IMG/VR virus record: IMGVR_UViG_3300037851_000345
Span: 124,067 to 188,066 of that record
From: a virus
Lineage: Duplodnaviria > Heunggongvirae > Uroviricota > Caudoviricetes
DNA length: 64,000 bases
Reading direction: 5' to 3' (one strand)
Below the pieces are notes generated by a model. That model made no database searches. It was given only the letters and a program-made list of their open reading frames with translations, and had not been told where the DNA came from. The position numbers were made by a program, and so were the translations under genes. Positions 1-64,000 of this stretch are shown piece after piece. Positions within the stretch are counted from its first letter, which is position 1. Each line of letters begins with the position of its first letter.

Positions 1-340
1 TATATGATGAAAATAATAGGGAAAAGAAAAAATTATACTCAAAAATTTGGTATCAAAAAATAATGTAAAAAATATCGACAAAATAATACAGAAATAACAA
101 ATCAATATTTTTACAAACGGAAAAAACAGATATTAATTATAAACTTATTCGTAATTTAAGAAATTAGAAGGAGAATTAGGGTATTCACGAGTGGCATATC
201 AACCACATTCAACCTTTGAATTCTTTTAACCTAACGAACAGAGAAGAATTCCTAAAAGCCTGTAACTACACAAATCTTCAGCCTTTGTGGGCTGAAGAGA
301 ATTGGAAGAAAAATGATAAATCTCATAAATAGAGTAGAGA

Positions 341-1879
341 ATGGTGAAGTCAAAAGGAAGGAAGAAAAAATTCATGCCTTATTATCAAAGTGCTACAGGA
401 AAAGAAATTATTATCAAGTTAGGTAAAAACAAAAAAGAATTAAAAATTCCCATTTCCCCTGAGTTTTTTACCCAAGATAACCTAGACCTTATATTTCCCA
501 AGCACATCAAAAGAATAGATAGTGTCGATGACATCGTACGCAGGGAAATGATGAGGCAAATACCCCAATTCTTTCCAGAGCGATTTCTACAGGAATTCAT
601 TCCCACGGGAAGTTGGAAAGGGCAACGATGTTTCATTATCGGCGGCGGGCCATCTCTAACGGGTTTCAATTTTTCACAACTCCGCTACGAGAAGGTCATT
701 GCCATCAACAAGTCTTTCGTAGCCGCCCCCTTTGCTGAAATAGCCTTCGCTATCGATAGGCAGTTCCAAGATTGGGTAACAAATCCTGACAAGGGTGGTG
801 GTGTGATGGAAGAGGCTCAGAAAAAATGGGGAAATTTTGAAGGACACAAAGTATGGCTTAAAATCCCTGGGGAGATTTACCAAAGCGATATCGAGTTTGT
901 CCGGCTAGCTGGCCACGAAGGAATCAGTCAGTCTTTGGAAGAAGGAGTTTTTGACGGTTCCAATTCAGGCTATGCCGCAATCAATCTTGCCATTACCCTA
1001 GGCGCAAACCCAATTTACCTTTTGGGTTACGACATGAAGCATGATAAGGAAGGAAACTCCCATTTTCACGGCGGCTATCCTAAGCCCCAAGTTGAAAAGC
1101 AACTTGAAATGTTCGCAAGGAAATTTCCTGCTTTGGCAAAACAGGCCAAGGAAAAAGGCATCCAGATCATCAACTTAAACAAAGACTCCGCTCTAGAGTG
1201 TTTTGAGTTCGGAGACCTTCCTAAACTTAACAAAAATGAGTACACGAAGAAATGGATCGTTATCTCATTTTATACGAAGGGGACAAGTTACGAACAGGAA
1301 ATTGAAAAGTTAAGAGAATCCTTAGAAGAGTTCAAGGTTGATTACCATTTCTTCCCATTCGTCCCGCAGGGGACGTGGCGGAAAAATCTAAACTACAAAT
1401 CTGAATGTATCTTGAAGGCTTTCGATATGTTCCCAAATCAGGATATTGTTTTTATTGATGCAGATGGAATTATGCGGCAATATCCAATCCTGTTCAATGT
1501 CCTTTCCCGCCAAAAATATTTTGACGTAGCCGCATCATTCCGAAAATACTCACCGCGCTCAGGGGACGCTAACGAATTGCTATCAGGGACGTTATGGTTC
1601 CCTAACAATGAGCGGGGAAGAAACCTAGTTAGGAAATGGCACGAAGTTGGCTTACAGAGAGAAGACATCAGACACCAACAATGCCTGAGAATGGCAATAG
1701 AGCAATTGCAAGATAGCGGGACTGAAGTGAGGGTCTGTCGAATGCCATTTGAATACACTTATGTTTTCGACTACTCCTACCCTACAAAAAAAAAACCGAT
1801 AATCGAGCATTTTCAGGCATCAAGACGCTTTCGCAAGGAAGTGGGGTTTGGAACAACTCTGAAATGGGAGACAAAATGA
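341..1879 (+). CDS. putative two-domain glycosyltransferase (Maf/DUF115-like GxGPSL motif domain + nucleotide-sugar transferase-like C-domain)
   Basis: 512 aa ORF. The IIGGGPSL motif is typical of Maf/DUF115 family proteins. The C-terminal half has a DADG-containing Rossmann-like segment. Confidence 0.4.
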   Translation: MVKSKGRKKKFMPYYQSATGKEIIIKLGKNKKELKIPISPEFFTQDNLDLIFPKHIKRIDSVDDIVRREMMRQIPQFFPERFLQEFIPTGSWKGQRCFIIGGGPSLTGFNFSQLRYEKVIAINKSFVAAPFAEIAFAIDRQFQDWVTNPDKGGGVMEEAQKKWGNFEGHKVWLKIPGEIYQSDIEFVRLAGHEGISQSLEEGVFDGSNSGYAAINLAITLGANPIYLLGYDMKHDKEGNSHFHGGYPKPQVEKQLEMFARKFPALAKQAKEKGIQIINLNKDSALECFEFGDLPKLNKNEYTKKWIVISFYTKGTSYEQEIEKLRESLEEFKVDYHFFPFVPQGTWRKNLNYKSECILKAFDMFPNQDIVFIDADGIMRQYPILFNVLSRQKYFDVAASFRKYSPRSGDANELLSGTLWFPNNERGRNLVRKWHEVGLQREDIRHQQCLRMAIEQLQDSGTEVRVCRMPFEYTYVFDYSYPTKKKPIIEHFQASRRFRKEVGFGTTLKWETK

Positions 1880-2523
1880 ACGTATCGATAGTTGTTGTAA
1901 CCTATCGCCGCCTACAAGATATGGAATTGATTCTGAGTGGTTGGTTGAAGGAGACTCCTGATGTGTGGCTTTGCGACTGTAGCAAAGAGGGATTTAAGAC
2001 AAATCTTCCCATAAAAATTATCAGGGCAATCCCCGACCCAGGAAGTAAAATCCGACATGCCGTTGCAATGATGACGGATGGGGACTTGGTTATCAAGGCC
2101 GATGATGATATCGTCCCGCAATCAGGAATTGTCGCTGACTTTATTCAAGCCCATCAGCAAGTTGATGGCATTACAGGCATCCACGCACGAATGTTTAACG
2201 GTGAAGATTATTACAGGCAAACCAAATTGGTTCATCGCCCTCTTCCTGGCCAACAACCTATCCGAGTTGATTTTCTAGGCATCATCACCTGTGCCCCACG
2301 CAAATATTTGGCAATGGATCTGAAAGGATGTGAGTCTCCTGTGGAAGATTTGTTTTGGCACAATTGGGCATACCCAACCGCAGCGAAATACATCATCTCG
2401 ACCACCAAGTACACCAAATTACAGTCGAGTAAAGACCCGCAACGTCTTTGCGGTAATCCAGAGGCTCGTATAGTGCGACGAGCATTTTACAAAAAATGTT
2501 ACGAGAGGTTCTACAAAAAATGA
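1864..2523 (+). CDS. family 2 (GT-A fold) glycosyltransferase
   Basis: The N-terminal VSIVVVTYRR and a DDD motif match the GT2 signature. Start overlaps the upstream stop. Confidence 0.6.
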   Translation: MGDKMNVSIVVVTYRRLQDMELILSGWLKETPDVWLCDCSKEGFKTNLPIKIIRAIPDPGSKIRHAVAMMTDGDLVIKADDDIVPQSGIVADFIQAHQQVDGITGIHARMFNGEDYYRQTKLVHRPLPGQQPIRVDFLGIITCAPRKYLAMDLKGCESPVEDLFWHNWAYPTAAKYIISTTKYTKLQSSKDPQRLCGNPEARIVRRAFYKKCYERFYKK

Positions 2524-3224
2524 ACAGGAAATTAGTCTTTTGGACAGCATTTAACTCATATCAATCTTCAAAACTTTTACGAGGTAAACCTGAAGGAACT
2601 CCGCATCCCTGCACAACAGATACTTGGATTAACTCCCGAATTGCTCTGTTTAAATGGTTCAACTTACCAAGTATCCTACAACAGAAGTACGATGATTTTC
2701 TTTACATCGTCCTAATGGACCCGAAATCAAAAGAAAAGGTTGACGGGCTGATGCCGAAAGAGGATTCCCGTGTCCTCTACGTATACGAAGACAGCGAAGT
2801 ATTAGATAAACTGAAATCATACGATGAAATCGTCTATGCCTTAATCGATTCAGATGATATGTACTCCATCGATGCTGGCGAAATAATGATGGCTGAAAAG
2901 AATAAAGAATGGATGTATTTTAAATACGGATACGCCTACGATATCCTAAACAAAAAATTATATGGCTACGACACGATAGGTTCTGGACCATTTTTTGCCC
3001 ATCGCTTTAACCCTAAAAATATGAAGCATTTTGACAGGGAAAAACGCCATCCTACACACCCTGCGGTCATCAACTTTAAACCACAACAATTACCTGATAA
3101 TAATTTCTGTGTTTCAATTCACGATATCAATACATCAAGCCGTATTGGGATGAGATATATTCTAAGAAAAGAAGAAAAGAACGTGAATATTTTGAAAGAG
3201 AGGTTTGGATATGAAAATAAATAA
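2496..3224 (+). CDS. hypothetical protein (glycan cluster)
   Basis: 242 aa ORF co-directional and overlapping its neighbours; no recognisable motif. Confidence 0.4.
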   Translation: MLREVLQKMNRKLVFWTAFNSYQSSKLLRGKPEGTPHPCTTDTWINSRIALFKWFNLPSILQQKYDDFLYIVLMDPKSKEKVDGLMPKEDSRVLYVYEDSEVLDKLKSYDEIVYALIDSDDMYSIDAGEIMMAEKNKEWMYFKYGYAYDILNKKLYGYDTIGSGPFFAHRFNPKNMKHFDREKRHPTHPAVINFKPQQLPDNNFCVSIHDINTSSRIGMRYILRKEEKNVNILKERFGYENK

Positions 3225-4140
3225 AGTATTGATTTTATCAGAATTAAAATCAAGAAAACGAAGAGAAATTCCCAATGCTTTCCGTATTTATAAAGCATTT
3301 CAATTTCTAGGATATGAAACCACTTTTCTGAATCACTCTGAATTTACCATTCAATCAATTAAAAATTTTGACCTAATACTTTCCTTTGCTACGTTATTCG
3401 CTCCTGCCAATATCCAACAAGCAAAAATACTATTTGATAATAAATCAGTTAGTTCCCACTTAGCCTTGTGGTATTTTGACTTGTGTAATCCGAACTACGA
3501 TTCTAGAAAATTTGAAACCATAAAAAGGTCGTTGCTGTATGTAGATTGGCTTTTCACAACAGACCATTCTTATCCTTGGGAAAACCACATCCAAAACTAT
3601 CGACATTTAATGCAAGGAGTTGAACCCAATGATTTTGATTACAATATTCAGCCTACTGAACTTAGAAAAAGTGAAGTGGTCTTCACAGGAGCCTTTAATC
3701 ACAAATTTCCAGAAAGAATGAGACAGTTAGAACTTTTGAAATTAAACTTTTCAGTAGACGTATATGGTATACCAGCAAGTACTCGTATATATGGTCGTGA
3801 TTTTTTTGAAGCATATCAAAAGGCAAAAATAGGATTTGTACCCGCTCCATCGGCAGAAATGTCAAATAATTATTGGTCGAACAGGGTCTACGTGGCAACC
3901 GCAACAGGGACACCATGCGTAGTCGGATATGTCAAGGGATTGGAAAAACATTTTGAAAACAATAAGGAAGTCCTCTTTTATAATTCCGATGATGAGTTGA
4001 TAGATTGTGTCAGAAGATTACTCGCATCCCCTGAGTTGCGCAATTCGATAGGGCTAGCGGGCAGAATAAGAACCCTTACAGAACACACTTACGCTGAACG
4101 AGTAAAATATTTGGTTAAAGAAATAGAATCAGGAGAATAA
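3205..4140 (+). CDS. GT1/GT4-like glycosyltransferase
   Basis: C-terminal region resembles the GT-B fold nucleotide-sugar binding half of GT4 enzymes. Confidence 0.45.
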   Translation: MDMKINKVLILSELKSRKRREIPNAFRIYKAFQFLGYETTFLNHSEFTIQSIKNFDLILSFATLFAPANIQQAKILFDNKSVSSHLALWYFDLCNPNYDSRKFETIKRSLLYVDWLFTTDHSYPWENHIQNYRHLMQGVEPNDFDYNIQPTELRKSEVVFTGAFNHKFPERMRQLELLKLNFSVDVYGIPASTRIYGRDFFEAYQKAKIGFVPAPSAEMSNNYWSNRVYVATATGTPCVVGYVKGLEKHFENNKEVLFYNSDDELIDCVRRLLASPELRNSIGLAGRIRTLTEHTYAERVKYLVKEIESGE

Positions 4141-4141
4141 A

Positions 4142-4684
4142 ATGACAGCAGAAGAATATCTAGAAGGTCATTGGCTCAAAAAGCCACAAATTTACGATTA
4201 CAATATCAACAACAAAAACCACCACTACGAAAGGTTTAAAAATTGTACTAGCAGTTTAGTGGGTACAAAATTTATAGACGTAGGTTGTGCCTGCGGTCAT
4301 TCCACAAATATGCTTAAACAATTGAAAGATGGCGAATGGTCGGGTTTGGATTTTTACAAACCCGTTATCGAGAGAGCCAAGCAGAATTTTCCTGATATCT
4401 ATTTTTACTACTCTCCCGATTATAACTACAAAGAAATGGTGGGGCAGTATGACTCTGTAGTGTGTTCTGAGGTAATTGAACACATTCCCGATGATAAACT
4501 ATTCATCGAAAAGGTTATCGAAATAGCAAAGCAAAAAGTGATATTCACCACCCCCAACAAAGAGGTAGGCGACCCCGGCCATCTCCGACTTCACACCTTG
4601 GAATCTCTTTATGACCTTTTCGTAAAATATAATAGAAAAATAATATCCAAAGGTATATTTTTCTACATCACAATAACCAAATGA
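4142..4684 (+). CDS. class I SAM-dependent methyltransferase
   Basis: IDVGCACGHST matches SAM-binding motif I; VVCSEVIEHIPDD matches the post-I/II motifs. SD aggagaataaa lies upstream. Confidence 0.6.
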   Translation: MTAEEYLEGHWLKKPQIYDYNINNKNHHYERFKNCTSSLVGTKFIDVGCACGHSTNMLKQLKDGEWSGLDFYKPVIERAKQNFPDIYFYYSPDYNYKEMVGQYDSVVCSEVIEHIPDDKLFIEKVIEIAKQKVIFTTPNKEVGDPGHLRLHTLESLYDLFVKYNRKIISKGIFFYITITK

Positions 4685-5283
4685 TACACGCCATCGGAGA
4701 TAGCCACGCGGGGTCTTTTGAAAAAGTACCAAATTGCCAAATGTGGAGTACCAACCAACTCACGCTAGGTAAGGCTAGTCAAATAGAAGATACAGTCATT
4801 CCTCCAATTATCAAAAAGATGAAATTAACCAAAAATGATTTTGTCATTTTTTGTTTCGGTGAAATTGATATCAGGTGTTATGTCAAACCAACAGTAGAAC
4901 ATAGAAAATCTATCACTTTAGATGTCTTATTAGAAACTTGGGCAAAGAATTATTGCCACCGTATTTCTCTTCTTGATTTGAATAATGCTGGAATAGTAAT
5001 AATGAGCATCGTGCCGCCGAGCAGAAAAGTGAACCTCGGCTCATTCAAATGGCCTGTAGGTGGAAATGGAAAAGAACGGGCATTATACACCAAAACAATA
5101 AATCAATATTTGAAGAAAGAATGTGAAACGAGGAAATGGCTTTATCTAGATGTGTATTCTTATTACGTTGACGATGAAGGGATGTTGCCTTTGGATAAAA
5201 CAGACGATACAGTACACATCATTGACAAAGAACCCATAGCAATATTAATAAAGGAGTTATTATGTTGTCGAGACCAAATTTAA
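4681..5283 (+). CDS. SGNH/GDSL-like hydrolase
   Basis: N-terminal AIGDSHAG matches the GDS(L/H) block I with a nucleophilic Ser. Start overlaps upstream stop (ATGA). Confidence 0.4.
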   Translation: MIHAIGDSHAGSFEKVPNCQMWSTNQLTLGKASQIEDTVIPPIIKKMKLTKNDFVIFCFGEIDIRCYVKPTVEHRKSITLDVLLETWAKNYCHRISLLDLNNAGIVIMSIVPPSRKVNLGSFKWPVGGNGKERALYTKTINQYLKKECETRKWLYLDVYSYYVDDEGMLPLDKTDDTVHIIDKEPIAILIKELLCCRDQI

Positions 5284-6044
5284 ACCGGCAGTTCCCCTGT
5301 AAGATTAACAGGGAAACCCTGACCCAAGAAATAATAAATACACTTCCAAAATTTCTTATAATAGGAGCAGCCAAGTGTGGCACGACTAGTTTATGCGATA
5401 ATCTAAACCAACACTCTAAACTCTCTTTAGCATCTCTGAAAGAACCAAATTTTTTCGCAGGACAACGACATTATAGAATCGGTATTAATTGGTACATTAA
5501 CTTGTGGAAAAATACACCCAAAGAAAATTTGAAATTTGAAGGGTCAACTCTTACCATATTTGCACCCTGTCACGAAAGAATCAAAGGTCTAATTCCCGAT
5601 GTAAAAGCCATCTTGATGTTAAGAAACCCCGTAACAAGAGCATGGAGCCATTACGTCCCACGCTATGCTTTACCACCTTACAATTATCCGCTTTCTGTTT
5701 TAACAGACCCAAATTCGTCCGTCATCAATAGAGGAATTTATTTGTATCAAATAAAAAAATGGCATGAATATTTTCCAAAGGAAAATTTACTTATCATCCG
5801 AAGCGAAGATTATTTTGCAAATGAACTAGACATAATTAAAACAGTTGATAAGTTTCTTGGTGTGAATTATGAACCGCCTATGGAAATATCAAAACGAGAC
5901 CCGTGGAAAGAAGTCAAAGATAAAGTAGGGTATCCCCCGATTCCAAAGAATATTGAGAGATGGCTTTACGAATTTTATAAACCCCATAATGAAGCCCTAG
6001 AAGAATATTTGAACAGAAGTTTTAGATGGAATAAAGAGGTATAA
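5262..6044 (+). CDS. sulfotransferase
   Basis: IIGAAKCGTTSL matches the 5'-PSB PAPS-binding loop and LRNPVTRAWSHY the 3'-PB motif. Confidence 0.65.
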   Translation: MLSRPNLNRQFPCKINRETLTQEIINTLPKFLIIGAAKCGTTSLCDNLNQHSKLSLASLKEPNFFAGQRHYRIGINWYINLWKNTPKENLKFEGSTLTIFAPCHERIKGLIPDVKAILMLRNPVTRAWSHYVPRYALPPYNYPLSVLTDPNSSVINRGIYLYQIKKWHEYFPKENLLIIRSEDYFANELDIIKTVDKFLGVNYEPPMEISKRDPWKEVKDKVGYPPIPKNIERWLYEFYKPHNEALEEYLNRSFRWNKEV

Positions 6045-6530
6045 ATGCATCCATTAAGTATGGAAAACATGGTTTACAATTTGAACACGTATGCTTCCAA
6101 CGTGCCCCTCGGTTCTTACGTAGCCGACATCGGCTCACAGGATATTAATGGTAGTTACAAACCAATCGTTGAACCACGATGGCGTTACCACGGCTTTGAT
6201 GTTCAGGTGGGGAAGAATGTAGATGTAATAATGCCAGGAGAGTTCGACACAGGACTACCTGACAACACCGCCGATATCGTTCTAAGCGGACAATGCCTAG
6301 AACATTGTACCAACCCCTTCAAACTAGCTACCGAAATCATCAGGATAGCCAAATCCAAAGGATTGCTTTTTATCACAGCCCCTTTCAGCGTCCACGAGCA
6401 TCGCTACCCCATTGACTGTTGGCGATTCCTTCCTGACGGGATGAAACTGCTCTTCCCTGAGCCTCTCGTTACCTGTATCACGTCCTACCTAGTTGGGCCA
6501 GATTGTTGGTTCGTTGGACAAAAACACTAA
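6045..6530 (+). CDS. SAM-dependent methyltransferase (FkbM-like)
   Basis: VADIGSQDINGSY is a glycine-rich SAM loop and CLEHCTNPF is a typical downstream motif. Confidence 0.45.
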   Translation: MHPLSMENMVYNLNTYASNVPLGSYVADIGSQDINGSYKPIVEPRWRYHGFDVQVGKNVDVIMPGEFDTGLPDNTADIVLSGQCLEHCTNPFKLATEIIRIAKSKGLLFITAPFSVHEHRYPIDCWRFLPDGMKLLFPEPLVTCITSYLVGPDCWFVGQKH

Positions 6531-6548
6531 ATAGTTTTTGTAACACCT

Positions 6549-6559
6549 TGTGTTATAAT
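6549..6559 (+). promoter_or_regulatory. extended -10 promoter element TGTGTTATAAT
   Basis: 20 nt upstream of SD and the 6579 gene; same motif as at 22360. Confidence 0.45.
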
Positions 6560-6578
6560 AGATATTGGAGGAAAGAAA

Positions 6579-6956
6579 ATGAATATCTACACCGACAACG
6601 TGGAATTTTTCCAAAAACTTATCCACGTATCAAAACAAAAACTTCAGAAGAAGTACGGTTGTATTGCGAACTGCTCAGAAATGAGAGAGTACACTACATT
6701 AGTGTACTACGACAAGGTGAAGAAGGTTGCCCGTTTCGAAGTGGCAATCACTCATCCGAAGTTGGACAGGTTCAGCCGTAAGGAAGGTCGTGAGGAAGTT
6801 CTTCGCCACCTTGGAAACGAAAAACCGTTCATGCTCGTGGACATTGGTGAAATTGTAAAAGACCTTACTCCTGAGTTTGAGAAGAAAATCGTTTCTCACC
6901 TTTTGAGTGATTTCACACACGAAATCATTCCGAGAAAACTCTTCGGTAAAAAGTAA
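6579..6956 (+). CDS. hypothetical protein
   Basis: 125 aa ORF preceded by an extended -10 promoter (tgtgttataat) and SD ggaggaaag. Confidence 0.45.
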   Translation: MNIYTDNVEFFQKLIHVSKQKLQKKYGCIANCSEMREYTTLVYYDKVKKVARFEVAITHPKLDRFSRKEGREEVLRHLGNEKPFMLVDIGEIVKDLTPEFEKKIVSHLLSDFTHEIIPRKLFGKK

Positions 6957-6958
6957 AC

Positions 6959-8026
6959 TTGCAAAAACCAAAACTTGTTTATCTGATAGACCATATCTAC
7001 GATGATTTGGCACTTGAACAAGTGTGTCACGTCCACAACAAGGATTGGCTTAGTGAGTACTTTAACATCCTGTTTATCGTCAGGACGTTAAACCCCACCT
7101 TTGTCAAGAAACGAGCGGGGTTTAGTATTAAGGCATTTAACAGGAACATACCTTATGAGGAGATACGGGGTGAAATCGAAAGATTCAGCCCCGATATCAT
7201 CCAACTTTTCGGACCTTTGTTTCTTGGAGAGGCAAGGCGATTCGTCCAAGATTTCCACGGACGATGTAAGATTATTCAACGTTACGCAGGGGCTTACCCT
7301 GACGGATACGGTGGAGACTTCGTGGATTACCTTGTAATTGATGATGTTCACGCCCCCGCCTTTCAACACATTCCACCTGAAAAAAGAGTAGTTGCTAGGA
7401 TTTGCTCTGACTTAAATATCTACAGGCCGCTTCCCGAAGTGGAAAAGGTCTATGATGGCATTCAGGTCGGCGGCTTTTACTGCCGTAAGGGGCAAGACAT
7501 ACTTGTGAGAACCTTCGCAAAAGAACCTGTGCGCCTTCTGTTCATCGGGGCGCAAAAGTCCAACGAAGGAATTTACACGGACGAGTACCTGTACACCAAA
7601 CAACTTTACGAACAGACAAAAGACAAGTTGAGTGTGGACTTTGTAGATTTTGTACACCCGACGGAACTGCCGCTGATTTACAACAAGGCCAAAATCTTCC
7701 TGTGGGGAGCGCACGAATCCTACGAAAACCCAATCACCCTGACAAACCGCTCAGTCGCAGAAGCCGTTGCCTGTGGCTTGCCGATTGTCGGCTTCAATAA
7801 AACGTTTCAAAAATCCAATTTTGTGCTTGACGGCGAAAACGCATTTTTAGTGGACAGCGAGAACGAGTTCAAACTCGTAGTCCTTTTCCTTTTAAACAAC
7901 GAAAAAATCAGGCAAAAGATGGCTAATCGTAGCCGTGAAATTGCCATGGAAATGCTCGACTTTCAAAAATGGCACAACGAGTTTTTCTTCAATCTTTACA
8001 AGAGGATTTTAGATGCCCCAAAATAA
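6959..8026 (+). CDS. GT1/GT4-like glycosyltransferase
   Basis: The C-terminal GLPIVGF...ENAFLV segment resembles the GT-B donor-binding domain. Confidence 0.5.
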   Translation: MQKPKLVYLIDHIYDDLALEQVCHVHNKDWLSEYFNILFIVRTLNPTFVKKRAGFSIKAFNRNIPYEEIRGEIERFSPDIIQLFGPLFLGEARRFVQDFHGRCKIIQRYAGAYPDGYGGDFVDYLVIDDVHAPAFQHIPPEKRVVARICSDLNIYRPLPEVEKVYDGIQVGGFYCRKGQDILVRTFAKEPVRLLFIGAQKSNEGIYTDEYLYTKQLYEQTKDKLSVDFVDFVHPTELPLIYNKAKIFLWGAHESYENPITLTNRSVAEAVACGLPIVGFNKTFQKSNFVLDGENAFLVDSENEFKLVVLFLLNNEKIRQKMANRSREIAMEMLDFQKWHNEFFFNLYKRILDAPK

Positions 8027-8597
8027 GACTTTCAAAATTGGCAAAATGGAATTGAATTATTTGGAACCTGACCCTAGCACAGAAAGGCGATTTGAAGTTC
8101 CCCTGTTGGCGCATTTCATCCAACGTACCGACAAAGAGAAATTTATTGAAGTAGGAGCGGTATCTTGTAAGTACTTGCTGACCTTTCATCAAATTTTTGA
8201 CCCTACGGATGATGCAGCAACAAAAGAGTTTGCCGAAAATTTGGATTACGTTGGGAAGAACGTGATGTCGGTTTCAACGATTGAACACATCGGCAAAGCA
8301 GAATATGGCCTTCGTGCCACTTCACCTTATCGGGCAATCACAACCCTGAATAAGATGCTAGAGGCAAAGACGTACTTGATTACTTGGCCTATAGGCTACA
8401 ATTTACTTCTTGACCACTACGCTACTACCGTGGTTACAAGATTAAATGACAAAAACATTCTTACTCTCAACCGAGATGACCACAACAATTGGAAAGTTAC
8501 GAATCCTAGAAGTTTTGACTTTAAATATGGCCAGCCTTACCCTCATGGAAACGCCATCATTGTAATCACAAACCTAGAAGAGCTTTTAACTAAATAA
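8013..8597 (+). CDS. hypothetical protein
   Basis: 194 aa ORF overlapping the upstream gene end. Confidence 0.4.
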   Translation: MPQNKTFKIGKMELNYLEPDPSTERRFEVPLLAHFIQRTDKEKFIEVGAVSCKYLLTFHQIFDPTDDAATKEFAENLDYVGKNVMSVSTIEHIGKAEYGLRATSPYRAITTLNKMLEAKTYLITWPIGYNLLLDHYATTVVTRLNDKNILTLNRDDHNNWKVTNPRSFDFKYGQPYPHGNAIIVITNLEELLTK

Positions 8598-8601
8598 TAG
8601 T

Positions 8602-9321
8602 ATGAAGTTTCTCTTGGTAGAACGCTACATTACCTTGATTGCTCCTAAACAGAAAGAAAAGTACAAAGATGTTGTGTGGGATATTCTACAAAAATCCTAC
8701 AAGGATATTGGCGGCTTTTGGACGCATAAAAACCCTGAAGAGTTGATTCAATTCACGAGCATTTGGAAACTTGCAAAGAAAAATGGAGAGATTGTGGCAG
8801 CGGCGATATATCGGGATAAATTCGGGCGCAAGTGCATAGGCCTAGGTTCGAACGGAACTTTTATCGGTATCGAAGCCCTGATGGGGATAATGGCCGAAGA
8901 CCAAAACCCAAAACTCCGCAGGGCATGGATTGAGATTTCTCCCCGCTTGGAAAGAATGTGGAAGAAAATCGGCGGCAACCGTTTGAACACAAACGTTATC
9001 AAGACCTCGATGCGCTCTGCAGATATCCGCCCTGTGGATGAGTACCGCTACGAGCGGCACATTGCAGGGGTCGAACCCCAAGTTAAAAGTGCGTGGGGAT
9101 GGCCTCAATTGTCGATGGAATCTACCAAGTTTAAAGTACTGACTAACCCTTCCTACGATTGGAAGAAACGCCGCAAACCCAAAGCCCCGAAGGCCGAAAG
9201 GTCAATTCCTGACGGAGATTTACCAATGCAAAAGGGTAAATCTTATACGCAAGCCCTTAAAGCCGAACACGAATATCATTACGAAGGGCGCCCGTATGGT
9301 GTGGAAACCCCTCACGTATAG
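8602..9321 (+). CDS. hypothetical protein, MKF-heptapeptide family (MKFLLVE)
   Basis: 239 aa ORF whose N-terminus matches the recurrent M-K-F-x-[IL]-x-E start. Confidence 0.45.
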   Translation: MKFLLVERYITLIAPKQKEKYKDVVWDILQKSYKDIGGFWTHKNPEELIQFTSIWKLAKKNGEIVAAAIYRDKFGRKCIGLGSNGTFIGIEALMGIMAEDQNPKLRRAWIEISPRLERMWKKIGGNRLNTNVIKTSMRSADIRPVDEYRYERHIAGVEPQVKSAWGWPQLSMESTKFKVLTNPSYDWKKRRKPKAPKAERSIPDGDLPMQKGKSYTQALKAEHEYHYEGRPYGVETPHV

Positions 9322-9380
9322 ACCCTTTCCAACCCTTGACATTCAATTCAAAGTATGATATAATAATTGTAGGTGAAAAA

Positions 9381-9755
9381 ATGAGACTTCCGAAATTCGC
9401 CATTGGCAACATGTTTTTTGTGACTTACAGTCAGCAGGACGCGGAACTATATCTTGGTGAAAATAAAAAGGACAATTGCGGAAATTATACCCACATTCCC
9501 GCTGTCGGGATTATACGAGAAATTAAAATTACTAAAAAAGATATCATTTATGTTGTGGAAGAACGTTTTAAAACTAATGAAAAAGTGTTGACAAGGACAA
9601 TTGAGCAAAACGAAAATGAGGTCGAGAAAGGTTTTAACTCAGTACATACATTAATAGAAAAATTGGGTATCATTTTTAATGGTGCATTTGCTGAACTTAC
9701 AAGGGAAATCAACAAGGAAAAACTGACTGAAATATTGAATGGCGGCAAAGAATGA
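9381..9755 (+). CDS. small protein, tandem paralog A (MRLPKFAIGN... family)
   Basis: Start trimmed to the Met aligning with paralogs at 9987 and 10346. Shared motifs are PKFxIG[DN]xFFV and a C-terminal EVNKxKLxxxLNGG. Confidence 0.45.
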   Translation: MRLPKFAIGNMFFVTYSQQDAELYLGENKKDNCGNYTHIPAVGIIREIKITKKDIIYVVEERFKTNEKVLTRTIEQNENEVEKGFNSVHTLIEKLGIIFNGAFAELTREINKEKLTEILNGGKE

Positions 9756-10006
9756 CAACTAGGGGTATGTTCTACAAATTTTTAATTTGGAAAGCCCTAC
9801 ACCCCGAACCACGACCAGGTGTGTGTTATTATTGTAGTGCTAGAAATATCCATAGATGTATTGTTACTAAAAATGGTCAATTTTTAGACACATTTGCTAC
9901 ATTCAGACCACTAACTGTTGGTCAAAATGGTTTGAGGAAAGTCAAAAAGATATTCCTGAAAAGAAAAGACAGAAGTTGGGAAAATAATGAGAGAACCGAA
10001 GTTTAA
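9752..10006 (+). CDS. hypothetical small protein
   Basis: 84 aa ORF between paralogs; Cys/His-containing. Confidence 0.3.
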   Translation: MTTRGMFYKFLIWKALHPEPRPGVCYYCSARNIHRCIVTKNGQFLDTFATFRPLTVGQNGLRKVKKIFLKRKDRSWENNERTEV

Positions 10007-10343
10007 GATTGGTGATACGTTTTTCGTTTCTAGCAAACCTAACCAAAACAATGTCCCTACGTTACACCTTTACCTTTTTGTCCATCAACCCTCTGTTTAC
10101 GTTATCACAGAGATACATCAGACCAAAAAAGAAATTTCCTACACTTTAAAATGCTATAGGAAAGAGGTCAAGAGCTTCTCAGTTACCGAATCTGAGATGA
10201 CTGAAGATGAACTAGTAAAAAAGAATTACGCCCGAACCCTCACAGAAAAAATGGAACAGATTCACAACGAAATTATCGAGGAGTACAACGAGTTGATTAA
10301 AGAAGTCAACAAGAAAAAACTGATCGATGTACTGAACGCCTAA
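9987..10343 (+). CDS. small protein, tandem paralog B
   Basis: Starts MREPKFKIGDTFFV and ends ...EVNKKKLIDVLNA. Confidence 0.5.
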   Translation: MREPKFKIGDTFFVSSKPNQNNVPTLHLYLFVHQPSVYVITEIHQTKKEISYTLKCYRKEVKSFSVTESEMTEDELVKKNYARTLTEKMEQIHNEIIEEYNELIKEVNKKKLIDVLNA

Positions 10344-10345
10344 CA

Positions 10346-10717
10346 ATGAAAACGCCGAAATTTGATATTGGTGATAGGTTTTTTGTGTCGTATACTTTAC
10401 TCAACGCCGAAGTAGTATTCGACAACACCGAACGTGATACTGTAGGAACCTTCACTCATATTCCCACCGTAGCCGTAATTACCAAAATCTCAATTGATAG
10501 AAAGCAAATCGTTTACACCACGATGGAATATTCCAAAGGGGATAATAAAATCATCAAGCGGTCAATTGATAGAACTGAAAAAGAATTACAAACGCTTCAT
10601 CATTCCCTGACCAAACTTTTGAAAAGTTTGCTATTCTTGTATACGGACTCTTTCCAAAAGGTTGTGAAAGAAGTCAACAAGGAAAAATTGTCCGATGTTC
10701 TGAATGGAGGAAAATAA
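10346..10717 (+). CDS. small protein, tandem paralog C
   Basis: Starts MKTPKFDIGDRFFV and ends ...EVNKEKLSDVLNGGK. Confidence 0.5.
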   Translation: MKTPKFDIGDRFFVSYTLLNAEVVFDNTERDTVGTFTHIPTVAVITKISIDRKQIVYTTMEYSKGDNKIIKRSIDRTEKELQTLHHSLTKLLKSLLFLYTDSFQKVVKEVNKEKLSDVLNGGK

Positions 10718-11418
10718 TGAAAACTGTTGTAATTAAAAAGTTGTCGATTCCCGCCGTAGTCTGTCCCGTCTGCAATAAGAAGTTTATCAAAACTTCCTCA
10801 GTCATGGTAATCAAAAAGGACATCATCATTCACTCCGACTATCATTGTTGGACTAAGTATTATCAGGATATGCAGAATGGCCTTCCTGAAGAACAGCGAG
10901 AGCGCTTCTGGATACTCGATTTCGATTTTCGTTTCACCTCTGAGTACGAAAAGTCGGATAAAGCTGGCATCACCGAAGGACAGTTCAACGAGTACAAGAA
11001 GATGTTCAAACAAGTCTTTCTTCCTAGCGACCCGATGACGGTCAAGATAGCCATCCGCGATCGGATTTGGCTAGCCGTGGGTCGCAAGTACGCACAACAG
11101 TTGCAGATGATTCACGCCCTGAGCAGGGTTTACGACAAGAAGAAGGACACGTGGCGTTCCAATTTCAAAAAGACCTTTATCCCATCCGTCCTGAATCAGT
11201 TCCGTTCGAAGGGATACCTGAGCAAGAAACAATGGGACTTGGTAGACAGCCTTCTTCATCAGGAAGTTGAAGGAGAGGATAAAGCGTATTTCTATCAGGC
11301 AAAGACCAACGCTTGTGAAATTGAGAACCTTACTCTTCCTGACCGCCTTCGCCATATGCAGAGGAAAAAGAGTTTCATCAAGTGGTACAATAAAAAGAAC
11401 GGCATCGTAGAAGAGTAA
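10717..11418 (+). CDS. hypothetical protein with N-terminal zinc-ribbon (CPVCNKKF)
   Basis: 233 aa ORF overlapping its neighbours. Confidence 0.45.
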   Translation: MKTVVIKKLSIPAVVCPVCNKKFIKTSSVMVIKKDIIIHSDYHCWTKYYQDMQNGLPEEQRERFWILDFDFRFTSEYEKSDKAGITEGQFNEYKKMFKQVFLPSDPMTVKIAIRDRIWLAVGRKYAQQLQMIHALSRVYDKKKDTWRSNFKKTFIPSVLNQFRSKGYLSKKQWDLVDSLLHQEVEGEDKAYFYQAKTNACEIENLTLPDRLRHMQRKKSFIKWYNKKNGIVEE

Positions 11419-11684
11419 TGGATTTAACCGTTGAAGAAAAAAGAAGGCTCTGGAACAAGATACGATTTTTTCGTGTCATGCACCACAAAGCCGTACCACC
11501 TAGTTGTATCTCCTGCCCACACCAGGGTGATGCGGCGTGGGGGGCTTGTTACGGACGAAAGAAATTAACCTACTACGAAATAAAAAACTCTCAACTAGGA
11601 TGGATAGTACTGAAGAAACCTCGACATTGGGGAATAGAAAGAACCTACACAGTTTGCGAAACATTTTTCAAAAGCACTAAATAA
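11418..11684 (+). CDS. hypothetical protein
   Basis: 88 aa ORF. Confidence 0.35.
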   Translation: MDLTVEEKRRLWNKIRFFRVMHHKAVPPSCISCPHQGDAAWGACYGRKKLTYYEIKNSQLGWIVLKKPRHWGIERTYTVCETFFKSTK

Positions 11685-11691
11685 AAGTAGA

Positions 11692-12909
11692 ATGAAACTT
11701 ACAATTATTGAGAAACTTAAAAGACCCCTAACCAGGGAAACATCTTTATTTTCCTACATTGAGGAAAAACCCTTCGAACAAATTAAATCAGAATTGGGAG
11801 CGGAACCCCTGAACATCAAAGTCAACGACAAGGGAAATCTTTACATTTGTAAATACAGCCAAATCGACAGCGATTTCTCGTACAAAATCGTGCGTCAATG
11901 TAGAGGTATTATCCTTGAAAAAGGAACGAACAAAATCATGGCTTACCCTTTCGACAAGTTCTTCAACATTCAGGAAGGCCACGCGGATAAGGTAGATTTT
12001 GGAACGGCATCAATTCAGGAAAAGGTCGATGGTAGTATTATCAAGGTATACTATTATGACAACAAATGGAATGTCGCTACCAACGGGACAATAGATGCAA
12101 AAGATGCGGAGACTGCCGATTCCTTGACAGGAAAGAAGGCAAACTTTTACGACCTTTTCTTAGACGGCATCGAAGAGCAGGGAGTAACCTTTCCTGAACT
12201 AACTGCAAATCTGACTGCGGGACTGACCTACATCTTTGAACTCGTTCATCCCATTACCCGTATTGTTGTCAAATACGAAAAACCTGGCGTGTATTTAATT
12301 GGCATTCGTTGTAACAACACAGGAACAGAAATCGATATTTTTGACGAAAGCAACAAAGAGGTTAAAAAAATCACTTCGCTAGGAATCAAGAGACCCAAAA
12401 CCTTTCAGTTCGCTTCGACAGAGGAAATGATTGCCGCCGCAGAACAGTTGACGAAGGATGAAGAGGGTTATGTCGTTAGGGACAGCGAATTCCGCAGAGT
12501 AAAGGTCAAGTCACCGTTGTACTTGAAACTCCATTATCTCAAGTCCAACAACGAACTGACCCCGAAACATTTCATAGAACTCATTCAGAAAAATGAAACG
12601 GACGAATTCCTAGGAGCCTTCCCCGAATACAAGCCGAAGATTGACGAGATTCGGGAAAAGTTGAAAAAGTATATTTCCGAAGTTCAGAAAGATTGGAAAT
12701 TTTTGGAGAATGCTTTTCTGCTTCAACGCAAGTTTGATTCCAAAGACAGGAAAGAATTTGCCGAAGTTGCAAAGGAGACAATCAACTCAGGGGCCATGTT
12801 CAAGACTTTGGATATGTATTTGCGTGGAGAGAATAATCTACCGAAGTTTATCACTAAATATATTATGGAAATGCAATCGGATAAGTTGCTGATTGCGATA
12901 GGAGTGTAG
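11692..12909 (+). CDS. rnlA: RNA ligase, T4 Rnl1-like (tRNA repair ligase)
   Basis: The KVDGS motif I matches the Rnl1 KEDGSL adenylation lysine. N-terminal CRGIIL..FDKFFN is Rnl1-like. Starts with MKLTIIE, a variant of the MKF motif. Confidence 0.7.
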   Translation: MKLTIIEKLKRPLTRETSLFSYIEEKPFEQIKSELGAEPLNIKVNDKGNLYICKYSQIDSDFSYKIVRQCRGIILEKGTNKIMAYPFDKFFNIQEGHADKVDFGTASIQEKVDGSIIKVYYYDNKWNVATNGTIDAKDAETADSLTGKKANFYDLFLDGIEEQGVTFPELTANLTAGLTYIFELVHPITRIVVKYEKPGVYLIGIRCNNTGTEIDIFDESNKEVKKITSLGIKRPKTFQFASTEEMIAAAEQLTKDEEGYVVRDSEFRRVKVKSPLYLKLHYLKSNNELTPKHFIELIQKNETDEFLGAFPEYKPKIDEIREKLKKYISEVQKDWKFLENAFLLQRKFDSKDRKEFAEVAKETINSGAMFKTLDMYLRGENNLPKFITKYIMEMQSDKLLIAIGV

Positions 12910-12927
12910 AAATATGGAGGATGGTAG

Positions 12928-13191
12928 GTGGTCTGGACCCCCGACAAACAGAAGCGGTTACAAGCACTTGGATTTTCTTACAATGAAGATAATGACAAAT
13001 GGACTAAGGTTGAAAAAGACCACGATGAATTTGTTTGGTCTACTGCAAGTTTTTTGTATTGGTTTAGTGCCGAAACAACGAATGGTGGTAAAATCAGGGG
13101 AAGTAATAAATTCCCAATTATGGACTTCGATGCCCTCATCATTTTTCTCAGGGCAATTCAGGCGATGGAGAGGTTAGAAAATGAAATTTGA
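12928..13191 (+). CDS. hypothetical protein
   Basis: 87 aa ORF; the overlapping 12914 ORF is less plausible. Confidence 0.3.
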   Translation: MVWTPDKQKRLQALGFSYNEDNDKWTKVEKDHDEFVWSTASFLYWFSAETTNGGKIRGSNKFPIMDFDALIIFLRAIQAMERLENEI

Positions 13192-13531
13192 AGTAGTAGG
13201 ACAAACACCAGAAAGGTCAACCAAGGAAGAGTTACACAAACTCCACGACAACCTTGTACATTTGATAATCAAATACGGTAAGCGATTTGACAAAAAACAC
13301 GGCAACTGGATAAAGTTGGAATTGGAAGGAAAGAAATTTTTACAGTTGGACACTTGGAATAGCAATCCTCAACTTAAAATGGGTAGTGGAGAATACGAGT
13401 ATTGGACAGGGTTTGAGCCGAGAAAGGCCTTGATTAATTTCGGAATTGACTTCGGCGGGTCTCAAACTTATGCCTCCGAAAACCAATACATAGAAACCAT
13501 CAAGGATATTGAATCGTTATACGGAAAATGA
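13181..13531 (+). CDS. hypothetical protein, MKF family (MKFEVVG)
   Basis: The ATGA start-stop overlap chain with its neighbours suggests translational coupling. Confidence 0.45.
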   Translation: MKFEVVGQTPERSTKEELHKLHDNLVHLIIKYGKRFDKKHGNWIKLELEGKKFLQLDTWNSNPQLKMGSGEYEYWTGFEPRKALINFGIDFGGSQTYASENQYIETIKDIESLYGK

Positions 13532-13977
13532 AATTCCAAATTGTAGAAACCATTTTAAAACAAGGGGTAGAAAAACCCACCTTTAAAATAGTTCACAAAC
13601 AGGAACGTCCAATTTCAGGAACTGATAGTGATTATGATGTTATTAGTTATAAAATGGAAATGTATATATCGGGGCAAAAAATTGGACAGGTAATATCGGG
13701 ATATAATGAAGAAGAAGAGCAACCAGAATCAGACGTAGATATTATCGAAAGCCAAAGAAACAAAGGATACGGTAAAATATTACTGTTAAAAAAAATACAA
13801 ATGGATTATGAATTATTGGGTAGACATTCCATGGATGCTAGAGGATTAACCGAAGACATGGGTAGAGTATACAACTCATTAGAAAGAGACGGATATATAC
13901 AGTCAAAATTTTTCGGTATTTATGAATTGACTCCAAAAGGTCAAAAGTATTTAGATAGGGAATATCCAGAAATATGA
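13528..13977 (+). CDS. hypothetical protein, MKF family (MKFQIVE)
   Basis: NKGYGKILL resembles an acyl-CoA-binding GNAT motif, but weakly. Confidence 0.45.
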   Translation: MKFQIVETILKQGVEKPTFKIVHKQERPISGTDSDYDVISYKMEMYISGQKIGQVISGYNEEEEQPESDVDIIESQRNKGYGKILLLKKIQMDYELLGRHSMDARGLTEDMGRVYNSLERDGYIQSKFFGIYELTPKGQKYLDREYPEI

Positions 13978-14462
13978 AATTTAAAATAGCAGAAAAAGTT
14001 TTGACGACATATACAGGTTGCGCGGGATATTCAACGACAAATGAAACTTATATAATTTATAAAAATCCATCTGTAAGTGATTTACAAGCCAAGGACGAAA
14101 CAAAAGATAATCGAGGAATTATTGATAGTAAGGGAAATCTTTTTGTAGAGGCCATGTGGATAAAAGAAGGTGGCAATCCCGAAACGGATTTCTCTAATAT
14201 GTTACACGGAAGTTTGTTACGAGTTCTACATAAAAATGGGGAATGTTTAGATTTGATAGACGGCGACCTAAGAGGGATTCATAATTCTTCTGGATTAAAA
14301 AACGGATTATTTGTTATAAAAAACTTTGGAAATTCCAAGAAATTTTACATTGCTGAATATGATGAAGATGTTCTTAATAACCCTAAAAGTAAAAAATTAA
14401 TCAGAAAACATTTCGATAAGTGTAAAAAGAAAAACCCCCACTTTGTTTTTTTAGTAACATGA
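13974..14462 (+). CDS. hypothetical protein, MKF family (MKFKIAE); paralog of minus-strand 39306..39791
   Basis: Shares YIIYKNPS, NRGIIDSKGNLFVEAMWI and KKKNP blocks with the 39306 ORF. Confidence 0.5.
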   Translation: MKFKIAEKVLTTYTGCAGYSTTNETYIIYKNPSVSDLQAKDETKDNRGIIDSKGNLFVEAMWIKEGGNPETDFSNMLHGSLLRVLHKNGECLDLIDGDLRGIHNSSGLKNGLFVIKNFGNSKKFYIAEYDEDVLNNPKSKKLIRKHFDKCKKKNPHFVFLVT

Positions 14463-14620
14463 AATCTAAAACCCTAACCGATTACAAAATCCTGTACTAT
14501 TCATTAGTGGAACGATACGGCAAAAAAATTGCGGACGAAAAAATAAAAAAATTGATAAAAACGAACAAACAGAAAAATAACGAAAATCATAAATAGAAAC
14601 ACAGGAGAAAAATAAATTAA

Positions 14621-15724
14621 ATGTTCAGAACAGAAATTTCTACACCACAAACGAAGGAGGAGTCGCCTGATGGCGAGCCGCCGCTTGTTAAAGATTGGAA
14701 CGATTGGACTTGGCAAATTAAGAACTCTATAACTTCATTAGAAGAATTATCCAAATACATTACCCTGACGGACGAAGAAAGGCAGTCAGGTAATCTTCCA
14801 CTCCGAATCACGCCTTACTACGCACGACTGCTTTCAAATCCCGCAATCCGAAAGTGCATCGTGCCGACTGCAAGGGAATTGGAAATTTCCCTTTGCGAAC
14901 AAGAGGATTCCTTGGCTGAAGAAAGGGACAGAAAAACTGAACACATCATCCACCGCTACCTCGACAGGGTTCTCTTTCTCACTACCAACATCTGCGCTAG
15001 CAACTGCCGCTACTGCACCCGCAGTCGGCTTGTCGAGAACAGCGACCACTCCATCAGCCACTCTTGGGGCGAAAGTTTGGAGTACATCAAGAACCACTCC
15101 GAAATCAGGGACGTTCTGCTTTCAGGCGGCGACCCCTTGCTCTTGAACGATTCGCAACTCACTTACCTTTTGGAAAAACTCTACGAAATCAAGCACGTAG
15201 AAATGGTCAGGATTGGGACAAAGGTTCCTGTCGTGCTTCCGCAAAGAATCACGAAACGTCTTGCTGATATCCTGTCTAGGTACAGCCCCCTTTACATCAG
15301 CATCCACTTTACACACCCTGCCGAACTGACCGTGGAGACGAGACAGGCCTGTAGGATGCTCACGCACGAAGGCCACGCTTTCCTAGGGAGTCAGACGGTT
15401 TGTTTAAACGGCGTAAATGACAACCCCGAAGTGCTGGGGATGTTGTTCAAGCAACTTTTAACTGTGGGGGTTAAACCCTACTACTGCTACGCTTGTGACT
15501 TGGTTCCAGGCTCTAGCCACTTTCGTGTGCCGATGGGAAGGATGTTAGGAATCATCGACAATTTAAGAGGTTGGATTTCAGGCTACGCCATCCCGCACTT
15601 TGTAATTGACGGCCCAGACGGTAGGGGAAAGACCCCGATTTTACCTGATTACTTTATCGGGCAGACAGCCGAAAATTACCTTTTCAGAAACTACAAAGGC
15701 GAAAAGTTCACCTACCCCGCATAA
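14621..15724 (+). CDS. KamA-family radical SAM aminomutase (lysine 2,3-aminomutase-like)
   Basis: CASNCRYCTRS is the CxxxCxxC cluster in KamA context. LSGGDPLL and the PLP/Zn-binding region layout are KamA-like. Confidence 0.7.
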   Translation: MFRTEISTPQTKEESPDGEPPLVKDWNDWTWQIKNSITSLEELSKYITLTDEERQSGNLPLRITPYYARLLSNPAIRKCIVPTARELEISLCEQEDSLAEERDRKTEHIIHRYLDRVLFLTTNICASNCRYCTRSRLVENSDHSISHSWGESLEYIKNHSEIRDVLLSGGDPLLLNDSQLTYLLEKLYEIKHVEMVRIGTKVPVVLPQRITKRLADILSRYSPLYISIHFTHPAELTVETRQACRMLTHEGHAFLGSQTVCLNGVNDNPEVLGMLFKQLLTVGVKPYYCYACDLVPGSSHFRVPMGRMLGIIDNLRGWISGYAIPHFVIDGPDGRGKTPILPDYFIGQTAENYLFRNYKGEKFTYPA

Positions 15725-16207
15725 TCACCACGGATTGACTACTAGAAGGTGGTTTTTTGGTGGGTTTCAGGCCCGTGGTGGCGTTTTTATCCCTGCCCCC
15801 ACTATTTTTTATTATCAGTTCTGTAACAAGTCGTGTTATATAATTTATTTAAAGGAGAAATAAATGGAAAAGAAGAATTTATGTTTCACAAGGGTTGCCC
15901 CCTTTCCAACAAGCACAAACTGTACCTTGTCTTACACGCCGAAATGTGCAGTCAAGTTGAAGATAATCTCTTCACTAGAGATGCCAAGCTAAATTCAGCC
16001 AAAATGAAAGAAGATTGGATTTCTTTAAACTCTACAAATCCGTACAAATTTCCCGATTGCGCAAATTGTACCTTGAATGTGATATGAGGATATTCGGGTT
16101 GGTCAGGATATTCATGCCGTACAGCGGAAGCCTATCGCAAGCCCAATGTTCTTGATAAATTCAAGAATTGGGTGCGATATATGCGCCATGTATTTTAAAA
16201 CAAACGC

Positions 16208-16220
16208 TGTATGGTATAAT
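16208..16220 (+). promoter_or_regulatory. extended -10 promoter element TGTATGGTATAAT
   Basis: Upstream of the 16261 gene. Confidence 0.4.
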
Positions 16221-16260
16221 ATTAGTGTAAGTAAATTTTATCTTGGAGGATAAAAGAAAA

Positions 16261-16506
16261 ATGACAAAAACGATTACGAGCAAGGTGATTGAGGCCATCA
16301 TCAGCGCACCAAAGGCAAAGGTCAATCGCAGAACGATGCACGTTCTCGACCATGCTGAGATTCTGGGTCTTTCGAAATCCGAAGATTCGGCTACCCGCAG
16401 ACTTCGTGAGAAGGCAAACCAGTTTGGTGGCTACGCCTACGAACTGAAGGACAACAGGTATCTGATTGACCCGCAGTTCGTGAAGTGGCTGAAGAAGAAT
16501 CAGTAA
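16261..16506 (+). CDS. hypothetical small protein
   Basis: Start moved to the Met after SD ggaggataaaag. Preceded by an extended -10 element and followed by a strong terminator. Confidence 0.45.
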   Translation: MTKTITSKVIEAIISAPKAKVNRRTMHVLDHAEILGLSKSEDSATRRLREKANQFGGYAYELKDNRYLIDPQFVKWLKKNQ

Positions 16507-16530
16507 TTCTTTTTCAGTTAAATTGGGTCA

Positions 16531-16561
16531 GGGGCGGTCATCATGACCGCCCCTTTTTTTA
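16531..16561 (+). terminator. rho-independent terminator
   Basis: GGGGCGGTCA-tca-TGACCGCCCC stem followed by TTTTTTT. Confidence 0.65.
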
Positions 16562-16574
16562 AGGATAAAGTCAG

Positions 16575-16841
16575 ATGACAGATGAAAAATTGCTGAAGAA
16601 ATTAAAACTATACAGCATTTTACACGGAAACAAAACTATAACAGATTGTCAAAAAACCTCTTGTCGTCATTTTCAATTTGGTCGATGCTTTTTTAAAGGA
16701 TACCGAAGATATTTTTATTATCAATCTCACGATGGTGGTAAAACAATAGGAACAATCGATGGGGTATACGATGAAACCCACAAACCTAAATTTATATACT
16801 TTGGAAGTTGTATTGAATTTTTAAATAAGGATAATAAATAG
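16575..16841 (+). CDS. hypothetical Cys-rich small protein
   Basis: 88 aa ORF. Confidence 0.35.
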   Translation: MTDEKLLKKLKLYSILHGNKTITDCQKTSCRHFQFGRCFFKGYRRYFYYQSHDGGKTIGTIDGVYDETHKPKFIYFGSCIEFLNKDNK

Positions 16842-16848
16842 AGGTAGA

Positions 16849-17268
16849 ATGAAATTTAGAATCGTGGAATCTTTGGAACAGGAAGCCTTGCAATTTGATA
16901 TGCCTGAAGACTTCGTAAAAAGTTTTCCGAAAGTCTATCACGGCACAAATACCGAATTTCGAAAGTTCAACCCGAAGAAGGGTGCGCAGGGAACCATTTG
17001 GTTCACGAATGATAAGGACACAATCATCAGAGGGGAGTCGGGTGCGCAAGGGACGAAGTACGTAATGGAGAGGTATCTCACAGGGAAAAATTGGGCAGGA
17101 TGGAATGAGTACGACAAATACATGATAGTCCAATTAATACAAATGGGATACGATGGGGTCAAACTTCCCGCAGGGGAACACAACGACTATATGCTTTTTG
17201 ATAACAAAAATATTTACACGGAAAAAGAATTGATTAATCTTTGGAAGAAGGTACGAAATGGAATTTAA
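16849..17268 (+). CDS. hypothetical protein, MKF family (MKFRIVE)
   Basis: 139 aa ORF. Confidence 0.45.
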   Translation: MKFRIVESLEQEALQFDMPEDFVKSFPKVYHGTNTEFRKFNPKKGAQGTIWFTNDKDTIIRGESGAQGTKYVMERYLTGKNWAGWNEYDKYMIVQLIQMGYDGVKLPAGEHNDYMLFDNKNIYTEKELINLWKKVRNGI

Positions 17269-18646
17269 AAACTTTGGAGACATCCCGCCGCAAGCCCTTG
17301 AAATTGCGCAACTTTTTAATGACGCAGGACACGAAGCCTACCTTGTAGGCGGCTGTGTCAGAGACATCATGCTGGGCAGACAGCCGAAGGATTGGGATTT
17401 TACAACCGATGCTCTTCCTAGAGAGACGGAAAAAATCCTGACCGATGCGGGAATCAAGAATTACCCCAAAGGCGAAGATTATGGCACGTGGGCGGCAATC
17501 ATGGACAAAGAAGAGTTTGAAATCACCACCTACAGGCTTGAAGCAGACTACTCCGATGCCCGTAGGCCGAAAGCCGTATCGTTCTCCAAAGACCTGAAAG
17601 AAGATTTGGCTCGTAGGGACTTGACAATCAATGCAATGGCGTTCGATCCGTTGACAGGTGAACTTGTTGACCCCTTTGGCGGTCAGGAAGATTTGGAAAG
17701 CGGCACGTTGAAAGCAGTAGGCCGTCCTGAAGAACGCTTCCACGAGGACGCACTCAGGCTGATGCGGATAATCCGCTTCGCAAGCCGCTACGGGTTTAAA
17801 CTAGACCCAGACACGGAAAAGGCAATCAAACGCAACGCCGAAAGATTACGCTACGTTTCGTCTGAAAGAATCAAGGACGAACTTGACGGAATCCTGTTGA
17901 CCCCGAAGCCGTCTGTAGGAATCCAAATGCTTCACGACCTTGGACTGCTAAAAATAATTCTACCTGAAGTAGACGTTCTTGACAGCGTTCCACAACAAAG
18001 TCCGTGGCATCACAAGAACGTTTTCGGACACACGATGGACGTGGTTGACGGCACACCCGCACGTCTAGATGTTCGTTGGGCAACCTTGCTCCACGACATC
18101 GGCAAGGAGAAGGCAAGGGTCAGGGACGTGACGGGACGAGACCGCTTCATCGGACACGACAAAATCTCCGCAGAGTTGACAGAACCTATTCTACGCCGCC
18201 TGAAATTCAAAAATGAAGCAATCAAGAAAATCGTCAGGATGATTCTGTTGCATCAAGCCGAACCTGAGAAGCGCAACAAAATCAAGCACTTCATCAGGCA
18301 CTTGGGCGTGGACTACTTGGAAGATTGGAAGGCGATGCGCCTGGCGGATATCGGTGCGCACAAGCCTGAGAAAATTGCGGCGGGGATGGAGAAGTACGAG
18401 TCTAGAGCCGCACAGATTGACGATATCCTAGCCAAGAAAGAGCCGTACATGATTTCCCAACTCGACATCAGCGGTGATGATTTACAAGAGGTCGGAGTCC
18501 CGAAAGGCGTAATCATCGGCAAAGTGCTGAGAGGCTTACTCGACCTAGTGATAATGAACCCTGAAAAGAACAAGAAGGAGTTCTTGAAGCGTTGGGCGCA
18601 AAACAACTGGAAGCGGATTGAAAAAGAAATAAATAACAGTAGATGA
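17258..18646 (+). CDS. cca: CCA-adding tRNA nucleotidyltransferase with C-terminal HD phosphohydrolase domain
   Basis: GGCVRD..DWDF and RRDLTINAMA are class II nucleotidyltransferase motifs. HD..HDIGK is an HD domain. Confidence 0.85.
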   Translation: MEFKNFGDIPPQALEIAQLFNDAGHEAYLVGGCVRDIMLGRQPKDWDFTTDALPRETEKILTDAGIKNYPKGEDYGTWAAIMDKEEFEITTYRLEADYSDARRPKAVSFSKDLKEDLARRDLTINAMAFDPLTGELVDPFGGQEDLESGTLKAVGRPEERFHEDALRLMRIIRFASRYGFKLDPDTEKAIKRNAERLRYVSSERIKDELDGILLTPKPSVGIQMLHDLGLLKIILPEVDVLDSVPQQSPWHHKNVFGHTMDVVDGTPARLDVRWATLLHDIGKEKARVRDVTGRDRFIGHDKISAELTEPILRRLKFKNEAIKKIVRMILLHQAEPEKRNKIKHFIRHLGVDYLEDWKAMRLADIGAHKPEKIAAGMEKYESRAAQIDDILAKKEPYMISQLDISGDDLQEVGVPKGVIIGKVLRGLLDLVIMNPEKNKKEFLKRWAQNNWKRIEKEINNSR

Positions 18647-19143
18647 AATTTAAATTGATGCATCCTACATTCTATATGGCAGTTGGAATCAGCGGCTCAG
18701 GTAAAAGTACAATTCTCGACAAAGTGTTTGAACGAGAAGTAATCGTTGAACCCGATGCAATCCGCAAAGAACTTACAGGTTCGGTCAGCGATCAAAGCAA
18801 AGACTTTGTGGTGTGGAAAATAACAGCAGACAGAATAAAGAAAAATCTCGAAACAATGGGTCTTGCGGTTCTAGATGCCACCAACACCAAGTCTTTCCTG
18901 CGCAATCAATTCCTGAAGAACATTCCCGCAGGAGTCCACAAGGTAGCCATCATCTTTCAGCCGCAAGGTACGGACGAGGAAATCGTGGACAAACTCTACG
19001 GAAGAGTGCAGGGTGATTTAACAAGTGGCAAAGACAGAAGCGCAGTACCGAAAGAAGTAATTGCACGACAACTAACTCAGTTTAAGAACGGTTTACAAAA
19101 TATTGAATCCCAGTTCGATGAGGTACAAACAATTCCTTCGTGA
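18643..19143 (+). CDS. P-loop kinase, polynucleotide 5'-kinase-like
   Basis: AVGISGSGKST is a Walker A motif at the N-terminus. Its size and tRNA-repair context fit a T4 Pnk kinase domain. Starts MKFKLM. Confidence 0.5.
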   Translation: MKFKLMHPTFYMAVGISGSGKSTILDKVFEREVIVEPDAIRKELTGSVSDQSKDFVVWKITADRIKKNLETMGLAVLDATNTKSFLRNQFLKNIPAGVHKVAIIFQPQGTDEEIVDKLYGRVQGDLTSGKDRSAVPKEVIARQLTQFKNGLQNIESQFDEVQTIPS

Positions 19144-19144
19144 T

Positions 19145-19155
19145 GTGGTATAATA
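19145..19155 (+). promoter_or_regulatory. extended -10 promoter element TGTGGTATAAT
   Basis: Upstream of the 19172 ORF. Confidence 0.4.
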
Positions 19156-19171
19156 AGGGTAGGAGTAAAGA

Positions 19172-19357
19172 ATGAAAGTTGAAATAAGATATGAGATGAT
19201 TGGTGACGCCCTGAAAAATTCGTTTGTAAAACCCTTTGCCCCTTTAAAAAGGAAAAAGACATATGTAGCCTCTGCGTATTGTGTAAAGGATTGTAAAAAA
19301 TTTCATAGTATAGATGAAAAGAGTAAAATTTTATATTGCAACGGGGGTAAAGAATGA
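19172..19357 (+). CDS. hypothetical small protein
   Basis: 61 aa ORF downstream of a tgtggtataat promoter. Confidence 0.3.
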   Translation: MKVEIRYEMIGDALKNSFVKPFAPLKRKKTYVASAYCVKDCKKFHSIDEKSKILYCNGGKE

Positions 19358-19790
19358 AAAATATTATAGGAATAAAACTATGAATTTTGAAAACAGAATA
19401 ACTCCAGAAAAAATTATCGAATTAAAAGAAAACGAAATTTTTATTTTCGGTTCAAATTTATCAGGACGGCACGGAAAGGGCGCGGCCAAGACAGCCCTGA
19501 ACAAGTTTGGAGCCAAGTGGGGCCGAGCGGCAGGATTACAGGGACGGAGTTATGGTATCCCGACAAAAGACCGCAGTATGAATGTCCTGAACTTGAACGA
19601 AATAGGACATTATGTAGAGAAGTTCATCAAGACGGCCAAGGCCAACCCGCAACTCACTTTCCTTGTTACGGAAATCGGTTGTGGATTGGCTAGGTTCTCC
19701 CCCAAGCAAATTGCTCCTTTGTTCGAAAAGGCAAAGGATGTCCCGAACATCCACCTTCCCAAACGCTTTTGGGAACAACTCAATAAATAA
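19314..19790 (+). CDS. hypothetical protein with Gly-rich motif FGSNLSGRHGKGAAKTA (possible macro-like or SLOG-type nucleotide-binding fold)
   Basis: Motif arrangement is a hydrophobic strand followed by a Gly-rich loop. Start may be the internal Met at 19380. Confidence 0.35.
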   Translation: MKRVKFYIATGVKNEKYYRNKTMNFENRITPEKIIELKENEIFIFGSNLSGRHGKGAAKTALNKFGAKWGRAAGLQGRSYGIPTKDRSMNVLNLNEIGHYVEKFIKTAKANPQLTFLVTEIGCGLARFSPKQIAPLFEKAKDVPNIHLPKRFWEQLNK

Positions 19791-19834
19791 CTTCCCCAAC
19801 TCTCTAAATCAATAAATATCTTTAGAGGTGACCT

Positions 19835-20938
19835 ATGAAACTAACCAAAGAAGATATCCAAAAATTTGCAACCGAAGACGAGAAGAAATCTTTAAAAGAA
19901 GATAAATTCAAGCCCGAAGATTGGTTTGCGGCAGACAGGGACAGAGTACATAATATGGAACTGCTCAAACAGGATATCGCTCTTGCGAAAAAGAAAATCA
20001 TCACCCACCACAAACGCCACGGAGCGCACGAAATGGGCGTAAGAAGTTGGGTTGATAAACTAGTTGGTAAATTGGAAGACAAGTGGAGAATAAATGACTT
20101 GGTGTACAGCGGATATCAACTAGAAAGAAAAATGGCTGAACTCCTTAAAGACTTTTGGACTTGGGCAGTTAATTACGAAGGTGGGCCTAATGGTGTTAAC
20201 CCCGAAGAATATTACAAAGTAAAAGAATCCAAGGAATTATCCGAACGCCGAAGAGGATATATCCCCCTTTACATCAAGCAGAAAAAAATTATAGATAGAT
20301 TCATCGAAGAGCATTATCACGATATCAAGCGTAGAAGTCTTTGGTTCAACGTTGATGATTGGCCTGAACTCTACGATGAAGTTGCCACTATCCGTGAAAC
20401 AGAAACCCTTTACCAAGACATCAATCGCTATGTCAGCGATAAACTGTCGGAAATGCCTAGAAGGGAATGGGAAGAAAATTTCGATCCATACATAACTGAT
20501 GAAGAGAGGGAATCATTACTAGAGGCAAACAATTACGACGAGAGGACATCTTTGAAGGAGTCTCTTGCTAATAATATAGCAATGAAACATATCGAAGATT
20601 CACAAAGGGATTTGGATATTTGGGAAGATGATATTCGTAAAATGTCCCCTGAAGAATTGGATGAAACCGAATTTGAATTCAAGTCAGCACGAGATAATAT
20701 AACTTGGAAAATTCAAAAATGGACAATTCCAGGAGAGCATCGTGAAGGCTTGAAAAACAAAAGAAAATTGTATCAGAAATATTTGAATAGATTGCGTAAA
20801 GTTAAAAAAGAAATAAAACTTTCTAATCCCGTTTTTTCTAAGAAAGACCCGCTTGGTTTTGGCAAGGCTATAAATTCAGACAGAATCAAAAATATGTCGG
20901 ATGAAGAATCCGAAATGATTTTAAAAATGTTCAAGTAA
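19835..20938 (+). CDS. hypothetical protein (charged, helical)
   Basis: 367 aa ORF with SD gaggtgacctatg. Confidence 0.45.
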   Translation: MKLTKEDIQKFATEDEKKSLKEDKFKPEDWFAADRDRVHNMELLKQDIALAKKKIITHHKRHGAHEMGVRSWVDKLVGKLEDKWRINDLVYSGYQLERKMAELLKDFWTWAVNYEGGPNGVNPEEYYKVKESKELSERRRGYIPLYIKQKKIIDRFIEEHYHDIKRRSLWFNVDDWPELYDEVATIRETETLYQDINRYVSDKLSEMPRREWEENFDPYITDEERESLLEANNYDERTSLKESLANNIAMKHIEDSQRDLDIWEDDIRKMSPEELDETEFEFKSARDNITWKIQKWTIPGEHREGLKNKRKLYQKYLNRLRKVKKEIKLSNPVFSKKDPLGFGKAINSDRIKNMSDEESEMILKMFK

Positions 20939-21391
20939 TTGGGGGTAACTACCATGACTGAAAATTTCGACAAGATAATGGAGTTTGTATTTAAGTGGGA
21001 AGGTTGGAAATCCAATGACCCTGATGATGCTGGCGGCAGAACAGTTTGGGGTATTGCAGAAAAATATTACCCCGAAGATGTGGAACTGATGTGGAACATG
21101 ACCAAAAAGGATTCACAGGAATATGCCAAGAAGATTTTCCATCGGGATTATTGGGATAGATGTAATTGTAACCACATACAGAAAGGCACTGACGCAATCG
21201 TGATGGACACTTGCGTAAACATGGGACATATCTTTGCTGAGAAGTTAAAAGGATATGATCCCTGCACCGCTGTCATCGAACGTATCAAGCGATACACGGA
21301 AATTGCTGCCGTAGGCAACAATATTAAGTTCTTGCGGGGGTGGATTCGCAGAGCCGTTGACCTGTACTACTTCGTGAAACTGAATTTTTAA
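20939..21391 (+). CDS. GH108-family lysozyme-like protein (endolysin candidate)
   Basis: FKWEGWKSNDPDDAGGRTVWGIAE matches the GH108 N-terminal EGGYxxDPxDxGGxTxxGI motif. Confidence 0.55.
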   Translation: MGVTTMTENFDKIMEFVFKWEGWKSNDPDDAGGRTVWGIAEKYYPEDVELMWNMTKKDSQEYAKKIFHRDYWDRCNCNHIQKGTDAIVMDTCVNMGHIFAEKLKGYDPCTAVIERIKRYTEIAAVGNNIKFLRGWIRRAVDLYYFVKLNF

Positions 21392-21403
21392 AATTATATA
21401 AAA

Positions 21404-22177
21404 ATGAAATTTATATTATTAGAAATACAAAGTAGACAAGAATATTTAAAAAATCCTAAACTTTGTAAATTTTGTCAGAAACCACTCCCGTATGAACATC
21501 ATACTGTTAAACAATTTTGTAGTAAATCGTGCGCGGCACAATTTAACAATAGTAACAGGATATTCAACCCAAAGGAAGATAAGCGAACAAAATACATTCC
21601 TTGTACTAGATGTGGGAAAACAACACTTATTAATATAAGAACTAATCCTAATAAGTCCTTTTGCCCTGATTGTAAAGAAATAATGAAACAACAAAAAAGA
21701 ACTAGAAAAAATACAAAACGGTTCAAACACACGTGTGCTTCTTGTGGTCGGGATTTTTTATCTTCTAAACAGAATACCAAATATTGTAGTGTATCCTGTG
21801 GGGCTAAACATATGATGTCTACAGGGAAAATAAAGTCTTGGAGTACGAGAAATATAAAAAGTTATCCCGAAAAATTCTTTGAAAGAGTATTACAAAATAA
21901 TAATCTATCTTATGAAATGAATAAGCCTGTTACTTTTAATGGTAAAACTTATTTTTTGGATTTTTATTTTGCTGATAAAAATATAGATTTAGAAATTGAT
22001 GGTAAACAGCACGATTATCCTGATAGAATTACTAGTGATTTAATTAGGGATAAGATTTTAAAGAAAAATGGGATAAAAGTGTTTAGAATTAAATGGAAAT
22101 CCATAAATACAGAAGATGGTAAGAACGAAATAAGAAAGAATATTCAAAACTTTTTGGATTTTTACAAAAATGATTGA
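21404..22177 (+). CDS. homing-endonuclease-like protein: Cys-rich zinc fingers + C-terminal DUF559/Vsr-like PD-(D/E)XK nuclease domain
   Basis: C-terminal YFLDFYF..LEIDGKQH..D..RD..L...G..V.R fits the DUF559 restriction-endonuclease-like fold. Paralogous to 29556 and 26653. Starts MKFILLE. Confidence 0.55.
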   Translation: MKFILLEIQSRQEYLKNPKLCKFCQKPLPYEHHTVKQFCSKSCAAQFNNSNRIFNPKEDKRTKYIPCTRCGKTTLINIRTNPNKSFCPDCKEIMKQQKRTRKNTKRFKHTCASCGRDFLSSKQNTKYCSVSCGAKHMMSTGKIKSWSTRNIKSYPEKFFERVLQNNNLSYEMNKPVTFNGKTYFLDFYFADKNIDLEIDGKQHDYPDRITSDLIRDKILKKNGIKVFRIKWKSINTEDGKNEIRKNIQNFLDFYKND

Positions 22178-22220
22178 CAAATGAAACACAATATGATATA
22201 ATATTTTTGGTAGTTTATTT

Positions 22221-22297
22221 GGGGATGTTGGCTAATTGGTAAGCCACTGCGTTTGGGTCGCAGTCATTTGGGGGTTCAAGTCCCTTCATCCTCACCA
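22221..22297 (+). tRNA. tRNA-Pro (anticodon TGG), CCA encoded
   Basis: Acceptor GGGGATG/CATCCTC, anticodon loop TTTGGGT and T-arm GGGGG-TTCAAGT-CCCTT folded by hand. Confidence 0.7.
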
Positions 22298-22341
22298 GAA
22301 TGAAGGGCTGTTTTGGATTTTCAAAAAAATTCCAAAAGGGC

Positions 22342-22370
22342 TTGACAGATACAACAACCTGTGTTATAAT
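22342..22370 (+). promoter_or_regulatory. sigma70-type promoter TTGACA-17-TATAAT with TGn extension
   Basis: cTTGACAgatacaacaacctgtgtTATAAT lies upstream of the tRNA array. Confidence 0.55.
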
Positions 22371-22627
22371 AGGTTATATTGACTCGTAGGCTACGAGTCT
22401 TAGGGTGTTTGACATTTTTGGTTTTGTGGCTTTTTGAAGTGGGGGTGATATTCCTTCGGCTTTCGGACTGTGGGTAATATTGCCCCCGCTTCTTTCTTAT
22501 CTCAATGGTAGTTTAATTTGGTTAGAACCCCATAACAGAGAGCATAAGTAATTATGCCGCTCACAACAGGCGATCTCGGTTCGAATCCGACCTAGCGAGA
22601 CAGCAATATTATATCTTTTTAATTAAT

Positions 22628-22700
22628 GGGGCCGTGGCACACAAGTAGGCGCGCCACGTTGTCAGCGTGGAATATGCGGGGGCAGTACCCGTCGGTCCCG
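22628..22700 (+). tRNA. tRNA-Asp (GTC); non-canonical T-loop GGCAGTA
   Basis: Acceptor GGGGCCG/CGGTCCC, anticodon arm CCACG-TTGTCAG-CGTGG and T-arm GCGGG-GGCAGTA-CCCGT. Confidence 0.6.
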
Positions 22701-23289
22701 CCATGCTTTTTTATGAGTCGGACTATCCAACGACAGAGAGCCGTCATTCCACTCTATGAGTAGCCTTGTAGACGTGCAGGTTCAGCGTTCATGCCGCAGA
22801 GGGTTGGCTCAACTCCTAGCAATTTTATTGTGGTGTTTTTCTTCGTATTCTTCTCCACCAAGATTAAAAAGAAGAAGTAGCAATTTTTTGGGACTGAACA
22901 TAGGCATTTCCTATTAAGTAGGCCCCTTTTGGCTGTTTACCAAGTGTAAGCGGTGCATAGAGGTTTCCTTCGCTGAACCATTTTGAAAAATCAGCGGAGT
23001 GGCGGGGTGATGGTCATTAGACCGTCCCAATTGAATCTAGTATGACCTAAAGTATCCCATGAAATTCGGCGGTCAGAAAGATTTTTATTGAGGTTAGTGG
23101 TGAGCCGTGGGGAGTGGTACTCGGAAGTCGTATCCTAGTTCCTATACTCAAAAAACCACCAAGGTAAATGGATGTAGTATTTCGTATTGAGTGTATTAAT
23201 AGATGTATCGCAGGAGGGAGGTCAATATCTCAGATGGTTTCATATGCCATCTTAAAATCGTGTAACTCGATTTCCTGCTACCATTCTTT

Positions 23290-23364
23290 CGCAGGATATC
23301 CTAGAGGCAAGGAACAAGTTTCATAAACTTGAAGCCGAAGGTTCGAGTCCTTCTCCTGCGACCA
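23290..23364 (+). tRNA. tRNA-Met/Ile2 (CAT), CCA encoded
   Basis: Acceptor CGCAGGA/TCCTGCG, anticodon arm CAAGT-TTCATAA-ACTTG and canonical T-arm GAAGG-TTCGAGT-CCTTC. Confidence 0.7.
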
Positions 23365-23376
23365 AAGCCATTTTAT

Positions 23377-23450
23377 GGCCCTATCGTCTAATAGCAGGAC
23401 AATGGTTTTTCAAGCCATGAACGTCGGAGCGTAACCGGCTAGGGCTACCA
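23377..23450 (+). tRNA. tRNA-Glu (TTC); non-canonical T-loop AGCGTAA, CCA encoded
   Basis: Acceptor GGCCCTA/TAGGGCT and anticodon arm ATGGT-TTTTCAA-GCCAT. Confidence 0.55.
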
Positions 23451-23459
23451 AGAAATATT

Positions 23460-23533
23460 TTCTCCATCGTCTAATATAATAGGACAGCGGCGGATATTTG
23501 CCGTCAATCCCTGAGTATCACAGGGTGGAGATT
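23460..23533 (+). tRNA. tRNA-like gene, atypical (8-nt anticodon loop GGATATTT; identity unresolved)
   Basis: The acceptor has 6 bp, the D-arm GTCT/GGAC, the T-arm CCCTG-AGTATCA-CAGGG. The anticodon stem GCGGC/GCCGT encloses 8 nt. Confidence 0.3.
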
Positions 23534-23554
23534 TTTTGTTGCTGTAGAGTAATT

Positions 23555-23626
23555 GGCCCTGTCGTCTAACGGTCAGGATGAAAGACCCTCAATCTTTAGG
23601 TCGGGTTTCGATTACCCGCAGGGCTA
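23555..23626 (+). tRNA. tRNA-Glu (CTC) with C33
   Basis: Acceptor GGCCCTG/CAGGGCT perfect, anticodon arm AAAGA-CCCTCAA-TCTTT and T-arm CGGGT-TTCGATT-ACCCG. Confidence 0.5.
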
Positions 23627-23868
23627 CTTTTGATTAGTAATGATATTAATAATATGGGTGCGATAGGGTTGGTAAGAAATCCAACAAGTACTCTAGTAGA
23701 TAGGAACTGACAATCTGAAGGGCTAGAATTACTGAAAAAAGAGTTTGTCACTTTGCTGGTGGAATTCCAGCCGCACCCAGCCGAAATTTTAAGCTCATTT
23801 AGTTCAATAAGAGAACTGGCGCCCGACAATCGTCGGACGGCGGGGCAGTACTATCATCGAGCATGTAT

Positions 23869-23953
23869 GCCGTTGTTGGGCAGTGTAGTGAGCCTAGCGC
23901 GCTGTAAACGCGTCCACCGCAAGGTGTTGGTAGTGCAATTCTACTCAGCGGCA
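23869..23953 (+). tRNA. tRNA-Tyr (GTA), type II with variable-arm hairpin
   Basis: Acceptor GCCGTTG/CAGCGGC, anticodon arm GCGCG-CTGTAAA-CGCGT, variable arm CACC-GCAA-GGTG and T-arm GGTAG-TGCAATT-CTACT. Confidence 0.55.
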
Positions 23954-24540
23954 CATTTTGTTCTTAGGTTTAAAGCATCCCTTAGAAGAATAGGATGCTA
24001 CCTTAGAATCCGTTGGCAGAAATAAATCTTCGACCTTCCACGACCAAGGCCGGAGATTTAGGTCGACGGACATAAAAATTAAAATTAGATGGAACTCAAA
24101 GGCAACGGGTTGTCGTGGAACCTGTTAGCCTCTGAGTAAGGTTCGATTTTAAGTCAGCCACCCTGCGAAATTATGTGACTTATATAATGGGACAGGGGTG
24201 GTGCTTTTAATACAGTTAGCGGAACCATTCTCAATCGCACAGAGATTTGGAACAATTCCGTTAGCGGTCAGTATAGTATAATATGGCAGAGAAAGAGAAT
24301 CGTCAGAAATTCGTTGGTGGTGCGACATTCGCAGATTTCTGTAGGTTCAAATTGGAGTGTTTAAAAAGTGTGCGGAAGGTCAGGCTGTTGGTAATACTGT
24401 TTGACCACGGTATTACCGATGGTCTCGCACCAAGATTGACTTAGGTTAAGGCAAAGTAGGCCAATTATACGAGCCTACATCTGCCTAAGTACTGCCCTCA
24501 TGCGTCAAGTCTCTGTCGGCAGTCATCCATTATAACTTTT

Positions 24541-24568
24541 GGGGTGGGATCACCCACCCCGCATTTTT
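24541..24568 (+). terminator. rho-independent terminator-like hairpin
   Basis: GGGGTGGG-atca-CCCACCCC stem followed by gcaTTTTT. Confidence 0.5.
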
Positions 24569-24650
24569 CTAGTTTCGATTTAAGACGTTAACCCCCGCCA
24601 GCAAAGTGCGGGGAATCCAACTTAAATTTCACCCGAAAGGGTGAACAGAT

Positions 24651-24721
24651 TGCCGTGTAACTCAATAGCAGAGTATTCGCCTTATAAGCGAAAAACGGTG
24701 GGGCAGTACCACCCACGGCAA
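24651..24721 (+). tRNA. tRNA-Ile (TAT); T-loop GGCAGTA
   Basis: Acceptor TGCCGTG/CACGGCA perfect, anticodon arm TTCGC-CTTATAA-GCGAA perfect. Confidence 0.6.
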
Positions 24722-24755
24722 GTTTCCCTGAATTTATATAAGTTCGGAGAGGAAT

Positions 24756-24831
24756 TGTGCTAATGGTGTAGGCTGGATAAACACACTCGCCGTCAAAGCG
24801 GGAGACTTGGGTTCAAATCCCAACGGCACAT
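24756..24831 (+). tRNA. tRNA-like gene with putative anticodon TCA (would read UGA); tentative
   Basis: Canonical T-arm TTGGG-TTCAAAT-CCCAA and acceptor TGTGCTA/CGGCACA at 6 of 7 bp. Anticodon arm CTCGC-CGTCAAA-GCGGG has an unusual G33. Confidence 0.35.
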
Positions 24832-25076
24832 GTGAAAGAAAAAGAATCTTATCATTCTAGACAAGATAAGGTTTTGAATTATTTCCCCTCTCCGTTATTT
24901 TGCAATAATTAAGAGGCAACCATTGGTGTACGGATGCACGTCCCTTGGCGGGGACAGAGAGGTTCAACTCCTCATTGGTGAGAATAGGGATTATTTCATT
25001 CATCTAGAAGGGTGGATAAAAACGATTTCTCAGCCTCTAAGCAATATTTCTTTAACACAATAACCCCTTTTATTAT

Positions 25077-25146
25077 GGGGCTATAGTATAACGGGAGTAC
25101 GACTGGCCTGCAACCAGTAAATCGGGGTTCGATTCCCCGTAGAAAT
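25077..25146 (+). tRNA. tRNA-like, anticodon arm reads TGC (Ala) but acceptor stem unresolved
   Basis: D-arm GTAT/GTAC, anticodon arm ACTGG-CCTGCAA-CCAGT and canonical T-arm CGGGG-TTCGATT-CCCCG. The 3' flank does not pair with the 5' GGGGCTA. Confidence 0.3.
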
Positions 25147-25174
25147 TTTTCAATTTTAAATTAACTATAAATAT

Positions 25175-25247
25175 GCCGCCGTATCTCAATTGGCAGAGGG
25201 TCAGTTTTGTAAACTGAATGTTGGAGGTTCGATGCCTCTCGGCGGCT
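25175..25247 (+). tRNA. tRNA-Thr (TGT)
   Basis: Acceptor GCCGCCG/CGGCGGC perfect, anticodon arm TCAGT-TTTGTAA-ACTGA and T-arm GGAGG-TTCGATG-CCTCT. Confidence 0.7.
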
Positions 25248-25251
25248 TTTC

Positions 25252-25323
25252 GCCTACTTAGTTCAATCAGCAGAATGAGAGTTTCGTAAACTTTAGACAG
25301 CGGAGCATAACCGTTAGTAGGCT
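25252..25323 (+). tRNA. tRNA-Thr (CGT); non-canonical T-loop AGCATAA
   Basis: Acceptor GCCTACT/AGTAGGC perfect and anticodon arm AGAGT-TTCGTAA-ACTTT. Confidence 0.6.
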
Positions 25324-25373
25324 GCTTACCTAATGAAGCGTCCAACGCTACGATACGTAAAGGGGATTAATTT

Positions 25374-25625
25374 ATGAATAAAAAATTAAAAGAATGGTTT
25401 GATGCTCACCCTAAAGAATGGCATGGTTGTCTGATTTGCTCACATTGGAATAAATATTCTTACTGTTATTATGCGTTCACTTCAAAAAGTGAAACCTGTG
25501 ATTTTTTTCTCAGAAAAGAAAAGGATATACCAAAAGAAAGATTGTGGAGATTTGGGAAAACCAAAAACAAAAGAAAGTTAGCATTGGTCAGAAAACAAAG
25601 TTTGCACGAATTGGCTTGTAAATAG
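25374..25625 (+). CDS. hypothetical small Cys-rich protein
   Basis: 83 aa ORF in a tRNA-free gap; CLICSHW...CYYAF...CDFF. Confidence 0.35.
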   Translation: MNKKLKEWFDAHPKEWHGCLICSHWNKYSYCYYAFTSKSETCDFFLRKEKDIPKERLWRFGKTKNKRKLALVRKQSLHELACK

Positions 25626-25626
25626 T

Positions 25627-25698
25627 GCCGCTGTAGTTTAAATAGCAGAATGAGGACTTGGTAAGTCTTAGACGGTGGGGCAGTACCACTCTGCGGCT
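25627..25698 (+). tRNA. tRNA-Thr (GGT); T-loop GGCAGTA
   Basis: Acceptor GCCGCTG/CTGCGGC at 6 of 7 bp, anticodon arm AGGAC-TTGGTAA-GTCTT. Confidence 0.55.
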
Positions 25699-25930
25699 TA
25701 TCGCTTATCTCATCTACCAAGTGTAGAAGGAGTTGGGCCATCGTTATGCGTTGGCCTTTCTGATAACCTAACCGCTAGCGGCGTGGAAGGACACCGCATT
25801 GTAGCGAAAGCCTATGTCCTCAATTGGACAAAACCCGTAACCCGAAAGACCAGGGTGGCAAGCGATACGGTTAAACTACAATGGCTAAATAACGGTCAGC
25901 GGGAATCAAGCCCCGCCTAGCGGTATTGTG

Positions 25931-25997
25931 CCCTATGATGTAATGGAAAGCAACAATCGCTTCAAACGATTGAGAAAGGGTTCGAATCCTTTTAGGG
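25931..25997 (+). tRNA. tRNA-like gene with canonical anticodon loop CTTCAAA (anticodon TCA, reads UGA); acceptor and D-stem weak
   Basis: The anticodon stem CAATCG/CGATTG is 6 bp and the T-arm AAGGG-TTCGAAT-CCTTT is canonical. The acceptor is approximate. Confidence 0.35.
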
Positions 25998-26009
25998 GTG
26001 CGAATTTCT

Positions 26010-26080
26010 GCGGGTTTGGTGTAATAGTAGCACCTGACGTTGCCAACGTTAGAGTATCGGGGCAGAGTCGATAATCCGCT
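26010..26080 (+). tRNA. tRNA-Gly (GCC); T-loop GGCAGAG
   Basis: Acceptor GCGGGTT/AATCCGC and anticodon arm TGACG-TTGCCAA-CGTTA. Confidence 0.55.
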
Positions 26081-26085
26081 TTTGT

Positions 26086-26168
26086 GGAGAGATGTCAGAG
26101 TGGTCTATCGTGGCGGTTTCGAAAGCCGTTCCCCGAAAGGGGCGCAAGTTCGAATCTTGCTCTCTCCG
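26086..26168 (+). tRNA. tRNA-Ser (CGA), type II
   Basis: Acceptor GGAGAGA/TCTCTCC perfect, anticodon arm GCGGT-TTCGAAA-GCCGT, variable hairpin CCCC-GAAA-GGGG and T-arm GCAAG-TTCGAAT-CTTGC. Confidence 0.6.
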
Positions 26169-26173
26169 TGTAG

Positions 26174-26244
26174 GACGGCGTGGCCGAACAGTCAGGCAGC
26201 GGTCTGCAAAACCGTCTAAATGGGTGCGACTCCCTTCGCCGCCT
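26174..26244 (+). tRNA. tRNA-Cys (GCA)
   Basis: Acceptor GACGGCG/CGCCGCC at 6 of 7 bp, anticodon arm GCGGT-CTGCAAA-ACCGT and T-loop TGCGACT. Confidence 0.5.
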
Positions 26245-26257
26245 TTTGAAATCTTAT

Positions 26258-26329
26258 GCGGGTTTGGTGTCAATAGTAGCATAAAAGTCTTCCAAACTTT
26301 AGGTACGGGAGCAAAGCCCGTAACCCGCT
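26258..26329 (+). tRNA. tRNA-Gly (TCC); T-loop AGCAAAG
   Basis: Acceptor GCGGGTT/AACCCGC perfect and anticodon arm AAAGT-CTTCCAA-ACTTT perfect. Confidence 0.6.
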
Positions 26330-26652
26330 CCAAAAATATGAGAGGTAAAAATAGAACAAGATAAACATGAATGTGAGTACAACAAAAGTCTTTTTTTAGT
26401 GGAAAAAAACTTCAGACTTTTCAGACACAAGAAAGTCTACTTTACTTGGGCGAAGGCTCTTGACGGGTGTATTGAATTTGGCTCCCATTTGACCTTTGCC
26501 AAAAATAATCGCAGATTTGAGATTTATTTTGACTTAGGACTTTTACGAAGAGTAATTATTATCAATATGCACGATGTTAGAGTGGGGGTGTAGTTTAGCG
26601 TATTTTTGATAACGGATGTCTCCGAAAACAATAAATAGTAGTAGGAGACAAA

Positions 26653-27375
26653 ATGTATTATTGTAAAATATGTGGAAAAGGATTTGAAATCAAACAACAA
26701 TTGGGTGGACATCGGGCTACCTGTGGAACTGTAAGGAAAAAAGGATATAAAAAAAGAACATATAGGGGCTTACCCATTAAATCCAAACCACCCAAAAATC
26801 CATTTGGAAAATGTAAATTTTGTGGGGAACAAGTAGGAAGAAGTATTTATCACCATGTCCCTGTGTGCATCAAAAATCCCAATAGAGAAAAAAATATTGA
26901 AGCACATCTTAAAAATCTAAAAAGAGGAAAAGACAATTCTTCCTCTAATCCTGAAATCAGACAGAAAATAGCAGAAACAGCAAAAAGAAAAATATTAGAA
27001 GGAACATGGCACAATTCATTTTCAAGAGCAAGAACCCATATTTACAAAGGTATTCATTTTTATGGCACTTGGGAACTGAAGTATGCAAAATATTTAGACA
27101 AAAAGAAAGTTAAATGGATAAAAAATAAAAAGACATTTCCTTATACCTATGAAGGAGAAGAACATAGATATACTCCTGATTTTTACTTGGAAAAAGAAGA
27201 TTCTTATGTGGAGATAAAAGGATACCCAACAGAAAAAGACAGAGCAAAATGGAGAGATTTTCCACACCCTTTAAAAGTTCTTTTTGGTAAAGATTTATTT
27301 GAAATGAATATTATTAATTGTTATAGAGATTTAGAAACTAAAAAAGATGTAAGGCGTGGGAGTGTGGCGCAATAG
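26653..27375 (+). CDS. homing-endonuclease-like protein (C2H2-type zinc finger N-terminus + PD-(D/E)XK-like C-terminal domain)
   Basis: CKICGKGF..GGHRATC is a C2H2-like finger. C-terminal YTPDFYLEKEDSYVEIKGY resembles the PD..E.K core shared with 21404 and 29556. Sits inside the tRNA array. Confidence 0.5.
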   Translation: MYYCKICGKGFEIKQQLGGHRATCGTVRKKGYKKRTYRGLPIKSKPPKNPFGKCKFCGEQVGRSIYHHVPVCIKNPNREKNIEAHLKNLKRGKDNSSSNPEIRQKIAETAKRKILEGTWHNSFSRARTHIYKGIHFYGTWELKYAKYLDKKKVKWIKNKKTFPYTYEGEEHRYTPDFYLEKEDSYVEIKGYPTEKDRAKWRDFPHPLKVLFGKDLFEMNIINCYRDLETKKDVRRGSVAQ

Positions 27376-27427
27376 GATAACGCGGCATCCCGTTAAGTTG
27401 AAGATTGGTGGTTCGAGTCCATCCACT
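27358..27427 (+). tRNA. tRNA-like gene, CCA encoded; anticodon unresolved (8-nt loop CGGCATCC)
   Basis: Acceptor GGGAGTG/CACTCCC perfect and T-arm GGTGG-TTCGAGT-CCATC canonical. The middle region does not give a standard anticodon arm. Confidence 0.35.
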
Positions 27428-27432
27428 CCCGC

Positions 27433-27524
27433 CATTTTTGTTGCGGTGGGGAAATTGGTAGACCCGCTACTTTGAGGTGGTAGTGCAGTAATGCATGAGA
27501 GTTCGACCCTCTCCCGCAACACCA
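27433..27524 (+). tRNA. tRNA-Leu (GAG), type II, CCA encoded
   Basis: Acceptor GTTGCGG/CCGCAAC perfect, anticodon arm CTACT-TTGAGGT-GGTAG, variable hairpin TGCA-GTAA-TGCA and T-arm GAGAG-TTCGACC-CTCTC. Confidence 0.65.
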
Positions 27525-27535
27525 ACGCAATTTTT

Positions 27536-27640
27536 GAATGAATGTTGAAAGCAAAGGTTACTAGGTCGCACCTGAGTGAGTTCGATTCTCCAAATCGCCG
27601 CGGTCGGCGTGGAGTTCGATTCCCTAATCAACATTCATTC
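27536..27640 (+). repeat. 13-bp inverted repeat (GAATGAATGTTGA / TCAACATTCATTC) enclosing about 79 nt with two direct copies of a T-arm-like GAGTTCGATTC motif
   Basis: The two arms are a perfect reverse complement. The interior carries tgagtgagttcgattctcc and gtggagttcgattccct. Confidence 0.5.
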
Positions 27641-27647
27641 TTTTTAT

Positions 27648-27723
27648 GGCAAGGTCGCTTACGTGGTCAGAGCATCCGCCTGAAGCGCGGAAAATGGGTG
27701 TTCGATTCACCCCCTTGCCACCA
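27648..27723 (+). tRNA. tRNA-Phe (GAA), CCA encoded
   Basis: Acceptor GGCAAGG/CCTTGCC perfect, anticodon arm TCCGC-CTGAAGC-GCGGA and T-arm GGGTG-TTCGATT-CACCC. Confidence 0.7.
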
Positions 27724-27736
27724 TTTGAATTATTAT

Positions 27737-27820
27737 GCCTAGGTGGTGGAATTGGGATACCGTGCGGACTTAAAATCCGTTGGCCTTCGGGCCATGTGGG
27801 TTCGAACCCCACCCTAGGCA
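27737..27820 (+). tRNA. tRNA-Leu (TAA), type II
   Basis: Acceptor GCCTAGG/CCTAGGC perfect, anticodon arm GCGGA-CTTAAAA-TCCGT, variable hairpin GGCC-TTCG-GGCC and T-arm GTGGG-TTCGAAC-CCCAC. Confidence 0.65.
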
Positions 27821-27827
27821 GTTTTGT

Positions 27828-27901
27828 GGGGTCGTAATTCAACGGCAGAATAGTTGACTTTTAATCAATCTATAGAAGTTCGATTCTTCTCGGCCCCACC
27901 A
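27828..27901 (+). tRNA. tRNA-Lys (TTT), CCA encoded
   Basis: Acceptor GGGGTCG/CGGCCCC, D-arm ATTC/GAAT, anticodon arm GTTGA-CTTTTAA-TCAAT and T-arm AGAAG-TTCGATT-CTTCT. Confidence 0.65.
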
Positions 27902-28070
27902 TTTTTTGCAATTTTAACCGACAGCGGTGTGGATAGAGTACACACTATCGTTTGCGTGTTTTCTAGAGGAATACTAGACAGATGGACGATTCCTGCACCT
28001 AATCTAGAAGGTAAAGATACGATGTAAAAGTAGGAAAGTTGGAATATAAATTCCAACCTGTCGGTTTTAT

Positions 28071-28142
28071 GGGTCTATATGTCAACGGCTAGACGAACTG
28101 ACTCTTAATCAGTAGATGGAGATTCGATTTCTCCTAGACCCA
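28071..28142 (+). tRNA. tRNA-Lys (CTT)
   Basis: Acceptor GGGTCTA/TAGACCC perfect, anticodon arm ACTGA-CTCTTAA-TCAGT perfect and T-arm GGAGA-TTCGATT-TCTCC. Confidence 0.7.
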
Positions 28143-28148
28143 CTTTGC

Positions 28149-28222
28149 GCCCTGTTAGTTCAACGGATTAAGAATATGGTGCTACGAACGCCAAGATGGA
28201 AGTTCGATTCTTCCACGGGGTA
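28149..28222 (+). tRNA. tRNA-Arg (ACG)
   Basis: Acceptor GCCCTGT/ACGGGGT with 2 G-U pairs, D-arm GTTC/GAAT, anticodon arm TGGTG-CTACGAA-CGCCA and T-arm GGAAG-TTCGATT-CTTCC. Confidence 0.6.
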
Positions 28223-28238
28223 CTTTGAATTTTTAGAT

Positions 28239-28312
28239 AGGGGATTATGTTAACGGTAGACTACTTCGTTTACACCGAAGGAGCGCGGGTTCGATTCCTG
28301 CATCCCCTACCA
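28239..28312 (+). tRNA. tRNA-Val (TAC), CCA encoded
   Basis: Acceptor AGGGGAT/ATCCCCT perfect, anticodon arm CTTCG-TTTACAC-CGAAG perfect and T-arm GCGGG-TTCGATT-CCTGC. Confidence 0.65.
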
Positions 28313-28322
28313 TTTTATTTTT

Positions 28323-28415
28323 GGATGCGTCAAACGTAATTGGTAACGTCCCGGTCTTGAAAATCGGTCGCGGGGTTAACTACTTCGCGTGGGAGTTCAA
28401 GTCTCTCCGCATCCG
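28323..28415 (+). tRNA. tRNA-Ser (TGA), type II
   Basis: Acceptor GGATGCG/CGCATCC perfect, anticodon arm CCGGT-CTTGAAA-ATCGG, long variable hairpin and T-arm GGGAG-TTCAAGT-CTCTC. Confidence 0.6.
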
Positions 28416-28418
28416 CAT

Positions 28419-28503
28419 GGAAGTTTGACAGAGTAATAATGTGCCGACCTGCTAAGTCGTGGCCTACGTAACAGTAGCGTGTGTGCGACCCACACAACTT
28501 CCG
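28419..28503 (+). tRNA. tRNA-Ser (GCT), type II
   Basis: Acceptor GGAAGTT/AACTTCC perfect, anticodon arm CCGAC-CTGCTAA-GTCGT at 4 bp and T-arm GTGTG-TGCGACC-CACAC. Confidence 0.5.
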
Positions 28504-28561
28504 AATTGAATTTTTATTGTTTTGATATTATAAATACCGCCATAGTATTTGGGGGTGTAAA

Positions 28562-28804
28562 ATGTCAGAACAAAACAAAGTAGAAGTAAGCCACATGGGA
28601 CGTTACGCAGACAACTTGCAAAATGTGTTGGACAAACTAGGAGCCGTGAAATTGTTGAGAGCAGACTACGAGAATGACTACCAAGGCCACGTAGACGTAG
28701 ACGTATTATTGGGGGACGGCAAGGTGTTCAGTTACAACTACTCCTACGGGAGTTGTAGTGGTTGCGATGAGTGGGAAGATAGGTCTTATCAGACGGAGAG
28801 GTAG
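28562..28804 (+). CDS. hypothetical small protein
   Basis: 80 aa ORF with SD gggggtgtaaaatg in a gap of the tRNA array. Confidence 0.4.
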   Translation: MSEQNKVEVSHMGRYADNLQNVLDKLGAVKLLRADYENDYQGHVDVDVLLGDGKVFSYNYSYGSCSGCDEWEDRSYQTER

Positions 28805-28943
28805 AGGCTGTGATGTTAGAGGAAGCAACCATTTTCGCAAATTGGCACGACTACAGTTTATTCATCAACAAGGCAAGGCTGAAAAACGTTCTAGGTGTTG
28901 AATAGGGGGCTGAAAGGCTCTCTTCTTCTACAAGCAATTTTAT

Positions 28944-29015
28944 GTCCCCGTGGTGTAACGGATAGCGCAAGGGTCTTCTAAATCCTTAGTAGGGGTTCAA
29001 TTCCCTTCGGGGATG
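28944..29015 (+). tRNA. tRNA-Arg (TCT)
   Basis: Acceptor GTCCCCG/CGGGGAT, anticodon arm AGGGT-CTTCTAA-ATCCT and T-arm AGGGG-TTCAATT-CCCTT. Confidence 0.6.
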
Positions 29016-29020
29016 CATAT

Positions 29021-29091
29021 AGCCGTTTGGTGAAATAGTATCACACAGGGCTTTGAACTCTGAGGCGGTGGGGCAGAACCATCAACGGCTG
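29021..29091 (+). tRNA. tRNA-Gln (TTG); T-loop GGCAGAA
   Basis: Acceptor AGCCGTT/AACGGCT perfect, D-arm GTGA/TCAC and anticodon arm CAGGG-CTTTGAA-CTCTG. Confidence 0.6.
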
Positions 29092-29153
29092 AAGAATTAA
29101 TACTGACAGCGGCATGAAGAAATCGTAAACACGAGCATCCGGCAGGCCAAGTG

Positions 29154-29176
29154 AAAAAATTAAGGCCTAATTTTTT
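29154..29176. terminator. AU-rich palindromic hairpin (possible bidirectional terminator)
   Basis: aaaaaattaaggcctaatttttt is near-perfectly palindromic around GGCC. Confidence 0.25.
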
Positions 29177-29359
29177 CGTAAAGTTTAGCGGAGATTGGAA
29201 AACCTTTTGTATCCTGTATCATTCAAATATGCGTCTCTAATGAATTTGAATGTTGAGATACATTTGCGAATGGCAAGCCACCGATGAACACATCTAGATG
29301 TGTTTATTAGTAGTCATCCAATTTAGTTGGGGTAACGTCCAACCTGTCAATTTATATAT

Positions 29360-29431
29360 TGGGTGGTAAGTCAATAGAAGACGGCTGGCGTCGGAAGCCA
29401 GAAGTTGTGGGTGCAAGTCCCACCCACCTAA
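29360..29431 (+). tRNA. tRNA-Pro (CGG)
   Basis: Acceptor TGGGTGG/CCACCTA, anticodon arm CTGGC-GTCGGAA-GCCAG perfect and T-arm GTGGG-TGCAAGT-CCCAC. Confidence 0.5.
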
Positions 29432-29438
29432 TTTTTAT

Positions 29439-29514
29439 GGGGTTAGTGGTGTTAATAGTAGCACAACTGATTGTGACTCAGTAGGACAGGATGCAAATTC
29501 CTGCTATCCCTCCA
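29439..29514 (+). tRNA. tRNA-His (GTG) with genome-encoded G-1 and CCA
   Basis: An extra 5' G precedes the acceptor GGGTTAG/CTATCCC. D-arm GTGT/GCAC, anticodon arm ACTGA-TTGTGAC-TCAGT perfect and T-arm CAGGA-TGCAAAT-TCCTG. Confidence 0.6.
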
Positions 29515-29555
29515 AAATTTGAACTCAAAACTTATCAAAAACAATAAATAATAGT

Positions 29556-30476
29556 ATGAAGGTTCAACTCACTAAAATATGTTTGGAATGTGGTAAGTCT
29601 TTTATTTTTAAAGATAAGAGACAAAAATTTTGTAATAATTCTTGCTCTGCCAAATACAGCAACAAACACAGAAATTACAATCCATCAGATGATAAAAGAA
29701 CAAAGCAAATGAATTGTTCGGGTTGTGGTAAAAAAATTCTGGTCGATATTAGGGCAGGTCAAAATGTTAAATGTAAAAAATGTAATGAACTGCGAAGAAA
29801 AAAATATTCCTCACGATATATAATTAAAAATGATAAATTAATATGTAAATATTGTGGACAAGAAAAATGTTTGCGGCCTGATGTGTGTAGAAAACACCAA
29901 ATATTTCCCACATTAATAAACTATTTTGGATTTGATAAAACCAAAATAGGAACAATAAAAATTTATGAAGAATTTGACCGAATAAAAAATAAAATTATTG
30001 AAGATTATTGGAATAAAAAATTAAGTACTTTAGATTTATCAAAAAAATATATGTATTCCTCAAATAATATACGACATTTTTTAAAGGAAATGAATATTTC
30101 TTTAAGAAATTTATCTTCATCAATAAGAAATGCTGTTTTAAATGGTAAAAATATATCACACGGAATAAACCAATATAAATGCGGTTGGCACACTACTTGG
30201 GATAATAAACAGGTTTTTTATCGAAGTTCTTACGAATTGAATTATGCCGAAGAATTGGATAAACAAAAAATAGAATATGAAATGGAAAAATTAAGAATAC
30301 TTTATTGGGACACACAAAAACAAATACAAAGAGTAGCCATTTCTGATTTTTATATTCCATCTCAAAATAAAATAATAGAAATTAAATCTCCTTATACTTT
30401 AAATGAACAAAATATGAAAGATAAAGAAAAAGCATATAAAGAACACGGATATAAATTTGAATTAATTGTTATGTAA
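29556..30476 (+). CDS. homing-endonuclease-like protein (Cys-rich zinc fingers + PD-(D/E)XK-like C-terminus); paralog of 21404
   Basis: The N-terminal FCNNSCSAKYSNKHRNYNPSDDKRTK..C.GCGKK aligns with the 21404 protein. C-terminal DFYIPSQNKIIEIK resembles a D..E.K core. Confidence 0.55.
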   Translation: MKVQLTKICLECGKSFIFKDKRQKFCNNSCSAKYSNKHRNYNPSDDKRTKQMNCSGCGKKILVDIRAGQNVKCKKCNELRRKKYSSRYIIKNDKLICKYCGQEKCLRPDVCRKHQIFPTLINYFGFDKTKIGTIKIYEEFDRIKNKIIEDYWNKKLSTLDLSKKYMYSSNNIRHFLKEMNISLRNLSSSIRNAVLNGKNISHGINQYKCGWHTTWDNKQVFYRSSYELNYAEELDKQKIEYEMEKLRILYWDTQKQIQRVAISDFYIPSQNKIIEIKSPYTLNEQNMKDKEKAYKEHGYKFELIVM

Positions 30477-30477
30477 A

Positions 30478-30565
30478 CGCTAGCGTGTTGGAACTGGTAT
30501 TCATCGTGCGCTTAGAACGCACGGCCTGAAAAGGATTGGGGGTTCGAATCCCTTCGCTAGCACCA
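30478..30565 (+). tRNA. tRNA-Leu (TAG), type II, CCA encoded
   Basis: Acceptor GCTAGCG/CGCTAGC perfect, anticodon arm GTGCG-CTTAGAA-CGCAC perfect and T-loop TTCGAAT. Confidence 0.65.
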
Positions 30566-30590
30566 AGTATTTAATTTTAGGAAAGATAAA

Positions 30591-31373
30591 ATGAAGAAAG
30601 ATGACATTGGAAATAGGATGAAATCGAACTACGAGGACAGGACACGAATTTGTCTGCCCCGTAGGACGCACACCATTATCCGAATTGACGGCAAGGCCTT
30701 TCACACGTACACGCGTGGGCTTACCCGCCCGTTCGATGATGGGTTCATCGAAGATATGGACGCAACTGCGGCCTATCTCTGCAAGAACATTCAAAACGCC
30801 AAGTTTGCCTACGTGCAGTCTGATGAGATTTCTATTCTTCTTTCAGATTACGATAAGATTACAACGGATGCTTGGTTCGACAACAACATTCAAAAAATGG
30901 CAAGCGTGTCGGCAAGTATGGCAACGAGGGCTTTCAATGAGGCAAGGACGAAGAGGCTTATTTATGACGAAAGTCCATTAGTTCCTGCACACGAAGTTCC
31001 TATCCGAATGAAGTGGGCAGAGTTCGACAGCAGGGTGTTTCAAATCCCTGAGTGGACTGAGGTTGAGAACTACTTCATTTGGCGACAACAGGATTGCGTT
31101 TGCAACAGTATCCTTTCAGTTGCACAATCTCTCTACTCGCACAAGGAAATGAACGGTAAGAACACTTCAGAACTTCAAGAAATGATTTTTCAGAAAGGAA
31201 CGAATTGGAACGACTTTGCTCCCAAGTACAAGAGGGGTAGAGTTATCAGGAAAGACCATACCGTTGTCGGTGAAACGGTACGTAGTAAATGGATTTCCGT
31301 TGAGCCACCGTCATTTACGCAAGAGCGGCAAATTATGTGCTTCTACGTGGAGAAGGCGGGGCAAGTATTTTAA
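30591..31373 (+). CDS. Thg1-like protein (tRNA-His guanylyltransferase family; 3'-5' nucleotidyltransferase, tRNA 5'-end repair)
   Basis: IRIDGKAFHTYTRGL and YVQSDEISILL match the Thg1/TLP catalytic motifs. Confidence 0.7.
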   Translation: MKKDDIGNRMKSNYEDRTRICLPRRTHTIIRIDGKAFHTYTRGLTRPFDDGFIEDMDATAAYLCKNIQNAKFAYVQSDEISILLSDYDKITTDAWFDNNIQKMASVSASMATRAFNEARTKRLIYDESPLVPAHEVPIRMKWAEFDSRVFQIPEWTEVENYFIWRQQDCVCNSILSVAQSLYSHKEMNGKNTSELQEMIFQKGTNWNDFAPKYKRGRVIRKDHTVVGETVRSKWISVEPPSFTQERQIMCFYVEKAGQVF

Positions 31374-31374
31374 T

Positions 31375-31461
31375 GCTAAGGTGCTGGAACTGGTATTCAA
31401 TGCGGTCTCAAAAGCCGTAGCCGGTAACGGATTGTGGGTTCGAATCCCACCCTTAGCACCA
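31375..31461 (+). tRNA. tRNA-Leu (CAA), type II, CCA encoded
   Basis: Acceptor GCTAAGG/CCTTAGC perfect, anticodon arm GCGGT-CTCAAAA-GCCGT, variable hairpin CCGG-TAA-CGG and T-arm GTGGG-TTCGAAT-CCCAC. Confidence 0.6.
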
Positions 31462-31462
31462 C

Positions 31463-31538
31463 GGGTCAGTCGGTTAATTGGATAAACCATTGGTCTCCAA
31501 AACCAAGACTGGGGGTTCAACTCCCTCCTGACCCGCCA
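31463..31538 (+). tRNA. tRNA-Trp (CCA), CCA encoded
   Basis: Acceptor GGGTCAG/CTGACCC perfect, D-arm GGTT/AACC, anticodon arm TTGGT-CTCCAAA-ACCAA perfect and T-arm GGGGG-TTCAACT-CCCTC. Confidence 0.7.
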
Positions 31539-31575
31539 TGTTTTTCGTGCCACAAAACCAAAAATGCAACACTCT

Positions 31576-31586
31576 GTGGTATAATT
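31576..31586 (+). promoter_or_regulatory. extended -10 promoter element TGTGGTATAAT
   Basis: Located 28 nt upstream of SD aggagg and the band-7 gene start. Confidence 0.45.
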
Positions 31587-31613
31587 AAAGTAAGAGCGAA
31601 GGAGGCTCAAAGA

Positions 31614-32576
31614 ATGGGCGGTATTGTTGTATTGGCCTTAGCGGTCATAGGTCTTATTGTTATGTGGATTGGTAAGGGCATTCGCGCCGAGGCAATCAAG
31701 GGGCATGATGAGGAATCAGCCAATGCGGGACGCATGGGGTATTTCGTTGGTCTGTGTATGCTCATTGTATTTGGGCTTGGTTTTCTGTCTCGCTGTATCA
31801 CTACAGTCGATGCGAGTGAGGTTAAAGTCCAAATCATGTTCGGTAAGGTACTCGATAATGTGCTGACAGAGGGTATCAACTTTAAGAGTCCGTTTGCCTC
31901 CACTGTTACGTACAATGTGCAATTGCGGGAGACCACGATGGATATTAAGGACGGCAACTATCTTCAGGCATTGACTTCCGACAAGTTGGCGGTCAAGGTT
32001 GACGCTACGATTTGGTGGAAGATTCTTAAAAATCAAGTGAAGATGATTCGGCGTGATATATCCGCAACGGAGAGCGATATTGACGATATGATTACGTTCC
32101 CCGCAATTCGTTCAGCCGTCAGGGACGCTTCGGTTTATTACACCTTTGAAGAGATTACGTCCGTGAAAGGTCGTACCGAATTGACAAAAAAGATTGACGA
32201 AATCCTAATTAAACTAACACACGACAAGGGTGTAGTCATCGACACGGTTATGATTCGGAATGTAGTTCCCGAAGACCAAAGGGTTACTGCCGCTATCGGT
32301 ATGAAACTTGAACAGCAACAGCAACTTCAGGCCAAGGAGTACGAGTTGAAAAAGTCCGAAATGGATGCAAAGATTCGTATTATGAACGCCGAAGGTATTG
32401 CGAAGGCTCAGGACATTATTCATCAGACCTTGACCCCGCAGTACTTGCAGTTTGAGGCCATTCAGATGATGAAGGACGTTGCTCACTCCAAGAACTCCAC
32501 CTTCGTCTTCGTGCCGACAAGTTCAAGTCAGGTCGGTATACCAATGGTCTATTCGTTGAAGGATTTTCAGAAGTAA
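31614..32576 (+). CDS. SPFH/band-7 (prohibitin/HflK/C-like) membrane protein
   Basis: An N-terminal TM helix is followed by the SPFH-domain layout and an AEG(IV)A..Q region. Start set to the Met after SD; the 31434 N-terminal extension in the ORF track overlaps tRNA-Trp. Confidence 0.65.
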   Translation: MGGIVVLALAVIGLIVMWIGKGIRAEAIKGHDEESANAGRMGYFVGLCMLIVFGLGFLSRCITTVDASEVKVQIMFGKVLDNVLTEGINFKSPFASTVTYNVQLRETTMDIKDGNYLQALTSDKLAVKVDATIWWKILKNQVKMIRRDISATESDIDDMITFPAIRSAVRDASVYYTFEEITSVKGRTELTKKIDEILIKLTHDKGVVIDTVMIRNVVPEDQRVTAAIGMKLEQQQQLQAKEYELKKSEMDAKIRIMNAEGIAKAQDIIHQTLTPQYLQFEAIQMMKDVAHSKNSTFVFVPTSSSQVGIPMVYSLKDFQK

Positions 32577-32579
32577 GGC

Positions 32580-32888
32580 GTGAGCCAAAAAAAGATTTCG
32601 CAGGGGGCTTCTTCGGAAGCCCCTTTGCATTTTAAATCCCTAACAGATGCGCAAAGGGATAAACTTTTGCGCAAGGCTACGTCGTGGGCAACGTTGCACA
32701 ACGAAGATATTGAAGGAGAAACCCAAAATAAAATTTGTTCGGATTTGAAATGTAAGAACCGTACCCTGTGTAAACACTCAGGAGAGACGGAAGCGTGGTT
32801 CCAAAGCGAATTTCTCTTACCTTCAATTCACTCTTACCTTTGTTTTGGTTGGATGTATCCTGATAAATTAGAAGTACTTGACAAGTGA
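32580..32888 (+). CDS. hypothetical protein
   Basis: 102 aa ORF. Confidence 0.35.
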   Translation: MSQKKISQGASSEAPLHFKSLTDAQRDKLLRKATSWATLHNEDIEGETQNKICSDLKCKNRTLCKHSGETEAWFQSEFLLPSIHSYLCFGWMYPDKLEVLDK

Positions 32889-32893
32889 ATTAA

Positions 32894-34051
32894 ATGCACA
32901 TCTTACTAGTTGAAGCCGATGTGAAGCGCATCGCCCCGAATTTAGCGATGTTAAAATGGGCTACTTATGCTGACCAGCGAAGTGATAGTTTTCAATATGT
33001 AATTGGTAAAAAAAATTTTCTGAAACAAACCCCTGACCTGATTCTTATGAGTTGCATATTCTCGTTCTACTCTGAAGAATACAGACAACTACTTGTGCAT
33101 TATAAACGACTGTTTCCAAAGGCAAGAGTGATGGTCGGCGGCGCATTTCCTACTTTAAATCCCGAATGGTTTAAACAGAATTTACCATTCGCAGATGTCC
33201 ATGAGGGAATACACTCCGATATCGAAAATTTGCCGTTGAAGTATTCCATCGCTCCGTGGTCGAAGAAAATTGTCGGCTACGCAAGTCGTGGTTGCACGAA
33301 CGCTTGTAAGTACTGCGCCGTTTCGAAACTAGAGGGGCGTATGCGTTCGTTCCCGTCCATCAGGCCGATGATCGACAACGGCTTGAATGAAATCAAAGAC
33401 CCGTCAGGAATTGTCCTCTACGACAACAACTTTACGGAGCATGAGTACTTCGACAAAATCTGTGATGAATTGGAAGAGTATGGCTTGCCGATTGACATTC
33501 ACGGCCTTCACGTTTCGTCCTTTACTGACCACCAGGCCGAAAGGTTTGCACGATTGAAGTGGGGCGCACAACACGAAGCAGGAACGTCCTACATGAGATT
33601 CTCGTTCGATTTTGTGGGATATCAGGCACACATTCTAAGGGCTTTGAAACTCGCTGAGAAGCACCAAATCAAGGCAGGATTCTTCTGTTATATGCTTTTC
33701 AATTGGGTTGACAGCCCTGATGATTTTTGGAAGCGTATTGTGATGGCTCAGGAAATGACGGACGAGGTAGGGCGCACGATATTCCTGTTCCCGCAGCGGT
33801 TCGAACCGCTAGACGCTCTGACCCGTAACAACTACATCGGGGCAAAGTGGGACAAGGACTTGGTAACGGGGATGGTGCGCCTCTACACCTTCATGCACGG
33901 CTTTCTGCCTGTAACCACGAGCCACAACATTTTTAATTGGATTGGCCACACCAAGGAAGAGTTCCTAGACAACGCAAGAAAGTTTGCAACCGTTAAAAAG
34001 TTCCGACTAGAGAAGAAAAATTGCCCACCACCAAAAGTTTTACAAATGTAG
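32894..34051 (+). CDS. radical SAM protein with N-terminal B12-binding-like domain
   Basis: GCTNACKYCAV is a CxxxCxxC motif. The N-terminal 120 aa form a Rossmann-like, cobalamin-binding-type region. Confidence 0.55.
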   Translation: MHILLVEADVKRIAPNLAMLKWATYADQRSDSFQYVIGKKNFLKQTPDLILMSCIFSFYSEEYRQLLVHYKRLFPKARVMVGGAFPTLNPEWFKQNLPFADVHEGIHSDIENLPLKYSIAPWSKKIVGYASRGCTNACKYCAVSKLEGRMRSFPSIRPMIDNGLNEIKDPSGIVLYDNNFTEHEYFDKICDELEEYGLPIDIHGLHVSSFTDHQAERFARLKWGAQHEAGTSYMRFSFDFVGYQAHILRALKLAEKHQIKAGFFCYMLFNWVDSPDDFWKRIVMAQEMTDEVGRTIFLFPQRFEPLDALTRNNYIGAKWDKDLVTGMVRLYTFMHGFLPVTTSHNIFNWIGHTKEEFLDNARKFATVKKFRLEKKNCPPPKVLQM

Positions 34052-34056
34052 TTTTT

Positions 34057-34067
34057 TGTGGTATAAT
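34057..34067 (+). promoter_or_regulatory. extended -10 promoter element TGTGGTATAAT
   Basis: Followed only by ORFs under 50 aa before the minus-strand block. Confidence 0.35.
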
Positions 34068-34242
34068 TAAGACATGAAAGTTATTAATTTTGTTTGGGGA
34101 TGGTCACTGATGATTGAGTGTTATTTGTGGAGTATATTACAAGACTATCTTCCCAAAGGAAAAATTAAGGATAAATGCGGCGAACGTGCTTGCCATTTGG
34201 GTATTTTCGCAATAAATCGCCTTACGAATGGCAGAGCTTTCT

Positions 34243-34635
34243 CTATTTAGAAGTCGCAAATGCCCCTTTATAAAGGCCCCCCTCTCTTATTTTTAAAGCA
34301 TTTTTAAATTCTTCTAAATATTCATTTGCTTCTGGACTTTCATTTATCCATTTACTTAAAGAGTTATTTCGAAAATGGGCCATAATAATTTCTAATTCTT
34401 TTTTAAATTGTTTTTCTAAATCAGAATATTTATGTAAGGCCCTTACAACATTAAGATATTCGGCCGCGAGACCACCAATCATTTCTGTAAGAAATTCAAT
34501 CTCTTCACGTGTGCCGTATTTATAAATATCTTCTCTAGTAAGAGAATTAAATATCTCCCCTGTGCCTGTACCCGTAAGACTTTTAAATTCTTTATTCATA
34601 ATCGAAAAATCATTTGCTAGTTTTTCTGTTGACAT
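34243..34635 (-). CDS. hypothetical protein
   Basis: 130 aa ORF downstream of the terminase on the minus strand. Confidence 0.4.
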   Translation of the reverse strand: MSTEKLANDFSIMNKEFKSLTGTGTGEIFNSLTREDIYKYGTREEIEFLTEMIGGLAAEYLNVVRALHKYSDLEKQFKKELEIIMAHFRNNSLSKWINESPEANEYLEEFKNALKIREGGLYKGAFATSK

Positions 34636-34654
34636 TTTACACTCCTACTCATAT

Positions 34655-36577
34655 TTATCGTTTTCTAGTAATGCGCCCGAAAGGTTTCCACATCGAAGTA
34701 ACATCCCCCATATCCTTGATGCTAATTTCGTTGTACAAGAGAGGGACTTCTCCTTCCGTCTTCAACTCTTCCATATTCTCTTTCTGCATCTGTTTGCGGA
34801 AGGATTCGTATGCGTTCCTAGAAATGTTTGCCCCTAGAATGGCTTCTAAGTATTGCTGTTCTCTAGATATCAAGCCATCTATCAAAGGAGTAATTGACAT
34901 AACGTCCTTCATTCGACTCCTGTCCGACATCATCCACGTTGCGAACTTCAAGGCAGTAATCAGGTCAAAGTGACTCGTGCCGTCATATCGTGGATGACTA
35001 ATATTTTCCTTACCCTTCCTATCTTCAAATAGCCGCATTTCTTCAAGCAAGAATTCGTCCACGACAGACACCATCCCCTTATCCACAACTGTCTTCAAGT
35101 TGTTTTTTAGGTCGATATTGTTCTTCCTGTCGGACTTAAATCCCCACGGGATGTAACCACGCCTCTTTGCCCCGCCAAGGGAACGAAATACCCGTCTCAC
35201 TAGGTAGTTGACCATCTTCTCATTGTCCCCTGAAAACTTATCCACCAAGAACTGCTTGAACATATCGTTCTTCTTGGAAAACTCGTTAGTGGTGATTTCC
35301 TCAATCAAGTTTTCGAAACGGACTGAGAACGTGCGCCCAACATCGTTCAATTCAAAAATCAGGAACCACTTGTCGTTCAATTGAGTCAGTAAGAAGATGA
35401 ACAGGAAGTTAAAGAAGTCATCGGGTAAAGTGTTTGCGTTCATGAACTGAAACGCTTGCTTAACCGCGAATGTTTCGAGGCTTGTCTCTCCCTGAAGTTT
35501 TATCTTACGCACGGAGAGGCCTATTACGGTGGAAAAGTTAAGTCCCTTGCCTTCGGAAATATCAATGCCGACCAAAAACGACTGGTCCCCAACAGTATCG
35601 TAAATCTTCATCGGTTCGCCTGTGTAGTTCTTATTTGGAACCCATTCGAACAGCGGCGGTTGGTATTGAAACCTAGCGATTACGTCAGGGTTAAAGAATC
35701 GAGCAACACCCGCCTGAATCTCAAACGAGTTGTCAAATTCCTGAGCGAATCGTTCCTCTCCGTTCTTGCCGCCGACGGCAAGGTCGCGGATAGTTTGCTC
35801 TCTCCACTTTTCATCCCTGCCTTTGCCTCTTGGGTCAACGTCCTTCCAATGAATCTGTTCCAAAATCCACTTCGGGTCGTAGAACGGGTTCGGCTCTCCT
35901 TTTATTGTCTTTTGAGTTTTACGCCACAGGTCGTAGAAGAGTTCTTTGCCGTTCGGGGTCGAACTAACAATCAAGCCGCCGTCCATCGATTGCATGATAG
36001 GGTAGTTAGAAGTCCAAAACTCACTCTGCAATTCAGGTGTAGGCAACCACGCAAATTCGTCCAAGTACAGAAGCGTCAAAGATTCCGAACGCAAACCTGA
36101 CTTGCTCGTCGCGGCACAGAATACGATGGTTCCGTCTTCCAATTCCAATTCAAACTTGCTGTCGCTTGTTGAACTTGATAGCCTGAACATATCAGGAAGT
36201 TTTTCATACATCCCGCTGAATCTGCGGAATATTTTTCTTGCGTTATCCTTCTTGTTTGCAAGGATGCCGATATTGGAAGAGGACGTGAAAGTAATAAGCC
36301 ACAGGATGAATACTAGAACAAGCGTGGTCTTTGAAGACTGACGGGGAGAGAGTAGGACAACATACTTGTTCTTCCAATTGTTCTGTAAGTCTACGAGTAT
36401 CTTTTTTTGCTTCGGATAGATAACATCAGATAGCCGCAACGTTCCCCTTGCAGGGTTGTATATTTTAACGTGTTCGACGAATTTCAAAATATCCTGAGAA
36501 CACTCGTAGAAAGTCTTCAATTCATCAACTGTCAAGGTCGGCAAGGGGGCGCGAACTTTTGTTGCTATTTTAGCCAT
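34655..36577 (-). CDS. terL: terminase large subunit (TerL)
   Basis: VVLLSPRQSSKTT is a Walker A-like P-loop and LLYLDEFAW a Walker B. The 640 aa size and the C-terminal nuclease-domain acidic residues fit TerL. Confidence 0.65.
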   Translation of the reverse strand: MAKIATKVRAPLPTLTVDELKTFYECSQDILKFVEHVKIYNPARGTLRLSDVIYPKQKKILVDLQNNWKNKYVVLLSPRQSSKTTLVLVFILWLITFTSSSNIGILANKKDNARKIFRRFSGMYEKLPDMFRLSSSTSDSKFELELEDGTIVFCAATSKSGLRSESLTLLYLDEFAWLPTPELQSEFWTSNYPIMQSMDGGLIVSSTPNGKELFYDLWRKTQKTIKGEPNPFYDPKWILEQIHWKDVDPRGKGRDEKWREQTIRDLAVGGKNGEERFAQEFDNSFEIQAGVARFFNPDVIARFQYQPPLFEWVPNKNYTGEPMKIYDTVGDQSFLVGIDISEGKGLNFSTVIGLSVRKIKLQGETSLETFAVKQAFQFMNANTLPDDFFNFLFIFLLTQLNDKWFLIFELNDVGRTFSVRFENLIEEITTNEFSKKNDMFKQFLVDKFSGDNEKMVNYLVRRVFRSLGGAKRRGYIPWGFKSDRKNNIDLKNNLKTVVDKGMVSVVDEFLLEEMRLFEDRKGKENISHPRYDGTSHFDLITALKFATWMMSDRSRMKDVMSITPLIDGLISREQQYLEAILGANISRNAYESFRKQMQKENMEELKTEGEVPLLYNEISIKDMGDVTSMWKPFGRITRKR

Positions 36578-36582
36578 TTATT

Positions 36583-37335
36583 TTACTTCCTTTTTAATTT
36601 GTCTTCCAACTCTTTTTTCAGGTTCATATATAAACCATATAATCGTTTCTTAATTTTTTGTTGATTTTTTGGAGTTAAATTTTCAAAAAATTCTTTAAAT
36701 GTACCACTAGTATATTTTTTAAAATCTTTCATGAAACTATCGAACGTTTCTAAATAAGTTTCATAAAAATCTTGTTCCTTATCTTTGTTATATAATTCTA
36801 AGGTGTAATAAAAAATGTCTTCATAATTTGAAACTGCCTGTTGATAATAAGCATTCAATTCTAATGGATGATTAACATATTTAAATATACCTTCGCGCTT
36901 GAAAATTTTCTCCGTACCTAATGCGGCATGAAGAGTTTTTTTATTCTTAAATCGTTTAAGGTCTAAATAATGTATAAATTCATGAATAAATGACTCTTCT
37001 ATCCACCCATCTTTATTATCTTTTTGTACTTGTCTTATTAAATCTGGTTTATTAGGAAGAAAAATTTTAATTGTCGTTGTTTCATCCTCTAAATTATCTA
37101 CATCTTTCTCTGCTACGGCCTGATACCATTTTTTTGGATTTTTAGATGGGAATATTTGTAAAATCAAATCAGAATATTCACCATCAATATCTTTAATCTC
37201 TAATTCGTTTCCAGATGCATTAGAATATTTATACCATTTTTCTTTTGGAGTTTTAATAATTTTTTTCCAAAGGTCGAAAGCCTTCTGTCTATAAATTCTG
37301 TCTTGATTTATAGACTCCATTACCCTGAATTTCAT
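36583..37335 (-). CDS. hypothetical protein, MKF family (MKFRVME)
   Basis: 250 aa ORF. Confidence 0.45.
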   Translation of the reverse strand: MKFRVMESINQDRIYRQKAFDLWKKIIKTPKEKWYKYSNASGNELEIKDIDGEYSDLILQIFPSKNPKKWYQAVAEKDVDNLEDETTTIKIFLPNKPDLIRQVQKDNKDGWIEESFIHEFIHYLDLKRFKNKKTLHAALGTEKIFKREGIFKYVNHPLELNAYYQQAVSNYEDIFYYTLELYNKDKEQDFYETYLETFDSFMKDFKKYTSGTFKEFFENLTPKNQQKIKKRLYGLYMNLKKELEDKLKRK

Positions 37336-37667
37336 TTTTTAGCACCTTCCAACAATTTAAGGATTGATTCTTTCGACCCTTGAAATTCATCAACCTTCGT
37401 GCTGTGCTGATTCTCTTCCAATTCCAATAGGGAGTTAATCTCGTTTTCGATCATATTGCGGGTCGTGAGCATCTCGTTGATTTTAGAAAGCAGTTGGGCA
37501 ATTCCTGAAAGGGTCTGCTTGCCATCTATCTTTCCATTGTTGGCTTTAAACAATGCCCCGAACTCAGACGTGGTGATGTCGTACAACGACATCGACTTGG
37601 TAAGAGTGTCGTTTATCTCGTCTAGTGTTTTCCGTTTTTCGTCAATCTTTTCCTGAACTGATTTCAT
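37332..37667 (-). CDS. hypothetical coiled-coil protein
   Basis: 111 aa ORF. Confidence 0.4.
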   Translation of the reverse strand: MKSVQEKIDEKRKTLDEINDTLTKSMSLYDITTSEFGALFKANNGKIDGKQTLSGIAQLLSKINEMLTTRNMIENEINSLLELEENQHSTKVDEFQGSKESILKLLEGAKK

Positions 37668-37668
37668 T

Positions 37669-38058
37669 TTATACCTTCATTGAATTTTCTTTGTCCTCTT
37701 TTTCATTTTCATTTTCATTTTCGGATTCATCTTCGTCATCTTTTTCGTCCTTTTCATCACCCTCTTCTTCTTTTTCCTCTTCGCTATCTTCGGCTTCCTT
37801 TTCGCCTTCCTTTTTAGCCTTGTCTTCCATTTTCTTCAGGCGGGTATAGTAGTCCTTGATTTTGGCAAGGTGGTCAAGAGCAATCTTCTTGGCAATATCT
37901 TTGTTTACTGTGTGTTCCATTTCAACATTGATACCCATTTCCAACTGTTCGGCGTCTACATCTTTTTCTGTTAACTTTTTTTCATAAGACCTGCCGGCAT
38001 TGGTAAAATCAGTCCCAAAGTTGAACGTTGATAATTCTTCAGCAATTTTAAATTTCAT
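37669..38058 (-). CDS. hypothetical protein, MKF family (MKFKIAE) with extremely acidic C-terminal tail
   Basis: C-terminal DSEEEKEEEGDEKDEKDDEDESENENENEKEDKE is a DNA-mimic/Ocr-like charge pattern. Confidence 0.5.
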   Translation of the reverse strand: MKFKIAEELSTFNFGTDFTNAGRSYEKKLTEKDVDAEQLEMGINVEMEHTVNKDIAKKIALDHLAKIKDYYTRLKKMEDKAKKEGEKEAEDSEEEKEEEGDEKDEKDDEDESENENENEKEDKENSMKV

Positions 38059-38153
38059 TTTACACCCCTAATATTAATACTCACTCGGTAATTAGTACCC
38101 CATATCTCTAATAATATCCGTTACATCATTAGAGTCCAATTCAATAGCATCCT

Positions 38154-38681
38154 TTAACATGGATTTTTTACGTCTGCAATATCAAGCAAAGATACATGAC
38201 TACGCATTTCATATTCATCCAATGCGTTATCAATCCTGTAAGCATCTTTTTTCTTCTTAATAATTCCCCAAACTTCTTTATTTTCCGTGTCTATTAAAAC
38301 CCGCGGGCCTGTTTCATAATTCTCTTTGATTTTACCTTTATGTTTTAAAATATTTCTAGCCATCTCTTCTCCTTCAGGGGTCATTTCTGGTAATTCATAT
38401 TTAGTCAAATATTCTAACGGAACCCACACACTATATTTTGACATTTCAGGGTCGCTAGAAGATATAGAAATAAATGCCCTGTCTTCATCTATCTCATCCA
38501 AATTCCATATAGCATCATAATAAATTTCAGGTAGGAGTTCTTCTGAATCAGTATCAAAATTAAAATAAGTAATTTCATCACCCTCATCTTCCATCATCCA
38601 AAGCATAGCGGGGATGAATTTTACTTTACTACCAATATTTAAAGACTCTTTCAATTTCATATTCCTACCCCTAATATTCAC
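38154..38681 (-). CDS. hypothetical acidic protein
   Basis: 175 aa ORF; internal Met gives MKLKESL. Confidence 0.4.
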   Translation of the reverse strand: MNIRGRNMKLKESLNIGSKVKFIPAMLWMMEDEGDEITYFNFDTDSEELLPEIYYDAIWNLDEIDEDRAFISISSSDPEMSKYSVWVPLEYLTKYELPEMTPEGEEMARNILKHKGKIKENYETGPRVLIDTENKEVWGIIKKKKDAYRIDNALDEYEMRSHVSLLDIADVKNPC

Positions 38682-39063
38682 TTGGTAACATAATCACCCA
38701 CAACTCACCATCGTAAGACAGGTAGAGTCTTAGGTCGTAGGTTAAGTCCGTGTAAGGGATATCTTGGGTAACGTAAATCTTGCCGCTTCCATTATCGACT
38801 GTGAATTGACAGCCAGTTTTTTCCTTTCTAGTAACTTTGACGGTGAAAAAGGAATCCTTATCCCTCAGTCTAGGGAGATACGATGCAACAATATCCATCA
38901 CCCAAAAGCATTTTAACTTTTGACACATCTCTACAACGCCATCCGTGGCTACGAAGGTTCTGAACAGCGCAGAGACACGATGATAACTTTCCGTGCCTGA
39001 AGATTGCGGGTCTTTGTAAACATTATCCTGTTTGATTTCTTTTTCTGTTAGTTTAAATTTCAT
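38671..39063 (-). CDS. hypothetical protein, MKF family (MKFKLTE)
   Basis: 130 aa ORF. Confidence 0.45.
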   Translation of the reverse strand: MKFKLTEKEIKQDNVYKDPQSSGTESYHRVSALFRTFVATDGVVEMCQKLKCFWVMDIVASYLPRLRDKDSFFTVKVTRKEKTGCQFTVDNGSGKIYVTQDIPYTDLTYDLRLYLSYDGELWVIMLPSEY

Positions 39064-39064
39064 A

Positions 39065-39316
39065 TTAAGACTCCTTTAAATCACATCCACCCGTGGAAGA
39101 AACTGATGGGGTGAATCCATTAGGCCATCCTTTTTGGGGTGGAACTCTATTTTGGGGTGGAACTCTATTTTGGGGATGTTCCCACCAGCCGCCATCAGTA
39201 TTAATCTTTGTTTTTAAATATTTACATTGTTTAGGGAATGTACAGGTTTCTTCTTGATTTGGGTTTCTACCACCTGTTGTAAATCCTTCTACAACTTCAA
39301 CAATTTTAAATTTCAT
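39065..39316 (-). CDS. hypothetical protein, MKF family (MKFKIVE) with PQNRVP tandem repeat
   Basis: 83 aa ORF. An 18-nt direct DNA repeat at about 39113-39165 encodes PQNRVPPQNRVPPQ. Confidence 0.4.
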   Translation of the reverse strand: MKFKIVEVVEGFTTGGRNPNQEETCTFPKQCKYLKTKINTDGGWWEHPQNRVPPQNRVPPQKGWPNGFTPSVSSTGGCDLKES

Positions 39317-39791
39317 TGTGTCGTACTCCTAATATATTTCTAAAATAAAAACCCAAATAAGGGTTCTTCTTTTTTGCCTTCTTAAAAACTTCATTCACCG
39401 CATCCTCGTCCAAAAGTAATTCACTTTCATAAGACTCTGCCAAATAAAAATCATTACTAGTACCCTGACGTTGTACACAAACCATATATTTAGTAGAATC
39501 TGAACAGCCTTTCCACCAGTCCTCATCAATATTAGATAATTTACCATGTTCTTGTAATCGATTTATTAAGTGGTTATGTATGATGTTAGAATAAGATTCA
39601 TACTCTTCAGAACTGTCGCCTATCCATTTGGCTTCCATATATAAATCACCATTTATATCGATAATGGCTCGATTATTTTTTGAATCCTCTTTAGAGTTTA
39701 ATTCCTGACTTGTTGGATTTTTGTAAATATAATAAGTTTTATTACCCCATCCGAAAGAAGTAAAAACACTTTCAAGTAGTTTGAATTTCAT
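39306..39791 (-). CDS. hypothetical protein, MKF family (MKFKLLE); paralog of 13974..14462
   Basis: Shares YYIYKNPT, NRAIIDINGDLYMEAKWI and KKKNPY blocks with the 13974 ORF. Confidence 0.5.
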   Translation of the reverse strand: MKFKLLESVFTSFGWGNKTYYIYKNPTSQELNSKEDSKNNRAIIDINGDLYMEAKWIGDSSEEYESYSNIIHNHLINRLQEHGKLSNIDEDWWKGCSDSTKYMVCVQRQGTSNDFYLAESYESELLLDEDAVNEVFKKAKKKNPYLGFYFRNILGVRHNEI

Positions 39792-40492
39792 TAGTAATTT
39801 CCAAACGGGTTATCCCCTGGCGTGTAGGTATGTTGTTCTTCACACTTCTGTTCGATTCCTGCCGTTATACCCACAGGGTTGCCGTTCGCATCAGTTGCAC
39901 CTGGTGGATTCGATTTGCCTAGGATGTATTGTACTGGCAAACCCTGCTCGTCAGGAGCCCAGCCAGGCTCGGTGATATCTTCCGTAACCCTCTCGTCTTC
40001 GCCGCTGTCTTGCCAAATCTTCGCCGTCAATTTCCAAGTCAACTTGTTGCCCCAAAAGTTTGCATCGCTGTCAACGAGGTTTACGACTTCAAACATCAAC
40101 TTAACGTGTTCGATGTAAAAGAGGTCTCCGATGGAAGGAGATAAAGTTTTCGTAGTGTCCTTCCAATATGTCTTTTCGATAATCAGGTTGACTTCATCGA
40201 TGATTTGATTTCCGTATCTTTGGTTCTCAATCATTTCCTCTAGGTATTGGAACACGGCTTTGATTGCGATAGGTCTGCACCATTTCTTGTTTGCCTTCTC
40301 CAAGAAAACAGGGTCCATTCCCATTTCAGCATCTTGGAGCCTGTACCAATAGACAAAGAGACCGCCGATTTTATTGTATTCTTGGAGAAAACTAATCATG
40401 GTTTTCGTATCGACATTTTCGTTGATATGGAAGTAATCCATATCCAATGGCTTCTCGGTGTCAAACGAATCAGGACGGTTTTCGAAAGGCAT
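39791..40492 (-). CDS. hypothetical protein
   Basis: 233 aa ORF. Confidence 0.45.
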   Translation of the reverse strand: MPFENRPDSFDTEKPLDMDYFHINENVDTKTMISFLQEYNKIGGLFVYWYRLQDAEMGMDPVFLEKANKKWCRPIAIKAVFQYLEEMIENQRYGNQIIDEVNLIIEKTYWKDTTKTLSPSIGDLFYIEHVKLMFEVVNLVDSDANFWGNKLTWKLTAKIWQDSGEDERVTEDITEPGWAPDEQGLPVQYILGKSNPPGATDANGNPVGITAGIEQKCEEQHTYTPGDNPFGNY

Positions 40493-40500
40493 TATGTCCC

Positions 40501-40860
40501 CTACTTAATAGCAAAATAAGACATCTTATCAACAAGGTCTCTCAAGTGGTTGGATACTCTGACTATATCGGCCTCTATTCTTGTTTCTGTAGCCTTGACT
40601 GTCAACATCTCAGATTTTAATTCTTCCAGCGATGTCCTGCATTGATTTATTTTTCTTTGAATATCATCAAAAGTCTCCTTATCAAATGGCATTTCAATTT
40701 TTACAGGCTCAGGTTCCTTTTTACTTTCTTTTTTTAACCAAAGCCAAATCAATCCAAATCCTGCGATGATAATAGAGGCTAAAAAAATAAGCCCGGGCCA
40801 ATTCATAGTTTGGACGGTTTGCGTAGCAGTATCAACGGTTGCAGGGTCAACAATGGGCAT
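40501..40860 (-). CDS. membrane protein (single TM helix + C-terminal coiled coil)
   Basis: GLIFLASIIIAGFGLIWLWL is a hydrophobic helix, followed by a Lys-rich stretch and a heptad-like region. Confidence 0.45.
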   Translation of the reverse strand: MPIVDPATVDTATQTVQTMNWPGLIFLASIIIAGFGLIWLWLKKESKKEPEPVKIEMPFDKETFDDIQRKINQCRTSLEELKSEMLTVKATETRIEADIVRVSNHLRDLVDKMSYFAIK

Positions 40861-42410
40861 TATTTTTCTCCTCTACTTGTCATATTTTTTAAATCCGCAC
40901 CAATGCGGGATAAGGCTTTCTGGAACTCATCCTTTAATTTATCTTCGACTGCTTTTTTCTCTCTCTTTTTCATCTCTTCATCGGTAACATCACGAGCTAC
41001 CATATACGTCTTTGTCCCGCTACCATTCATGAATGCAATTCGCCATTGAATATTTAAAATCCTAATTTTACCTGATTTAGTTATGAAATCACAAATCGTA
41101 CTGTGAATAGAAGTATCTTTTTTTCTTAAAGAGTCTGAATGAACTTTATCACATTTTTCAATCGACTCTTCCGTAAAATAAGATTGTATTTGTGTACCTA
41201 TTAGTTCTTCTGCCATAAATTCTGTTATATTATAAACACCTTTATTTGCAAAAGTAATGATAAAATTTTTATCCATTTCCATGACAATTTCGGAAATGTT
41301 TTCAACAATATCTCTGAACTTTTCCTGATTGAATTTGAGTTCCCTGTTCATCTTTCTCAAATCAGTAATATTGCGGATAATCGAAACAAAGTAATGTTGC
41401 CCATTAATTTCCATAATTTCACCTGAAACAATAGCATCAATTATTCCATGTTTTGTCCTAAATTTTGCTTCATAATTAGTAATTTGTTTTTCTGTCAATA
41501 ATTTTTGAATATATTTACTTCTTTCTTCTATATCAAACCAAAATTCCATTTCGATCGTGGTCTTTCCTAACATCTCATTCAAGGTATATCCCGTAAGGGC
41601 AATTCCCGCCTCATTAACATCAAGAATTTTTCCATCCACAACAGAAGTGAGTAGAATGGCATCAGGGCTCGTCTTGAAAATCTTTTTAAATTTTTGTTCG
41701 CTTTCCGTCAACTTACCAACCATCTCTATCTTGTCGGTAACGTCCCTGACAATAGCCATTACTGTATGGTCGAAATCGAAAATCAATCGTGATTCAAAAT
41801 ATCTCTTGCTGCCGTACAAAACCAATTCGTACTCAAAACTTCTAGGTTCCTTTGTTTCAATAACTTCTCTGATTAATTTATATACCCCTTCAGCAATTTC
41901 TTTCGGTAGGACTTCCTCTAGTTTTTTTCCGATAAATACATCCTTTGGTTGAATAAGAAGTTTTGGGTTGCTAGTCCAACAATCCAAATATGTGCCATCT
42001 TGCCCAAACCTAAAAAATAAATCAGGAAGTGCTTTAATGATAGAAGCGTTTTTAATCTCTACTGTTTTCTCTTCTGTGCGGTCATAATAAATATTAACGA
42101 TTTCACCTGTCTTTGCCTTGTAAACAAAATTTTCACGCCATCCTGAAATGCGCTCGTCCTGATAAAATGAAGTAGGATGTTGTTCGGCTTTGCCTGTCCT
42201 GCAGACATTTCGCATCGTGGTAAGCAGACTAAAACTTTCTATCCCAGGCCAAATCTCTGTTATCAGTTTCCCAATAGCGTCTTCCTTTTTTAGTTTTTCT
42301 ATTTTTAAAGCTTCAGGATTGATATCCTTGATAATAAAATTATTTCCGTCGTCGACAGGGGTTGTAATCACAATCCCATTGTTGGAATATTCAAAAAGGC
42401 TTTGAAACAT
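40860..42410 (-). CDS. multi-PAS-domain protein (no recognisable output domain)
   Basis: There are 3-4 tandem repeats of about 110 aa with PAS-fold signatures, e.g. ILLTSVVDGKILDVNEAGIALTGYTLNEMLGK...YEAKFRTKHG...VSIIRNITD. Confidence 0.5.
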   Translation of the reverse strand: MFQSLFEYSNNGIVITTPVDDGNNFIIKDINPEALKIEKLKKEDAIGKLITEIWPGIESFSLLTTMRNVCRTGKAEQHPTSFYQDERISGWRENFVYKAKTGEIVNIYYDRTEEKTVEIKNASIIKALPDLFFRFGQDGTYLDCWTSNPKLLIQPKDVFIGKKLEEVLPKEIAEGVYKLIREVIETKEPRSFEYELVLYGSKRYFESRLIFDFDHTVMAIVRDVTDKIEMVGKLTESEQKFKKIFKTSPDAILLTSVVDGKILDVNEAGIALTGYTLNEMLGKTTIEMEFWFDIEERSKYIQKLLTEKQITNYEAKFRTKHGIIDAIVSGEIMEINGQHYFVSIIRNITDLRKMNRELKFNQEKFRDIVENISEIVMEMDKNFIITFANKGVYNITEFMAEELIGTQIQSYFTEESIEKCDKVHSDSLRKKDTSIHSTICDFITKSGKIRILNIQWRIAFMNGSGTKTYMVARDVTDEEMKKREKKAVEDKLKDEFQKALSRIGADLKNMTSRGEK

Positions 42411-42454
42411 TTTTCAGACCACTCCTACACATATTTATTGTTTTATTACAACTT

Positions 42455-42465
42455 GTAGTATAATT
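42455..42465 (+). promoter_or_regulatory. extended -10 promoter-like element TGTAGTATAAT
   Basis: Lies at the strand-switch region upstream of a 53-aa basic ORF (42482..42643) and the lipoprotein gene. Confidence 0.35.
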
Positions 42466-42693
42466 AAGATGGAGAGGAACTATGGCGAAACATAAGACGC
42501 TTACTAAAAACATCGTAATCAAACAGACGCCTCGGCTCTACAAGTACAGCATCAAGATGATTCAAAAAGTCAAACCCAACACCAAGAAAGATTACCGTCG
42601 CAAGTACGAAAAACAGAACTTGTCCAAGAATCAGAACATTTAACCTCTAAAATCTTGGCATCTGATTTGCATATAATATGGAGGAGGTGAAAG

Positions 42694-43407
42694 ATGAAAA
42701 AGATTCTTTTCACAATTGTGTTTGTATTAACAGCACTACTGACTACGGGGTGTTCGATAGTGTTCGCACAGCCACAATACGACTACGAAGAAGAATACAG
42801 AGCAGACTACGCATGCTTGGACAACTACGCTCAGGTAGATTGGTCTATCGCTGACTACGATATTCTCTATAGTTATTACGACAGCGTCAGGGTATTCCTA
42901 GTGATTTTCGGCAATCACATTTACATCATCCCCTACGACTATTTCTACCACTACATTGTACCACGATTCAAAGGGCGCATTATTTGGCGTTCCTACGATT
43001 GGTTCTGTAATTCTTGGGGATACAGCTACTACAACAGCCTGTGGAGCTATTGGTATTACCACCACAATCGTCCGCACTGGAGACCACACTACGATTACTA
43101 CTATCAACACAGGAACAGCGGCCACGATCAGCCCTTTATCATCCTCAAGGACAGTCTGAAACGACCTCGCCGATACCGCCGCCAGATACCCGTACAGCCA
43201 CGTAGGGACACGATGAGGGTAATTCCCCGAAATGAGCGCAAAATCGTACCTAGAGACAATTTCCCACGCAGTTTTAACCCTTCTAGACGGGAATATCGGA
43301 CTACAGTTGTTCCTCATGAACCAACAATTACACCTTACTACAATTTAACACCACCAACGACACCCGTAAAACACGATGATGGTGACTCCGCAAGAAAAAA
43401 AAGATAG
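42694..43407 (+). CDS. Tyr/Trp/His-rich secreted lipoprotein
   Basis: A signal peptide with a lipobox (LLTTGC) is followed by an aromatic-rich, low-complexity body with YDY repeats and a Pro/Arg-rich C-terminus. SD ggaggaggtgaaag. Confidence 0.5.
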   Translation: MKKILFTIVFVLTALLTTGCSIVFAQPQYDYEEEYRADYACLDNYAQVDWSIADYDILYSYYDSVRVFLVIFGNHIYIIPYDYFYHYIVPRFKGRIIWRSYDWFCNSWGYSYYNSLWSYWYYHHNRPHWRPHYDYYYQHRNSGHDQPFIILKDSLKRPRRYRRQIPVQPRRDTMRVIPRNERKIVPRDNFPRSFNPSRREYRTTVVPHEPTITPYYNLTPPTTPVKHDDGDSARKKR

Positions 43408-43420
43408 TTTCGTAACAAAA

Positions 43421-43431
43421 TGTGGTATAAT
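43421..43431 (+). promoter_or_regulatory. extended -10 promoter element TGTGGTATAAT
   Basis: Upstream of small ORF 43441..43639. Confidence 0.4.
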
Positions 43432-43440
43432 AAGGGAGAT

Positions 43441-43639
43441 GAAGACAGCATCTCCCTTTTCTGTTTGCGGGGATGATAAAGGATATTGGATTAACGAAAT
43501 CGAAGAGGTAAGTACTGTCCCACGAGCAACTATCGTCAAGGTTCTGGACTGTGTGAAGAAGTCCGAATTTAAACGGAAATTATCGCCGATTGCCACGATG
43601 CCGATGATACAAACGCTTTGGTGGCTTGACAAGCAGTAA
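43441..43639 (+). CDS. hypothetical small protein
   Basis: 66 aa ORF using the internal Met of the 43376 ORF, after SD taagggag. Confidence 0.3.
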
Positions 43640-43674
43640 AAATTGTGATAAGATACTAAGACAAGGAGTGTCCA

Positions 43675-44496
43675 ATGAAGAAAATTAAAAAGGCTAAAAA
43701 AGCCAAGAAAATCAAGACCAAGAAACTCGTTGCAGTTGTGCCAAAGAAAAAGAGAGGCAGACCCCGCAAGGAAAAGGTCGCTGTTGCCCCGAAGAAAAGA
43801 GGCAGACCCCGCAAGGTCGAGAAGGCCGGGAAGGGAACCAAGAAGGAAAAACTTCACAAGATTGCGAAACTCGGAAAGCGTAAATATAAGAAGGCAGTGG
43901 AAGAGATGGCGATGACAAAAATTGGCAAAAAGATGCGGCGCAAGAACAGCATCGGCAACGGTGCTTCTCACGGCGATACCGTTTCTAGCAGGGACGGAAT
44001 CAACTACAGCAAGTACAGCCCGATTGCGGCCGGGCCGAATCAACTCCCTGTCGGGGTTAATAGCTCTTCAGATAAGAAAGATGCAATTGCAAAAACACCC
44101 GTTCGACCTATCTTAGACAGAATCAAGAACCGTCTGATTGAAAAAGGATACAAGTGGAAAGAGTCCACGTTCAAGGTTGTCGAGAAAACTGCGACAATGT
44201 GGGCGGTGGAGTTCGTTGACAAAAAACAGGGCGAAATCACGAGTTTCGCCAAGGTCGATGACTTGAAGAAGGCTCAGGAGATTGAGGAAAGGATTGCGAA
44301 TGGCCAAGCCACCAAGCCGCCGAAACTGTCGAAGATAGAGTTGAATCGCTACGTCAAAAAACTCGTAGAGCGAGGACTTCACCCGACCAATATCAAAGTC
44401 ATTGAGAACACGCCTGAGTATTTCAAAATTGAGTTCAACGATGGCAATAACGGCTCGGTTGTTACATGCGGACACGTGAAAACCTGGGACTTATGA
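43675..44496 (+). CDS. AT-hook DNA-binding protein (basic, histone-like N-terminus)
   Basis: Two KRGRPRK AT-hook motifs sit in a Lys-rich N-terminal 70 aa. SD aaggag. Confidence 0.5.
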   Translation: MKKIKKAKKAKKIKTKKLVAVVPKKKRGRPRKEKVAVAPKKRGRPRKVEKAGKGTKKEKLHKIAKLGKRKYKKAVEEMAMTKIGKKMRRKNSIGNGASHGDTVSSRDGINYSKYSPIAAGPNQLPVGVNSSSDKKDAIAKTPVRPILDRIKNRLIEKGYKWKESTFKVVEKTATMWAVEFVDKKQGEITSFAKVDDLKKAQEIEERIANGQATKPPKLSKIELNRYVKKLVERGLHPTNIKVIENTPEYFKIEFNDGNNGSVVTCGHVKTWDL

Positions 44497-44771
44497 ACTT
44501 GACAAAATATATTTTTAGTAAATGGGAGAAGGAAGCGGAAAAGGTTGACAAGTTTAAAGTAAACTTTAAAACACTTGTTGATTCTAGTTTCTCAGCAATT
44601 TGTACGACACAGGGTCTGGTTTCTTTTTTAAACCTGAAAAATACACTCTTATCTACTCTTATTGTTATTATATGTTTCGTAGGGTATTTTCATGCCTTCC
44701 ATCTATGGCATATTGGTAATGTTTTAATCGGGATTGACCCCGAAGATGCCAAGAAAAATGTCAAAACTTAA
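44466..44771 (+). CDS. hypothetical small membrane protein
   Basis: 101 aa ORF with one hydrophobic helix. Confidence 0.35.
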   Translation: MRTRENLGLMNLTKYIFSKWEKEAEKVDKFKVNFKTLVDSSFSAICTTQGLVSFLNLKNTLLSTLIVIICFVGYFHAFHLWHIGNVLIGIDPEDAKKNVKT

Positions 44772-44931
44772 AACCATCAAACGGGCTAAGTGGTGGTGCG
44801 ACTGCTGTGATGGAGCCATCGTAGCAGTTGGTAAAAAATGCCCTAGATGCGGCAGAAAAAACAGGCAAATGAAGCCTGGCCGACTTGACAAAAGCGAAAA
44901 AATGGAGTATAATAAGGTTAATGAAGAATAA
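44734..44931 (+). CDS. zinc-ribbon small protein
   Basis: CDCCDG...CPRCGRKN. Confidence 0.3.
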   Translation: MTPKMPRKMSKLKTIKRAKWWCDCCDGAIVAVGKKCPRCGRKNRQMKPGRLDKSEKMEYNKVNEE

Positions 44932-45514
44932 AATAATGGTTTCGGATATCTGCAAAGCGTTCAACGACAAAGCTGTTGGCAGCAAAATCCTGCTCAATTT
45001 CAGAGCGAATTTTTGGCTTGAATTGGACAAGGCCATCGAAGCCCACGACTTTTCAACGGGCTTGGTCAAAGGCCAGGCCGTTATCGACCTTCCCAAAAAG
45101 GTCAACGATTGGGTGTCCGCAGGGACTTGGAAGCGTGGTAGCAAAGACCCGAAAGACTACGTGCTTCGGCAATATCGGGGCGAGGTCGGAATGTACCTGA
45201 AACGCCGCCCTGAAATGAAGAGTGTTCGAGTGCGTTGCGTTGTGTACACCACGGACGCTTACAAGAAAGACCCCGATTTCACTAAGGACGAGGCTCGGCA
45301 GTTGAAGAAATTCTTCGGCAAGGAAGAAGGCTACGTCCTAGTGGCCGTCCTTGGCGACCCCGACAGAAATCTTTCCACGGTTTCCTATTCCCGCTTCGTC
45401 AAGAATCTTGCGGGTGCTAACAACGAGTACAAGGTAATGAGCAAGGACGAAGTTGTGGCCTTGGCTCAGAAGGTTGTCGATTATCGTAGCAAGTACATGG
45501 GAGTGGCAGACTAA
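44885..45514 (+). CDS. hypothetical protein
   Basis: 209 aa ORF. Confidence 0.4.
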   Translation: MTKAKKWSIIRLMKNKIMVSDICKAFNDKAVGSKILLNFRANFWLELDKAIEAHDFSTGLVKGQAVIDLPKKVNDWVSAGTWKRGSKDPKDYVLRQYRGEVGMYLKRRPEMKSVRVRCVVYTTDAYKKDPDFTKDEARQLKKFFGKEEGYVLVAVLGDPDRNLSTVSYSRFVKNLAGANNEYKVMSKDEVVALAQKVVDYRSKYMGVAD

Positions 45515-45515
45515 A

Positions 45516-45704
45516 ATGAAAGCCCCTTTAAGAATTGAATTTCTGTGTGATAATGCCTTGGAAGTTGTTGATGCAAATGGTTGCTCTATTTTTGAGTTAA
45601 TGGTAGAAGATTACTCAATTCCTAGAGAAACTGTTGCTGACCTTCAAGAAATACTCAATGTTTATAACAAGGCAAAAAAAGAAAACAAAACGGAGCAAAA
45701 ATGA
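45516..45704 (+). CDS. hypothetical small protein
   Basis: The internal Met of the 45453 ORF (MKAPLRIEF) follows the stop of the upstream gene. Confidence 0.3.
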   Translation: MKAPLRIEFLCDNALEVVDANGCSIFELMVEDYSIPRETVADLQEILNVYNKAKKENKTEQK

Positions 45705-46918
45705 TAAACCTAATCAAGTCCCTAGAGAACGAGCCGAGCATCAACAACAAGATGGAACTGCTCAAGCAGTTCAAGGACAAGGCTCTGTTGAAAGAGGTCT
45801 TGTTCTACACGCTCAATCCCGAATTTAACTACTACATCAAGAAACTGCCTGAAATGCAAACGGGAAAAATAAGTTTTGAAAATGGTTGGTCGATAATTAA
45901 ACTCAATCTCGACTATCTGAACCAAAGAAAATACACAGGGCATGAGGCTATTGAGAGGACAGTTTTTGTTCTTGAACAACTCAATCCCGAAGCCCAAGAC
46001 ATTGCCAAGCGCATCCTGTTTCGTGATTTACGTTGTAACGTCAGCGACAGTATCGTAAACAAGGTTTTCCCGAAACTGATTCCTGAGTTCAAGGTGCAGT
46101 TGGCGAACAAGTACGACCCCGACAAAAAGTATAAGAATCAAATGTGGGCCGCTTCAAGAAAAATGGATGGCCTTCGATGTGCCTTTGTCAACGGCAAACT
46201 CTACACCCGCAACGGAAAGGAAGTTTTCGGGTTCGACCACATCGTAGAGGAACTGAACACCCTAGGAACGTATGACCTGATTGACGGAGAACTGTACAGC
46301 CCCGAAATTCCGTTTCAGGAAATTCAGGGCTACGTGATGCGGAAGAAAAATGTTGTCGAAGAGGACAAGAAGAAAATCTTCTACAATATTTTTGTGATGT
46401 TAGATGGTGGAATGACAACTACACAAAAAATGATTGATAAAATGGAATTGACATCCCATTGGTCAAAAACTTGGCCTTTTCAATATCTCCGCTTCGTGGA
46501 GTACGAAATCATTCCCAACGATTTCGACAAAATCAAGGAACTGAATGACAAGTATGTTGCCGAAGGCTACGAGGGCGTGATGCTTCGGAGCATGAATCAG
46601 GTCTACGATTGGAAACGAAGCGATGCCCTTTTGAAATACAAATCCTTTAAAGAATCCGATTTAAAAATCGTTGATATGGTTGAAGGGGAAGGTAAATACA
46701 AAGGGATGCTTGGTGCTTTTGTTTGTGAAGGAAAAGTTGAAGGACACAAAGTTAAAACAGAAGTTGGTAGTGGTTTTAATGACGAACAAAGAGAAGAATT
46801 TTGGAAGGAAAAGAAAACGATAATTGGCACTCTTGCCGAAATTAAATATCAAAATTTATCCGATGATAACTCTTCTTTACGGTTCCCGATTTTTTTGAAA
46901 TTCAAGTTGGATAGATAA
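45701..46918 (+). CDS. lig: ATP-dependent DNA ligase
   Basis: KMDGLR is motif I, EGVMLR motif IV and LLKYK motif V. The C-terminal OB-like region fits as well. Confidence 0.7.
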   Translation: MINLIKSLENEPSINNKMELLKQFKDKALLKEVLFYTLNPEFNYYIKKLPEMQTGKISFENGWSIIKLNLDYLNQRKYTGHEAIERTVFVLEQLNPEAQDIAKRILFRDLRCNVSDSIVNKVFPKLIPEFKVQLANKYDPDKKYKNQMWAASRKMDGLRCAFVNGKLYTRNGKEVFGFDHIVEELNTLGTYDLIDGELYSPEIPFQEIQGYVMRKKNVVEEDKKKIFYNIFVMLDGGMTTTQKMIDKMELTSHWSKTWPFQYLRFVEYEIIPNDFDKIKELNDKYVAEGYEGVMLRSMNQVYDWKRSDALLKYKSFKESDLKIVDMVEGEGKYKGMLGAFVCEGKVEGHKVKTEVGSGFNDEQREEFWKEKKTIIGTLAEIKYQNLSDDNSSLRFPIFLKFKLDR

Positions 46919-47025
46919 GTGAAATCAATAAATAGTAGTGAGGGACAGGGTTCGCCACCTTTTCAAAACACCCCTAATGTTTTGAATAACCTCACTATTA
47001 TTTTAGTTTTTAGGGGGAACCAAAA

Positions 47026-47592
47026 ATGATTATCTATCAAATCCAAAACAAAATAACAAAAAAACTTTACATCGGATATTCTACCAAATTTAATTCTAAT
47101 GAAGAACTACAAAAAAGCAGATATTGGGGTAGTGGTATTCATATCAAAAACGCAGTTAAAAAATACGGAATAAATAATTTTGAACGACTAGTTTTGGTAG
47201 AAAATATTTGTGATTTTGAAGAGTTGAAAAATAATGAAATTTTATGGATAACAAAGAAAAACACAAAACACCCCAATGGATATAATTTAACAGATGGCGG
47301 TGGGGGTAAATGGGGTTGGAAAGCATCTGAAAAAACAAAAGAAAAATTAAGACTAAGTTTAACAAATAACCCAAAAGTAAAAAGGGCTTGGACTCCTGAG
47401 AGAAGAAAACAACAGGCTATAAGAGCAAAAGAAAGACTAGAAAAATACAGAAATAATTATAAAGGGGAAAACAACCCAATGTACGGGGTTCATCGTTTCG
47501 GAAAAGACAACCCGATGTACGGGGTTCATCGTTTCGGAAAAGATAATCCAAATTATAGACACGGAAAATATTCTACGAAAGAGGACAGGTAA
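47026..47592 (+). CDS. GIY-YIG homing endonuclease with duplicated NUMOD3-like motif
   Basis: KLYIGYS.., GYNLTDGGGG and a tandem NPMYGVHRFGKD repeat (a 30-nt DNA repeat at about 47463-47532). Confidence 0.7.
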   Translation: MIIYQIQNKITKKLYIGYSTKFNSNEELQKSRYWGSGIHIKNAVKKYGINNFERLVLVENICDFEELKNNEILWITKKNTKHPNGYNLTDGGGGKWGWKASEKTKEKLRLSLTNNPKVKRAWTPERRKQQAIRAKERLEKYRNNYKGENNPMYGVHRFGKDNPMYGVHRFGKDNPNYRHGKYSTKEDR

Positions 47593-47594
47593 AA

Positions 47595-47921
47595 ATGGCA
47601 AAAATAACAACGGCAAACTGTAAACAAGCGATTGTGGATTACGTTCTAGCACACCCTGCTGAATGGACAACCCCAAATGCCTTAGCAGGTTTTAAAATGT
47701 ACGGCGGCTCTGTTGCTGCTATGATGCAACCAAAAAATTGGGTGCGTATCAACAAAGAAACGGTCAACTCTCCGCAGAATTGGTTTGATGGAAAACCGAT
47801 GCAGATGGGTGATATCGTGAGAACATTTAACTGCATCCCTAGTCAATTTGACGAATCTATTCAAGGCGAAGTCCTAGAAAGTAACGGGCAAATTGTCGGG
47901 GTTTACGTGGGGGTAGGATAA
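47595..47921 (+). CDS. hypothetical protein
   Basis: 108 aa ORF. Confidence 0.4.
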   Translation: MAKITTANCKQAIVDYVLAHPAEWTTPNALAGFKMYGGSVAAMMQPKNWVRINKETVNSPQNWFDGKPMQMGDIVRTFNCIPSQFDESIQGEVLESNGQIVGVYVGVG

Positions 47922-49265
47922 ATGGAACAGGTAATTAAAACACTTATGCAATATTTCTTGAAGGCTAAGAAATGGTTCAGGGATTTAATTAACGACACGG
48001 ACGAACAGTTTGTCGTGGGAACGGCAATCGTTATAATTCTAACGATAACCCTGCTCATCTTTCTTCCGAATGAAATCCGACACGCCAAGTTGATTCCGCT
48101 CGGCTTCTCCGAAATCGAACAGATTGAACTTGATGCAGAACGGAACCACAAGTCCGTTGACCCTATCACCGAATACTACGCCAAGATGAGCGATGTCACC
48201 AACAAGGTTTTTGAGTGTTGGAATACCTCTCTTGAGTTTGGTTTAATCGGGGCTAACGAAGCGTTCGCTAGGGAATTAGACGCTAGAAAAAACAAGATTT
48301 ACAAGTACGAGTTCGACCTGTTAGACACCTTGCCAACAACGATTAACAAGGTGCTAGCCACGTTAAAAAAGTATATCGCCCTGACCCCTACTTTACGAAA
48401 TGTAGAAATCCAATTTGGCGAGGCGTGGGACGAAAAACACGATGATGAGTACAGGACGGAAATTTATTTCACAACCTCAACCGATTCCAACGGGAATACG
48501 CACACCGAAATGCACACTCGACAGGTTTACGACCACACCGACCATTCCTATTGGTATCACAAGCCGCAGGGCGAGAAAGCCTATCAGAGCGGCATACGGA
48601 TGTTAAAATATTTCTACCGCTTGGATTGGCCAGGAAATTTAATGCGGCCTTCTAGAACAAACGCCGAAGGTGAATATGCCGCCGACAAGAGCCGCAGAGT
48701 GGAGCGACACGACAGGGCTTCCCTGATGGAAATTGCAACGATGTGGAACACGGGTTCACTCTACAACAATCTCAGGGACGATATCCTAGCCTACAACGGG
48801 ATGTACGGACTGATGAAAGTGTGGGAAAAGGACAAGGACACGGCACACGATGATTCTTACAGTACAGGCTCCTCTAGCGACCCTGGCCCCAAAGAATATC
48901 AGTCCGTTGAGAATATCAGGGACTTGGCAAACAGGGTTATTCAGGCCATCAACCAGCTTGTTTTCTCGCTCCAAACCACAAGAGGAGAACTGCCGATTCT
49001 GAAAAGTAAAATTGAGGAATATATTGCTGTAGTGTTAAATGGCAAAAAAGGTAATGCAAACTCTCTGCGGCGGGAAATTATTTCGATGTCAGAGAAAATG
49101 TATGACCGCAATTTCCCGCACGGAATCAACCACAATACCTTCAGAGTAGGGTTGTTAATCCTGTGGGTTGTGATAGCACTTATCCTAGGATTCCTAATCG
49201 GCTGTGGTTTAAAGGCTTGGAGCGATACTTATGATTATACCGAACACGCAACTGCCCCCTATTGA
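47922..49265 (+). CDS. hypothetical protein with N-terminal and C-terminal TM helices
   Basis: 447 aa ORF. Confidence 0.45.
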   Translation: MEQVIKTLMQYFLKAKKWFRDLINDTDEQFVVGTAIVIILTITLLIFLPNEIRHAKLIPLGFSEIEQIELDAERNHKSVDPITEYYAKMSDVTNKVFECWNTSLEFGLIGANEAFARELDARKNKIYKYEFDLLDTLPTTINKVLATLKKYIALTPTLRNVEIQFGEAWDEKHDDEYRTEIYFTTSTDSNGNTHTEMHTRQVYDHTDHSYWYHKPQGEKAYQSGIRMLKYFYRLDWPGNLMRPSRTNAEGEYAADKSRRVERHDRASLMEIATMWNTGSLYNNLRDDILAYNGMYGLMKVWEKDKDTAHDDSYSTGSSSDPGPKEYQSVENIRDLANRVIQAINQLVFSLQTTRGELPILKSKIEEYIAVVLNGKKGNANSLRREIISMSEKMYDRNFPHGINHNTFRVGLLILWVVIALILGFLIGCGLKAWSDTYDYTEHATAPY

Positions 49266-49290
49266 CAAATCGCTAAAATTGTGATATAAT
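49263..49290 (+). promoter_or_regulatory. sigma70-type promoter TTGACA-16-TGnTATAAT
   Basis: aTTGACAaatcgctaaaattgTGaTATAAT lies upstream of the nucleotidyltransferase gene. Confidence 0.55.
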
Positions 49291-49298
49291 TTTAAAGA

Positions 49299-50249
49299 AT
49301 GAATGAGAAACTTTTTGCTGAAAAGGGAAAAATTCTTGAATACAGGGTAGGTTCCCATTTGTACGGCACTAACACCCCGACCTCTGACGAAGACTTCAGC
49401 GGCATGTTCGTGGCTCCCGAAGAGTACTACCTTGGGCTGAATGCTGTCGAAGAGGTTGACCTTTCCGTTGTGTCGAAAGGTAAGGACGGCAAGAACAACC
49501 CTGACGCTGTTGACCGCAAACTCTACGAGTTCCGTAAGTTCGTGCGGTTGTCCCTAGAGAACAACCCGAACGTGGTGGAGCAATTGTTTGTGAACAAGCC
49601 GAACGTGATGTATATGAACGAAATGGGTCTGAAACTTTTGGACAACCGTCATCTGTTTTTGCATCGGGGCTTGAAGCACAAGTTTTTGGGCTACGGCTTT
49701 TCGCAAAAGCACAAAATGGTAATCAGGACTGACAAGTTCTACGAACTGAAAAATGCTCTTGATTGGATGGTGGAGTTTAACAAACCTGAGACTTACATGG
49801 TGGAGTTGAAGGACAAGAATCTGCCGTTTATGATGTTCAAGCAAAAGCACGTAACTATCGGAGACTTGGACTTCGAACTGACCCGTCAACTCAGGTGGGT
49901 TGTTAAAAAGATAAGCGAACGCCTAGATAAAGTAGGCAACCGCAAGGAACTCTACCTAAGCAAAGGATACGATACCAAGTTCGCTTCGCATTTCCTGCGG
50001 CTTTTGATAGAAGGGATGGAACTGCTTGAAACGGGAGATTTGCAATTCCCGTTGAAGGACAGGCAACTCATTCTAGAGGTCAAGGAGGGTAAGTGGAAAC
50101 TCAACGAGGTTTTGAAACTCGGAGAGGAATTGGAAAAGTGGGTGGAAAAGATGAGCAAAAAATCGCCGCTTCCTTCCCAGCCCCGCTACGAAGAGGTCAA
50201 TCGCCTCGTGGTTGAAATGCTAAAAGAGCATTTCAGTTACGGGGTGTGA
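49299..50249 (+). CDS. Pol-beta-superfamily nucleotidyltransferase domain protein
   Basis: VGSHLYGTNTPTSDEDF matches the hG[GS]x(9-13)D.[DE] nucleotidyltransferase signature. The C-terminal half is helical. Confidence 0.5.
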   Translation: MNEKLFAEKGKILEYRVGSHLYGTNTPTSDEDFSGMFVAPEEYYLGLNAVEEVDLSVVSKGKDGKNNPDAVDRKLYEFRKFVRLSLENNPNVVEQLFVNKPNVMYMNEMGLKLLDNRHLFLHRGLKHKFLGYGFSQKHKMVIRTDKFYELKNALDWMVEFNKPETYMVELKDKNLPFMMFKQKHVTIGDLDFELTRQLRWVVKKISERLDKVGNRKELYLSKGYDTKFASHFLRLLIEGMELLETGDLQFPLKDRQLILEVKEGKWKLNEVLKLGEELEKWVEKMSKKSPLPSQPRYEEVNRLVVEMLKEHFSYGV

Positions 50250-50316
50250 TATAATGAAAGGAATGGTATTTTTGTGATTGAGGATAAGAAAATCAAAATC
50301 AAGGAGAACGAGGATT

Positions 50317-50484
50317 ATGAAAACTGTTAAAAAAGGTAAGAACGTCAAGCGAGTGAAGGACAAGGCCGCTGTCAAAATGGTGGCAACTGAGGGATGGAAG
50401 TACTGCCCCAAGTCGGAGTACAAGGACTTGGTAAAGGGATGCACCGAAGTGGCCATGGCCGAATTGAACAAGGAGACCGAGTAA
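50317..50484 (+). CDS. hypothetical small protein
   Basis: Start trimmed to the Met after SD aggagaacgagg. Confidence 0.3.
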   Translation: MKTVKKGKNVKRVKDKAAVKMVATEGWKYCPKSEYKDLVKGCTEVAMAELNKETE

Positions 50485-50586
50485 TGTGTTTCAATACGGC
50501 AGCGACCATCATGACGTGCGCGCTCATGGTAGCCGTGGTCATCCTCTGTACTCTCAAGATGATACTAGATTACAAGGAAAGAAAAA

Positions 50587-50820
50587 ATGGACAACGAAAA
50601 GGTTAAACAGCCGATAGACGAGGAAACCGTCCTGTCGAAGATGACCCCTGCGCAGAAAGAGCAACTTGAAAAATTGAAGGCTCTTTACGAAGACCAAGCA
50701 GCAAAAATTCGCTTCAAGGCCAATCTGCGGAATCAACAACTCCAAAAGAGACAGGCGAAGACGGCGAAGGCGGCGAAGGTCGCTAGGAAACAGAGAAAGG
50801 TTAATAGGAGACGCAAATGA
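50587..50820 (+). CDS. hypothetical basic coiled-coil small protein
   Basis: 77 aa ORF, Lys/Arg-rich. Confidence 0.35.
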   Translation: MDNEKVKQPIDEETVLSKMTPAQKEQLEKLKALYEDQAAKIRFKANLRNQQLQKRQAKTAKAAKVARKQRKVNRRRK

Positions 50821-51011
50821 TAATGTCGTTGAATGAAATCGAAGAGAAGCAGACTGAACTTCTTAAAAAGGTTCAGGTTCTCTTTACCAATAAGAACAGA
50901 ACGCAGAGGGATATGGATGCCCTGTACGATGAAATTCGTACATTTGAAAAGGAACGAAATTCTCTCATAGTTAGTAAAGTCTTTGGAGAAAGCGAAGTCG
51001 ACGACGTCTGA
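50817..51011 (+). CDS. hypothetical small protein
   Basis: 64 aa ORF. Confidence 0.3.
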   Translation: MIMSLNEIEEKQTELLKKVQVLFTNKNRTQRDMDALYDEIRTFEKERNSLIVSKVFGESEVDDV

Positions 51012-51041
51012 TAAATCTATAGACTAAACTAGAGGTAAAAA

Positions 51042-51683
51042 ATGGACGAAAATAACAAAACGATAGAGCAAGAGTTGGAAGAGCAGAAGCGGACTGTATG
51101 GAACAGTTTTAAAGAACTCGACTATGAGAGCCTTACGCCTGGGCAGAGAAAACAACGAGCGCAGGAACTTGTCGAAACGCTCTCTTTGTACCCGATCCCG
51201 CCCGAACTTGATGTCCCCTACGACTTTTGGAAGGACTACGAGGGCACGGACGAGATTAAGGACGTTAATCGGTTCGTGAGATGGGTGTCCGATACGCTTA
51301 CCCAAGTTAAGAAAATGCAAACACCGCCGACCAAGGGTTCTTGGCTCGATAAGGACAGAGGCATCATCCCGAATATGAAGCGGGAGTGGAAAACGAAACT
51401 CGACCCGTTCACGAACGAACGAACGGTCAGGAAAATGTTGGAAAAGAAACTGAACGAAATTATCAATCTTCCTGAGAACAAAGACAATCCTTTCAGCGTC
51501 AACTTTCCCAACATTATGCAGAAGGCTCTTGACAACATCGAAGAGACGGTCTACAAGCCCGTAAGAACGAAAATTGATGAGATTGAGACTGAGATTTACA
51601 ATCGCCTTGGTCTGCCTCAGCCAAAGCGTTTCGTGCCGCCTGTCAAGAAAGCGATTGAAGATGGAACTCTAGACGCTGTATAA
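51042..51683 (+). CDS. hypothetical protein
   Basis: 213 aa ORF with SD gaggtaaaaaatg. Confidence 0.45.
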   Translation: MDENNKTIEQELEEQKRTVWNSFKELDYESLTPGQRKQRAQELVETLSLYPIPPELDVPYDFWKDYEGTDEIKDVNRFVRWVSDTLTQVKKMQTPPTKGSWLDKDRGIIPNMKREWKTKLDPFTNERTVRKMLEKKLNEIINLPENKDNPFSVNFPNIMQKALDNIEETVYKPVRTKIDEIETEIYNRLGLPQPKRFVPPVKKAIEDGTLDAV

Positions 51684-51711
51684 TCTAGACAATGTTTTCT
51701 ACGCCGTCGGC

Positions 51712-52245
51712 GTGACGGGAATTGTTACTGTTTGGTCTATCAACAATATTCTGACCTCGGCTGTAGGCCACAAGATAGTCTACGAAATGAAACAGGCTAC
51801 AACTGGAGCGATTACCACGCTGACCGAGGCGCAATTGCAGACTAGGGTGGATAACAGGCAGATAGTGCGCAACACCGATAATCTGCGGAGCGTCCTAGAA
51901 GAAACGTTTAAAAAGATTACGGACGATTCCATCACGAAAGCGGAGAAAACCAAGAGCAAGTTCTTAAAGGAAAAGTTGGAACGGACGCTAAACGGAAACA
52001 AGCGCAAGGCTGAAACGTCCCTAAAATCCATGAAAAGGAAACTAGAGAACAAAGAGAATGAGATAGACCCTAGTGAAGCAATCGAAGATGACCTGAACAA
52101 AGCCCAAAGAGTTCCAGATGAAATTTACAAGGCTAAGACTGATAGGTGGTCTTTAGAAGACAAACTGAATTGGAAGAAAAAGTTAAAAGGTAATCACCAA
52201 ACTTGGAATAGTTACGAAAAAGATAAGTACGAATCCCCGTTCTGA
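51712..52245 (+). CDS. hypothetical protein
   Basis: 177 aa ORF. Confidence 0.4.
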   Translation: MTGIVTVWSINNILTSAVGHKIVYEMKQATTGAITTLTEAQLQTRVDNRQIVRNTDNLRSVLEETFKKITDDSITKAEKTKSKFLKEKLERTLNGNKRKAETSLKSMKRKLENKENEIDPSEAIEDDLNKAQRVPDEIYKAKTDRWSLEDKLNWKKKLKGNHQTWNSYEKDKYESPF

Positions 52246-52258
52246 ATAAATACAAGTG

Positions 52259-52774
52259 ATGAAATTTAAAAAACTCCCCCGCAAGTTGCGCATCTTCGAT
52301 TTTGACGATACGTTGGCAACTACCGATGCTAAAATCAGAATCTCGAACAAAGGCCTATCCTTATCGACACAGGAATTTGCCGATTACAAAGTCGAACCTG
52401 ACGATAAAATTGACTTTTCTGATTTTGAGCAAGGGGGATTGATTAATCCGAAACCTACCAATTTTCTGAAGACCGCCTTCCGCAAAATAGTGGCCGGTGA
52501 TTCGGATATTATGATTTTAACCGCTAGACCTAACACAAGTGGAATACGAGAGTTCCTGTCGAAGTGGGTTGACCCTAACCGCCTGATAATCGTGGGGGGA
52601 AGAAAGAAAGCCAGGGGCGAGGAATTAGCAAAATTAAAAAAGAACGCAATTCTGTCCCGATTAGATGATTACGATGATGTGCGGTTTTACGATGATAGCG
52701 AAAGAAATATTGAATCCATTAAATCGTTGGAAAGTCCGAAAATCAAAACACAACTAGTTGTCGTTAAAAAGTAA
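52259..52774 (+). CDS. HAD-superfamily phosphatase (candidate polynucleotide 3'-phosphatase)
   Basis: RIFDFDDTLATTD is HAD motif I (DxDxT). Begins MKFKKL. Could be the phosphatase partner of the 18643 kinase. Confidence 0.5.
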   Translation: MKFKKLPRKLRIFDFDDTLATTDAKIRISNKGLSLSTQEFADYKVEPDDKIDFSDFEQGGLINPKPTNFLKTAFRKIVAGDSDIMILTARPNTSGIREFLSKWVDPNRLIIVGGRKKARGEELAKLKKNAILSRLDDYDDVRFYDDSERNIESIKSLESPKIKTQLVVVKK

Positions 52775-52775
52775 A

Positions 52776-53054
52776 TTATTTAGCGGCGGGTTGTTTCTGT
52801 GCAGGAGCCTGAGCAGGAGCCGCCTGTGTGGGTTTTTGACCAGGAGCGGGTTGCTTGGCAGGAGCGACAGGGGCTTTTGGCTGTGCCTGTTTCAAAGCAT
52901 CCTGAATCGTCTTTTGGATAATTGGCGTTATGATTTTAACGATTAAATCCACCATCGCCTGTGCCTGTTTTGGGTCTGCCTGTGCAGGGGCTTGTTGGGC
53001 AGGAGCGGCCTGTGTAGGGGCATTTGCTTCTCTCAATATCTTTGCTTTTAACAT
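52776..53054 (-). CDS. Ala/Pro/Gln-rich low-complexity small protein (doubtful)
   Basis: Only minus-strand ORF in this region; its low-complexity, GC-rich content could be incidental. Confidence 0.25.
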   Translation of the reverse strand: MLKAKILREANAPTQAAPAQQAPAQADPKQAQAMVDLIVKIITPIIQKTIQDALKQAQPKAPVAPAKQPAPGQKPTQAAPAQAPAQKQPAAK

Positions 53055-53095
53055 AGTTCTGAACTCCTACTAGTATTTATTGTTTTGCTTCAAGG

Positions 53096-53146
53096 TGTGG
53101 TATAATATAAACAGGGTTTGACAAACACGAAAAAATGTGCTAAAAT
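53096..53146 (+). promoter_or_regulatory. tandem promoters: TGTGGTATAAT followed by TTGACA-17-TGcTAAAAT
   Basis: They lie upstream of the 53153 gene. Confidence 0.5.
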
Positions 53147-53152
53147 AGGATT

Positions 53153-53590
53153 ATGAGTAAAAGATTATTGAACGAAGCAGAGGCTCTGAAAAAGATTGAA
53201 CTTTCCCTGAAATTACAGGGTAAGTCTTTTAAATCGGAATTTCTCAATTGTTATAATTGTAAATTCTATTGGGGGAATATCATTGGTGGCCGGCCAGTAT
53301 ATTCGCATAACATCAACGGTCAAGCAAATCCTAACCCTGCGCCTGAGAAATGGCATTGGTATTGTTTCCAGTACAAAGGAATTCCCTATCACGCCTACCT
53401 GAGATTTAACGTAATCAGGCATGATGCAAACGGGAAAGAAATTCAGGCAGCGGGCAGACGGCTAGCCAATGGCACGTTTACAACTGACCCGCCTGAGGGG
53501 TGCAAAGACACGCTCGTGCTGAGACAGTCAGGGACTAAGTGGCAATATTCCGTCTGCCGTAGGTTCGAATCGGCTCCTAGGATTAAATAA
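53153..53590 (+). CDS. hypothetical protein
   Basis: 145 aa ORF. Confidence 0.4.
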   Translation: MSKRLLNEAEALKKIELSLKLQGKSFKSEFLNCYNCKFYWGNIIGGRPVYSHNINGQANPNPAPEKWHWYCFQYKGIPYHAYLRFNVIRHDANGKEIQAAGRRLANGTFTTDPPEGCKDTLVLRQSGTKWQYSVCRRFESAPRIK

Positions 53591-54027
53591 TGACTAACAG
53601 TCCTTTTAATCCGCATGGTGCTTGGGGTTCGGAAGATATCGAAGACTTGGAAAAGCGCAGGAAAAACACCTTTCGTAAGGATAAGGAAATCAACGACCTA
53701 ATCAAAGAGATGCAGAGAATCGGGATCAAGCGTTTCCGTGAAATGTTTGGTCTTGAAATCTACAACGATATTAAAGAGTTGGCCAACCGTGAGCGGAAAC
53801 TCTTTCCGTTGAAGGAGAAAATCCGCTTGCAGTCGAAGTTAAAGCACGACCTGCCGATGTGCGAAAAGTGCGTCAATTGGAACGGCATTCGCCCTAATTC
53901 GAAGCCCTGCCCGTTCGACAACGAAAACTACGAAAAGAATATTACGTTTGAATCTAACGAATTATTTCACGAGTCCCTGCCTACTGAGGTTTGCGACAAA
54001 TTCGTTTGGAAAAAAGATGATAAGTAA
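53590..54027 (+). CDS. hypothetical protein (Cys-containing)
   Basis: 145 aa ORF. Confidence 0.4.
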   Translation: MTNSPFNPHGAWGSEDIEDLEKRRKNTFRKDKEINDLIKEMQRIGIKRFREMFGLEIYNDIKELANRERKLFPLKEKIRLQSKLKHDLPMCEKCVNWNGIRPNSKPCPFDNENYEKNITFESNELFHESLPTEVCDKFVWKKDDK

Positions 54028-54334
54028 GCAAGACAAGCAAAGACTGTTGAACAAGTTCAAGTTCATTGAAAAGATGAATGGCTACAGTGGCAAAGCGTGG
54101 TGGCGAGATACTGACTGCACCTGTCAACGTTGCCAACTCAATTTTCTTTTGAACGAAGAAGGAGAAACATCCAAGTGCCAAAACCTGAGAAAGCGGCTTT
54201 GCTACGACTTTAAAATCGATGACATCAACGAAAAAGACCACAATTTGAACGGCTACGAAGGCCCAGCCTGTGTGGAATTTCTTAGAAGACCTATATTAAA
54301 GGATAATTTAGGTACAAAAACCCTTGACAAGTAG
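54017..54334 (+). CDS. hypothetical Cys-rich protein
   Basis: Start trimmed to the internal Met. Confidence 0.3.
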   Translation: MISKQDKQRLLNKFKFIEKMNGYSGKAWWRDTDCTCQRCQLNFLLNEEGETSKCQNLRKRLCYDFKIDDINEKDHNLNGYEGPACVEFLRRPILKDNLGTKTLDK

Positions 54335-54352
54335 GGGGTTATTGGTTATAAT
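54324..54352 (+). promoter_or_regulatory. sigma70-type promoter TTGACA-17-TATAAT
   Basis: cTTGACAagtagggggttattggtTATAAT lies upstream of the vWA gene. Confidence 0.55.
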
Positions 54353-54379
54353 ATAAGTGATGATAAAGGAGACGAAATA

Positions 54380-55666
54380 ATGGCTAATATGACCGTGACT
54401 GAGAAAATCACGTACGCCAAATGCCGTCTGTTAATTCGGCATCGGCTGTTTGGTGGGCTTCTGTTGGAGTTCCCTATTGAGGAAACCACTCGCCCTGACA
54501 TCGACACGATGGCAACCGACAACGTGAAAATTATGTACAACAAGGGTTTCGTTGAAAAGTTAAACAAGAATCAGGTCATGACATGCCTTCTGCACGAACT
54601 TCAGCACATCCTCTTCAAACACTTCATGCGCTTTAACATCCACAACAGCATCAAGAATGAGGCTGACCGCAAGCAGTTGAACTTCGCTCTCGACTACGCC
54701 ATCAATTCCATCATCATCAACGAAATGGCTACCAAGGACAACCTGTTGGAGTTCCCGAAGGGCATCCTGTACGATGAGGCCTTCAAAGGCATGAACGCCG
54801 AGAAAATTCTTTCCCTTCTGAAAGAAGAGCAGAAGAAAAACCCTAGCAAGTACGATCAGCGGATGCAGAGTAACGCAGGGGATTTCGGTCAGTTCGACAA
54901 CCATGGTGCGAGTTCAGAAATGACGGGCGATGGTGTTGCTAGTACCAAGAAAAAGACGGGCAAAAGTTTACAAGACCAAATGAACGATATCGACAAGAAA
55001 ATCTTCAAGACCGCTTCGAGTCTGAGGGAAAAGGAAAAGGGCGATGTTCCTGCCGAAATACAGAGGCTCATTGACGAATACATGGAAGAGTTGGAAGGTC
55101 ATATCAATTGGAAGCGCTTCATCAAGCGCAAGATTCAGGAAATCGGGCGTGGGCAATACACTACTGCCAAGGTCAACCGCGCCTACCTTCCTTATGGCCT
55201 GTATCTACCAGGGCAGACGGGTTCGAAGGCCAAGGTTGCTCTTGCTCTTGACACGTCAGGCTCAATCTCTCAGGAAGATATCATTGAGTTCGTCGGTGAA
55301 CTGAAATCGATGCTCAGGATGATGCCATTCTTAGAGATCATTCTGTACGGTTGCGATTCCATAATTCACGGGAAGACCCGTATCAAGGGTTTGAAGAATT
55401 TCCGCAATGATGTCAACAAGGTGCTGACAGGCGGCGGCGGTACGTCTTTCATTCCCGTTTTCGAAGACTTGGCGAAGCACAAGGACAAGGACATCAAGGC
55501 TCTGTTTTACTTCACGGACGGCTACGGGGACCAGAACCAAATCGAACAGGCTGTCGGCAAGTTCAATTGGGAAACCTTTTGGGTCTTGCAAAAGGGCAAC
55601 AGGGAAATAGAGTTCCCGTTCGGCCAGAAAATCATCATGTGGAATGATGAGAAGGAAAGGGAATAA
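54380..55666 (+). CDS. vWA-domain protein with N-terminal HExxH putative metallopeptidase domain (DUF2201-like architecture)
   Basis: LHELQHILFKH is an HExxH motif. ALDTSGSIS is a MIDAS DxSGS motif, with FYFTDGYGD further on. Confidence 0.55.
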   Translation: MANMTVTEKITYAKCRLLIRHRLFGGLLLEFPIEETTRPDIDTMATDNVKIMYNKGFVEKLNKNQVMTCLLHELQHILFKHFMRFNIHNSIKNEADRKQLNFALDYAINSIIINEMATKDNLLEFPKGILYDEAFKGMNAEKILSLLKEEQKKNPSKYDQRMQSNAGDFGQFDNHGASSEMTGDGVASTKKKTGKSLQDQMNDIDKKIFKTASSLREKEKGDVPAEIQRLIDEYMEELEGHINWKRFIKRKIQEIGRGQYTTAKVNRAYLPYGLYLPGQTGSKAKVALALDTSGSISQEDIIEFVGELKSMLRMMPFLEIILYGCDSIIHGKTRIKGLKNFRNDVNKVLTGGGGTSFIPVFEDLAKHKDKDIKALFYFTDGYGDQNQIEQAVGKFNWETFWVLQKGNREIEFPFGQKIIMWNDEKERE

Positions 55667-55668
55667 AA

Positions 55669-56388
55669 ATGAAGAACAAAAAGGTGGTGAAGGAACAATC
55701 ACTTTGGAAATGTATCCCCGAGAATTTCAAAAGCAACGGCCACAAGTGGGAGATTGGCAAATGGTTCCACATGGACGACGAAGTTAAACTGTGCAAGCGA
55801 GGTTTCCATGCATCGCCGACTATTCTGGATGCCATGATTTACGTTGTTCCGGGTTGGATATGCCGCGTGAGGGTCAAGGGACAGTCCGATGTGTCGGATG
55901 ATAAGTCCTGCCATTCCGACATGATGATCATCGAGCGCAGGGCGTGGACGAAAGAAATGTCAGTCAAACTGGCCATCTATGCAGCCGAACTGTGCATAGA
56001 TAACTACGAAAGAAAATATCCCAACGATGATAGACCCAGAAAAGCAATCGAAGCGGCAAAAGCCTGGCTGAAAAATCCGTGTGACGAAACAGAGAACACG
56101 GCGAGTGCGACGTGGAGCGCGGCGTGGAGCGCGGCGAGTGCGACGTGGAGCGCGACGAGTGCGACGTGGGGCGCGGCGTGGAGCGCGGCATGGTGCGCAG
56201 AGAGCGCGGCGAGTGCGACGTGGAGCGCGGCGAGTGCGACGTGGAGCACGGCGTTGAGCGCGGCGTTGAGCGCGACGGGGTGCGCGGCGAGTGCGGCGGC
56301 GAAACAAAAAACACTGAACAAAATCGAAAAGAAAATAAAAGAATTATGCGGAATAAAAAATGCAAATATCTACAAAATCTTCGATTAA
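55669..56388 (+). CDS. hypothetical protein with SA(A/T)WSA tandem-repeat region
   Basis: The C-terminal third is encoded by a GC-rich tandem DNA repeat. It ends with a KTLNKIEKKIKEL motif shared with the 58215 ORF. Confidence 0.45.
   Translation: MKNKKVVKEQSLWKCIPENFKSNGHKWEIGKWFHMDDEVKLCKRGFHASPTILDAMIYVVPGWICRVRVKGQSDVSDDKSCHSDMMIIERRAWTKEMSVKLAIYAAELCIDNYERKYPNDDRPRKAIEAAKAWLKNPCDETENTASATWSAAWSAASATWSATSATWGAAWSAAWCAESAASATWSAASATWSTALSAALSATGCAASAAAKQKTLNKIEKKIKELCGIKNANIYKIFD
56101..56303 (+). repeat. GC-rich tandem repeat (unit about 15-21 nt, GCGAGTGCGACGTGGAGCGCG)
   Basis: About 10 imperfect direct copies, far more GC-rich than the surroundings. A short second copy lies at about 58405-58449. 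Confidence 0.7.
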
Positions 56389-56397
56389 TACTGCTTT

Positions 56398-56781
56398 TTG
56401 CAAGGAGGAAAAATGAACAAATACTGCCCTGCAGGGAAGTGTGAGTGTGAGAAATTTATTACCGTAAATGTTTGGAGTAAATTTCTTGGTGCTTGTAAAG
56501 CAATAAATCCAGTAGGTGATATAAGTGCAGTACGCTATGAGGTCTGCCCCTACCCCAGCCGTCAAGTGCGTCTTGAAAACAAATCACTGTGGATGAGTCT
56601 AATGATCGATGCAAACACGCAGAATTGTTTCAATTCCGGTCGCACCGCTGGCATTGATGCGGCGATAGGGGCGGTAAAGAATGTTTGTGAAAAAATATTC
56701 AAATCGAATGTTATTTACGGGCCATTTGCGGCATTAGATGAATCCGTCGCCGCCATCTCTGCGCTGAAGGAGGAATTGTGA
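56398..56781 (+). CDS. hypothetical Cys-rich protein
   Basis: 127 aa ORF with SD aggaggaaaaatg. Confidence 0.35.
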   Translation: MQGGKMNKYCPAGKCECEKFITVNVWSKFLGACKAINPVGDISAVRYEVCPYPSRQVRLENKSLWMSLMIDANTQNCFNSGRTAGIDAAIGAVKNVCEKIFKSNVIYGPFAALDESVAAISALKEEL

Positions 56782-57062
56782 TATTTTTGCCTTGCTATTC
56801 GCTAATAAAAAACGATTGTCACGGTGAATGCCAAGGCCAAGGTTCTTGTCCGTGGTGCCATAATTTTTATTCTGACAAAGAAAGCAGAATAAAAAAAATA
56901 ACGCGACGGAGGGTTGTTTGGTTTGTTGTTAGCAAAAACATACCAGCAGAAATTGCTTGTAAATGGAAATTTTTTATTCATCGAAAAGAAATAAAAAAAT
57001 TAGTTAAAGATTGCTGCGATGTTATTGAGCAAAAAAGGAGGAAGCATGACACCGGATCGTGA
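56778..57062 (+). CDS. hypothetical Cys-rich protein
   Basis: 94 aa ORF with CHGECQGQGSCPWCHN. Confidence 0.3.
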   Translation: MIFLPCYSLIKNDCHGECQGQGSCPWCHNFYSDKESRIKKITRRRVVWFVVSKNIPAEIACKWKFFIHRKEIKKLVKDCCDVIEQKRRKHDTGS

Positions 57063-57209
57063 AAAAAAAAATCAATGGTAGGTTGATTGAAGAATACTAC
57101 TGGGCTGGAAAATGGGTTGTGTATGTTGACAACCGCGCAGTGAGCGATACGTTCGAGCAGGTGCTCGACCTAATCCTTCACGGACAAGAGCCCAATTGGG
57201 AGGGGAAGC

Positions 57210-57719
57210 GTGAGCGTTGAATTGAAGACGTGTGTGTGGACTGCGAATAAAGTAAAAGAAGCACTCTTTGAAATGGCAAATTATCATGGGGTGTATATCA
57301 ATGAATTTACATATGGCAGACTTCGGCTTGACGCAATTATTATTGATGTTGCACATAGATGGATTCGTGGGTTTGAAATCAAAGTTAGCAGGGCCGACTT
57401 CTTGTCAGACACAAAATGGGTTGAATATTCACAGGTGGTTTCCTCTTTAAGTATTGTTTGTCCAGATGGATTAATTGACAAGTCGGAAATCGAAAGTCCA
57501 TTCGGCTTACTTTACGTTTCAAAAAATAAATACAATCACTATCAATATCAATGGGTTAAAAGGCCGAAATGTTTTGAACGCCGAAACTCCCTATCATGGC
57601 TTTACACCTACACAAAAGTAATTGAAGCTGAATTGCCACGCATGAACGCCGAAATTGGCAGGCTTATTGGTAAAATTAAATATTTAAACACCCGCGCCAG
57701 CGGTGAGGAGGAGAAATGA
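57210..57719 (+). CDS. PD-(D/E)XK nuclease-like protein
   Basis: RLDAIIIDVAHRWIRGFEIKVSRADF resembles a D..(D/E).K core. Tentative. Confidence 0.35.
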   Translation: MSVELKTCVWTANKVKEALFEMANYHGVYINEFTYGRLRLDAIIIDVAHRWIRGFEIKVSRADFLSDTKWVEYSQVVSSLSIVCPDGLIDKSEIESPFGLLYVSKNKYNHYQYQWVKRPKCFERRNSLSWLYTYTKVIEAELPRMNAEIGRLIGKIKYLNTRASGEEEK

Positions 57720-57982
57720 AAAACGAACCCGCATTCCCGTATTTTTGTAGCTACAAAGACTTGAATGACAATCAATATTCAGAAGGACATCACGGCATGA
57801 CCCTGCGAGATTGGTTTGCTGGGCAGGCGTTGAATGGAATGATGGGCACATACGATCCAACGGATGGTGTTGCCACGTGCAATCCAACAGATGGTGTTGT
57901 GTGGGAACCGGATGAAGCTAAATTCATTGCCCAAAAATGTTACTTGTTTGCCGATGCCATGCTAAAGGAGCGCGAAAAATGA
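57716..57982 (+). CDS. hypothetical protein
   Basis: 88 aa ORF. Confidence 0.3.
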   Translation: MKNEPAFPYFCSYKDLNDNQYSEGHHGMTLRDWFAGQALNGMMGTYDPTDGVATCNPTDGVVWEPDEAKFIAQKCYLFADAMLKEREK

Positions 57983-58218
57983 AACAGCCATGCGTATGTG
58001 CTGGAGTTTGCGAAGATATGAATTGCGGCAACTGTAATCCGGATAACTGTTACTACTACACTCCCGACCTACTGCCGATGCTGAAAAGATGGAGAACAGT
58101 TTGTCTTGAAAGAGCGAATAGGCTTAAAAATAAATCGGAAATAAGCAAGGCGGCAATTTTACTTGGCAAATGCGAAGCGATAAGGAAAATTATCGCCCAC
58201 ATGGAGCGTAAAAAATGA
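57979..58218 (+). CDS. hypothetical Cys-rich small protein
   Basis: Start trimmed to MKQPCVC. Confidence 0.3.
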   Translation: MKQPCVCAGVCEDMNCGNCNPDNCYYYTPDLLPMLKRWRTVCLERANRLKNKSEISKAAILLGKCEAIRKIIAHMERKK

Positions 58219-58505
58219 CCCGACGCCTTAAAATGAACTTACTGCTTGCAGTGATTATCGTGATCCAATGCGCCGTGTACGCCATGCTGGTCATGGTGTC
58301 ACTCGACGTTCGCCAAAAACTGAAATACAGCCGAGATACAGTTCGCTACCTCGCCCAGGAGATCAGCTGGCAACGGATCCTTTCGGTCATCCAGGCCCGC
58401 CAGGGACGCGACCTGGAGTGCGGCGTGGAGCGCGGCGGGGAGTGCGGCCAAAAAAGAACACTGAACAAAATCGAAAACAAAATAAAACAGTTGGTCGGGC
58501 TTTAA
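58215..58505 (+). CDS. hypothetical membrane protein with short GC-rich repeat and C-terminal KTLNKIENKIKQL motif
   Basis: Has an N-terminal TM helix. The C-terminus is paralogous to the end of the 55669 protein. Confidence 0.35.
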   Translation: MTRRLKMNLLLAVIIVIQCAVYAMLVMVSLDVRQKLKYSRDTVRYLAQEISWQRILSVIQARQGRDLECGVERGGECGQKRTLNKIENKIKQLVGL

Positions 58506-58658
58506 AAGAGTAAAAAATGGAAATCAAAAACTTAACCAAAAAAGACAAAAAACGTAAAATCATTTACACTTATTCCAAAGTCAAAAAGGGGCAAAATGAA
58601 TTTGAAAAAAGTGGTGATTATTATACCGAGATTTGTGAAAAATAAAGGAGAAATAAAA

Positions 58659-58910
58659 ATGTCTATTAGTTACGATGTGTATGTGGATATTTGGTGCAGT
58701 CGTTGCACTAATCCAATTGACAACGAAGATGATGTCATCTGCAAGTCTTGCCACGAGAAAGATATCAAGGAAAAGTTGCAGGAAGCAAACGAAGCCCTAG
58801 AATTGCTTCGTCCCTACGTGAGCGAGGCCACGCTGATGAAGCCTGTCGAGATTTCGGGCGAGGTTGCCTTTAAACTGAAGGAAGCGATTCGCAGTATTAC
58901 GGGGTGTTAA
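58659..58910 (+). CDS. hypothetical small Cys-containing protein
   Basis: Start set to the Met after SD aaaggagaaataaaaatg. Confidence 0.35.
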   Translation: MSISYDVYVDIWCSRCTNPIDNEDDVICKSCHEKDIKEKLQEANEALELLRPYVSEATLMKPVEISGEVAFKLKEAIRSITGC

Positions 58911-59321
58911 ATGAGCAGTTCACAACTAGGATTGGGTGTGATGATTCGAATGTTGGGCGGGAACGAGGAAACTATTAACGCCCTAAAGGGAGCCATCGGC
59001 AAGAAAATCACGAAGGCCGAATGGGACGGTGATTACATCAAGATTTGGTTCAGCAAGGACAAAGGGATTCAGATTTGGGATGGCGGTCAGAGTTGTTGTG
59101 AACACCGCTACATCACCACGGACGATAACCCTGCCGGCCTTGTGGGGAAGAAACTGACGAACATCGAAATCGCTGATGCGCCTGACGTTGAGGACGGCGG
59201 CGAGTGCCATGAAGTTCAATTCCTTCGGATTCATGCCGAAGATGAAACTGTCGTGTTTGAAACCCACAACGAACACAATGGCTACTACGGCGGATTTTGG
59301 ATTCAGGTCAAGGAGATTTAA
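58911..59321 (+). CDS. hypothetical protein
   Basis: 136 aa ORF. Confidence 0.4.
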   Translation: MSSSQLGLGVMIRMLGGNEETINALKGAIGKKITKAEWDGDYIKIWFSKDKGIQIWDGGQSCCEHRYITTDDNPAGLVGKKLTNIEIADAPDVEDGGECHEVQFLRIHAEDETVVFETHNEHNGYYGGFWIQVKEI

Positions 59322-59528
59322 AATGAGTGAAGAACAAAAAGGCCTAAAATTAAAGTAATGATTACTCTTTGGGACGAGAGTAAAGTTGAAATGATGATTA
59401 CTTCAGACAACCCAAATTCAGATGTTAAAATAATGATGAAGAGCGTCATCCGAGACGGCTTATTTTCTGAGGACGGTCAGAAAATTATGCGGGTCAATGA
59501 AATCGAAATAATCGATTAGGAAATTAAA

Positions 59529-60569
59529 ATGTTAGCATCAATTCAAAAAATTATCGACATTCAGCCGATTGAAAATGCCAATGCCATCGAAAAAGCCTAC
59601 GTGCTTGGGTGGCAAGTGGTAGCCAAGAAGGGTGAGTTTAAAGTTGGTGATATGGTAGTCTATATTCAAATCGATACCGTCGTTCCCGACAAGCCTGAGT
59701 TCGCTTTTCTTGCGAAGGAAAAATTTCGCATCAAAACGATTAAACTCCGTGGAACACTTTCACAGGGGATTATTTTCCCGCTGTCAATTCTGCCTGTTGA
59801 ACCTTACGTCAAAGGAGAAACAGAACAAACACACACAATCTCACTCGCAAGGGATTGGAAAGAGGGTGATGATGTTTCTAAAGTCTTAGAGGTTACTCAC
59901 TACGAGAAACCCGTTCCTGGTGGTTTTAACCAAGGTGATACCAAGGGAAGTTTCCCGCGGCTGTTTCCAAAAACGGACGAAGAACGGATTCAGAACGTCC
60001 CCGAAGTTCTTAATGAACTGCGTGGTAAGTCCTACTACATTTCGACAAAGTGCGATGGGACGAGTTGCACGATTTATTTTAACCGTGGCAAGTTCGGGGT
60101 CTGCTCACGCAATATGGAGAAGAAGGACAGTGAAGGCTCTGTCTATTGGCAGATGGCTCGTAAATACGACTTGGAAAAGAAAATGCGGGAGTGGGGTGCG
60201 AACATCGCCATTCAGGGCGAGATTTGCGGCCCGGGCATCCAAAAAAACAAATTGGGTTTAACCGAATACACGCTTTTCGTTTTCGATGTGTACGACATTG
60301 ATGATGGAAAGTATCTGCCCGTTTCTAGGATGTTTCAGCTCGTTACAATGTTTGACCTGAATCGTGTCCCGTTGGTACAAATGGGCGAGGGCTTCCTTTA
60401 CAACCAAGAGCAACTCTTGGAAATGGCAAAGGGTAAGTACATCGGAACAGAGAACGACAGGGAAGGTATCGTGGTCAGAGCCATGAACGGAGACTTTTCC
60501 GAAAAATTACGGAACCGTATCAGTTTTAAGGTGCTGAATAACGACTTTCTGCTGAAGGAGAAAGAATGA
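59529..60569 (+). CDS. ATP-dependent polynucleotide ligase, second RNA-ligase candidate (Rnl2/Rnl5-like)
   Basis: TKCDGTS is motif I (KxDG), AIQGEICG is motif III-like and EGIVVR is motif IV. The N-terminal extra domain is as in DraRnl-type ligases. Confidence 0.5.
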   Translation: MLASIQKIIDIQPIENANAIEKAYVLGWQVVAKKGEFKVGDMVVYIQIDTVVPDKPEFAFLAKEKFRIKTIKLRGTLSQGIIFPLSILPVEPYVKGETEQTHTISLARDWKEGDDVSKVLEVTHYEKPVPGGFNQGDTKGSFPRLFPKTDEERIQNVPEVLNELRGKSYYISTKCDGTSCTIYFNRGKFGVCSRNMEKKDSEGSVYWQMARKYDLEKKMREWGANIAIQGEICGPGIQKNKLGLTEYTLFVFDVYDIDDGKYLPVSRMFQLVTMFDLNRVPLVQMGEGFLYNQEQLLEMAKGKYIGTENDREGIVVRAMNGDFSEKLRNRISFKVLNNDFLLKEKE

Positions 60570-60838
60570 AATTAAAACTAAAGATTTTTTCGGCCTTGTG
60601 TTCTGCCAAGGTTTTCGAAATCAACGACATCCCTGCTGACACGAGCGACTTTGGAGAATCCTATGATGCCAGCCCCGAAGAGGCCAAACGTTACGCTTGC
60701 GGGAATAGAGTGTTCGAAAGAATACCGTCCACTAAGCAAATTTTAAAAAAGTACAAAATAAATCAAAAGGAATATGACGAAATCGCTAGCGAACTTGAAG
60801 AGAAACTCTCTTGGGGTTCGTGCGGTTGGTGCGTCTAG
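60566..60838 (+). CDS. hypothetical small protein
   Basis: 90 aa ORF. Confidence 0.3.
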   Translation: MKLKLKIFSALCSAKVFEINDIPADTSDFGESYDASPEEAKRYACGNRVFERIPSTKQILKKYKINQKEYDEIASELEEKLSWGSCGWCV

Positions 60839-60847
60839 GGAGAAAAA

Positions 60848-61117
60848 ATGAATTGGTTAATTCGTAAATATCGGATTTGGAAAATCAAACGCAACACTAT
60901 GCAGGGGATGAAAGATATGTCCTACCTGAAACATATAAGTCGTGTATTTTTCATCAGCTCGACCATCGGCTTCATCGACAGCACTCTTCATTCCTTTCCT
61001 GAACTTACCAAAAGGATTTTGATTATCGTTGCTCTTGCCGCTGTATCAGGTGTTTTCATCGTGCAGACGATCAACTACTTGAGGGCCTCTTTCAAGAAGG
61101 AAGTTCTTTACAAATGA
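60848..61117 (+). CDS. hypothetical small membrane protein
   Basis: 89 aa ORF with 2 hydrophobic helices. Confidence 0.3.
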   Translation: MNWLIRKYRIWKIKRNTMQGMKDMSYLKHISRVFFISSTIGFIDSTLHSFPELTKRILIIVALAAVSGVFIVQTINYLRASFKKEVLYK

Positions 61118-61365
61118 CGATTCCCCAAAGAATAAATATTGTTAAGGAGGGGCCAATGACGATAAAGGAGTTAATCAAGGTTCTAAAAACCTACAACCAA
61201 AATGCTGAAGTTCGGGTAATCGCTGACCGCCAAAGGGGAGACACTTGCCCCGCAACGCTGATTCGGGAATTAAACGAACATGCCGCTTCCAGAGTGGGCT
61301 TTGCCGCAAGAATGATTGACGAGGAAAAGGAAAAGAAGAAAACCAAACGGGTTGTGATAGGATAG
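61114..61365 (+). CDS. hypothetical small protein
   Basis: 83 aa ORF. Confidence 0.3.
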   Translation: MTIPQRINIVKEGPMTIKELIKVLKTYNQNAEVRVIADRQRGDTCPATLIRELNEHAASRVGFAARMIDEEKEKKKTKRVVIG

Positions 61366-61368
61366 AAT

Positions 61369-61581
61369 ATGAGAGTTATCAGACACGTTTTGTACGAGGA
61401 AATCGAAGACTACGATGCCTACGAGTTTTTCCTGATGAAGTACAAATGCACTTGCGAAAAAGAATTTAAAACCATTGGGATTCAGAAAGGGTGCAATGAA
61501 ATCAAGAAGGAATTCAAGCAGTTAATTCCGACCAATAACATCCACCAAAAACAAGTCGTGGCAATTTACTTAGAGGAATAA
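61369..61581 (+). CDS. hypothetical small protein
   Basis: 70 aa ORF. Confidence 0.3.
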   Translation: MRVIRHVLYEEIEDYDAYEFFLMKYKCTCEKEFKTIGIQKGCNEIKKEFKQLIPTNNIHQKQVVAIYLEE

Positions 61582-61860
61582 ATGGCAACTTACAGCAACA
61601 AGGGAGAAAAGAAATCGTTGGGTGATTGCATTATCACCGCAGTAGCCGACTTCGGAGAGGACTTAATATACGCATCCGAAATCGAATTTATCAACCTAGA
61701 AAATCTGAAGGGCACTTCCAATTTACCCGTACAGTTCTTCCTTATCAATCTGAGCATCGACAAGGTGCTGATATCGATAAAGGAACGCCTTCCTGATTTG
61801 CTCCCGCCATTCAAAGAGTACAGGAAAACACGAGAAAATAAAAAAGAAAATAAAGACTAA
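61582..61860 (+). CDS. hypothetical small protein
   Basis: 92 aa ORF. Confidence 0.3.
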   Translation: MATYSNKGEKKSLGDCIITAVADFGEDLIYASEIEFINLENLKGTSNLPVQFFLINLSIDKVLISIKERLPDLLPPFKEYRKTRENKKENKD

Positions 61861-61914
61861 ACGAAAAAATTTAAGAATGAATAAGAAAGGATTTACATTT
61901 ATTGAGGGTTTAAT

Positions 61915-62190
61915 TTGTATTTGTGGTCCATCATTTTCTTACTTGTAATTTCCAATTATATCGACTCTATAGAGAAGGCAAGAGCGGAGAAACACGATGA
62001 CTACACAATGCCCGTTCAGGAAGTCAAGGAACAGGTCAGGTCGAACCGCATCAGCATCAGCGGGGTCGGGGAAGCAGGGTCTATCACTTATTACATCGTG
62101 AAAGACCTGAACAACGGACAGGAATATTTGGTAGGGAAACTAATCTACTTTGACAAGGCAGGAGTTTCAATCACAAGGATGGAGAGATAA
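61915..62190 (+). CDS. hypothetical small membrane protein
   Basis: 91 aa ORF with an N-terminal TM helix. Confidence 0.3.
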   Translation: MYLWSIIFLLVISNYIDSIEKARAEKHDDYTMPVQEVKEQVRSNRISISGVGEAGSITYYIVKDLNNGQEYLVGKLIYFDKAGVSITRMER

Positions 62191-62192
62191 GA

Positions 62193-62579
62193 ATGATATC
62201 AGAGTTTTTTAAAATCAAGAAGAGAAAAGCGGAAGAAGAACGTATCGAAAAATTGGAAAAGGCTAGGGACTTGTGGCTTAACTACCAAATCCATTACATC
62301 ATCTACAACATCCATCACAAAGACCCGATAACGGGAAAAGTGAAAATTTTTAAATTCCCGAAGGAAATTTCCCGCAAAACACAACAAGAGGCTTATAAAA
62401 AAGATAAAACCACTTGGCAAACAATTGTCATCAAAGAAGGACATAGTTTACTGAGCAAAAATGTGGGATATTGGATTGGGGGGAGTGCCAACAGAGGAAC
62501 AGTTATACAAGAACCCCTTGATGTTGATTTTAAGGAAATCGACAAGGCCGAGTTCGTCAAAACAGAAACAAAGAGATGA
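62193..62579 (+). CDS. hypothetical protein
   Basis: 128 aa ORF. Confidence 0.35.
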   Translation: MISEFFKIKKRKAEEERIEKLEKARDLWLNYQIHYIIYNIHHKDPITGKVKIFKFPKEISRKTQQEAYKKDKTTWQTIVIKEGHSLLSKNVGYWIGGSANRGTVIQEPLDVDFKEIDKAEFVKTETKR

Positions 62580-62863
62580 TTCCTGACAAGTACACGCTTT
62601 GGAAAACCCTACACCCTGATGAATGGCATTGTAAGTATTGCCGCAAGGCATTAGGGGTAAATATTTGTGTGGATTTTCTTTTTGCCGATGATGGATACGA
62701 CAAAGACTGTAGGCGGTTCCTAGAAGAAGGGAATTATACGACCCCCGTTGTGGAAGAAAGAATAATCGCCCACCTAAAAAGAATAGAAAATGATACCCAA
62801 GACCTGTCCCCTGAGCGACAAGTACAAACTACAAACCACGCTCCAAAACATATGCGCCATTAA
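62576..62863 (+). CDS. small Cys-containing protein, tandem paralog 1 of 5 (MIPDKYTLWKTLHPDEWHCKYC)
   Basis: First member of a five-gene tandem array with overlapping start-stop junctions. Confidence 0.4.
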   Translation: MIPDKYTLWKTLHPDEWHCKYCRKALGVNICVDFLFADDGYDKDCRRFLEEGNYTTPVVEERIIAHLKRIENDTQDLSPERQVQTTNHAPKHMRH

Positions 62864-63080
62864 AGAGTACTCAAAAGGTGCTGAAGATTGCAAGGATTGC
62901 CAATACGGGAAAGATGCGCAATTGGAGCGTGAGAAAGGAGAACTTAGAAGAAGATTAGCGGAAATGAAAAAGGACTTGGAAAGAAAGAGGAAGGTAGAAG
63001 AAATTAAAAGGGATATAATGAAACAACAGGGAATCCCTACATACCATTATGATACCGAATATTTGCCCCCTAAGCGATAA
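62790..63080 (+). CDS. small Cys-containing protein, tandem paralog 2 (MIPKTCPLSDKYKLQTTL...CKDCQY)
   Basis: N-terminal 25 aa nearly identical to paralogs 3 and 4. Confidence 0.45.
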   Translation: MIPKTCPLSDKYKLQTTLQNICAIKEYSKGAEDCKDCQYGKDAQLEREKGELRRRLAEMKKDLERKRKVEEIKRDIMKQQGIPTYHYDTEYLPPKR

Positions 63081-63288
63081 GTATAAATTACAAACTACGC
63101 TCAAAACCGAGTGTCTGTTGGAAAAGGCCTCTTCAATATTGAACTTCTGTAAGGAATGTCCTTACAGCGCAGAGAACAAGAAAGCAAAAATCGCTACCGC
63201 AAATTACGAAAACGAATTAATATATTGGCTTAAATTAGCAGGAATATTAGATAACGATGATACCAAAAACGTGTCCGATAAGCGATAA
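63049..63288 (+). CDS. small Cys-containing protein, tandem paralog 3 (MIPNICPLSDKYKLQTTL...CKECPY)
   Basis: As above. Confidence 0.45.
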   Translation: MIPNICPLSDKYKLQTTLKTECLLEKASSILNFCKECPYSAENKKAKIATANYENELIYWLKLAGILDNDDTKNVSDKR

Positions 63289-63466
63289 GATGAAACTGCA
63301 CGAAACCCTAAACGGGGAGTGTAGTTTTGCTCTTTTCATCCCTGATAAATTCTGCTTCGGCTGTTCCTTTTACGAAGCAGAACTGCGGAAAAGGACAGAG
63401 GAAAGCAAGAGAAACCAAGAACAAGGGATGCTGGACGGTTGGAAAGCGGATGATAGAGGGTGGTAG
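63257..63466 (+). CDS. small Cys-containing protein, tandem paralog 4 (MIPKTCPISDKMKLHETL...CFGCSFY)
   Basis: As above. Confidence 0.45.
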   Translation: MIPKTCPISDKMKLHETLNGECSFALFIPDKFCFGCSFYEAELRKRTEESKRNQEQGMLDGWKADDRGW

Positions 63467-63718
63467 ATGTTACTGAAGTCGCGCGAACTCTCCAACAAGG
63501 AAAAACTGAGAGTGGTGCTGAACCATTTCTGCTATTCCTACATCGACCCCGAAGAGGCAAAAAAGTGCAAGGGATGTTCCTATTACACCCCCTTTTACCA
63601 CATGATCATGGAAGCAAGCGACAGGATAAAAGCCGCCCCCCGCAGGGGCAGGGTAAACTACATTATTGTCGCTCCCGAAGTTGCCGCAAAGATAAAAGAA
63701 CTCCTGAAAAATGAATAA
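63467..63718 (+). CDS. small Cys-containing protein, tandem paralog 5 (diverged; ...KCKGCSYYTPF)
   Basis: Keeps the ...KLxxxLxxxC...C.GC.YY layout. Preferred over the overlapping 63460 frame. Confidence 0.4.
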   Translation: MLLKSRELSNKEKLRVVLNHFCYSYIDPEEAKKCKGCSYYTPFYHMIMEASDRIKAAPRRGRVNYIIVAPEVAAKIKELLKNE

Positions 63719-63726
63719 ATATATAT

Positions 63727-64000
63727 ATGAGAATCAAATTTAAGTTTCCCGCAATCATCCTTTACGTGAACAAAGTTCAAAAAGGCAAAGGTTATGTAGT
63801 CCGTGGCAAAGCCGCGGCATTCCTTGTAATAATAGGTAACTCCTACGCCCGCGACCTAGGCCTTCTTGCCCACGAACTCACACACGTTAAGGAGTGGTGG
63901 ATACACGGCTTACTTATACACAATATCCTCTATGGGGCCATCCGCTCCTACCGCCTTCGTTCTGAATGCAAGGCCTATGCCGAACAATGGAAATATAACC
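63727..64000 (+). CDS. partial ORF (runs off window) with HExxH motif (LAHELTHVKEW); possible metallopeptidase
   Basis: Open frame from ATG 63727 to the window end, not in the supplied track because no stop falls inside the window. Confidence 0.3.
   Translation, partial: MRIKFKFPAIILYVNKVQKGKGYVVRGKAAAFLVIIGNSYARDLGLLAHELTHVKEWWIHGLLIHNILYGAIRSYRLRSECKAYAEQWKYN

Follow-up and report, generated by a model that had tools for sequence, protein, structure and literature searches.

A large, uncultivated phage that uses the standard genetic code carries, in a single strain, a tRNA gene with a UCA anticodon (candidate B) that is the ortholog of a phage tRNA-Arg(UCG) and differs from it at anticodon position 36 by a G-to-A change. 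B is best read, at about even odds, as an opal suppressor allele of recent origin that would insert arginine, probably weakly; otherwise it may be a tRNA at the beginning of decay. A small conserved gene of the same strain that is interrupted by an in-frame TGA is a possible client. The analysis covered a 64,000-nucleotide stretch of the phage genome (here the window) and 9.7 kb beyond it, or about 74 kb in total; the genome probably measures 170 to 240 kb.

The tRNA array and its two UCA genes

The phage has a T4-type terminase, a GC content of 41%, and a long tRNA array in which ARAGORN called 24 genes and the Rfam model RF00005 recognized 10 more at or above its gathering score of 29 bits.

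22221 to 31538, plus strand: tRNA array with some 34 genes for tRNAs or tRNA-like RNAs, candidates A and B among them (ARAGORN and Rfam)
24756 to 24831, plus strand: candidate A, an aberrant tRNA-like gene (ARAGORN; Rfam, 24757 to 24830)
25929 to 26001, plus strand: candidate B, a tRNA(UCA) derived from a phage tRNA-Arg(UCG) (ARAGORN; Rfam, 25931 to 25997)
28149 to 28223, plus strand: tRNA-Arg(ACG) (ARAGORN)
31463 to 31538, plus strand: canonical tRNA-Trp(CCA) (ARAGORN; Rfam, 59.2 bits)

Homing-endonuclease-like open reading frames (ORFs) and a Thg1-family gene are scattered among the tRNAs, and two perfect sigma-70 consensus promoters are found at 22174 to 22202 and 22342 to 22370. Turnover of the cassette is fast: compared to the related phage contig L005, individual genes show between 0 and 26 differences.

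The initial annotation had reported two tRNA-like genes with UCA anticodons within this array, additional to a canonical tRNA-Trp(CCA), and this was borne out. ARAGORN called both loci, and the covariance model RF00005 accepted both, marginally, with the anticodon UCA standing in each case. In a 1.8-kb search, A scored 31.5 bits (E = 3.4e-4) and B 32.9 bits (E = 1.4e-4), the two lowest tRNA calls of the array, compared to 35 to 66 bits for the remaining members. Since the canonical tRNA-Trp(CCA) is present, decoding of UGG does not depend on either gene. Between positions 22374 and 28625, an independent Logan assembly (run SRR12687606) matches the window with 100% identity, and it reproduces the UCA allele, a C deletion in B (see below), and candidate A, so these features are not the error of a single assembly.

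Both genes carry the ARAGORN label “tRNA-SeC (tca),” which the program prints for any tca anticodon. The probability that they are selenocysteine tRNAs is nevertheless practically nil: B is orthologous to an arginine tRNA, and a length of 73 to 76 nt, a variable region of 4 to 5 nt with no long arm, and the absence of the 8/5 acceptor/T architecture rule out such an identity. The Rfam tRNA-Sec model RF01852 (cutoff, 47 bits) matched at neither locus, its sole weak, subthreshold match being to the Ser(UGA) gene at 28323.

Candidate B is a strain-specific variant of tRNA-Arg(UCG)

A tRNA-Arg(tcg) occupies the place of B in all five relatives (L005/L001/L007, L006/L008/L010, L009, L012/L015, and L014). 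The orthology is evident both from position, directly upstream of Gly-GCC, Ser-CGA, and Cys-GCA, and from sequence, B being 93% identical to the L005 gene. Three segments of B differ from these orthologs in ways that bear on its function.

25928 to 25931, plus strand: acceptor 5′ end of B (alignments with relatives)
25962 to 25964, plus strand: anticodon TCA of B (alignments; A at 25964 only in the window and L013)
25976 to 25992, plus strand: T arm of B, with pairs 49-65 and 50-64 both swapped with compensation

All five relatives have G at base 25964; A occurs there only in the window and in its identical counterpart L013, a Logan contig of the same strain. This G36-to-A change turns a reader of CGA and CGG into a reader of UGA and creates an A36-A37-A38 run. 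The family to which B belongs is a genuine tRNA, with 94% of the alignment cells paired, six covarying pairs that show changes on both sides, and a covariation score reached by none of 500 shuffles. A sequence-pattern search of IMG/VR recovered the known contigs only, plus one 1.1-kb metagenome contig, and further homologs were found neither in GTDB genomes nor, by megablast and blastn, in INPHARED phages.

The anticodon and T arms of B proved to be as initially described. A 5-bp stem (AAUCG/CGAUU), extended by a C26-G44 pair, closes a 7-nt loop (CUUCAAA) in which position 33 is U and position 37 a purine, and the T arm reads AAGGG-UUCGAAU-CCUUU. The acceptor is the damaged part of the molecule, and neither B nor A has a stem of seven base pairs. 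Two strain-specific changes affect the acceptor 5′ end of B, namely, an A-to-G substitution at position -2 (25928) and the loss of one C from a CCCC run, as a result of which GCCCUA faces UAGGGGU with either six pairs and a bulged G or five pairs and two mismatches. RNAfold places this acceptor in a slipped register with G-U pairs. The top of the stem is thus unpaired, which explains why B aligned to RF00005 at model positions 3 to 68 only; its L005 ortholog (L005 positions 19142 to 19214) scores 44.2 bits.

In the T stem, the relatives have C-G/U-A or U-A/C-G at pairs 49-65 and 50-64, and B has A-U at both. Transfer of this arm from another tRNA was ruled out, as there is no second copy in the window or in the fetched loci except L013. 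Because both pairs became other Watson-Crick pairs, and did so without copying, selection appears to have acted on the structure along the branch that leads to the window.

What residue B might carry can be judged from its identity elements, the main ones for arginine being A20, C35, and A or G at position 73 (reviewed in PMC9976931). B retains all three: A20 follows G18-G19 in the D loop AAUGGAAA, C35 is at 25963, and the discriminator, read in the register of the orthologs, is G73 (G26000). As these are the main features that bacterial ArgRS reads, B, if matured, would be charged mostly with arginine.

Inosine at position 34 allows a tRNA-Arg(ACG) to read CGU, CGC, and CGA by wobble, and the array contains such a tRNA. 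As it can cover CGA, the tRNA-Arg(UCG) would be partly redundant and free to change. CGA is still in use, accounting for 119 of 930 arginine codons.

Candidate A is an aberrant tRNA-like gene

The second UCA gene is of a different kind.

24792 to 24795, plus strand: G33 (24792) and the UCA triplet (24793 to 24795) of A, read from the sequence

Its loop CGUCAAA, the odd G33, the UCA triplet, and the canonical T arm (UUGGG-UUCAAAU-CCCAA) are all as had been noted at the outset, and only the acceptor, earlier taken to be good, is not: UGUGCUA against (C)GGCACA gives six pairs and an A7×C66 mismatch. A 3-nt linker (AUG) separates the acceptor from the D stem (GUGU/ACAC), the D loop has 11 nt, and the anticodon arm is CUCGC-CGUCAAA-GCGGG. 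In the minimum-energy fold, the 7-nt loop is replaced by a longer stem with a CAAA tetraloop. Given G33 and this alternative fold, A is probably a poor decoder.

The only clear ortholog of A, at L005 positions 17706 to 17781, has CGCAGAAG as its loop, 8 nt in length; it received the call “tRNA-???(caga)” and does not reach the Rfam gathering score. Relative L015 does not have A. When the T arm of A was used as a search pattern, 58 loci matched, and apart from two known relatives these were unrelated host-type tRNAs. Between phages that are 93 to 97% related, the loop of A differs by three indels. Across A, 4 of the 8 or 9 columns that differ between the window and L005 fall within the 8 loop columns (hand count; Fisher P ≈ 0.005), and the changes in the D stem and the anticodon stem preserve pairing. 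The same is true of B, in which every stem substitution relative to L005 likewise keeps its pair, and both T arms are intact. Judged from these comparisons, A appears to be an aberrant tRNA-like gene with a UCA triplet in this strain only, and not a dedicated suppressor. Nor would A and B form a dedicated suppressor pair, as neither UCA is conserved, the relatives having Arg(UCG) in place of B and an 8-nt loop in place of that of A.

A conserved body with pairing-preserving changes and a loop made hypervariable by three indels might also point to an anti-defense role, in which altered anticodon loops evade or decoy host anticodon nucleases and A, perhaps also B, acts as a bait or inhibitor RNA. 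Evasion of such nucleases by phage tRNAs through anticodon-loop mutations has been described (PMC10264068), and the RNA repair and maturation genes of the phage (a Rnl1-type RNA ligase, an AAA_33 kinase, a CCA-adding enzyme at 17258 to 18646, the Thg1-family enzyme at 30591 to 31373, and RlaP) would fit a conflict with tRNA-cleaving defenses. We nonetheless consider such a role quite improbable. The phage comes with no known nuclease, target, or host; the loop of B departs from the parental one at a single base; no known host tRNA substrate resembles a loop of 6 to 8 nt or one with G33; and the hypervariability of A is drawn from just two or three homologs. The parallel with T5-type nuclease-evading tRNAs extends to a large array, a large phage of the lytic type, RNA repair enzymes, and, for A, variation centered on the loop. 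The T5-type tRNAs, however, retain their decoding function and a normal anticodon, in contrast to B, whose anticodon is altered, and to A, with its G33 and variable loop length.

The phage uses the standard genetic code

Suppressor tRNAs are known from phages that switch to a stop-recoded late code, and the initial annotation had invoked the suppressors of crAss-like and Lak phages as a precedent, adding that TGA still works as a stop in the window, often overlapping an ATG. The latter observation is correct: TGA ends 33 of 115 crude genes (29%), in 20 cases within an ATGA overlap. The precedent finds no support in the sequence covered, since code 4 brings no gain, TGA is frequent among the stops, and the UCA anticodons are not conserved. 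Read in the standard code (code 11), 91% of the window is coding, and in a comparison of codes 11, 4, and 15 and a “TAA sense” code, the coding gained under code 4 was no greater than that obtained by freeing any other stop. In-frame ORF pairs joined by TGA, TAG, and TAA numbered 41, 37, and 55, respectively, with no excess for TGA. The 9.7 kb beyond the window likewise gained nothing under code 4.

The phage shows no sign of adaptation to read-through of TGA. Compared to the closest relative, TGA is not avoided; among 31 orthologous genes with comparable C termini, 3 have a TGA stop in the window but TAA or TAG in the relative. The extensions that read-through would add are not shorter after TGA (median, 7 codons) than after TAA or TAG (8 codons). 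No domain of a release factor (RF1 or RF2) or of an aminoacyl-tRNA synthetase, TrpRS included, was detected in the 20 ORFs scanned, which comprised nearly all those of at least 300 amino acids minus the terminase and the ligase-like ORF at 59529 to 60569.

It had also been suggested that recoding might apply elsewhere in the genome or be partial, through read-through of selected genes. Of this, the second part has gained one candidate (see below), and recoding finds no counterpart in the window or the adjoining 9.7 kb. One could entertain a true, code 4-like reassignment of UGA affecting lysis or late genes in another part of the genome, which A and B would enable as suppressors, given that UCA tRNAs are present, that such systems are known, that about 74 kb of the genome is covered, and that a TGA suppressor can occur in standard-code phages related to recoded ones (bioRxiv 10.1101/2021.08.26.457843). 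It is, however, hardly credible in view of a window that includes the terminase and DNA/RNA-repair genes and reads densely in code 11, the lack of code 4 gain and of TGA-joined ORFs in excess, undepleted TGA stops, the absence of UCA from all the relatives, and the failure to find RF1, RF2, or TrpRS among the larger ORFs scanned.

A small conserved gene is interrupted by an in-frame TGA

15881 to 16198, plus strand: small conserved Cys-rich gene with an in-frame TGA at 16085 to 16087 (comparison with L005 and P0001)

In an in-frame stop comparison with the relatives, carried out on greedy gene sets, this was the only credible internal stop among the 95 close-relative genes that match the window over about 46 kb. 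Apparent matches with internal stops at 30504 to 31547, 37336 to 37674, 50203 to 50793, and 63249 to 63635 were rejected as antisense artifacts. At the site of the TGA, the L005 gene (8592 to 8942) has TGG and one extra unit of an 18-nt repeat encoding GYSGWS, with no stop; contraction of this repeat would have given rise to the in-frame TGA. Downstream of it, the gene differs from L005 by four synonymous and two nonsynonymous changes, and the 20 C-terminal residues past the TGA (RKPNVLDKFKxWVRYxRxVF) are invariant in P0001, a homolog that is about 60% identical.

The gene is thus a possible read-through client, as far as its conservation indicates, and, with its conserved C-terminal 36 codons lying behind the TGA, it would be the only plausible beneficiary that we found. 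It may also simply be decaying, given an N-terminal frameshift relative to L005 and membership of a multicopy family. Relative L015 lacks it. A second ORF that seems to have decayed, containing both TAA and TAG stops, lies at positions 3 to 329 of the window.

Suppression, decay, or a first step of code change

The suppressor reading would start from a very recent, strain-specific G36-to-A transition that turned the anticodon of a tRNA-Arg(UCG) into UCA, after which the arginine-charged B would insert arginine at UGA at a low level. Efficiency would probably be low because the acceptor stem is one base short and because TGA makes up 29% of the stops in a genome without adaptation to read-through. 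The combination of acceptor damage and an anticodon change is also what would be expected of a tRNA released from selection.

If decay has gone further, both genes may be nonfunctional, B being a tRNA-Arg(UCG) that tRNA-Arg(ACG) and host tRNAs render redundant and that collects damage, and A an old relic, with the UCA triplets and the TGA-interrupted gene coincidental and nothing suppressed. This is a serious competitor, at clearly less than even odds. A and B have the lowest Rfam scores of the array, the acceptor-stem deletion of B is unique to the strain, and A is missing from L015 and has in L005 an ortholog below threshold with a non-tRNA loop. Other members are defective as well (the Ala-like gene at 25081 to 25142 has four unpaired acceptor positions, and the Arg tRNA of L012/L014 has a C6×A67 mismatch), the cassette turns over fast, the genome is unadapted to suppression, and other decayed ORFs are present. 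Decay should, however, also break pairs, and the stem substitutions that separate A and B from L005 all preserve them. A G-to-A change exactly at position 36 has a chance of about 1 in 200 per random substitution, a UCA in the loop of A arises by chance in about 1 of 64 cases, and the differences in A are concentrated in the loop rather than spread evenly. With two independent UCA loci in one strain, both apparently derived, chance alone seems unlikely.

The same two loci could be viewed as the earliest step of a code change, taken without prior depletion of TGA. Two array genes would have acquired UCA independently, the Arg tRNA through G36A and A through indels that brought its loop back to 7 nt, and in the same strain a conserved gene with the first in-frame UGA would be kept working by read-through. 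A Thg1-like 3′-5′ polymerase may in that case mend the mismatched acceptor 5′ end of B. We regard this version as unlikely.

Relation to known suppressor tRNAs and recoded phages

Creation of a suppressor tRNA by anticodon mutation is an already-known type of event, to which B, by analogy, would add a natural phage case. Laboratory UGA suppressors of E. coli tRNA-Arg were reportedly used by McClain et al. in 1990 in the mapping of arginine identity, and a UGA suppressor is also known for T4 tRNA-Arg. The review cited above for identity elements refers to McClain et al. 1990 (its ref. 19) for E. coli tRNA-Arg UGA suppressors mapping arginine identity (PMC9976931), and in human tRNA-Arg(UCG), G36A conferred UGA suppression in five of six isodecoders (PMC12361112). 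B resembles the tRNA-Arg(UCG)-derived opal suppressors in its parent isoacceptor, in the same single G36-to-A change to UCA, in the retention of A20, C35, and a purine discriminator, which leads one to expect arginine at UGA, and in being a point mutation of a resident gene rather than an acquisition. Unlike the laboratory suppressors, it is a natural, putative suppressor of an uncultivated phage and carries an acceptor deletion and T-stem swaps.

The present phage resembles the recoded crAss-like, Lak, Agate, and Jade phages in encoding a tRNA with an anticodon complementary to a stop codon. A standard-code phage with an acquired TGA suppressor has been proposed as a stage before code change (Borges et al., bioRxiv 10.1101/2021.08.26.457843), and in that standard-code example TGA accounts for 2.7% of the stops, compared to 29% here. 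The phage further differs from the recoded ones in having a single candidate recoded gene, a suppressor not conserved among its relatives, no release factor or synthetase module in its larger ORFs, and a GC content of 41%; the residue expected at UGA would be arginine, not tryptophan as for the suppressors of recoded phages. A and B also recall the tRNA pseudogenes of phage clusters in their low covariance-model scores, acceptor defects, and strain-specific presence; unlike in pseudogenes, their stem changes are compensated, and elbow nucleotides and T arms are intact in both.

If B is active, it would document the natural birth of a stop-codon suppressor from one point mutation in a resident phage tRNA, with the parental allele still present in close relatives and a candidate client in the same genome. 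It would then represent the earliest stage in models of phage code drift, minus the TGA depletion that those models assume. If B is inactive, it serves as a caution that “SeC” or “Sup(TCA)” labels given by ARAGORN or tRNAscan in a phage array may denote an ordinary tRNA altered at one base and not recoding.

Other RNAs of the array

The array also carries a class of tRNAs with a noncanonical elbow and a 156-nt tRNA-like RNA, the latter with no match to any Rfam family even at E ≤ 10. These RNAs may be of wider general interest than the UCA genes themselves.

Source phage and relatives

The window (41% GC, tightly packed ORFs) closely resembled none of the 50,697 deposited phage genomes. It carries a plus-strand tRNA array (22221-31538), in which 24 genes were called by ARAGORN and 10 more scored at or above the gathering score of Rfam RF00005, together with tRNA maturation and repair genes; the source is therefore read as a large, uncultivated phage that has both an extensive tRNA array and a kit for tRNA maturation and repair. 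The array tRNAs do not encode CCA.

Features of the phage and its tRNA array
34655-36577, - strand: T4-type large terminase, about 26% identical to terminases of Caulobacter phage Cr30 and cyanomyoviruses
11692-12909: T4 Rnl1-type RNA ligase (Pfam scan)
17258-18646: CCA-adding enzyme (Pfam scan)
18643-19143: AAA_33 kinase (Pfam scan)
49299-50249: RlaP nucleotidyltransferase (Pfam scan)
59529-60569: second ligase-like ORF (precomputed Pfam: RNA_ligase and, faintly, ATP-dependent DNA ligase)
30591-31373, + strand: Thg1-family protein within the array (PF04446, 99.9 bits)
22174-22202 and 22342-22370, + strand: perfect (12/12) sigma-70 consensus promoters at the head of the array, both TTGACA, 17 nt, TATAAT with an extended -10 TG
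24540-24561: strong terminator-like hairpin, just upstream of tRNA-Ile(UAU) and gene A
24756-24831, + strand: gene A, tRNA-like, UCA in anticodon position
25929-26001, + strand: gene B, tRNA with anticodon UCA
31463-31538, + strand: tRNA-Trp(CCA)

Four loci (40860-42410, -; 31434-32576, +; 14621-15724, +; 32894-34051, +) hold unusual phage cargo, namely a 516-aa protein with several PAS domains, an SPFH/Band-7 protein, a lysine-2,3-aminomutase-like radical SAM enzyme, and a B12-binding radical SAM enzyme.

Related contigs, retrieved via the terminase, the CCA-adding enzyme, a neighbouring 83-aa protein and a DNA pattern, represented five distinct relatives.

Relatives and their loci
IMGVR_UViG_3300037461_000469 (closest relative): L001, L005, L007; proteins 93-97% identical
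IMGVR_UViG_3300014204_000109: L006, L008, L010; about 79% identical
Ga0105097_10180547: L009
Ga0378408_0006014: L012, L015
Ga0265297_10219589: L014

Two UCA genes in the tRNA array

The initial annotation had described two tRNA-like genes with UCA anticodons, extra to a canonical tRNA-Trp(CCA) at 31463. All three were located, the arms described for the UCA genes were read correctly, and ARAGORN assigned tca to both. Their scores with the Rfam tRNA model (A, 31.5 bits; B, 32.9 bits; threshold, 29) are the lowest two of the array. The "SeC" attached to them is merely ARAGORN's label for a tca anticodon; selenocysteine tRNAs were rejected for both, as neither has a long extra arm or matches the Rfam tRNA-Sec model. 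A Logan assembly of SRR12687606 (L013) is 100% identical over window positions 22374-28625, both genes included, and they are therefore not artefacts of a single assembly.

Divergence from the closest relative is very uneven among orthologous tRNA genes, which points to a probable cassette-like replacement of single tRNA genes.

Differing alignment columns between the window and L005 for tRNA genes in 24651-26245
Ser(CGA): 0/85
Cys: 1/73
Gly(GCC): 4/71
B: 7/75
A: 8/78
Thr(UGU): 20/74
Ile(UAU): 26/73

The tRNA-Arg of L012/L014 resembles a chimera, with 5' and 3' parts from two acceptor types. An insertion of ~110 nt at 24900-25010 (+), especially 24918-24982, is absent from the closest relative; it is bordered by the direct repeat CATTGGTG and contains a degenerate tRNA-like fragment ("tRNA-???(gg)" in ARAGORN at relaxed threshold). 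A tRNA-Ala(UGC)-like gene (25081-25142, +) has a 5' acceptor strand GGGGCUA facing 3' UAGAAAU, making the top four pairs impossible, and its Rfam alignment covers model positions 5-66 only. The defect is also present in the closest relative (L005:17889-17950), and the gene is either a pseudogene or a tRNA needing acceptor-end repair.

Origin of gene B

In all five relatives, a tRNA-Arg(tcg) takes the position of B, closely followed by tRNA-Gly(GCC), Ser(CGA) and Cys(GCA). Alignment with the closest ortholog revealed four changes: G36 has become A (base 25964, within the anticodon at 25962-25964); the 5' acceptor strand has one C fewer in its CCCC run; the base two positions ahead of that strand is G in place of A; and T-stem pairs 49-65 and 50-64 have been swapped from C-G/U-A to A-U/A-U. 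This T arm has no copy elsewhere in the window or in the loci of other strains, recurring only in the same-strain contig L013; pasting from a neighbouring tRNA is therefore ruled out. Across the five-sequence alignment, 94% of the cells in the cloverleaf are paired and six pairs have changed on both sides, with a covariation score reached by 0 of 500 shuffles. Such pairing and covariation identify the family as a genuine tRNA, with the window copy sharing in its compensated evolution. The comparison shows that B derives, in the single step G36A, from a phage tRNA-Arg(UCG) that is conserved and under structural constraint.

The acceptor stem of B is damaged: it can form five pairs, leaving U1xU72 and G2xG71 mismatched, or six with a bulged G, while RNAfold chose a slipped register with many G-U pairs; the Rfam score is 32.9 bits versus 44.2 for the ortholog. 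In principle, a mismatched 5' acceptor end of this kind is open to repair by a Thg1-like 3'-5' polymerase. The parental function of B would be partly dispensable, since tRNA-Arg(ACG) (28149-28223) can read CGA via inosine.

Gene A

Gene A is aberrant in several respects: an A7xC66 mismatch in the acceptor stem, a three-base linker before the D stem, a D loop of 11 nt, and G33, next to a canonical T arm. In its minimum-energy fold the anticodon arm becomes a longer stem with a CAAA tetraloop. The only clear ortholog (L005:17706-17781) is nearly identical in its body, and changes in the D and anticodon stems keep pairing. Its loop, CGCAGAAG, has 8 nt (6 if C32-G38 closes) and lies three single-base indels from that of A; ARAGORN calls the gene "tRNA-???(caga)", and it falls below the Rfam threshold. 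Differences cluster in the loop (4 of 8 loop columns by hand count; Fisher p about 0.005). The gene that follows tRNA-Ile(UAU) in the 79% relative has A's T arm, C66 mismatch and G33 with a loop CGCAUUG, although its homology to A is uncertain. Relative L015 has no counterpart, and no further homologs were found in IMG/VR, GTDB, or INPHARED. Since the loop varies between relatives, the UCA of A is not a conserved anticodon; it is read in this strain only, from a loop that is unstable and non-canonical.

Altered anticodon loops have been assigned an anti-nuclease role in other phage tRNAs (PMC10264068). This offers a possible frame for the hypervariable loop of A, by analogy, suggested solely by the RNA repair genes of the phage.

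Genetic code

The phage reads the standard code. A crude greedy gene set gave a coding fraction of 91% under code 11, with 61 TAA, 33 TGA, and 21 TAG stops; 20 of the TGA stops lie within ATGA overlaps, in agreement with the initial annotation that TGA still terminates genes and overlaps ATG starts. Its analogy to recoded phages was not supported: reading TGA as sense raised coding only to 91.6%, a smaller gain than from freeing TAG or TAA. In-frame ORF pairs showed no TGA excess (41 TGA-joined, 37 TAG-joined, 55 TAA-joined), and the median read-through extension was 7 codons after TGA versus 8 after other stops. The 9.7 kb beyond the right end of the window behaved in the same way. C-termini could be compared with the closest relative for 31 orthologs: three have TGA in the window and TAA/TAG in the relative; none shows the reverse. 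A Pfam search of 20 ORFs, which took in nearly every ORF of at least 300 aa, found no release factor or aminoacyl-tRNA synthetase. The genome shows no adaptation to efficient UGA suppression.

A candidate read-through gene

A comparison of gene sets of the closest relative with ~46 kb of the window, in which 95 of its genes found matches, yielded a single internal stop in a credible gene, in a small gene at 15881-16198 (+) encoding ...NCTLNVI-TGA-GYSGWSGYSCRTAEAYRKPNVLDKFKNWVRYMRHVF-stop. At this site the closest relative has TGG and one extra 18-nt GYSGWS repeat unit, so the TGA was created at a repeat-contraction junction. The C-terminal 20 residues are invariant in a ~60% identical ENA metagenome homolog, and four synonymous and two non-synonymous changes separate the window from the relative after the TGA. 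Because this position varies in its residue, whichever amino acid is inserted there should be tolerated. The gene is also N-terminally frameshifted relative to the closest relative. Of the fallback proposal, that selected genes are read through, one candidate remains. Its pattern fits read-through but is weak evidence, given this frameshift, the gene's place in a multi-copy family and the apparently decayed ORF at window 3-329.

This multi-copy family consists of small Cys-containing proteins beginning M..K.CPLSNK.KL..VLH.E.C; the one database homolog (P0001) has no recorded Pfam domain.

Family members
15881-16198, 63257-63466 and 63467-63718, + strand: small Cys-containing proteins
L001, about 18491-18550: member in the closest relative

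Suppression or decay

G36A gives B an A36-A37-A38 run, which MiaA uses for i6A37, a modification that aids decoding of U-starting codons. B also retains A20, C35 and G73. The main determinants of bacterial arginyl-tRNA synthetase are A20, C35, U/G36 and A/G73 (PMC9976931), and the same G36A in human tRNA-Arg(UCG) genes led to UGA suppression with 5/6 isodecoders (PMC12361112). If processed, B would be expected to place arginine at UGA codons, though with low efficiency. Judging by the damaged acceptor and a genome not adapted to suppression, any such activity is either weak or of very recent origin.

We put at about 0.5 the probability that B is a functioning weak suppressor, with A adding little or nothing. 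Somewhat less probable is that A and B are both inert, decaying genes. Pseudogenisation does occur in this strain: window 3-329 (+), upstream of the first gene, is 54% identical to a 186-aa ORF of the closest relative (L076:9432-9992) and contains two TAA and two TAG stops, being probably a decayed gene. Against decay of A and B, however, every stem substitution is compensated, and two derived UCA loops would have to coincide in one strain with an in-frame TGA in a conserved gene. These compensated stems and this three-way coincidence place weak suppression by B ahead.

B passes sequence-level tests for a classical anticodon-mutant opal suppressor and would work like one. The stop-recoding phages of Borges et al. 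(bioRxiv 10.1101/2021.08.26.457843), in contrast, have many recoded genes, stop depletion, a conserved suppressor and release factor/aminoacyl-tRNA synthetase modules; each defining feature testable here failed, and membership in those systems was rejected. The same authors reported a standard-code phage that had acquired a TGA suppressor, which they proposed as a precursor state. The phage studied here would parallel it, with a suppressor gained by mutation of a resident tRNA and a genome that is not TGA-poor. That a code change has been caught at its first step, possibly with Thg1-like 5' repair of B, seems unlikely.

Other structured RNAs of the array

Nine array tRNAs, all on the + strand, have one common non-canonical elbow. 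Both this class and a 156-nt RNA upstream of B may merit separate study.

Elbow-class tRNAs (+ strand)
22628-22700: Asp GUC
23377-23447: Glu UUC
24651-24721: Ile UAU
25252-25323: Thr CGU
25627-25698: Thr GGU
26010-26080: Gly GCC
26258-26329: Gly UCC
29021-29091: Gln UUG
29440-29511: His GUG

Their T loops read R-G-C-A-N-N-N (e.g., GGCAGUA, AGCAUAA) instead of U-U-C-R-A-N-N, and their D loops (AAUAGCA, AAUAGUA) are without G18-G19. ARAGORN at default called none of the nine, which score 31-54 bits in Rfam; a literature search found no description of the class. The Ile(UAU) ortholog in the closest relative has a canonical elbow, so elbow types swap between close phages. The T arm GGUGG-GGCAGUA-CCACC with GG-less D loops also occurs in seven unrelated IMG/VR contigs (L091, L095, L106, L111, L117, L118, L129), and in four of these (L111, L117, L118, L129) the very gene that carries the T arm was recognised by Rfam as a tRNA. 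A strong manA RNA motif (RF01745, 181 bits; L091:3075-3263, -) directly adjoins the elbow-class tRNA of one such viral contig.

Between tRNA-Thr(GGU) and B, directly upstream of the latter, lies a conserved, structured, tRNA-like RNA of ~156 nt (25770-25925, +; leader from about 25699), with homologs in L005, L012/L015 and L009 and two copies in L006. It matched no Rfam family even at E <= 10 and was not called as tmRNA by ARAGORN. The molecule is closed by a 7-bp helix resembling an acceptor stem (ACCGCUA/UAGCGGU), in which three pairs covary; next come a hairpin with the invariant motif GUGGAAGGACAC, a long middle part with a GNRA hairpin, GCGAAAGC, and a possible helix of 8 bp, CAUUGUAG/CUACAAUG, and, as the last element, a T-arm-like hairpin. 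The RNA is reminiscent of the stable "species 1/2" RNAs found in the tRNA cluster of T4.
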